Shown: one piece after another, positions 1-32,000 of the stretch
How positions within the stretch are numbered: the stretch's first letter is position 1
How the letters are laid out: every line of letters starts with the position of its first letter
Source of the DNA: Pseudodesulfovibrio mercurii
GTDB lineage: Bacteria; Desulfobacterota; Desulfovibrionia; Desulfovibrionales; Desulfovibrionaceae
Reading direction: 5' to 3'
NCBI RefSeq assembly: GCF_000189295.2
Contig: NC_016803.1
Location: 3,180,001-3,212,000 of the forward strand
DNA length: 32,000 nt
Program-made: the position numbers and the translations under genes
The notes under the pieces: generated by a model
What the model saw: only the letters and a program-made list of their open reading frames with translations
What the model was told of the DNA's origin: nothing
The model's database searches: none

Positions 1-1
1 T

Positions 2-466
2 CCGGATTGGTATGGTTATTGTTTGGATGATCCGGTCAATGCCAACGATCCGACAGGACTGCTGCCGTTTCTTCTGCCCTTTGCGGCAGGCATGGCAGGT
101 GCGACCGCCATCAGCGCCACCGGATCGTACTTGGCGGCCAAGGCCACAGATTGGTTTGGCAAAAAGACCGACAAGGATTACGGCAAGGGCAAGCCGACGG
201 CCACCGAGGGCGTCCATGATGCCATGGGCAAGGTTATCGGGATCAACTCCGGCATTGTCGGAGCGGCAGGTGCGGCAAAGGCGGCTCCCGCGGCTGCGGC
301 GGCCGCGATGCAGCATCCGGATAAACTTGCTGCGGGTTCAAAAGCGGCAGCGGACTTTGCTTCCGGTGCATTCGATAAAGGGCCGGCACCCATGACCCGG
401 GCGGGTGCTGCAGGTGCAGCTGCTAGAGCTGGATATGACTGGTATAAAGAGAAATATGGAAGATGA
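2..466 (+). CDS. RHS-repeat protein, C-terminal end (5' part lies outside the window): end of the RHS core followed by a ~134-aa Gly/Ala-rich variable tail in the toxin position
   Basis: Frame 2 is open from the window edge. The translation PDWYGYCLDDPVNANDPTGL matches the conserved end of the RHS repeat-associated core (DPxGL), after which polymorphic toxin tails normally begin. Stop TGA at 464-466. I recognise no catalytic motif in the tail. Confidence 0.7.
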   Translation, partial: PDWYGYCLDDPVNANDPTGLLPFLLPFAAGMAGATAISATGSYLAAKATDWFGKKTDKDYGKGKPTATEGVHDAMGKVIGINSGIVGAAGAAKAAPAAAAAAMQHPDKLAAGSKAAADFASGAFDKGPAPMTRAGAAGAAARAGYDWYKEKYGR

Positions 467-698
467 TATGAGGATAAAAGCGTGGGAAGTATTCATGGGG
501 ATTGTCATGACCGCTCATGGAGTCGGCATGATAGTAACCAAAGACTTCAGCTTCAAGGGATGGCCCATCCCTTCCTGGGCGGCTTACGCTTACGCCGCAG
601 TAGGTATATCGATAATTCCTCTTGCATGGTTTCTACGTCGTCCCACGAAGCATGACGAGGGGAAGTTCGATGATGGAAAAGGAAGAAATGAGGATTAA
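456..698 (+). CDS. small two-helix membrane protein, candidate immunity protein 1 for the RHS tail
   Basis: Possible starts are ATG 468 (MRIKAWEV..., 2 nt after the RHS stop) or ATG 456. Two hydrophobic segments (VFMGIVMTAHGVGMIV and AAYAYAAVGISIIPLAWFL). GC is visibly lower than in the flanks. Paralogous to the next ORF. Confidence 0.5.
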   Translation: MEDDMRIKAWEVFMGIVMTAHGVGMIVTKDFSFKGWPIPSWAAYAYAAVGISIIPLAWFLRRPTKHDEGKFDDGKGRNED

Positions 699-882
699 GC
701 CAGCAGAGCTAGCCGTGGGGATTATACTGGTCTCTATGGGCATGATGGGCATGGGCGAAAAGGAATTGTTTCATTACGATGTTCCTATCCCATACCCGGA
801 AGTCTTCAGCGCCGCTTGCCTGATTGCCGGGATTGTTTGGCTTGTGGTCCCCTGGTACCTGCGATCCCGGAAAAAACAATAA
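670..882 (+). CDS. small two-helix membrane protein, candidate immunity protein 2 (paralog of the previous ORF)
   Basis: Possible starts are ATG 670, 673 or 688 (MRIKPAEL...), overlapping the end of the previous ORF. Shares MRIK, G-rich helix 1, the PIP motif and W(F/Y)LR with ORF 456-698. Low GC. Confidence 0.5.
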   Translation: MMEKEEMRIKPAELAVGIILVSMGMMGMGEKELFHYDVPIPYPEVFSAACLIAGIVWLVVPWYLRSRKKQ

Positions 883-954
883 CGACTGCGGGGAGTTCCA
901 ACGGAATAGATCGTTGGGATGCCTCCAATCTCGGCGTACTGACGTATTGCGCAA

Positions 955-977
955 GGGCTGCTGCGGCAGCCCTTTTT
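955..977 (+). terminator. rho-independent terminator after the RHS/immunity module
   Basis: Stem gggctgc (955-961) / gcagccc (966-972), 4-nt loop, T5 run at 973-977. Confidence 0.6.
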
Positions 978-1267
978 CTGCGCCCCACTTGCCCGCATGG
1001 GGAAAATCCGTTTTCGCGAGCCCATCGGACCTGGCCGCCTGACCGGCTTGGGCCGCGAAATGCGGAATCCGTCATTTCCGGTCCTGCGGCCGTGGCCGCC
1101 GGGGGGGGCGGCGTGGCCGAAATTGTTGCGTGTGTGACGGAAGTGGACTATCAGGTGACGACGAAATGCGGGTTGCTGGAAATCCGGGCCGATACGCGCG
1201 AGGAGGGGTTCCGGCGACGGGCGGCCGTGGGGGATTTCCCGTCCCGAACGCCCTGGAGGGGTATATC

Positions 1268-2224
1268 ATGAAACGCATTATGATGATGGTCTGCGCGCTG
1301 GCGCTCTGTGCTTCCACCGCCTTCGCCGGTACGCCGGTGAAGGTCGCCCACGCCACCTGGGTCGGCTACGGGCCGCTGTATATCGCCAAGGAACTCGGCT
1401 ACTTCGAAAAGGAAGGCCTGGACGTGGACCTGGTCATCATCGAGGATGAGGCCCAGTATGCCGCGGCGCTCGCCTCGGGCAACATCGACGGCCTGGGCAA
1501 CGTGCTCGACCGCGAGGTCATCCACTACGCCAAGGGCACCCCCGAGGTCGTCATCTTCGGCATGGACGAGTCCACCGGCGGCGACGGCGTGGTCGCCTCG
1601 GGCGAGATCAAGACCGTGGCCGACCTCAAGGGCAAGACCGTGGGGCTGGACAAGTCCTCCACCTCCTATTTCTTTTTCCTGTCCATCCTGGCCAAGAACG
1701 GCGTGGACGAGAAGGACGTCAACATCACCGAGATGGGCGCTTCGGACGCGGGCGCGGCCTTCGTGGCCGGGCGCATCGACGCCGCCGTGACCTGGGAGCC
1801 CTGGCTGACCAATGCGGGCCAGCGCGAGGGCGGCCATGTGCTCGTCTCGTCCAAGGAAATGCCCAAGACCATCGTGGACGTGTTCGTGCTCAACGCCGAC
1901 TACGTCAAGGCGCACCCCGAGGTGCCCGCCAAGATGACCAAGTGCTGGAACCAGGCCATCGCCTGGTACGTGCAGAACCCGGACAAGGGCAACGAGATCA
2001 TGGCCAAGGCCATGGGCCTCGAGACCCAGGAAATGGCCGACATGGCCTCGGGCGTGACCTTCATCGGCCAGGCCGACAACAAGGCGTTCTTCGACAAGTC
2101 CCAGCCCAACAGCGTCTATGAGGTCGCCGAGCGGGCCATCTCCTTCTGGAAGTCCAAGGGCATCATCACCAAGGACGTGTCCGTGGACGCGCTGATCAGC
2201 GCCGACTACGTCAACGCCGAGTAG
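1268..2224 (+). CDS. ABC transporter periplasmic substrate-binding protein, NitT/TauT (NMT1/SsuA-like) family
   Basis: ATG 1268 preceded by GGAGGGG. Sec signal MKRIMMMVCALALCASTAFA|G. WVGYGPLYIAKELGYFEKEGLDV is typical of the nitrate/sulfonate/taurine binding-protein family. The upstream part of ORF 1130-2224 has no signal-peptide logic. Confidence 0.88.
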   Translation: MKRIMMMVCALALCASTAFAGTPVKVAHATWVGYGPLYIAKELGYFEKEGLDVDLVIIEDEAQYAAALASGNIDGLGNVLDREVIHYAKGTPEVVIFGMDESTGGDGVVASGEIKTVADLKGKTVGLDKSSTSYFFFLSILAKNGVDEKDVNITEMGASDAGAAFVAGRIDAAVTWEPWLTNAGQREGGHVLVSSKEMPKTIVDVFVLNADYVKAHPEVPAKMTKCWNQAIAWYVQNPDKGNEIMAKAMGLETQEMADMASGVTFIGQADNKAFFDKSQPNSVYEVAERAISFWKSKGIITKDVSVDALISADYVNAE

Positions 2225-2225
2225 C

Positions 2226-2999
2226 ATGAAACAGGGAAATCCGACCGTGCGGAGAGGGGCGTGGCTGGCTGCCGCGTCCCTGTCCGCCGTTCTCGGCATA
2301 TGGGCGGTCCTGGCCTACTCCGGCTCGGTCAAGCCCCTGTTCCTGCCCGCGCCGCACAAGGTCTTCCTGTCCTTCGGGGAGATGTACCGCGAGGGCATCC
2401 TCTTTTCCTATACCTGGGACAGCGTGTACCGGGTCATGGTCGGCTGGTCCCTGGCGGCCGTGATCGCCGTGCCGCTCGGGCTGCTCATCGCCACGTCCCG
2501 GCGCGCCTCGCACATGGTCGCCCCGGTCATGGAGTTCGCCCGCTACCTGCCCGTGGTCGCCCTGGTCCCGCTGACCCTGCTCTATTTCGGCATCGGCGAC
2601 GCCCAGAAGTTCGCCATCATCTTTCTGGGCACCTTCTTCCAGCTGGTCCTGATGGTCGCGGACAGCGTGGCCACGGTGCCCGCCGACCTGAGCCGGGCCG
2701 CCGCCACCCTGGGGGCCAACCGCCTGCAGACCTACCGGCTGGTCCTGTTCCCCGGCGCGCTGCCGGGCATCATGGACGATCTGCGCATCACCGTGGGCTG
2801 GGCCTGGACCTACCTGGTGGTGGCCGAGCTGGTGGCCGCCAACTCCGGGCTGGGCTACATGATCCTGCGCGCCCAGCGGTTCCTGGCCATCGACCGGATC
2901 TTCGCCGGGCTGATCATCATCGGCGTGCTCGGGCTCTTGACCGACTACCTGTTCAAGCTGCTGACGCGCATCATAACCCCCTGGAGCGAAAAACGATGA
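2226..2999 (+). CDS. ABC transporter permease (NitT/TauT family)
   Basis: Starts 1 nt after the binding-protein stop. Multi-span hydrophobic protein with a binding-protein-dependent transport inner-membrane signature region (AATLGANRLQTYRLVLFPGALP). Confidence 0.9.
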   Translation: MKQGNPTVRRGAWLAAASLSAVLGIWAVLAYSGSVKPLFLPAPHKVFLSFGEMYREGILFSYTWDSVYRVMVGWSLAAVIAVPLGLLIATSRRASHMVAPVMEFARYLPVVALVPLTLLYFGIGDAQKFAIIFLGTFFQLVLMVADSVATVPADLSRAAATLGANRLQTYRLVLFPGALPGIMDDLRITVGWAWTYLVVAELVAANSGLGYMILRAQRFLAIDRIFAGLIIIGVLGLLTDYLFKLLTRIITPWSEKR

Positions 3000-3763
3000 C
3001 CATGCTGTCCATCGACCATCTGGGCAAGGTCTTCGACTCCAACAAGGGGGAGGTGACCGCGCTCGAGGACATCAACCTGACCGTGGACCGGGGCGAGCTG
3101 GCCGTCATCGTCGGGCCGTCCGGCTGCGGCAAGTCCACCCTGCTGAACATCGTGGCCGGGCTGGAACGCGCCACCTCGGGCGCGGCCGTGCTCGAGGGCA
3201 GCCCCATCACCGGGCCGGGCGCGGACAGGGGCATGGTCTTCCAGTCGTACACGCTTTTCCCCTGGCTGACCGTGCGCAAGAACGTGGAGTTCGGCCTGCG
3301 CCTCAAGGGCGTGCCCCCGGCCGAGCGGGCCGAGATCGCCCGCAAGTACATCAACCTGGTGAACCTGTCCGAGTTCGAGAACGCCCTGCCCAAGGAGCTT
3401 TCGGGCGGCATGAAGCAGCGCGTGGCCATCGCCCGCGTGCTGGCCAACAAGCCGGTCATGCTGCTCATGGACGAGCCCTTCGGGGCCCTGGACGCCCAGA
3501 CCCGGCTGCTCCTCCAGGAGCTGCTCCTGGACGTCTGGCGCAAGGAATCGAGCACCATTCTGTTCATCACCCACGACATCGACGAGGCCATCCTGCTGGC
3601 CGACAACGTCTACATCATGTCCAGGCGGCCGGGCCGGATCAAGGCCCGCGTGCCCGTGGACATCCCCCGCCCGCGCGACCACAAGGCCTCGCTGACCCCG
3701 GCGTTTTCGCGGGTCAAGTCGCAGATCATGGACCTCCTCTGGGAGGAGATCGCGGCGGGTTAG
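2996..3763 (+). CDS. ABC transporter ATP-binding protein (NitT/TauT family)
   Basis: ATG 2996 overlaps the permease stop (ATGA). Walker A GPSGCGKST, signature LSGGMKQR, Walker B LLMDEPFGALD. The longer ORF 2261-3763 only reflects an open alternative frame. Confidence 0.92.
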   Translation: MTMLSIDHLGKVFDSNKGEVTALEDINLTVDRGELAVIVGPSGCGKSTLLNIVAGLERATSGAAVLEGSPITGPGADRGMVFQSYTLFPWLTVRKNVEFGLRLKGVPPAERAEIARKYINLVNLSEFENALPKELSGGMKQRVAIARVLANKPVMLLMDEPFGALDAQTRLLLQELLLDVWRKESSTILFITHDIDEAILLADNVYIMSRRPGRIKARVPVDIPRPRDHKASLTPAFSRVKSQIMDLLWEEIAAG

Positions 3764-3788
3764 CCGAAAGCCTTTCAAGACATGATCG

Positions 3789-3813
3789 CCCCGGCCCTGC
3801 GCCGGGGTTTTTT
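3789..3813 (+). terminator. rho-independent terminator of the ABC operon
   Basis: ccccggc (3789-3795) / gccgggg (3801-3807), 5-nt loop, T6 run at 3808-3813. Confidence 0.75.
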
Positions 3814-3964
3814 GTGACTGTTCCCCGCGGACCTCCGGGCCCGCCCTTGCGCGGGCGTGATGAGCACCCGCGTGCCGTTCTGTCGCCCCCCCTTGGGACG
3901 GAGGGGCAGCCTTCCGCGATGCCCGCCGTCTCGGGAACCAGGACCGACGGGTCGGCTGCGGACG

Positions 3965-4000
3965 AAAAAAAGGCCGCGCCCCGGATGTCGGGACGCGGCC
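3965..4000 (-). terminator. rho-independent terminator of the RND pump operon
   Basis: On the minus strand: ggccgcg...cgcggcc hairpin (3972-4000) followed by a T7 run (A-run 3965-3971 on the plus strand), 24 nt after the pump stop. Confidence 0.7.
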
Positions 4001-4023
4001 GTGTTGTGCGTGGTGCGGGGCGG

Positions 4024-7000
4024 CTAGGCCGCGCCGTCCGGGTTGACCGGCTTGGTCGGCCTGGCCGGTTCGAGGTCGTCGTCGAAGTGCACGGCGGGCT
4101 TGAACTTGAAGACCTTGCGCAGGGCCACGTAGAGCATGGGGATGAAGAAGATGCCCAGGATGGTGGCCGCGATCATGCCGCCCATGACGCCGATGCCCAC
4201 GGAGTTCTGCGCGCCGGAGCCCGCGCCCGAGGCCACGGCCAGGGGGGTCACGCCGAGGATGAAGGCGAACGAGGTCATCAGGATGGGGCGCAGCCTGAGC
4301 CGCGCGGCGGTCAGGGTGGCCTCGATGACCCCGGCCCCGTGTTCCTGCTGAGCCACGGCGAACTCCACGATGAGGATGGCGTTCTTGGCGGCCAGGCCGA
4401 TGGTGGTCAGCAGGCCGACCTTGAAGTAGACGTCGTTGCTCTGGCCGAACAGGGTGGCCGCCAGCAGCGCGCCGAAGATGCCCACGGGCACCGACAGGAT
4501 GACCGCGAACGGGATGGACCAGCTCTCGTACAGCGCCGCCAGGCAGAGGAAGACCACCAGGATGGACAGGGCGTAGAGGGGCGCTGCCTGGTTGCCGGAC
4601 AGCTCCTCCTGGGCCGACAGGCCGGTCCACTGGAGGTTGAAGCCCGCGGGCAGTTCGCCGATGATCCGGGCGACCTCCTTCATGGCGTCGCCGGAGCTGA
4701 CCCCCTGGGCCGCCTGGCCCTGGATCTCCACGGCGGACGAGCCGTTGTAGCGCTCCAGCCGGGGGGAGTCGTAGGTCCACCGGCCCGAGGCGAAGGAGGC
4801 GAACGGGACCATGCCGCCCGTGTCGTTGCGCACGAACCAGCGGTTCACGTCGCTCGGCTGCATGCGGAACTGGGCCTCGGCCTGGAGGTACACGGGCTTG
4901 ACCCGGCCCCGGTCGATGAAGTCGTTGACGTAGTCGCTGCCCCAGGCCGTGGACAGGGTGGTGTTGATGTTCGCGAAGGAGAGCCCCAGGGCGCTTGCCT
5001 TCTCCTGGTCGATGTCGATGTGGTACTGCGGCTGGTCCTCCTGGCCGTTGGGCCGGGTGTTGGACAGCAGCGGGCTCTGGGCGGCCAGGGCCAGGAACTG
5101 GTTGCGCACCTGCATGAGCTTCTGGTGCCCGGCGCCGTTGATATCCTGGAGGTAGAAGTCGAAGCCGTTGGACGTGCCCATGCCGTGAATGGCGGGCGGG
5201 GCCAGGGCGAAGATGCGCGCCTCGCGCATCTGGGAGAAGGCGCCCATGGCGCGGCCCGCCACGGCCTGGGCCGACAGGCCCGGCTCGTGCCGTTCCTCGA
5301 AGGGCTTGAGCCGGATGAAGGCGATGCCCACGTTCTGGCCCGCGCCGCTGAAGCTGAAGCCCACGGTGGTGAAGACGCCCTCCACGGCCTCTTTCTCATG
5401 ATTCAGGAAATAACTCGAGACCTTGTCCATGACCCGCTGGGTGCGTTCCTGGGTGGCCCCCACCGGGAGCTGGACGCTGGCGATGAGGATGCCCTGGTCC
5501 TCCATGGGCAGGAACGAGCTGGGCAGCTTGGCGAACATCCAGCTCATGGCCGCGATGAGGAGCAGGAAGACGATCAGGAGGCGGCCGGTGCGGCGCAGTA
5601 TCCAGGCCGTGCCGTCGTGGTAGGCGTCGGTGGAGCGGTCGAACCAGCGGTTGAACCAGCGGAAGCAACACAACGGCTTGTGGTGGTTCACGGGACGCAG
5701 GATGGAGGCGCACAGGGCCGGGGTCAGGATCAGGGCCACCAGGACCGAGAGGATCATGGCCGAGACGATGGTCAGGGAGAACTGGCGGTAGATGACGCCC
5801 ACGGACCCGCCGAAGAAGGCCATGGGCACGAAGACCGCGGACAGGACCGTGGCGATGCCCACCAGGGCCCCGGAGATCTCCTTCATGGACTTGCGCGTGG
5901 CCTCGCGCGGGCTCAGCCCCTCGGTGGCCATGACGCGCTCCACGTTCTCGACGACCACGATGGCGTCGTCAACGAGCAGGCCGATGGCCAGGACCATGGC
6001 GAACATGGTCAGGGTGTTGATGGAGTAGCCCGCGATGGAGAGCACGGCGAAGGTGCCGAGCAGGACCACGGGCACGGCGATGGTCGGGATGAAGGTGGCC
6101 CGGATGTTCTGCAGGAAGATGAGCATGACCAGGAAGACCAGGATGATGGCCTCGATCAGGGTCTCGATCACGTCGGAGATGGACAGCTTGACGAACGGGG
6201 TGGTGTCGTAGGGGTAGACCACCTTGATGCTTCGGGGGAAGGTGGGCGAGAGCTTGGCGATGGCCGCTTCCACGGCCTCGGCGGTCTGGATGGCGTTGGC
6301 CCCGGTGGCCAGCTTGATGGCCAGGCCCGCGGAGGGCATGGTGCCGTTGTACAGGCCGTTGGTGGTGTAGCTCTCGGCCCCGAGTTCGACCTCGGCCACG
6401 TCCGACAGGCGGACGATGGAGCCGTTGGCCGAACTCTTGATGATGATGTTGCGGAACTGCTCGGGGGTCTGCAACCGGCTGCGCGCGGTGATGGTGGCGT
6501 TGAGCTGCTGGCCCTTGACCGAGGGCAGGCCGCCGAGCTGTCCGGCGGAAATCTGGGTGTTCTGGGCCTGGATGGCCGCGGCCACGTCGCCGGGCATGAG
6601 CGAGTACCCGGCCAGCTTGTCCGGGTTGAGCCAGATGCGCATGGCGTAGGCCGAGGCGAAGAGCTGGGTGTCGCCCACGCCCTCCACTCGCTTGAGGGTG
6701 TCGTTCAGGGAGCTGTCCACGTAGTCGGCGATGTCCACCGAGGACATGCTCCCGTCCGTGGACACGAAGCCGATGACCATCAGGAAGCTGGCCGAGGACT
6801 TGGTCACGCTGACGCCGTTGCTCTCGACCACGTCGGGCAGCTGGGAGGTGACCTGCTGGAGCTTGTTCTGGACCTGCATCTGGGCCACGTCGGGGTTGGC
6901 CGCGTTGGTGAAGGTCAGGGTGATGTCGGACTGGCCCGTGGAGGTGGACGTGGAGGTCATGTAGTCCAGGTTGTCGATACCGGTCATGCCCTGCTCGATG

Positions 7001-7191
7001 ACCTTGGTCACCGAGTTCTCCACGGTCTTGGCGTCCGCGCCGGGGTAGTTGCAGCTGACACGCACCGAGGTGGGCGCGATGTCCGGGTACTGGGAGATGG
7101 ACAGGGTGTCGAGGGCCAGCAGGCCCGCGAGCATGATGACGATGGCGATGACCCAGGCGAAGATGGGCCGCTTGATGAAGAATTCGGACAT
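4024..7191 (-). CDS. RND multidrug efflux permease, HAE1 (AcrB/MexB-like) family
   Basis: 1055 aa. The N-terminus [27 protein letters not shown]...[11 protein letters not shown] is the canonical AcrB-family start. 12-TM/large-loop architecture is evident. Confidence 0.95.
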
Positions 7192-7198
7192 GATCGGG

Positions 7199-8443
7199 CT
7201 AGCCTTCCGCTCCTGCGCCCTGGGCGGGCTGTGCGTCCTGCACGGGCTTGACCTCGCCGGTCGCGTCCTCCACCGTCATTTCCTTGGTGGTCACCACCTG
7301 GCCGGCGCGCACGAACTGGGAGCCTTCGACCACGAGCTTGTCGCCGTCGCCGATGCCGGACTCCACCAGCCAGGAGTTGCCCACGTTGCGGCTGACCGAC
7401 AGGACCCGCTCCTCGACCTTGTTGTCCTGGCCCACGAACATGGCCACGGGCTGTCCCTTGGTGTTCCGGCTGACCGCCCGCTGGGGGACCAGGTAGCTGT
7501 TGTCGATCACGCCTTCCTCGATGATGGCGCGGACGTACATGCCGGGCAGGAGCAGCCGGTCCGGGTTGGGGAACTCGGCGCGCACGGTGAAGGTGCCGGT
7601 GGACTCGTCCACCTTGGTCTCGGAGAACTCCAGGGAGCCGGGGTGGGAATAGATGGTCCCGTTTTCGAGCTTCAGTTTCACCGCCATGATCGTGCCGGAC
7701 ACGTGGATGCGCCCGGAGGCGATGGCCTGACGCAGGTTGAGCAGGCTGGTGCTCGACTGGGTCATGTCCACGTTGATGGGATCGAGCCGCCGGATGGTGG
7801 TCAGCGGGACGCTCTGGTTGGCCGTGACCAGCGCGCCGGGCGTGAGGTCGGACTTCTCGATGCGGCCGCTGATGGGGGCCTTGATCTCGGTGTAGCCGAG
7901 GTTGATGCGGGCGCGCTCCACTTCGGCCTTGGCCGAGGCCACGGCGGCCAGGTCGGACTCGTAGATGGCCCTGGCGTCCTCGTAGTCCTGGGAGCTGATG
8001 GCCTTGTCCTTGATCAGCTCGGAGTAGCGCTTGGCCTTGTTCTCGGAGCTGGGCAGGGCGGCCTGGGCCTTTTTCAGGGTGGCCACGGCGCTGTCGTAGA
8101 CCGCGCGGTAGGAGGACGGCTCGATGCGGTAGAGCACGTCCCCGGCCTTGACCTCGCTGCCCTCGCGGAAGAGTCGCTCGCGGATGATGCCGTCCACCTG
8201 CGGGCGGACGTCGGCCACGAGCGAGGCCGTGGTCCGGCCGGGCAGTTCGGTGGTCAGGTGCACGGACTGCGGGTGCAGGATTTCCACGCCGATCTCAACC
8301 GGAGCCCGGTTGGCCTTGGCCTCGGGAGTCTTGTCCTCGCAGCCCGCCAGGCCGGTCAGGACCAGGAGGCAGAAGAGGACCAGCGGCACGGTCGCGGCGC
8401 GGCCCGTTGCAAAGTGGAAATGGCTGTGGGACAGGATCTGCAA
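7199..8443 (-). CDS. RND efflux periplasmic adaptor (membrane fusion protein, AcrA/MexA-like lipoprotein)
   Basis: Ends 7 nt upstream of the pump start. Lipobox LTGLAGC. Coiled-coil/barrel-sandwich motifs present. I place the start at TTG 8443 because AAGGAGG lies 8 nt upstream; the alternative ATG 8479 has no SD. Confidence 0.88.
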
Positions 8444-8566
8444 TGCGGATTCCTCCTTGACGCTTGGAAGCGGGATCATTTACGGTACCAGGCAGTACTC
8501 ATAAGGATGACGGGCTCTGCTGTCAATCCGGTAAATTGTGAAAATATGTTAAACGGAGGAAGCCGG
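8444..8566. promoter_or_regulatory. divergent promoter/operator region between the RND operon and its TetR regulator
   Basis: Divergent gene arrangement. Imperfect inverted repeat catttacgg (about 8476-8485) / ccggtaaattg (about 8527-8537) is a candidate operator. No promoter hexamers confidently identified. Confidence 0.3.
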
Positions 8567-9220
8567 GTGGGAACGGATGTCAAGGCCAGACGCGGCCGCC
8601 CCAAGACCGTGCCCGACGCGGAGCGCCGTCGGCAGATTGTCCAGGCGGCGGAAAAGCTTTTCGTGCGCAAGGGGTTCGCCGGTACCTGCACCAGAGAGAT
8701 CGCGGCCTGCTGCCGAATTTCCAAGCAGACCCTGTACCGCCTTTTCCCCGGCAAGCTCGACCTGTTTGCGGCCGTGGTCGAATCCCACCGCCTGAAGATG
8801 ATCGACTTCGGGGACGGGTACGACGACCTCCCCCTGGACCAGGCCCTGGCGCGCATGTTCATGATCGACATCGATCAGCAGAATTACGAAATCCGCGCGG
8901 CGTTCCTGCGCACCGCCAACATCGAGTCCCTGCAGCACCCCCAGATCCGGGACATCCTGCGCCGCCACGGAGGGCACCGCAACCGCATGGAACTCAAGGA
9001 GTGGCTGGACCGGCAATGCCGCAAGGGGCGGCTGGCCATCCAGAACACGGACAACGCCGCCCACATGCTCCTGGACGTGTTCACCGGCGCGGTCATCTTC
9101 GACGCCCTGGGCGGGTTCAGCTGGAGCGACCGCGAGGAGCGCATCGCCCACTTCCGCCAGTGCATCGCCATATTTCTGGAAGGGGCCCTGCCCGCCGGGA
9201 AGCGCGCCGCCGACGACTGA
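8567..9220 (+). CDS. TetR/AcrR family transcriptional regulator
   Basis: N-terminal HTH region RRGRPKTVPDAERRRQIVQAAEKLFVRKGFAGTCTREIAACCRISKQTLYRLF. GTG 8567 has GGAGGA 6 nt upstream; the alternative ATG is at 8546. The rest of ORF 7049-9220 is antisense to the adaptor gene. Confidence 0.88.
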   Translation: MGTDVKARRGRPKTVPDAERRRQIVQAAEKLFVRKGFAGTCTREIAACCRISKQTLYRLFPGKLDLFAAVVESHRLKMIDFGDGYDDLPLDQALARMFMIDIDQQNYEIRAAFLRTANIESLQHPQIRDILRRHGGHRNRMELKEWLDRQCRKGRLAIQNTDNAAHMLLDVFTGAVIFDALGGFSWSDREERIAHFRQCIAIFLEGALPAGKRAADD

Positions 9221-9346
9221 TCCGCCGCCCGCCGACCGGGGCCGCTTTCGCCTTTACTCCCGCCGGAATTGCGGTATGTTGGGATCAAACGAGAATCATT
9301 CCGGGTTCGCCCGGCGCGAACCCCGACAACCCAGCGCGAGACTTTC

Positions 9347-10828
9347 ATGAGCGAACATCTTCCCCTGCTCGAGGTGGCCGTGAGCGGCGACCTCCCCCTC
9401 GGCATCCTGCCCCACATGGCCAACCGCCACGGCCTCATCGCCGGGGCCACCGGAACCGGCAAGACCGTCAGCCTGCGCGTCCTGGCCGAGCATTTCAGCG
9501 ACATCGGCGTGCCGGTCTTCATGGCCGACGTCAAGGGCGATCTCGGGACCATGGCCCGGCCCGGCGGCGACCACGCCAAGGTCAGGGAGCGGGTGGAGCA
9601 GCTCGGGCTTGCCGATTTCACCTACCAGGCCTACCCGGTGACCTTCTGGGACGTGTTCGGGGCCAAGGGACACCCCCTGCGGACCACGGTCTCGGAGATG
9701 GGTCCGCTGCTCCTGGCCCGGCTGCTCGATCTGAACGACACCCAGAGCGGGGTCCTGTCCATGGCCTTCCGCATCGCCGACGACGAGGGGCTGCTGCTCC
9801 TGGACCTGAACGACCTGCGGGCCATGCTCGTCTACCTGGCCGAGAACGCCAAGCGGTTCCGGGCCCAGTACGGAAACATCTCGGCGGCCTCGGTGGGGGC
9901 CATCCAGCGCGGCCTGCTCGCCCTGGAGGAGCAGGGCGGAGACGAATTCTTCGGCGAACCCGCCCTGAACCTGGACGACCTGATGCAGACCGAGGGCGGC
10001 AAGGGCATGATCAACATCCTGGCCGCGGACCGGCTGCTGCGCTCGCCGCGCGTCTACTCGACCATGCTCCTGTGGCTCCTGTCCGAGCTGTTCGAGGCCC
10101 TGCCCGAGGTGGGCGACCCGGAAAAGCCCCGGCTGGTCTTCTTCTTCGACGAGGCGCACCTGCTCTTCGACCGCGCCCCACGCGCCCTGGTGGACAAGAT
10201 CGAGATGGTCGTCCGCCTGATCCGCTCCAAGGGCGTGGGCGTGTATTTCGTCACCCAGATGCCCACGGACCTGCCGCCCGAGGTGCTCGGCCAGCTCGGC
10301 AACCGCGTGCAGCACGCTCTGCGCGCCTACACCCCGCGCGACCGCGAGGCCGTGCGCACCACGGCCCAGACCTTCCGCATCAACCCGGACCTGGACGTGG
10401 AGGCGGCCGTGACCGACCTGGGCGTGGGCGAGGCCCTGGTCTCGTTTCTCGAACGCAAGGGCGCGCCCGCCATGGTCCGGCGGGCCTTTATCCTGCCCCC
10501 GCGCAGCCGCCTGGGCGTGCTCGAACCGGGGGAACAGGACCAGCTCATCCGGGGCTCGGTCCTCTACGGCCACTATGAACAGGAGATCGACCCGGAGTCG
10601 GCCTACGAGATCCTGACCGCCCGCCGCCAGGAACAGGAGGAGCAGCGCCAGGCCCAGCTCCAGCAGCAGGAACGCGAAAAGGAGGAGCGCAAGGCCGCCC
10701 GGGCCGGCCGCTCCAACTCCAACCGCCAGGGACTGGTGGAGGCCTTCGCCAAATCCGCCATCCGCTCCATCGGTTCCGCCTTCGGCCGCCGCATCGTGCG
10801 CGGCGTGCTCGGCGGCCTCCTGAAATAA
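9347..10828 (+). CDS. DUF853/HerA-like (YjgR-type) P-loop ATPase
   Basis: Walker A GATGTGKT, Walker B-like LVFFFDEAH, and a basic C-terminal tail (...[14 protein letters not shown]) typical of the YjgR/DUF853 family. ATG 9347 chosen because the conserved N-terminus begins there. Confidence 0.82.
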
Positions 10829-10850
10829 TTCCCCCGCAGGATCACGGAAA

Positions 10851-10884
10851 AGGGATGCGGGTGGATGCCTGCATCCTTTTTTTT
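10851..10884 (+). terminator. rho-independent terminator of the DUF853 gene
   Basis: ggatgc (10853-10858) / gcatcc (10871-10876) hairpin followed by a T8 run at 10877-10884. The T-run is also the IS target site. Confidence 0.7.
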
Positions 10885-10885
10885 A
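10878..10885. repeat. left copy of the 8-bp target-site duplication TTTTTTTA
   Basis: Identical octamer directly abuts the other IS end at 13067-13074. Confidence 0.8.
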
Positions 10886-10913
10886 CGGCATTTTAAAAAA
10901 TAATGTTGCTTTT
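10886..10913. repeat. IS left terminal inverted repeat
   Basis: See the mobile element entry; hand-aligned, 23/28 identity with the right end. Confidence 0.75.
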
Positions 10914-10963
10914 GCCGAAAAAAGTCTAACTATTTAGTATGGACTAAAAGGAGGCAAAGCGCA

Positions 10964-12010
10964 ATGTCTATTCAGGCCGTTATCAACCAGTTCAGATCGT
11001 TGAATAAAGACCAGCAGGAAGCCTGCGCCCGCCGCATCGAAGCCTATCTCCACGAGCACATCGAGGGGTTGAAGGGGTTCAGGGATACCATCGTCGAGGC
11101 GCGTTTCGCTGATGGCAGGCACTGCCCCAGGTGCGGAAGCGTCGATGTGAAGCGTTGGGGCGCGTACAGCGACAAGAACGCCTACATGGCCCGCCAGCGG
11201 TACATGTGCAAGGATTGCGGACGCACCTTTACCGAACTGACGGGGACGCCGATGGCGGGGACCCACAAGCCCGAGCTGTGGTCCCGCTACATCCGATGCA
11301 TGATCGAGGGGTTGAGCCTTCCCCGGACCGCCAAGCGGCTCGAGATTTCCATCCCCACGGCCTTCTATTGGCGGCACAAGATCCTGTGTGGCCTGAAGGC
11401 GTTGCATGCCCGGGATATCCTGTCCGGCATCGTCGAGATGGACGAAACCTTTTTCGTCGAATCCAACAAGGGAAGCCGCAACCTGAAGCACCGTCCTCCG
11501 AGGAAGCACCGGGGCGTCGCACGGAAACGCGGTATCTCGAACGAACAAGTGGCCGTGTTGGTGGGGCTCAGCCGCGATGGTGACGTGTTAAGCCATGCCG
11601 CTGGCCGGGGGCGCTTGTCGGCCGATCAGGTCGCGCGGGCCATCGGCGGCAACATCATGCCGGACAGCACGCTTGTCACGGACTCCATGTCCGGCTTCGC
11701 CACCTACGCCAAGCGCGAGGGCATCCGGCATGTCCGCTTGAACAGCCGTCAGGGCGTGTACACCCAGGGTGTCCACCACATCCAGCACGTCAACAACTAC
11801 CACGCGGGTCTCAAGGAATGGATGCGCCGGTTCTGCGGCGTGGCCTCGAAGTTCCTCGACCACTACATGGCGTGGTTCAACCTGTTGCGGATCGTGACCA
11901 AGCTGGAATCCAAGAGCAGGCTGGAGGAATTCTACCGTCAGGCTTGCCGCAAGACCGCCTATGCGCCCGTCAGGGACTTCCGGGCATTCAAGGTCGGCCA
12001 GGAGCCGTAA
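10964..12010 (+). CDS. IS1595-family DDE transposase with N-terminal zinc-ribbon
   Basis: AAGGAGG lies 9 nt upstream of the ATG. CPRCG...CKDCG zinc finger. Blocks IVEMDETF, LVTDSMSGF and HIQHVNNYHAGLKEW are characteristic of the ISXO2-like/IS1595 DDE domain. Confidence 0.88.
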   Translation: MSIQAVINQFRSLNKDQQEACARRIEAYLHEHIEGLKGFRDTIVEARFADGRHCPRCGSVDVKRWGAYSDKNAYMARQRYMCKDCGRTFTELTGTPMAGTHKPELWSRYIRCMIEGLSLPRTAKRLEISIPTAFYWRHKILCGLKALHARDILSGIVEMDETFFVESNKGSRNLKHRPPRKHRGVARKRGISNEQVAVLVGLSRDGDVLSHAAGRGRLSADQVARAIGGNIMPDSTLVTDSMSGFATYAKREGIRHVRLNSRQGVYTQGVHHIQHVNNYHAGLKEWMRRFCGVASKFLDHYMAWFNLLRIVTKLESKSRLEEFYRQACRKTAYAPVRDFRAFKVGQEP

Positions 12011-12087
12011 CCGGCCAAAATGTTTCGCTCCGGGGTGGACCGCCATGCGCCATTGTCGTATGAGGTGAAAACTCATCAGGAGCGGAT

Positions 12088-13032
12088 ATGAAGGTCGAAA
12101 TAGGCGAATCGCTGGTAAGGACGTGGGTACGCCATTGCAGGGGGTGCCAACTGGCCGAACTGAACTGGAAGCCGTCCCCCATATGGCCTGGGGAGATCAC
12201 TGCCGAACACGAACAGTGGTACAGGGAAGGCGCCGCCGAGTTCTCGGGAAAAGTCTTGAAAAAGACATCCAGCCTTTCCCAGTTCCTCGGCCAGGCCGAA
12301 ATCGACGTACTCGGCGTGCAGTTCGTGCAAGGGATGGCAAGGAAAGTCATCGCCGCCGACATTGCCTTTCACACGAACGGGCTGCAATACGGCCCTAAAG
12401 CCGAGACCGCCGCCCGGATCGTCAAGAAGCTGTTTCGGACGGCTCTGACCATCGACATCCATTTCCCCGGCGTGCCCGCCGAGATCCTTTTCCTGTCCCC
12501 AAAGGTCAACAACGCTACTATCCAGGGCGTGAAGGAAGCTGCCCGGATGATGGAATCCTTCTTCCGTGGACGCCGGGACGGCTTCCGGTTCCAGACCATT
12601 ATCAACCAAGGCTTCAAAAACATCGTACTCGACGATGTGACCCCGCTCCAAAAGCAGGTGGCCGACACAAGCGAACTATATCTGCGAGCGGCCCAGCTCG
12701 TGGGGCTGTTTGAAGACCGTGTTCCGCGTCCCGCAAAGGCCACTGCCGCTCCAGCGCAATCTGCCCCACGCAAAACCGGGCAGACCCTACCCATCGAATA
12801 TGTGCCGGGCGACACCAAGGAATTCAAGCGCCTTCTTCTCAAGCAGGGTGCCGTCATCCAAGAACATTATGCCGACGGCAGAACCAAGGAAAGACAGTGG
12901 GATGCAAGCGGAATGCGTGAGACATCCAGTGTCAGCGGAAACTTGCGTTCGAAGAGCTGGTACAAGGGCGGGGCTTGGCTGACCAGCGGTATCAGCAAGA
13001 TCGTCGTGAAAATCATTGGCTACGACACCTAA
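12088..13032 (+). CDS. hypothetical protein (IS passenger); possible restriction-endonuclease-like N-terminal fold plus an unknown C-terminal domain
   Basis: AGGAG lies 5 nt upstream of the ATG. 314-aa ORF inside the IS boundaries. N-terminal pattern E7...(AEIDVLGV)...(IAADIAFH) loosely resembles a PD-(D/E)xK arrangement but lacks the Lys. I do not recognise a family. Confidence 0.65.
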   Translation: MKVEIGESLVRTWVRHCRGCQLAELNWKPSPIWPGEITAEHEQWYREGAAEFSGKVLKKTSSLSQFLGQAEIDVLGVQFVQGMARKVIAADIAFHTNGLQYGPKAETAARIVKKLFRTALTIDIHFPGVPAEILFLSPKVNNATIQGVKEAARMMESFFRGRRDGFRFQTIINQGFKNIVLDDVTPLQKQVADTSELYLRAAQLVGLFEDRVPRPAKATAAPAQSAPRKTGQTLPIEYVPGDTKEFKRLLLKQGAVIQEHYADGRTKERQWDASGMRETSSVSGNLRSKSWYKGGAWLTSGISKIVVKIIGYDT

Positions 13033-13038
13033 TCGCTG

Positions 13039-13066
13039 AAAAACAACAGAATGTTTTAAAATCCCG
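13039..13066. repeat. IS right terminal inverted repeat
   Basis: Reverse complement aligns with 10886-10913 (23/28). Confidence 0.75.
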
Positions 13067-13074
13067 TTTTTTTA
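13067..13074. repeat. right copy of the 8-bp target-site duplication TTTTTTTA
   Basis: Identical to 10878-10885. Confidence 0.8.
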
Positions 13075-13411
13075 TAGGATATGCAGGGCGCAGGGGAGGG
13101 GAAACCGGGCGGTGAAGGCCCTTTCGCGGCGGCGTTCCCGGTGTTTTTTCGGAGCCCGGCCCATCCCGAGTCGAAAAGTCGAATCGCCTCCGGCGCCTTC
13201 GGTCGTTCTTTTCGACCGACCCGGGTAGTTCCCCAGAGCCAACCCCGACCGCATCCCTCTCCGGCCGATCCGAGCCACCCCTCATCGCACCCCCGAAACA
13301 CTCCCCGGCAGGGACCGGAAACAAGGAGTGACGACCCCTTTTTCGGTCCCTGACCCGGTGGTATTTTTTTGCCCCTTTCCCCCTTGTCAGCCCCCGAAAA
13401 GGGCTTATGTT

Positions 13412-13499
13412 TTGATTGACCGATCAATTAAAATGTGAAGATTTTTTAAAAATAAAGTTAAAACAATAAGTTAAAGTGCAAAATTTTACTTCACATTTT
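13412..13499. promoter_or_regulatory. AT-rich upstream region of the ygiW-like gene with symmetric sites
   Basis: TTGAT-N6-ATCAA at 13412-13427. Perfect 11-bp inverted repeat aaaatgtgaag (13430-13440) / cttcacatttt (13489-13499), containing TGTGA/TCACA cores and separated by 48 bp of AT-rich DNA. Confidence 0.3.
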
Positions 13500-13580
13500 G
13501 TTACACTGTGGTAGATGAAAGGCATCGCCGGTTGGGAACCGGCAGTGAGAAGCCAACAAATTTACAGAGAGGATATTGTC

Positions 13581-13940
13581 ATGAAGCGTTTCACCTTTGC
13601 CCTGATGCTCGTGTTTACCGTCTTTGCCGCCACCGCTTTCGCCGCCGCCAACACCTTTGCCGGCTCGTTCCAGTCCCAGGACATGCGGGCCCACACCGTG
13701 GCCGCCGCCAACGCCTCGGGCATGGACACCGGCGTGGCCCTGCACGGCCATATCGTCAAGGTCATCAACAACGACAGCGTGCTGTTCTCCGACAATACCG
13801 GCGAACTGCTCGTGCACATTGAGAACGCCGAGACCAACCCGGCCGCCCTCACCCATGCCGACGTGGACATCAACGGCAAGATCGTCGGCGACCTCATGTA
13901 CACCGAAGTCCAGGCCGACTCCGTGACCCTGGACAAGTAA
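13581..13940 (+). CDS. YgiW/YdeI-like bacterial OB-fold (BOF) periplasmic protein
   Basis: AGAGAGGA lies upstream of ATG 13581. Signal peptide MKRFTFALMLVFTVFAATAFA|A. Size about 119 aa. Pattern ...VALHGHIVKVINNDSVLFSDNTGELLVHI...DINGKIV is typical of this family. Confidence 0.78.
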   Translation: MKRFTFALMLVFTVFAATAFAAANTFAGSFQSQDMRAHTVAAANASGMDTGVALHGHIVKVINNDSVLFSDNTGELLVHIENAETNPAALTHADVDINGKIVGDLMYTEVQADSVTLDK

Positions 13941-13964
13941 TTCCATCCATATATTCACCCAAAA

Positions 13965-13993
13965 GGGACGCCCGAAAGGGCGTCCCTTTTTTT
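13965..13993 (+). terminator. rho-independent terminator of the ygiW-like gene
   Basis: gggacgccc / gggcgtccc 9-bp stem, GAAA loop, T7 run at 13987-13993. Confidence 0.85.
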
Positions 13994-14006
13994 GTGCCTC
14001 CGGCGG

Positions 14007-14066
14007 CCGGGGGAAGGGGGGAGGGGAACCCTTTGGAAAAGGGCTTCCCCTCCCCCCTTCCCCCGG
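14007..14066. repeat. long perfect G-tract/C-tract hairpin (22-bp stem plus inner 5-bp stem)
   Basis: ccgggggaaggggggaggggaa (14007-14028) is the exact reverse complement of ttcccctccccccttcccccgg (14045-14066). The loop ccctttggaaaagggc is itself self-complementary. Confidence 0.85.
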
Positions 14067-14241
14067 ACCCCCATCCCCTCTCCCCTCCTAAACTTTTTAT
14101 CGCCGCTTCGCGGGGTGCGAGCATGGGAAGTCGTGCTCGGGCGGAATCTGCGTTGTCTTCCTCATTTTCCCGCAAAAATGATCTGCCCTTCCGCGTCCAT
14201 ACGCCTTTGCCGAAGGCACATAAAACGTTTGGAAGGGGGGT

Positions 14242-14277
14242 CCAGGGGGGAAACTTATTCAAAAGTTTCCCCCCTGG
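14242..14277. repeat. perfect 15-bp G-tract/C-tract hairpin
   Basis: ccaggggggaaactt (14242-14256) / aagtttcccccctgg (14263-14277), 6-nt loop. Confidence 0.85.
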
Positions 14278-14291
14278 CCGCCGGAGGCATC

Positions 14292-14325
14292 AAAAAAGAA
14301 GGCCTCCCGCCGGTGGCGGGAGGCC
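14292..14325 (-). terminator. rho-independent terminator of the PFOR gene
   Basis: ggcctcccgcc / ggcgggaggcc 11-bp stem (14301-14325) followed on the minus strand by a T-rich run (plus-strand A6 at 14292-14297). Confidence 0.8.
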
Positions 14326-14401
14326 CATAACGCGGGGGTGATTCCTTAGGAGTTATATTTTGTAAGTTGCGGTCACAAAACTCCACCCGCGTTATTGTCG
14401 G

Positions 14402-18100
<3,699 letters not shown>

Positions 18101-20221
18101 CTAGAGGTTCCTCTGGCCCTGGGCCTGGATGGCGGTGATGGCCACGGTGTTGACGATGTCCCGCACGCGGCAGCCGCGCGACAGGTCGTTGACCGGCCTG
18201 TTCAGCCCCTGGAGGACCGGGCCGATGGCCACGGAGCCGGGCACGGCCCGCTGCACGGCCTTGTAGGTGTTGTTGCCGGTGTTCAGGTCCGGGAAGATGA
18301 AGACCGTGGCCCTGCCCGCCACCTCGGAGCCGGGCAGCTTGGTCCGGGCGACCTCCGGGTCCACGGCCGCGTCGTACTGGAGCGGCCCCTCGATGGGCAG
18401 GGAAAGCCCGCGCTCCCCGGCCAGTTCCTTGGCGATGGCCGTGGCCTCCACGACCTTGTCCACGTCCGCGCCCGAGCCGGACCCGCCCGTGGAATAGGAG
18501 AGCATGGCCACGAACGGGTCGATGCCGAAGAGCCGGGCGGTCTGGGCCGAACTCAGCGCGATCTCGGCCAGCTGCCGGGCGTCGGGCTTGGGATTGACCG
18601 CGCAGTCGCCGAAGCAGACCACGCGGTCGCCCATGCACATGAGGAACACGGACGAGACGATGGCGGCGTCCGGCTTGGTCTTGATGAACTCGAAGGCGGG
18701 CCGGATGGTCTGGGCCGTGGTGGTCACGGAGCCGGAGACCATGCCGTCGGCCTGGCCCGCGTGGACCATCATGGTCCCGAAATAGGTCGGGTCCACCATG
18801 CGGTCGCGGGCGTCCGCCATGCGGATGCCCTTGTGTTTGCGGGCCTCGAAGTAGCGCTCGGCGTAGTCCTCGAAGAGCGGCGAGGAGGCCGGGTCCACCA
18901 CGCGGGCGCCGTTCAGCTCCACGCCCAGGCCCGCCGCCTGGGCGGCCACGGCCTCGGGGTCGCCGAGCAGGGTGATGTCCGCCACGTTGCGCCGCTGCAA
19001 TATCTCGGTGGCCCGGAGGATGCGCTCGCTCGTGCCCTCGGGCAGGACGATGCGCATGCGCTGCGCCCTGGCCGTCTCGATGAGGTTGTATTCGAACATG
19101 ATCGGCGTGATCTTTGTGGTCCGGGAGGCGACCAGCCGGTCGCGCAGCTCCTCGATGTCCACCTGGGCCTCGAACAGGCCGATGGAGGCGGCGATCTTGG
19201 CCGGGTGTTCGGGGTCGATGGTTCCGTGCAGGGCCTGGAGGGTCTGGGTGACCATGTAGGTGTGGTCCCGGGCGCTCAGGATGGGCAGGGGCACGCCGGT
19301 CCAGCCCTCGATGAGCCGGTGCATGGACACGGAGGGCTGGATGCCGCCGGTCAGGACCATGCCCGCGATGTTCCCGTAGGCCGCGGACTGGCGCGAGGAG
19401 ATGGCCGCCAGGATGATGTCCATGCGGTCGCCGGGGGTGATGATCAGGGCCCCGTCCTCAATGTATTCCAGGAAATGGGTGATGTGCATGGCCGCGGTCA
19501 GGAAGCTGTCCACCGGGGTGTCCAGGCTGCCGTGGCCGTAGAGGACCTTGGCGTCCAGCCACTTGATGACGTCGTGGATGGTCGGGTTGCCCAGCCGCTT
19601 GTCGTCCGGGATGGCGTAGGTCAGCAGGGGCTGGGCCGTTCGGGTCCGGGCCTTGAGGTCCCTGAGCATCCCGGGGGAGAAGTCCGGCCGGGCGCGGTTG
19701 ACGATCAGCCCCAGGACCTCCAGGCCGCGCTCCTCGAAGATTTCCACCGTGCGCTGGGCCGAGCCGCACAGCTCGTCGTCGGTCCGGTCCAGGCCGTTGA
19801 CCACGACCAGGACCGGGCAGCCCAGGTTGGAGACGATGCTCACGTTGATCTCGAACTCCAGGGTGGCGCTGCCGCCGATGTAGTCCGTGCCCTCGCAGAG
19901 CACGAAGTCGTACTCCTTTTCCAGCTCCTTGAACTTGTTCAGGGTGTTCTCCAGGAGCAGGGCCTTGTTGCCGCTGTTGATCAGCCTGCGGGCCTCGCTC
20001 AGGGTGTAGCCGTAGGTCCGCTCATAGGGCTGGTCGAGCTTGAAGTGGCGCAGCAGCAGGTCGATGTCGTGGTCGCGTCGTCCCTCCAGCGGGTCGCTGA
20101 CGACCGGGCGGAACACGGCCACGTTCTGGAGGTTGGCGCGCAGCAGATGCATGACCCCGAGGACGATGGCGGACTTGCCGCTGCGGGCTTCGGTGGCTGC
20201 TATGTAGAGGCTCTTGGACAT
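18101..20221 (-). CDS. pta: phosphate acetyltransferase, long form (N-terminal CobQ/DRTGG-type regulatory region plus PTA domain)
   Basis: Start MSKSLYIAATEARSGKSAIVLGV with AGGAG upstream. The C-terminal half contains typical Pta blocks (MVSGSVTTTAQTIRPA..., SYSTGGSGSG, PVNDLSRG). Confidence 0.93.
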   Translation of the reverse strand: MSKSLYIAATEARSGKSAIVLGVMHLLRANLQNVAVFRPVVSDPLEGRRDHDIDLLLRHFKLDQPYERTYGYTLSEARRLINSGNKALLLENTLNKFKELEKEYDFVLCEGTDYIGGSATLEFEINVSIVSNLGCPVLVVVNGLDRTDDELCGSAQRTVEIFEERGLEVLGLIVNRARPDFSPGMLRDLKARTRTAQPLLTYAIPDDKRLGNPTIHDVIKWLDAKVLYGHGSLDTPVDSFLTAAMHITHFLEYIEDGALIITPGDRMDIILAAISSRQSAAYGNIAGMVLTGGIQPSVSMHRLIEGWTGVPLPILSARDHTYMVTQTLQALHGTIDPEHPAKIAASIGLFEAQVDIEELRDRLVASRTTKITPIMFEYNLIETARAQRMRIVLPEGTSERILRATEILQRRNVADITLLGDPEAVAAQAAGLGVELNGARVVDPASSPLFEDYAERYFEARKHKGIRMADARDRMVDPTYFGTMMVHAGQADGMVSGSVTTTAQTIRPAFEFIKTKPDAAIVSSVFLMCMGDRVVCFGDCAVNPKPDARQLAEIALSSAQTARLFGIDPFVAMLSYSTGGSGSGADVDKVVEATAIAKELAGERGLSLPIEGPLQYDAAVDPEVARTKLPGSEVAGRATVFIFPDLNTGNNTYKAVQRAVPGSVAIGPVLQGLNRPVNDLSRGCRVRDIVNTVAITAIQAQGQRNL

Positions 20222-20252
20222 GTCGGTCTCCTTGGACCGGCCCGGTGGAGAA

Positions 20253-20288
20253 CCGGGAGAAGGCGGTTGTCGGAGCGCCTTCTCCCGG
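20253..20288 (-). terminator. strong stem-loop between rnfB and pta (terminator/attenuator or processing site; no clear U-tract)
   Basis: Perfect 13-bp stem ccgggagaaggcg (20253-20265) / cgccttctcccgg (20276-20288). A second 9-bp hairpin is at 20291-20331. Confidence 0.35.
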
Positions 20289-20368
20289 CCGGATGCCGTG
20301 GGTGACGTCGGGGCTGTTGACGACGGCATCCGCTATGCTCCGTAGGGCATGGGGTATGGCTTGGTTGG

Positions 20369-22483
20369 TCAGTTTCCGGCCTGGGTCTCCTCGACAGGGG
20401 ATTCCTCGGCCAGGAACGGTTCGTCCCGGTCGTAGCAGACCAGGCCGCAGCGGAGGCAGCGGTCGGCTTCGGTCAGGGCCTGGGGTTCGTCGAGGGGGCC
20501 CTCCACCTCGCTGAAGGTGCAGGTGCGGTCGTCGCCGTGGCACAGGAGGGGCAGGACGGCCCGTTGTTTGCGTTCCACGTGGTCGATTTCCTTGAACAAC
20601 GTATAGGGGATCATGCCCTTCTGGGTGGTCTCGGGGACCGGGATGGCGGCCTGGGTCAGGTGGTAGTGGATGGACCGGGCCGCCTTGCGGCCGTCGCCGA
20701 TGGCCGAGATGACCAGGTCCGGGCCGGTGTAGACGTCGCCCGCCGTGAATACGCCGGGGATGGCCGTCTCGAAGGTGTCCGGGTCGGCCGCGATGGTCTG
20801 CCACTTGGTGGTCTCCAGGGCGCAGGTTCCCTCGGGATTGTCCTCGTACAGGCAGGCGAGGTCGGGCTTCTGGCCGATGGCCGGGATGATCAGGGTGGCC
20901 TCCATGCGCTGCTCGGAGCCCTCCTTCTTGATCGGGCGGCGGCGTCCGGAGGCGTCCGGTTCGCCGAGCTCCATCTCGTAGTATTCCAGGTGGGTGGCCC
21001 GGCCGTTTTCGTCGCCGATGACCCGGGCCGGGGCGGCCAGGAACGTGAACTTCACGCCCTCCTCCTCGGCCCCGTCGATCTCTTCCTCGGCGGCGGGCAT
21101 CTCGTTCCGCGTGCGCCGGTACATGAGGGTCACGTCGGCCCCCAGGCGGACGCAGGTGCGGGCCGCGTCGATGGCCGTGTTGCCGCCGCCGACCACGATG
21201 ACCTTGCTGCCGGTCTCGGGTTTCTGGCCCAGGGCGTGGGCGGTCAGGAACTCGATGCCGCCCATGACGCCGTCCAGGTCCTCGCCCTCGGCGTACATGC
21301 CGGATGCCCGCCACGCGCCGATGCCGATGAAGGTGGCGTCGAAACCCTCGGCCTTCAGGGATTCCAGGGTGAAGTCGCGGCCGAACCGGGTGTTCATGCG
21401 GGTGTCGATGCCCAGGTCCAGGATGCCCTGGATCTCCCAGTCCAGGTCCGCCTTGGGCAGGCGGTATTCCGGGATGCCGTAGCGGGTCTGGCCGCCGAGC
21501 TTGGGCATGGCGTCGAAGATGGTCGGGTGGTGGCCCAGGCGGCGCAGGAAATAGGCGCAGGACAGCCCGGCCGGGCCGCCGCCGATGACGGCCACGCGTT
21601 TGCCGGTGTCCCTGGCGCAGGGCACGGGCAGGTGGACGCCCGAGCGCAGCTCGCGGTCGGCCACGAAGCGCTTGAGCATGTTGATGCCCACCGGGGCGTC
21701 CACGTGCTGGCGGCGGCAGACCGTCTCGCACGGCCGGGGGCAGACCCGGCCGCAGGTGACCGGCAGCGGGTTGCGCTCCTTGATGGTCATGACCGCGCCG
21801 TCGTAGTCGCCCGCCTTGATCTGCTCGATATACCTGGGGATGTTGATCTGGGCCGGGCACTTCTGGCGGCACGGGGCCAGGCAGTCGGTGGTCTGGTTGA
21901 GGTGCAGCAGCCGGGCGGACATGCCGGACACGGCGATGACGCCGCGCGGGCAGGCGTCCACGCAGTTGCCGCACGCCTTGCAGCGGTTCGGGTCGATGAC
22001 CGGCAGCCCCTCGGGTCCCATGTGGATGGCGTCGAAGGGGCAGGCGCGCACGCAGGAGCCCAACCCCAGGCAGCCCTCGGGGCAGGACTTGGACCCGCCG
22101 TAGAGCAGGTGGGCGGCCCGGCAGTCCAGGGCGCCCTCGTAGTGGAAGGCGTCCTCGGCCCGCAGCCCGCCGGTGCAGTCGCGCACGGCCAGCTCGGGCT
22201 CGCGCTCGACGACCTCCTGGCCCATGAGGGCGGCGATGACCGCGATGGCCTCGGAGTCGGCCACGATGCAGGCCGAGGCCGGGGCCTTGCCCGCCACGAT
22301 GGCGGCCGCCGCGCCCGAGCAGCCCGGGAAGCCGCAGCCGCCGCAGTTGGCCCCGGGCAGGTTGTCCTCGATGAGCGCGATGCGCGGGTCCTCCTTGACG
22401 AAGAGGAGCTTCGAGGCGATGCCCAGGATGGCCGCCGCCAGCAGGCCGATGCCGAACAGAGTCAGTCCCGATGTCAGTATCAT
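20369..22483 (-). CDS. rnfB: RnfB fused in frame to a GltD-like (glutamate synthase small-subunit family) FAD/NAD(P)H oxidoreductase with a Cys-containing C-terminal extension
   Basis: Residues 1 to about 190 are RnfB-like: TM helix, CGGCGFPGC Fe-S domain, CxxCxxCxxxCP ferredoxin motifs. Residues from about 196 are GltD-like: CRQKCP...NPLPVTCGRVCPRPCETVC, then VAVIGGGPAGLSCAYFL and VIVVGGGNTAIDAAR dinucleotide folds and GVFTAGDV. Single uninterrupted 704-codon ORF. Confidence 0.88.
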   Translation of the reverse strand: MILTSGLTLFGIGLLAAAILGIASKLLFVKEDPRIALIEDNLPGANCGGCGFPGCSGAAAAIVAGKAPASACIVADSEAIAVIAALMGQEVVEREPELAVRDCTGGLRAEDAFHYEGALDCRAAHLLYGGSKSCPEGCLGLGSCVRACPFDAIHMGPEGLPVIDPNRCKACGNCVDACPRGVIAVSGMSARLLHLNQTTDCLAPCRQKCPAQINIPRYIEQIKAGDYDGAVMTIKERNPLPVTCGRVCPRPCETVCRRQHVDAPVGINMLKRFVADRELRSGVHLPVPCARDTGKRVAVIGGGPAGLSCAYFLRRLGHHPTIFDAMPKLGGQTRYGIPEYRLPKADLDWEIQGILDLGIDTRMNTRFGRDFTLESLKAEGFDATFIGIGAWRASGMYAEGEDLDGVMGGIEFLTAHALGQKPETGSKVIVVGGGNTAIDAARTCVRLGADVTLMYRRTRNEMPAAEEEIDGAEEEGVKFTFLAAPARVIGDENGRATHLEYYEMELGEPDASGRRRPIKKEGSEQRMEATLIIPAIGQKPDLACLYEDNPEGTCALETTKWQTIAADPDTFETAIPGVFTAGDVYTGPDLVISAIGDGRKAARSIHYHLTQAAIPVPETTQKGMIPYTLFKEIDHVERKQRAVLPLLCHGDDRTCTFSEVEGPLDEPQALTEADRCLRCGLVCYDRDEPFLAEESPVEETQAGN

Positions 22484-22505
22484 GATGTCGTCCCGTGCTT
22501 GTCCG

Positions 22506-23081
22506 TTAGATCATGCCCTTGAAGGCGAAGAAGGCCAGGGACATGAGCCCGGCCATGATCAGCCCGATGGGCGTGCCGCGCATGGCCATGGGCAGCCGCC
22601 GCACGGCCAGCCTCTCGCGGATGCCCGCCAGCAGGACCAGGGCGAGCATGAAGCCCAACCCCGAGGCGAAGGCGAACAGGACCGTCTTGACGAAGCCGAA
22701 CTCCTCGCGCTGGCAGATGAGCGCGATGCCCATGACCGCGCAGTTGGTGGTGATCAGCGGCAGGAAGATGCCCAGGGACTTGTACAGCGGCGGGACGACC
22801 TTCTTGAGGAACATCTCCACGAACTGGACCAGGGCGGCGATGACCAGGATGAAGGCGAGCGTCTGGAGGAAGTCCAGGCCGAAGGGGGCCAGGACGTACT
22901 CCTGGACCAGCCAGGTGATGGCCGCGGCCATGACGGCCACGAAGACCACGGCCCCGCCCATGCCGACGGCCACGCCCGTGTCCCTGGAGGTGCCGATGAA
23001 CGGGCAGTTGCCCAGGTACTGGGCCAGGACGATGTTGTTGACGAACATCGCCCCGATGAAGAGAAGGAAGTATTCCTGCAT
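22506..23081 (-). CDS. rnfA: Rnf complex membrane subunit A
   Basis: 191 aa. MQEYFLLFIGAMFVNNIVLAQYLGNCPF... and ...LPLITTNCAVMG are canonical RnfA/NqrE-type blocks. Confidence 0.93.
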   Translation of the reverse strand: MQEYFLLFIGAMFVNNIVLAQYLGNCPFIGTSRDTGVAVGMGGAVVFVAVMAAAITWLVQEYVLAPFGLDFLQTLAFILVIAALVQFVEMFLKKVVPPLYKSLGIFLPLITTNCAVMGIALICQREEFGFVKTVLFAFASGLGFMLALVLLAGIRERLAVRRLPMAMRGTPIGLIMAGLMSLAFFAFKGMI

Positions 23082-23135
23082 TATCGTTTCCTTGATCCGC
23101 GGCTGTTGAAAAACGGCGATCTGCGTCGTTGCTTC

Positions 23136-23187
23136 AAAAAGTCCAAACCCTCGCGTACCGGAAGTACGCTTCGGCCTTGAACTTTTT
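23136..23187. other. structured AT-richer element inside the rnfE-rnfA gap
   Basis: Arms aaaaagtccaa / ttgaacttttt (1 mismatch) enclose a gcgtac/gtacgc inner stem. T/A runs lie on both sides, giving a bidirectional terminator-like shape. Confidence 0.3.
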
Positions 23188-23246
23188 TCGCGCCTAGCAT
23201 CTCACCATTTTTGAACAGCCTCCAATTTTGATTTTTTGGATACTCG

Positions 23247-23924
23247 TCAGCAGTTCTTGTGGCCGCAGCCGCCGCATGCGCCGCAGTCGTGGGTCGGGGC
23301 CTGGACGGCCGCCAGCCCCTTTCGCCTGCGCCGGACGTTCTCCACGAAGGTCATGATGCACAGGAGGATGCCGAGCGTGACGAAGGCGCCCGGCGCCTTG
23401 ACCATGATGCCGATGGGCTGAAAGCCCTCCCAGGCCACGTTGACCCCGAAGATCATGCCCGTGCCGAGCAGCTCGCGCAGGGCCCCGAGAAAGGTCAGGG
23501 ACAGGGTGTAGCCCACGCCCATGCCCAGGCCGTCGGCCAGGGACGGGAGCACGGGATTCTTGGAGGCGAAGGCCTCGGCCCTCCCCAGGATGATGCAGTT
23601 GACCACGATGAGCGGCACGAAGATGCCCAGCCGCTGGTAGAGCGGATAGGCGAAGGCCTGCATGAGCAGCTCCACGGCGACCACCAGGGAGGCCGCGACC
23701 ACGATGAAGCAGGCGATGCGCACCTTGGACGGGATGAACCGGCTGAGCAGGGAGACCAGCATGTTGGACAGGGCCAGGACGAAGATGACGGCTACGCCCA
23801 TGCCGAGCCCGTTGCTCGCCGTGTTGGTCACGGCCAGGGTCGGGCAGAGCCCCAGGACCAGCTTGAACGGCGGCAGGTCCGTCCACAGCCCTTTCGAGAA
23901 TTCCTTCCACAATCTGCTGTTCAT
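23247..23924 (-). CDS. rnfE: Rnf complex membrane subunit E with a Cys-rich C-terminal tail
   Basis: LGLCPTLAVTNTASNGLGMG and VPLIVVNCIILGRAEAF blocks. ATG 23924 has GGAG upstream; the alternative ATG is at 23936. Ends ...THDCGACGGCGHKNC. Confidence 0.9.
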   Translation of the reverse strand: MNSRLWKEFSKGLWTDLPPFKLVLGLCPTLAVTNTASNGLGMGVAVIFVLALSNMLVSLLSRFIPSKVRIACFIVVAASLVVAVELLMQAFAYPLYQRLGIFVPLIVVNCIILGRAEAFASKNPVLPSLADGLGMGVGYTLSLTFLGALRELLGTGMIFGVNVAWEGFQPIGIMVKAPGAFVTLGILLCIMTFVENVRRRRKGLAAVQAPTHDCGACGGCGHKNC

Positions 23925-23949
23925 TGTCGGCTCCATGCGCTGCGGCGGT

Positions 23950-24525
23950 CTAGGACCAGCCCGCGGCGAGCTTGCCTTTCAGGGCGTTGAAGATGGCGAT
24001 GGCGTCGCGCACGGCGGCCACGGTGCCGGTGGACGAGATGGTCGCCCCGGCCACGGCCTGGATGTCGCCGCCGTTCTTCTTGAGGTCCATGTGTTCCAGT
24101 GAATGGCCCCGGAACTGGGTGGTGTAGCCGTGCTCGGCCACGCGCGCGCCCACGCCGGGGGTCTCCTTGAGGGTGGTGATGCCGATGCCGGTCAGGGCCA
24201 TGGCGTGCACGTCGAAGCCGACCATGACGCCGATGTCGCCGCCGTAGCCCTTGCCCGAGGTCTCGAAGGCCACGCCCACGAGCGCGCCGTTCTTGAGGGC
24301 CGGGAACACGATCACGGTGCGGCCGTCCACCTCGAACTTCCTGCGGTCCTTGATCGGGTTGTTGTCGTACCCGGCCAGGACCGACTCGATGGCCGGGGCC
24401 TGGACATAGGTCAGGACCTGCTCCTCGATGATCGGGGCCGTGACCTGCCTGAGCGCGGCCAGGGTGATGCCCGCGATGCCGCAGATGAGCGACAGGACGA
24501 TCATCATCTTGATCATTTCCTTCAT
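23950..24525 (-). CDS. rnfG: Rnf complex subunit G (FMN-binding)
   Basis: GGAAGGAGG SD. N-terminal TM anchor. ETPGVG and flavinylation-type motif AGATISS. Confidence 0.9.
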   Translation of the reverse strand: MKEMIKMMIVLSLICGIAGITLAALRQVTAPIIEEQVLTYVQAPAIESVLAGYDNNPIKDRRKFEVDGRTVIVFPALKNGALVGVAFETSGKGYGGDIGVMVGFDVHAMALTGIGITTLKETPGVGARVAEHGYTTQFRGHSLEHMDLKKNGGDIQAVAGATISSTGTVAAVRDAIAIFNALKGKLAAGWS

Positions 24526-24528
24526 GGC

Positions 24529-25479
24529 CTACCTCCTTCCGAACGGCTTGGGCCGGATGCGTTCCAGGACCGGGGTGAACAGGTTGGCCAGCAGGATGGC
24601 GAAGGGCACGCCGTCCGCGTAGGCCCCCCAGGTCCGGATGATGATGATCAGGGCTCCGGTCAGCAGCCCGAAGAGGAGCATGGGGATCTGCCGGTTGGGG
24701 GAGGACGGCCCGTCCGTGGCCAGGAAGAAGGCCCCGAACAGGGTGGACCCGGTCAGCAGATGGAAGGCCGGGGAGGCGTAGATGGACGGGTCGAGCCAGT
24801 GGAACAGGAAGGCGGTCAGGGCGACCCCGCCGATGACCCCCACCGGGATGATGGACGAGACGTGCCTGCGCATGACCAGGAGCATGCCGCCGAGGACCAC
24901 GCCCGCGATCTGGACCGCGCCCAGGCCGCCGAGCTGCTTGCCCAGGAAGAGCTGGCGGGTGTCGGTGATCTGGACCGCGTCCAGGCCGAAGTCCTTGAGC
25001 TGGGCCAGGGGATAGGTCAGGTCCGTGCCGAGCATGGAGGCGTTGATGTCCATGAAGGCGGGCCAGGAGATGCGGCAGATGGCCCAGCCGATGAGCGGGG
25101 CGCAGAACGGGCTGCCGCCCAGCGGGCCGAAGGCCATCTTGCCGAGCACGATGGAGGCCGCGCTGCCGAAGGTCACCAGCCACCACGGGGCCGATGCGGG
25201 CAGCAGGAAGGCGAAGGACAGCCCCACGGTGAAGGCGTGGAAGTCGTGGACCTCGGTCTCCCGGTCCATGAAGTAGTCGCAGGCCATCTCGGCCAGCACG
25301 GCGGCGGCCATGGACAGGGCCATGACGCGCACGGCGGGCATGCCGAAGGTCATGGTCGCCATGACGGCGGCGGGCAGCATGGCCACCAGGATGGTCAGCA
25401 TCCGGTCCCGCACGGTGGTGCCGCAGTGGCGGTGGGGCGGGACCGAGACGGTCAGGGCAAAGGGGTTGAGGGGCTTCAC
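24529..25479 (-). CDS. rnfD: Rnf complex membrane subunit D
   Basis: Polytopic protein with SVPPHRH near the N-terminus and FFLATDGPSSP. I set the start at GTG 25479, which overlaps the rnfC stop (GTGA) with GGGGAGG upstream. The longer ORF to 25710 overlaps rnfC. Confidence 0.87.
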   Translation of the reverse strand: MKPLNPFALTVSVPPHRHCGTTVRDRMLTILVAMLPAAVMATMTFGMPAVRVMALSMAAAVLAEMACDYFMDRETEVHDFHAFTVGLSFAFLLPASAPWWLVTFGSAASIVLGKMAFGPLGGSPFCAPLIGWAICRISWPAFMDINASMLGTDLTYPLAQLKDFGLDAVQITDTRQLFLGKQLGGLGAVQIAGVVLGGMLLVMRRHVSSIIPVGVIGGVALTAFLFHWLDPSIYASPAFHLLTGSTLFGAFFLATDGPSSPNRQIPMLLFGLLTGALIIIIRTWGAYADGVPFAILLANLFTPVLERIRPKPFGRR

Positions 25480-26579
25480 GGCAGGGGTACCTCCCCGGAC
25501 TGGGCTTTGGCCTTCGCCAATTCGCTCTTGGCGAGCCGGATGTATTGAAGCATGGGGCGGTGGGCGATGCAGAAATAGCCGCACAGGCCGCACTCGAAGC
25601 AGACGTCCACACCCTCGGCCTCGGCCTTGTCGTACCGCCCGAACTCGGCATAGCTGGTGATCATGGCCGGATCCAGCCGCGCCGGACACCGCCGCACGCA
25701 CTCCCCGCACCCCACGCAGGCGGCATCCACCACCACCGGCGCCGGGTTGCGCACCAGGCCGACGCAGGTGGTCGCGCGGTCCACGCCCTGGCCGGGCGAG
25801 GACGCGGCCGTGCCCCGGAGCACGCCGCCCAGGACGATGCGGTCGCCGTCGCGGAGGGTCTCGCCATCGGTGGTCAGGATCTCGCCCACCGGGGTGCCCA
25901 GGTCCATGAGCCGGGCCGCGTTGCCCACGGTGACCATGGTCTCCATGACCGGCAGGCCGGTCTCCATGACCAGGCCCGCGTGGAACACGGTCTCCAGGCC
26001 GATGACCAGGGTGTTGTCCGGGGCCTCGATGCCGGTCACGGCCTTGGCCACCAGGGGGTCGAGCCCCTGGGGATACTGGTCCGGCACGACCTTGACGGTC
26101 ATGTTGGGCAGGCTCTCCCGGACCGCTCCGGGCACGGCCAGGACCACGTCCACGGGCACGAATCCCCGGACCAGGGCCTCGGCCCCGGCGCGCAGGGTGT
26201 CCTGCCGCTCGGCCATGAGGGTGCGCCGGGAGTGCAGGCTCGGCTCCTCGTCCACCGCGTTGAGGATCAGGGTGTCCACCTGGTGACAGACCGGGATGTC
26301 GGCCCCGAGTTCGCGCAGGCGGGTCAGGAGTTCCGGGCCGCTCAGGCCGTCGAGGACTTCCGGGGGCACGGTCCCGCCCTCGCCGCCCTCGATGCGGATG
26401 CGGTACGGATCCACGTGCCGGACCGTGCCGGCGAAGGGGGCGTGGATGTCGCCCGCGCCGGGCCGGGACGCTGTGGCGATGCGCTCGCCGCGCGCGACCT
26501 CCTGGCCGCAGGTGACCAGCGGGCAGTGGCGGTTCAGGGTCATCTCCGCCTGGGCGGAGGGTGTTTGTTGCATGGTCAT
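25476..26579 (-). CDS. rnfC: Rnf complex subunit C, short form (367 aa) with a degenerate Gly-rich cofactor loop
   Basis: Barrel-sandwich N-terminus (GQEVARGERIA...HAPFAGTV), 51K-like core (DTLILNAVDEEPSL), SLBB-like region and two CxxCxxC(x)nCP motifs at the C-terminus. Where RnfC/NuoF normally has GLGGAGFP, this protein reads ELGADIPV. Confidence 0.85.
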   Translation of the reverse strand: MTMQQTPSAQAEMTLNRHCPLVTCGQEVARGERIATASRPGAGDIHAPFAGTVRHVDPYRIRIEGGEGGTVPPEVLDGLSGPELLTRLRELGADIPVCHQVDTLILNAVDEEPSLHSRRTLMAERQDTLRAGAEALVRGFVPVDVVLAVPGAVRESLPNMTVKVVPDQYPQGLDPLVAKAVTGIEAPDNTLVIGLETVFHAGLVMETGLPVMETMVTVGNAARLMDLGTPVGEILTTDGETLRDGDRIVLGGVLRGTAASSPGQGVDRATTCVGLVRNPAPVVVDAACVGCGECVRRCPARLDPAMITSYAEFGRYDKAEAEGVDVCFECGLCGYFCIAHRPMLQYIRLAKSELAKAKAQSGEVPLP

Positions 26580-26586
26580 GTTCCGG

Positions 26587-27351
26587 CTACCTGCTGATGT
26601 GGCATTGTTTGCAGTTGTCCGGGCCGTAGGGGCCCGCGCCCATTTCCTCGTGGCAGGACATGCACTGGTCGTGGAAGGCGTTCATGCGCGGCAGGACCAG
26701 CTCCCTGGTCTCGGCCTCGTGGCACTGGTTGCAGGCCGAGAAGTCGCCCTTGTAGTCGGTCATGTCCTTCTGGGAGTGGCAGGACTTGCAGCTGGACAAC
26801 CCCTTGTCGAACATGTCCTCGTGGCACTGGCCGCAGCTCTTGTGTCCGGCCTCGCGCATGGACAGGAGGTTGTTCGTGCTCTTTTCCCCGTGGCAGTTGG
26901 TGCACTTCTGGGGCTCGGGCTCGATGTCCTTGCCGTGGTGGCAGTCGCCGCAGTCCGAGGCGTAGTCCTTGTGGACCTCGTGATCGAAGTTGATCTTGTC
27001 GTATTCAATGTGGTGGCAGCGCACGCAGTAGGACTCGTTGGGGAAGGAATCCATGTGATTGTCCACGAAATTCTTGTCGAAGTCGTTGGGATGGCAGGAG
27101 CCGCAGGCCAGGGCCCCGTCCTCGGGCGTGACGATGGGCTGGGTCTTGTCGTGGTGGCAGCGGGAGCATTCGATCCCGTAGTCCCGGTGGTGGACCAGGT
27201 GGGAGAAGATGACCTTGCCCCCGTTGTTCTCGAACAGGATGCGCACGGGCATCGGCTGCGTCTGGCCGGAGCGGACATAGCCGACGATGGCCACGGCCAG
27301 GAGCACTAAGGTCGCCGCCAGGACCGGAAATATTTTCGATTTTGAACGCAT
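26587..27351 (-). CDS. membrane-anchored decaheme cytochrome c (DhcA-like, first gene of the rnf cluster)
   Basis: Ten CxxCH motifs counted in the translation (CSRCH, CGSCH, CVRCH, CGDCH, CTNCH, CGQCH, CKSCH, CNQCH, CMSCH, CKQCH). N-terminal hydrophobic anchor. GGAGAGGA SD. Confidence 0.9.
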   Translation of the reverse strand: MRSKSKIFPVLAATLVLLAVAIVGYVRSGQTQPMPVRILFENNGGKVIFSHLVHHRDYGIECSRCHHDKTQPIVTPEDGALACGSCHPNDFDKNFVDNHMDSFPNESYCVRCHHIEYDKINFDHEVHKDYASDCGDCHHGKDIEPEPQKCTNCHGEKSTNNLLSMREAGHKSCGQCHEDMFDKGLSSCKSCHSQKDMTDYKGDFSACNQCHEAETRELVLPRMNAFHDQCMSCHEEMGAGPYGPDNCKQCHISR

Positions 27352-27416
27352 CGTTCCTCTCCGCCGCGATGAGGCGGCAGCTCCGGGTGATTACCGGTGA
27401 TTGATTCCGTTGCGGT

Positions 27417-27442
27417 CTGCGGGCGGCCGGAGCCGCCCGCAG
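27417..27442 (-). terminator. GC-rich hairpin after the DASS transporter gene (possible terminator, no U-tract)
   Basis: Perfect 11-bp stem ctgcgggcggc / gccgcccgcag with a 4-nt loop, 10 nt downstream of the stop. Confidence 0.4.
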
Positions 27443-27452
27443 GGTCTTGTCG

Positions 27453-28994
27453 TTACTTGGGAATGACCGCCCAGCTGGGCACGGTGGTCAGGTCCACGCC
27501 CCACAGGGCCGGGAGGATGTAGACCACGAAGGCGGTGATCAGGATCGTGCCGAAGATGTTCAGCCAGACGCCCGCCTTGGCCATCTGCTTGATGCTCACG
27601 CATCCGCTGCCGAAGACGACGGCGTTGGGCGGCGTGGCCACCGGGAGCATGAAGGCGTAGGAGGCCGCCACGCAGGCGCCGACGATGGTCGCGAACGGGT
27701 GCACGCCCATGGCGATGGCCGCGGAACCCATGATGGGCACGAGCAGGGTGGCGGTGGCGGTGTTGGAGGTGATCTCGGTCAGGAAGATGGTGATCAGGAC
27801 CACGACGCCGACGAAGATGATCATGCTGGTGCCGGCGAGTCCGCCGAGCTGGCTCGCGATGTAGGCGGCCAGGCCGGTCTTGGCGAAGCCGTTGGCGATG
27901 GCCAGGCCGCCGCCGAAGAGCAGGATGACGTCCCAGGGAATCTTCACGGCGGTCTTCCAATCCAGGAGGAACTCGCCCTTCTTGAAGTCGACCGGGATGG
28001 CGAACAGGATCAGGGCGCCGAGGATACCGATGGTGGCGTCGCCCACGTACTTGAAGTGGGGCATGATGCCCAGGACGAAGGTGGACTTGGCCATGAAGCC
28101 GCGTGCCAGCCAGAAGGCGGCCATGAAACAGCCCACGACCACGATCTTCTTTTCCTGGCTGGACATGGGTCCGAGCTTCTTCACTTCGTCGTCGATGATC
28201 TGGGCGCCGCCGGCCAACTCCAGGCCGCCCATGGGGAACAGGATCTTGGTCAGCAGGAACCAGGCGAAGGCCAGGGTGATGACCGCCAGCGGGACGCCGA
28301 AGAGCATCCACTGGCCGAAGCCGATCTGCACGCCGAACATCTTCTCGACCATGCCGGCCATGACGGTGTTCGGGGGGGTGCCGATGATGGTGGCCACGCC
28401 GCCGATGGACGCGGCGTAGGCGATGCCGAGCATCAGGCCCCGGCCGAAGTTGAACTCGGGACCGACGTGGGTGGTGCCGTCACGCAGGTGCTCGGAGTCG
28501 TAGCCCGTGGCCTGCTGGATGACGGCCATGCCGATGGGGACCATCATCATGGCCGTGGCGGTGTTGGACACCCACATGGACAGGAAGCCGGTGGCGACCA
28601 TGAAGCCCATGATCATGCGCGCCGGGCTCGTGCCGATGGCCTTGATGGTGTACAGGGCCACACGGCGGTGCAGGTTCCAGCGCTCCATGGTCACGGCCAG
28701 GAAGAAGCCGCCCATGAACAGGTAGATCAGGTGGTTGGCGTAGGGGGCCGTGGACGCGGCGGACGACATGACGCCGAGCATGGGGAACAGGGCGATGGGC
28801 AGCAGGGAGGTCGCCGGAATCGGAATCGCCTCGGTGATCCACCAGATGGCCATCAGTGCGGTAACCGCCGCGACGTGCCATGCCTCTGTCTTCATGCCCT
28901 CGGGGGCCGGAATGAGCAGCATCGCGACGAGCACGATGGGTCCGAGGAAGAACCCTATGCGCTTGCCGTTGTTTGAATCAGCCTGATTGGACAT
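27453..28994 (-). CDS. DASS/SLC13-family anion:sodium symporter (probable C4-dicarboxylate transporter by context)
   Basis: Start MSNQADSNNGKRIGFFLGPIV with GAGGAG upstream. WWITEAIPIPATSLLP and TSNTATA/PPNA hairpin motifs are typical of DASS permeases. Confidence 0.88.
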   Translation of the reverse strand: MSNQADSNNGKRIGFFLGPIVLVAMLLIPAPEGMKTEAWHVAAVTALMAIWWITEAIPIPATSLLPIALFPMLGVMSSAASTAPYANHLIYLFMGGFFLAVTMERWNLHRRVALYTIKAIGTSPARMIMGFMVATGFLSMWVSNTATAMMMVPIGMAVIQQATGYDSEHLRDGTTHVGPEFNFGRGLMLGIAYAASIGGVATIIGTPPNTVMAGMVEKMFGVQIGFGQWMLFGVPLAVITLAFAWFLLTKILFPMGGLELAGGAQIIDDEVKKLGPMSSQEKKIVVVGCFMAAFWLARGFMAKSTFVLGIMPHFKYVGDATIGILGALILFAIPVDFKKGEFLLDWKTAVKIPWDVILLFGGGLAIANGFAKTGLAAYIASQLGGLAGTSMIIFVGVVVLITIFLTEITSNTATATLLVPIMGSAAIAMGVHPFATIVGACVAASYAFMLPVATPPNAVVFGSGCVSIKQMAKAGVWLNIFGTILITAFVVYILPALWGVDLTTVPSWAVIPK

Positions 28995-29068
28995 TCTACA
29001 CTCCTCAATTGGTAAGACGTTTCCATCTCGGAAAGGACCGCAACCCCAGACGGCGCTGAGGAAAAGTG

Positions 29069-29095
29069 CCGGGCGGAGCACCCCGCTCCGCCCGG
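29069..29095 (-). terminator. terminator after the malic enzyme gene
   Basis: ccgggcggagc / gctccgcccgg 11-bp stem, followed on the minus strand by cacttttcc. Confidence 0.55.
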
Positions 29096-29102
29096 TATTT
29101 AT

Positions 29103-30425
29103 TTAGATTCCAAGATGATAAGTATCAACGAAAGCGCTCACGCGGGCGCTGGAGGCCTGGATACGCTTGCCGAGCGAGGCCTTGTATTCGTCCAGGTCGA
29201 GTTGCTTGCGGGCCACGCCCTCCTCCATGGCGGCCTTGGCCACGGCCACGGAGACGTACTCGATGAGCCGCAGGTCCAGGGCCTTGGGGATGACGTAGTC
29301 GATGCCGAACTCGAGTTTGTCCACGCCGAAGGCCTCGCAGACGTATTGCGGGGCCTCGGTCTTGGCCAGGTCGGCCAGGGCCTGGGCGGCGGCCAGCTTC
29401 ATGCCTTCGGTGATGGCCGTGGCGCCGCAGTCGAGCGCGCCGCGGAAGATGAACGGGAAGCCGAGCACGTTGTTGACCTGGTTCGGGAAGTCCGAGCGGC
29501 CGGTGCCCATGATGCAGTCGGGGCGGGCGGACTTGGCGTCGTCGTAGGTGATCTCCGGGTCCGGGTTGGCGCAGGCGAAGATGATCGGGCAGTTGTCGGA
29601 CATGGACTTGACCATCTCCTTGCTGACCACGCCGCCCTTGGACAGGCCCAGGAAGCAGTCCGCGCCGACCATGGCCTCGGCCAGGGAGGCGTATTCCTTC
29701 TCGGTGGCGTACTGCTGCTTGAACTCGTTCAGGTCCGTGCGGGGCTTGTTGATGTGTCCCTTGGAGTCGAACATGGCGATGTTCTCGAACTTGACGCCCA
29801 TGTTCCGGTACAGGTTGGTGCAGGCGATGGCCGCCGCGCCCGCGCCGGAGATGACCACGCGCATGTCGGCGGCGTTCTTGCCCGAGATCTCGATGGCGTT
29901 CATCATGCCGGCGGAGGTGACGATGGCCGTGCCGTGCTGGTCGTCATGGAAGACCGGGATGTTCATTTCCTTTTTCAGCTTCTCTTCGATGTAGAAGCAT
30001 TCCGGGGCCTTGATGTCTTCGAGGTTGATGCCGCCGAAGGTCGGCTCCAGGGCCTTGACGATGTCGCACAGCTTGTCCGGGTCGCTGACGTCCAGGTCGA
30101 TGTCGTAGACGTCCACGTCGCCGAAGACCTTGAACAGCACGCCCTTGCCCTCCATGACCGGCTTGCCCGCCAGGGGCCCGATGTTGCCCAGGCCGAGCAC
30201 GGCGGTGCCGTTGGAAACCACGCCGACCAGGTTGCCCTTGCCGGTGTATTCGTAGACCAGTTCGGGATCGGCGTGGATGGCCTTGCACGCCTCGGCCACG
30301 CCGGGGCTGTACGCCATGGACAGATGTTTCTGGGTCTTGCACGGCTTGACCGGGACGACCTCGACCTTCCCCTTGCGGCCGATGGAATGATAGTCCAGGG
30401 CCTCTTGTTTGGTGAATAATGCCAT
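29103..30425 (-). CDS. NAD(P)-dependent malic enzyme (short form, no PTA domain)
   Basis: [44 protein letters not shown]... and [22 protein letters not shown] are canonical for bacterial malic enzymes. Confidence 0.93.
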
Positions 30426-30452
30426 TGTGTTATCTCCTTGAAGGTTTGTGCG

Positions 30453-31010
30453 TTATTCGATGCCCGCGGCCTTCAGGTCGGGCACGGCGTACAGTTCGCC
30501 GCCGTGGGAATCGTTGATGACGAGCAGGGGGAAGTCCTCGACGGTCATCTCGCGGATGGCCTCGGGACCGAGTTCGTCGAAGGCGATGACCTTGGACGCC
30601 ACGATGGAGTTGGACAGCAGCGCGCCCGCGCCGCCCGTGGCGCCGAAGTACACGGCGGTGTAGTCCTGCATGGCCTGCCGGGTGGCGGCGTCGCGCTTGC
30701 CCTTGCCGATGGTCGCCTTGAGGCCCAGGGAGTAGAGGCGCGGGGCGTAGGAGTCCATGCGGTAGCTGGTGGTCGGACCGGCGGCGCCGATGGGGCGGCC
30801 CGGAGGCGCCGGGGAGGGGCCGACGTAGTAGATGGCCGCGCCTTCGAGCTTGAAGGGCAGCTCCTTGCCCGCGTCGAGCAGGTCCACGAGCTTCTTGTGG
30901 GCCGCGTCGCGCGCGGAGTAGATGGTCCCGGTCAGGAAGACCACGTCGCCCGCCTTGAGCTGGGCGATGTCCTCGTCGGTCAGCGGGGTGTTCAGTTTGT
31001 ATTCAGCCAT
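30453..31010 (-). CDS. class I (Fe-S) fumarate hydratase, beta subunit (C-terminal domain type)
   Basis: 185 aa. GTIYSARDAAHKKL, GPTTSYRMD and ATIGKGKR blocks. The start overlaps the alpha-subunit stop (TAATG). Confidence 0.9.
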   Translation of the reverse strand: MAEYKLNTPLTDEDIAQLKAGDVVFLTGTIYSARDAAHKKLVDLLDAGKELPFKLEGAAIYYVGPSPAPPGRPIGAAGPTTSYRMDSYAPRLYSLGLKATIGKGKRDAATRQAMQDYTAVYFGATGGAGALLSNSIVASKVIAFDELGPEAIREMTVEDFPLLVINDSHGGELYAVPDLKAAGIE

Positions 31011-31849
31011 TAGAGTATGACCTCCTCATGCCGCTGGGAGTGGCATTGCACGTTGACGGCCAGAGGCAGGCTCGCCAGGTGGCAGGGCTCCATGGTGATC
31101 TTCACGCTGAGCACGGTGGTCTTGCCGCCGAGCCCCATGGGGCCGATGCCGAGGGCGTTGATGGCGTCCTCGAGCTCCTTTTCCTTGGCCGCGATGTCCG
31201 GATCGGGATGGGTGTCGTCGAGCTTGCGCAGCAGACCGCGCTTGGCGATCTTGGCCGCGTGCTCGAAGGTCCCGCCGATGCCCACGCCGATGACCGTGGG
31301 CGGGCAGGGGTTGGGACCGGCCTCGGCCACGCGGTTGACCACGAACTTCTTGATTCCTTCCCAGCCCTGGGCCGGGGCGAGCATGGTCACGCGGGACATG
31401 TTCTCGGCGCCGCCGCCCTTGGCCATGAAGGAGATCTTGAGCTTGTCGCCGGGCACGAAGTCGAAGTGGATGACGGCCGGGGTGCCGTCGCCGGTGTTGG
31501 CCCGGGTCAGCGGGTCGCAGGCGGACTTGCGCAGGTACCCTTCCTTGTAGCCCTTGCGCGTGCCCTCGTTGATGGCCTCGCGCAGGTTGCCGCCCTCGAT
31601 GCGCACGTCGTCGCCGACCTCCACGAAGAAGACGGCCAGTCCGGTGTCCTGGCACAGGGGCAGCTTGGTGTTGTGGGCCAGGTCCGCGTTTTCCAGGAGC
31701 TGGCGGAGCACTTCCTTGGCGGAAGGGCTGGTTTCCTCTGCCATGGCCTTTTCCAGTCTTGCGCGCACGTCGGCGGGCAGTTCGGTGTTGGCGCTGACGC
31801 ACATCCTGGCGACGGCGTCGATAATGTCGCTGGTCTGAATGGTACGCAT
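31010..31849 (-). CDS. class I (Fe-S) fumarate hydratase, alpha subunit (N-terminal domain type)
   Basis: 279 aa. LPLCQDTGLAVFFVEVG and FMAKGGGAENMS blocks are typical of the FumA/TtdA N-terminal domain. Confidence 0.9.
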   Translation of the reverse strand: MRTIQTSDIIDAVARMCVSANTELPADVRARLEKAMAEETSPSAKEVLRQLLENADLAHNTKLPLCQDTGLAVFFVEVGDDVRIEGGNLREAINEGTRKGYKEGYLRKSACDPLTRANTGDGTPAVIHFDFVPGDKLKISFMAKGGGAENMSRVTMLAPAQGWEGIKKFVVNRVAEAGPNPCPPTVIGVGIGGTFEHAAKIAKRGLLRKLDDTHPDPDIAAKEKELEDAINALGIGPMGLGGKTTVLSVKITMEPCHLASLPLAVNVQCHSQRHEEVIL

Positions 31850-31850
31850 G

Positions 31851-32000
31851 TTATTTCTTCCTGAAGATCTGCTTCATTGCGGTGATGCCCATCTTGCGGC
31901 GCAGGAAGCCGAGCTGGTTCTGCAGGGGCAGCCCCTTGGGACAGACGTCTTCGCAGGCGAGAAGGCCCATGCAGCCGAAGATGCCGTTGTCGTTGCCGAT
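31851..32000 (-). CDS. fumarate reductase/succinate dehydrogenase iron-sulfur subunit, C-terminal 49 aa (rest lies outside the window)
   Basis: My own minus-strand translation gives IGNDNGIFGCMGLLACEDVCPKGLPLQNQLGFLRRKMGITAMKQIFRKK*. The C...CxxxCPKGL motif matches the third cluster region of FrdB/SdhB. Stop is 1 nt upstream of the fumarase start. Confidence 0.6.
   Translation of the reverse strand: MGNDNGIFGCMGLLACEDVCPKGLPLQNQLGFLRRKMGITAMKQIFRKK

Follow-up and report, generated by a model that had tools for sequence, protein, structure and literature searches.

The rnf operon described here lies on the minus strand of a 32-kb stretch of the Pseudodesulfovibrio mercurii genome (the window). 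It begins with a decahaem cytochrome c gene, which is followed by rnfC, rnfD, rnfG, rnfE and rnfA and, in the last position, by the only rnfB-like gene of the operon, in which rnfB is fused to a gltD-like sequence. The genes, together with the sole strong terminator-like hairpin found on this strand downstream of the cytochrome gene, are the following:

26587..27351, minus strand: decahaem cytochrome c gene at the operon start, DhcA-like (Cytochrom_CIII and C7 matches; 10 haem motifs, CxxCH, by motif count; N-terminal membrane anchor)
25476..26579, minus strand: rnfC, 367 aa (below the rnfC cutoff, 147.9 vs 245.95; weak Complex1_51K match)
24529..25479, minus strand: rnfD (TIGR01946; alignments)
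23950..24525, minus strand: rnfG, DVU2794 type (NF045876, 296 bits; alignment)
23247..23936, minus strand: rnfE with a Cys-rich C-terminal tail, HDCGACGGCGHKNC (PRK12405/TIGR01948 above cutoff; tail conservation)
22506..23081, minus strand: rnfA (TIGR01943, 257 bits, above cutoff)
20369..22483, minus strand: rnfB::gltD-like fusion gene, 704 aa plus stop (ORF, domain scans, conserved full-length homologues)
14300..14326, minus strand: terminator-like hairpin after por (12-bp stem, 10 GC pairs, T-run)

The rnfD gene probably starts with a GTG codon overlapping the rnfC stop codon. A malic enzyme gene is located upstream of the operon, while pta and por lie downstream, with no apbE after the fusion gene; no terminator-like site was seen between the fusion gene and the pta/por genes directly downstream. 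The same rnf gene order is found in L001-L004, L010, L011 and L017, and the synteny with genes for fumarase, malic enzyme, a DASS (dicarboxylate) carrier and with pta is kept in L001-L004. In L012 no cytochrome gene adjoins the operon, and in L016 the gene is one for a cytochrome b instead.

The initial annotation described the last rnf gene as a single 704-codon ORF, in which an RnfB core runs into a complete Fe-S/FAD/NAD(P)H module of the GltD/NfnB type, and our analysis agrees with this description. The ORF starts with ATG and is free of internal stop codons. Pfam searches with the 704-aa protein returned the domains in the predicted order, namely FeS (PF04060, aa 42-73, E 1e-11), two Fer4 motifs (aa ~135-183), Fer4_20 (PF14691, aa 201-281, E 5.6e-23) and Pyr_redox_2 (aa 296-598, E 1.1e-28). 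Both expected dinucleotide-binding folds were detected, the FAD fold as NAD_binding_8 at 299-335 and the NAD(P)H fold as Pyr_redox at 427-500. The NCBIfam models split the protein in the same way (RnfB models at aa 1-~192, the GltD-like PRK12771/PRK12814 at 196-688), and the junction indeed falls near position 21900, where it had been placed. Along the protein, the following features were recognised:

22403..22483, minus strand: N-terminal membrane anchor, aa 1-27 (hydrophobic MILTSGLTLFGIGLLAAAILGIASKLL; AF2 helix 2-26; aligns with the RnfB N-termini of 7zc6_B and 9eri_B)
22265..22360, minus strand: RnfB FeS domain, aa 42-73, with C47, C50, C55 and C72 (PF04060; the four Cys in 54/54 homologues)
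21926..22177, minus strand: RnfB 2x[4Fe-4S] ferredoxin-like domain, aa 103-186 (Fer4 families; Cys invariance; alignment to 9eri_B and 7zc6_B)
21884..21925, minus strand: fusion junction, aa 187-200, GMSARLLHLNQTTD (ORF; StnC/NfnA alignments begin at aa ~185-188)
21641..21883, minus strand: Fe-S domain of the NfnL/GltD-like module, aa 201-281 (PF14691; ligand residues in 54/54)
20690..21598, minus strand: FAD and NAD(P)H Rossmann folds, aa 296-598 (Pyr_redox_2, NAD_binding_8 and Pyr_redox matches)
20372..20653, minus strand: C-terminal tail, aa 611-704, with invariant R675-C676-x2-C679-G-x2-C683 (alignments to 8oh5_C, 9bov_A and 9n5u_A; conservation)

By sequence and homology, the N-terminal 186 residues are a normal RnfB core, which aligns with 9eri_B residues 15-189 (E 4e-50) and 7zc6_B residues 8-195 (E 8e-46). 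The small [4Fe-4S] FeS domain is the part of canonical RnfB that contacts RnfA/E, and the 2x[4Fe-4S] domain has ten invariant cysteines (C103, C121, C134, C138, C144, C148, C168, C171, C174 and C178). No linker separates the two halves: from the last RnfB cysteine (C178) to the first cysteine of the GltD-like part (C201) there are 22 residues. The module, which takes the place of the polyferredoxin part of RnfB, is predicted to carry two [4Fe-4S] clusters, the proximal one Lys-ligated, along with an FAD and an NADPH site. Its Fe-S domain contains C201, C205, C209, C248, C252, C256 and the lysine K271, all invariant in 54/54 homologues. The FAD motif reads VIGGGPAGLS, and the NAD(P)H motif VVGGGNTAID is accompanied by Y455-R456-R457-T458, the NADPH 2'-phosphate motif; R456 and R457 are invariant in the fusion homologues and common to the NADPH-specific NfnA, StnC and NfnL. 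The earlier suggestion of NADPH coupling is plausible. The AF2 model of the protein reached a pLDDT of 75.7 and hence moderate confidence, the values being low for aa 104-141 and for some of the tail.

An assembly artefact as the source of the fusion was rejected, since there are more than 120 clusters (90% identity) of ~700-aa proteins with the same domains in isolate genomes and metagenomes, and since the two halves are contiguous and in frame in the four independent genomes L001-L004; they are in frame also in L010. Homologues of ~700 aa with 60-93% identity occur across Desulfovibrionaceae genera, and the architecture is kept in Pseudodesulfovibrio, Maridesulfovibrio, Desulfocurvibacter and some Desulfobacterales. 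The architecture, of which the initial annotation could not say whether it had been characterised, is uncharacterised: a 2024 paper wrongly described the fusion gene as a case of rnfB loss, and a paper from 2025 refers to it briefly.

Could the fusion protein be something other than a working Rnf subunit, such as a paralogue in decay or with a regulatory role, or a soluble oxidoreductase that only happens to be encoded beside rnf? The whole protein does score under the curated RnfB cutoffs (67.2 vs 68.7 for TIGR01944; 166-173 bits vs 252-445 for the PRK07118 models); its C-terminal polyferredoxin part is replaced. Distant family members could be cited in the same sense: the NAD(P)H fold is degenerate or altered in L011 and L015, with CLE/LRE in L012 and L013, and the L013 homologue is located in a non-rnf, Bfu-like gene set. 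NuoE/NuoF-like neighbours are present for the distant homologues L013 and L015; in the 32-kb window such genes were not found. However, the fusion gene is the only rnfB-like gene of its operon and occupies the rnfB position, the transmembrane anchor and the FeS domain for contact with RnfA/E are kept, and every cofactor ligand is invariant in 54/54 homologues. Furthermore, few segments of the operon are as well conserved as the GltD part (80% identity between L004 and P. mercurii, as compared to 62% for RnfG and 44% for RnfC). We therefore give this explanation next to no credence.

The closest solved relatives of the module, with the tail included, are the Thermococcus sibiricus NfnA 9n5u_A (E 1e-129), the Caldicellulosiruptor NfnA 9bov_A and the Sporomusa ovata StnC 8oh5_C, from the NfnABC and StnABC complexes 9n5u, 9bov and 8oh5. 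This StnC/NfnA group is the best match in sequence and fold (aa ~187-685, E 1e-114 to 1e-129, 40-50% identity) and ranks ahead of NfnL/NfnB, GltD and DPD. It shares with the module the six cysteines and the lysine at the proximal cluster, as well as the folds for FAD and for NADPH (GGGNTA...YRRT) and the RCxxCG tail, and in both cases an Fe-S domain is situated directly N-terminal to the module. K271 aligns with K170 of StnC and K165 of the T. sibiricus NfnA, and this alignment points to ligation by K271; K271, R456 and R457 are kept in 40/40 StnC/NfnA-like proteins. There are also differences. The N-terminal domain of StnC/NfnA is a [2Fe-2S] or related domain, whereas that of the fusion protein is the membrane-anchored RnfB core. 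In StnC/NfnA, a NuoG/Fdh-like domain of ~600 aa comes after the module and leads to a HydBC-like bifurcating core, while the fusion protein lacks this domain and stops ~20 residues past RCxxCGxxC. Moreover, a histidine conserved in StnC/NfnA (aligned with Q197) is not conserved in the fusion proteins, in which the fourth cysteine of the CxxCxCx5C motif is missing too.

The ~95-aa tail had been regarded as a further extra. The alignments, which reach residue 569 of 8oh5_C, 571 of 9bov_A and 546-596 of 9n5u_A, instead make it homologous, as judged from sequence, to the last part of the GltD-like domain in StnC/NfnA and to the start of the next cluster motif of these proteins. Two groups of tail cysteines had been highlighted, and they differ in conservation. 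Those of CLRCGLVC (C676, C679 and C683) are invariant, as is C544, and C554 is present in 53/54 homologues, but the cysteines of CHGDDRTC are not conserved to this degree (C648 in 40/54, C655 in 39/54).

GltD itself, the small subunit of glutamate synthase, was rejected as the identity of the module because the scores stay below the family cutoffs (225 and 318 bits vs 448 and 483 for TIGR01317 and TIGR01318) and no gltB gene was found in the window. The large subunit of NfnAB/NfnSL (Thermotoga maritima 4ylf, Pyrococcus furiosus 5jca) is homologous to the module in fold and cofactor set (E 1e-89 to 1e-91 for 5jca_L and 4ylf_B), and the YRR NADPH motif is present in both. This homology speaks for the proposed Nfn-like bifurcating add-on, in which the FAD would split the electron pair of NADPH and send one electron uphill to ferredoxin and the other downhill to the Rnf chain. 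The arginine near the flavin N5 is kept, as in all relatives, and the tail motif and the RnfB clusters could provide two Fe-S exits. Against this, NfnL has a glutamate on the proximal cluster (LERFVAD), while the P. mercurii protein has a lysine (LKRFVAD), invariant among its homologues, and lacks the two residues that are inserted in CPxxxxCE of NfnL. NfnL also requires an NfnS subunit, and no gene for a [2Fe-2S]/FAD partner of the NfnS or NfnA type was found in the 32-kb window. Finally, in StnC/NfnA this domain was shown to be where NADPH enters, without bifurcation, and to pass electrons on to an Fe-S chain (PMC10482914; PMC12018979), so that the closest relatives are experimentally non-bifurcating. 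We consider bifurcation at this FAD very improbable.

The RnfC protein encoded in the operon deviates from canonical RnfC. In the alignment, a 14-aa deletion takes out the FMN/NADH loop GLGGAGFPTxVKL, the motifs ECEPY and YPxGG are degenerate, and alignments to PDB chains begin only at about residue 149; both [4Fe-4S] motifs are retained. The GGAxFP signature was present in both canonical controls and in 0/120 RnfC homologues. In L012, L014, L015 and L016 the same loss has come about by independent substitutions, and the FMN/NADH signature is gone in every fusion-bearing rnf operon examined. Thus, the module is not a second pyridine-nucleotide site, as the initial annotation had it, but the sole recognisable NAD(P)H site. 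This is a loss of motifs and does not prove that RnfC is unable to bind nucleotide or flavin. The flavinylated threonine of RnfD is aligned with a tyrosine in P. mercurii (LTYPL) and is mostly absent in fusion-bearing operons, while the flavinylation motif AGATISS of RnfG is kept according to the alignment. L009, which encodes an unfused 308-aa RnfB, has the same deleted RnfC and substituted RnfD, and therefore the fusion is not required by these losses.

The loss of the RnfC site might be taken to mean that the output site was relocated. The complex would then be an ion-translocating ferredoxin:NADP+ oxidoreductase with electron flow from ferredoxin via the RnfB 2x[4Fe-4S] domain, RnfA/E, RnfG, RnfD and the Fe-S clusters of RnfC to the RnfB-tethered module, which would dock on RnfC in place of the lost FMN/NAD site and reduce NADP+. 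In line with this, fusion and RnfC site loss occur together in several independent sequence states, including L012 and L016 without a cytochrome c gene, both RnfC [4Fe-4S] motifs are kept, and Nfn is the sole other known way for Desulfovibrio to keep NADPH reduced (PMC4215793). In addition, a mutant of the dhcA cytochrome in D. alaskensis G20, which has the unfused type, was almost without phenotype, while rnf mutants had one (PMC4215793). However, the GltD Fe-S domain abuts the RnfB ferredoxin domain, and a direct wire that short-circuits the pump is to be expected from the linker-less junction. The homology to StnC/NfnA also points to the domain N-terminal to the module as its electron partner. 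Further, most such operons lack the flavinylated threonine of RnfD, contrary to a working path from RnfG via RnfD to RnfC, and RnfC is equally degenerate in unfused operons. Altogether, relocation of the output is improbable.

We favour the opposite direction and propose, with a probability of roughly 0.55, that the product of the fusion gene is the subunit through which electrons enter a rewired, NQR-like Rnf, in which NADPH would come in via RnfB. The pump is probably run by NADPH, since a flavoprotein of the NADPH-oxidising kind is joined to RnfB and RnfC has lost its customary NADH site. A hydride from NADPH would be accepted by the non-bifurcating FAD of the module, and the electrons would pass singly through the Fe-S clusters of the module to the contiguous RnfB clusters and from there via the RnfA/E [2Fe-2S] cluster to the covalent FMN of RnfG at the periplasmic side. 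Electron flow from NADPH to RnfG would run the same way as the flow that powers ion export by Rnf and NQR. The exit from RnfG would need an acceptor of higher potential than NADPH, most likely the membrane-anchored decahaem cytochrome c of the operon and, through it, the periplasmic cytochrome c3 pool; alternatively, electrons could leave by an Fe-S-only RnfC to some cytoplasmic acceptor. The near absence of a dhcA phenotype in G20 weakens the case for the cytochrome as obligatory acceptor, and the gene content of L012 and L016 suggests that the acceptor is not uniform. The in vivo direction is uncertain because there is little driving force between NADPH (~-320 mV) and low-potential c3-type haems. 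The degenerate or altered NAD(P)H folds of distant family members also speak against NADPH input. The reaction is expected to be reversible, and thus NADPH could be formed from periplasmic electrons at the expense of an ion gradient.

The conserved neighbours (fumarase, malic enzyme, dicarboxylate carrier, pta and PFOR) suggest that NADPH from malate oxidation is used directly. In G20, growth on malate or fumarate was tied by genetics to NADPH, NfnAB-2 and Rnf (PMC4215793), and attempts to observe Fd:NAD+-coupled ion transport in vesicles were unsuccessful (PMC4841214). Where G20 is thought to need NfnAB-2 plus Rnf, the fusion protein would take up NADPH directly. A variant that overlaps with NADPH input, and differs from it solely in whether ferredoxin is a donor too, is a dual-input Rnf. 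Here, the RnfB Fe-S chain would be fed by ferredoxin reduced at the neighbouring PFOR as well as by NADPH that malic enzyme supplies, and the remainder would work as in unfused Desulfovibrio Rnf, whatever the acceptor there. The retained RnfB 2x[4Fe-4S] domain may still be reduced by ferredoxin, and its invariance, with the extra cysteines C103 and C121 included, would fit, as would por and pta following without an intervening terminator-like site, malic enzyme upstream and unfused relatives that have the same RnfC and cytochrome and are presumably ferredoxin-driven. In structurally characterised complexes, however, ferredoxin binds to the C-terminal polyferredoxin domains of RnfB, and exactly these are replaced by the module (PMC12174285). 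We regard the dual input as rather unlikely.

Canonical Rnf complexes (Acetobacterium woodii 9eri, Clostridium tetanomorphum 7zc6, Azotobacter vinelandii 8ahx) have the same gene order rnfCDGEAB, and their RnfB matches the fusion protein in the transmembrane helix, the FeS domain and the first 2x[4Fe-4S] domain (aa 6-192), while their polyferredoxin C-terminus is exchanged for the FAD/NADPH module. RnfA, RnfE and RnfG of P. mercurii exceed the family cutoffs, but RnfC is without the FMN/NADH loop and RnfD without the flavinylated threonine. Unlike in canonical Rnf, the operon starts with a decahaem cytochrome c gene and RnfE has a Cys-rich tail. The Rnf of D. alaskensis G20 and of the D. vulgaris type (dhcA-rnfCDGEAB-apbE; L009) also has the decahaem cytochrome gene, an RnfG of the DVU2794 type, a short RnfC from which the same 14 aa are deleted, a replaced residue at the RnfD site and a Cys-rich tail on RnfE. 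Its RnfB is a polyferredoxin of the usual kind (~308 aa) with apbE behind it, whereas in P. mercurii RnfB has the NADPH module and is followed by pta-por. The Rnf of Methanosarcina acetivorans likewise has a multihaem c-type cytochrome (MmcA) in its operon and an acceptor other than NAD+ (PMC12174285), but it is archaeal, receives electrons from ferredoxin via a normal RnfB and has no GltD module.

In Na+-NQR, RnfB is replaced by NqrF, which combines a transmembrane helix with a small Fe-S domain and a domain for FAD and NADH; the RnfC homologue NqrA carries no cofactor (PMC12174285). In the proposed complex, too, the subunit at the RnfB position unites a transmembrane helix and a small, mobile Fe-S domain with an input domain for flavin and pyridine nucleotide, the RnfC homologue is without its nucleotide/flavin site, and electrons would go to a higher-potential acceptor rather than NAD+ (PMC12174285). 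It is conceivable, though we lean against it, that we are dealing with a third, independently evolved class of RNF/NQR-type pump, an NADPH:multihaem-cytochrome c oxidoreductase with an NfnL-like dehydrogenase grafted on RnfB, with RnfC and RnfD flavin sites lost and with an exit at the periplasmic RnfG flavin. In such a class, cytochrome b would be the partner in some lineages. A complex of this kind would connect the NADPH pool of sulfate reducers directly and reversibly with the cytochrome c3 network of the periplasm and conserve energy in doing so. The input domains of the two systems are non-homologous: that of NqrF is of the FNR type with [2Fe-2S] and uses NADH, while that of the fusion protein is of the NfnL/GltD type with [4Fe-4S] and an NADPH motif. 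No FNR-type domain was found in the fusion protein, and the operon's subunits score best as Rnf and not as Nqr. Moreover, RnfB is replaced in NQR and retained in the fusion, NqrA has no cofactor while RnfC here keeps two [4Fe-4S] motifs, and the acceptor of NQR is quinone while the putative one here is cytochrome c. Thus, the resemblance to NQR is a functional and architectural convergence and not membership.

The rnfB gene of the window is one continuous reading frame of 704 codons with an ATG start (20369..22483, minus strand; ORF analysis), in which RnfB runs into a GltD-like module. It is the final gene of an operon with the order cytochrome c-rnfC-rnfD-rnfG-rnfE-rnfA-fusion. The other genes of the operon and the junction of the two halves are located as follows:

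26587-27351 (-), decahaem cytochrome c (10 CxxCH motifs, N-terminal anchor)
25476-26579 (-), rnfC
~24529-25479 (-), rnfD
23950-24525 (-), rnfG
23247-23936 (-), rnfE
22506-23081 (-), rnfA
21884-21925 (-), fusion junction, corresponding to aa 187-200

Of the NCBIfam models, those for RnfB extend over aa 1 to ~192 of the protein, and the GltD-like ones (PRK12771, PRK12814) over aa 196-688. Pfam returned the following domains, in the same order as was foreseen in the initial annotation:

aa 42-73, FeS domain (PF04060)
~aa 135-183, two Fer4 motifs
aa 201-281, Fer4_20 (PF14691)
aa 296-598, Pyr_redox_2
aa 299-335, FAD Rossmann fold, inside Pyr_redox_2
aa 427-500, NAD(P)H Rossmann fold, inside Pyr_redox_2

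Comparison with other genomes shows that rnfB in these operons is fused, not lost, and that the fusion is a real, widespread version of a known machine. A protein search revealed more than 120 clusters of ~700-aa proteins with the identical domain set and 60-93% identity, originating from Pseudodesulfovibrio, Maridesulfovibrio, Desulfocurvibacter africanus, Desulfovibrio inopinatus and many MAGs. In the four genomes of the comparison loci L001-L004 the RnfB and GltD halves adjoin in one frame; in the farthest of them (L004) the identity is 80% for the GltD half, 44% for RnfC and 62% for RnfG. At 50% clustering the full-length fusions form only about eight clusters, some of which derive from Desulfobacterales and Desulfobacteraceae MAGs, with identity as low as 38%. 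Several Pseudodesulfovibrio genomes harbor two or three paralogous fusion genes with ~62-63% identity (L017, P0072, P0016, P0081). The second copy in P. tunisiensis (L017) lies within a complete second cytc-rnfCDGEA-fusion operon, which adjoins Hdr/Flox-like genes. An assembly artefact or a frameshift was excluded by the continuous ORF and by the in-frame fusion across many independent genomes.

The C-terminal module is most similar to StnC and NfnA, the large subunits of Bfu-type transhydrogenases. For aa ~187-685 the best solved-structure match was NfnA of T. sibiricus (9n5u_A, E 1e-129), and C. saccharolyticus NfnA (9bov_A) and S. ovata StnC (8oh5_C, E 5e-114) were also among the leading matches, whereas the bifurcating NfnL/NfnB (E ~1e-90), GltD (1e-67) and DPD ranked lower. 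Foldseek with the AF2 model (pLDDT 75.7, pTM 0.70) left this ranking of relatives unchanged. When cluster representatives were searched, the top matches outside the fusion family were almost all StnC/NfnA-like proteins of 1,100-1,250 aa, aligned over aa 187-685. A plain GltD, SudA or DPD identity was rejected, the StnC/NfnA-type match being far better and covering the tail as well. Since the ~95 C-terminal residues align with StnC as far as residue 569 and the GltD-like domain of StnC was defined as residues 102-565 (PMC10482914), this stretch is part of the module and not the separate tail as which it was first described.

In StnC and NfnA the GltD-like domain is the entry point of NADPH and its FAD is non-bifurcating; the ligands of the proximal [4Fe-4S] cluster are three Cys and one Lys (StnC K170, NfnA K165), the latter being replaced by Glu in the bifurcating NfnL (PMC10482914, PMC12018979). 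In our alignment the window protein likewise has a Lys (K271, within L-K-RFVAD), and unlike NfnL it does not contain the 2-residue insertion. No substitution was seen in 54/54 fusion homologues at K271, the six Fe-S cysteines, the FAD glycines or R456/R457 of the YRRT NADPH motif. K271, most of the six cysteines and R456/R457 are also kept in 39-40 of 40 StnC/NfnA-like proteins. In distant fusions the NAD(P)H fold is altered or degenerate.

The invariant motif of the tail among the fusion homologues is R675-C676-x2-C679-G-x2-C683, while its StnC/NfnA-like counterpart, RCxxCGCx5C, contains four Cys. By analogy, we infer that the tail may ligate, or help to ligate, a further cluster like that following the GltD clusters in StnC/NfnA; for cluster C5/A3, no ligands are named in the main text of the Stn and NfnABC papers. 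The cysteines of CHGDDRTC, which had been singled out first in the initial annotation, do not qualify as a conserved extra cluster site, C648 being present in 40/54 and C655 in 39/54 homologues (~73%). Conservation of C544 and C554 is confined to the Desulfovibrionaceae clade. H194 was considered as the counterpart of a conserved His of StnC/NfnA and rejected, since that His aligns with Q197, three residues downstream; the fusion-family consensus at position 197 is E.

The usual model of Desulfovibrio Rnf is that of a ferredoxin:NADH oxidoreductase, an activity which itself was never demonstrated. The RnfC of the window, with 367 aa and an ORF leaving no room for extension, scores 147.9 and thus below the family cutoff of 245.95, and its alignment with the solved RnfC starts only at about residue 149. 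Its sequence matches a Pseudodesulfovibrio mercurii protein with 100% identity, which places the window in P. mercurii or in a strain almost identical to it. When aligned with canonical RnfC controls from Bacteroidales (L006) and Cellvibrio (L007), it shows a 14-residue deletion which takes out the GLGGA(G/T)FPTxVKL loop. In addition, it has DEEPS for ECEPY and YPQGL for YPxGG, with both [4Fe-4S] motifs retained. GGAxFP was found in 0/120 RnfC homologues retrieved with the window RnfC, some of them from operons in which RnfB is unfused, and in 2/2 canonical controls. In the remaining fusion-bearing rnf operons the motifs were lost by other routes, as seen in their RnfC motif regions:

L012, VKNIPSETLPEAER
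L014, YLACAPGNPPWSI
L015, LP--GTTP
L016, GIVSISNGSSPVHLKL

A fusion together with an intact RnfC nucleotide site was found in 0/11 operons examined. Because the RnfC site is degraded in all 11, the GltD module is, judging from sequence, the sole recognisable nucleotide site and not a second one. Thus, the domain-level description of the fusion protein in the initial annotation was correct, but its meaning was partly misread, the second pyridine-nucleotide site proposed there being contradicted by the state of RnfC. The converse does not hold: L009 encodes an ordinary 308-aa RnfB and ApbE, yet its RnfC carries the identical deletion. Loss of a motif is also no proof of loss of function. Two statements can be put to the test, namely that the canonical NADH/FMN signature of RnfC is absent from the entire Desulfovibrionaceae Rnf lineage, and that a large, mostly marine sub-lineage instead bears a predicted NADPH-oxidising flavoprotein on RnfB.

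Other subunits differ from their canonical forms as well. According to the alignment, RnfD of the window has a Tyr (LTYPL) where the canonical (A/S)AT(P/V)L has the flavinylated Thr. Most related cytochrome-linked operons have Y, A or D at this position, and a hydroxyl residue survives only in L016 (Thr) and L011 (Ser). The AGATISS motif of RnfG is intact, and apbE is absent after the window operon, unlike in L009. The literature searched, the coverage of which was incomplete, gave no description of degeneracy at the RnfC and RnfD sites. The C-terminus of RnfE is a Cys-rich tail (HDCGACGGCGHKNC), possibly a site for a metal or an Fe-S cluster. It is kept in the lineage whose RnfC carries the deletion (L001-L004, L009-L011, L017) and was found neither in canonical RnfE (L006, L007) nor in L012 and L014-L016. 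The partner gene is variable: most fusion operons contain a multihaem cytochrome c with 4-12 haems, and L012 has no adjacent cytochrome gene. In the metagenomic locus L016, apbE-rnfCDGEA-fusion is directly followed by a cytochrome b gene (Ni_hydr_CYTB) and there is no cytochrome c gene, which suggests that the same design also exists in a quinone-linked form.

Two loci connect the fusion to Bfu/Stn enzymes. In L013 (6912-11317) an RnfB-like::GltD protein is encoded outside an rnf operon, next to NuoE-like, DRTGG, NuoF-like and rseC genes; such a set is Bfu/Stn-like and includes a membrane anchor. In L015 (3692-19173) genes for a 940-aa NuoG/Fdh-like and a NuoF-like protein come after a complete cytc-rnf operon, an arrangement that gives a hint of a possible super-assembly of Rnf and Bfu. 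Because of these arrangements the fusion family is tied evolutionarily to the Bfu enzymes, and the fusion joins the Rnf and Bfu/Stn module families.

The operon is embedded in a syntenic block:

14402-20329 and 27453-31849 (-), block from fumarase alpha/beta to pta/PFOR

The synteny of fumarase, malic enzyme, DASS carrier, cytc-rnf operon and pta is preserved in L001-L004; in the window PFOR comes next after pta, and beyond PFOR is the strand's sole strong terminator-like hairpin (14326-14300, minus strand). Together, the enzymes of the block would turn fumarate or malate into acetyl-phosphate, yielding NADPH and reduced ferredoxin, the NADP specificity of the window malic enzyme being taken from its best NCBIfam match alone. 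In Desulfovibrio alaskensis G20, which has an unfused RnfB, the genes for fumarase, NADP-dependent malate dehydrogenase and nfnAB-2 adjoin, growth on malate or fumarate is impaired in mutants of Rnf and NfnAB-2, and a route from NADPH via Nfn and ferredoxin to Rnf was put forward (PMC4215793). By analogy, an NfnL-like module on RnfB beside the same genes would be a shortcut of this route. How electrons of NAD(P)H enter sulfate reduction has been called a long-standing mystery in Desulfovibrio energetics (PMC4215793).

Further features of the window lie outside this block. Just downstream of the por terminator there is an IS1595-family transposase gene (10964-12010, plus strand), around which the G+C content is 55-58% (10964-12010, 12000-14000) vs ~67%. 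The gene for an RND efflux pump (AcrB family, 1055 aa) adjoins that for an HlyD-type membrane-fusion protein (4024-8479, minus strand), and a HerA-like helicase gene is located at 9269-10828 (plus strand); the efflux pump and helicase genes are unrelated to the rnfB fusion.

We propose that electrons would pass from NADPH via FAD and the [4Fe-4S] clusters of the module to the RnfB clusters, and from there via the [2Fe-2S] cluster of RnfA/E to the FMN of RnfG. One continuous wire is favoured because there is no linker between the two halves, the Cys ligands of which are parted by 22 residues, and because in StnC/NfnA the N-terminal Fe-S domain is the electron partner of a corresponding module. 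Ferredoxin may still be a donor to the RnfB clusters, which are retained. In the proposed path from NADPH, the direction towards RnfG would be that coupled to ion export, and electrons would leave onward to the decahaem cytochrome or possibly via the Fe-S-only RnfC to an unspecified acceptor. Little driving force is available between NADPH and low-potential haems, and the reaction is expected to be reversible. The G20 mutant in dhcA, the gene for its Rnf-linked decahaem cytochrome c, has almost no phenotype (PMC4215793). An Rnf of reversed polarity, with ferredoxin at RnfC, NADPH at RnfB and Fd:NADP+ as overall reaction, was also considered. We reject it by reasoning that pump polarity is fixed, so that exergonic flow from RnfC to RnfB would couple to ion import.

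If NADPH input at RnfB is true, metabolic models of Pseudodesulfovibrio and Maridesulfovibrio would need another redox node, including those of ND132, a model strain for mercury methylation. P. mercurii ND132 is genetically tractable. In the literature searched we found no characterisation of an RnfB fused to GltD or an NADPH module, and Desulfovibrio, NADPH and fused variants are all absent from a 2025 review on RNF/NQR.

Na+-NQR has NqrF in place of RnfB, and its NqrA is a homologue of RnfC without cofactor (PMC12174285). Similarly, at the position of RnfB the fusion has a TM helix and a small Fe-S domain together with a large flavin/pyridine-nucleotide input domain, and the RnfC homologue in the fusion operons is without a recognisable nucleotide site. 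If the reading of NADPH input is true, the module would be a third type of input module in the RNF/NQR superfamily, beside RnfB and NqrF, and the operon an example of convergent evolution toward the NQR design. The NADPH module described here is non-homologous to the NqrF input.
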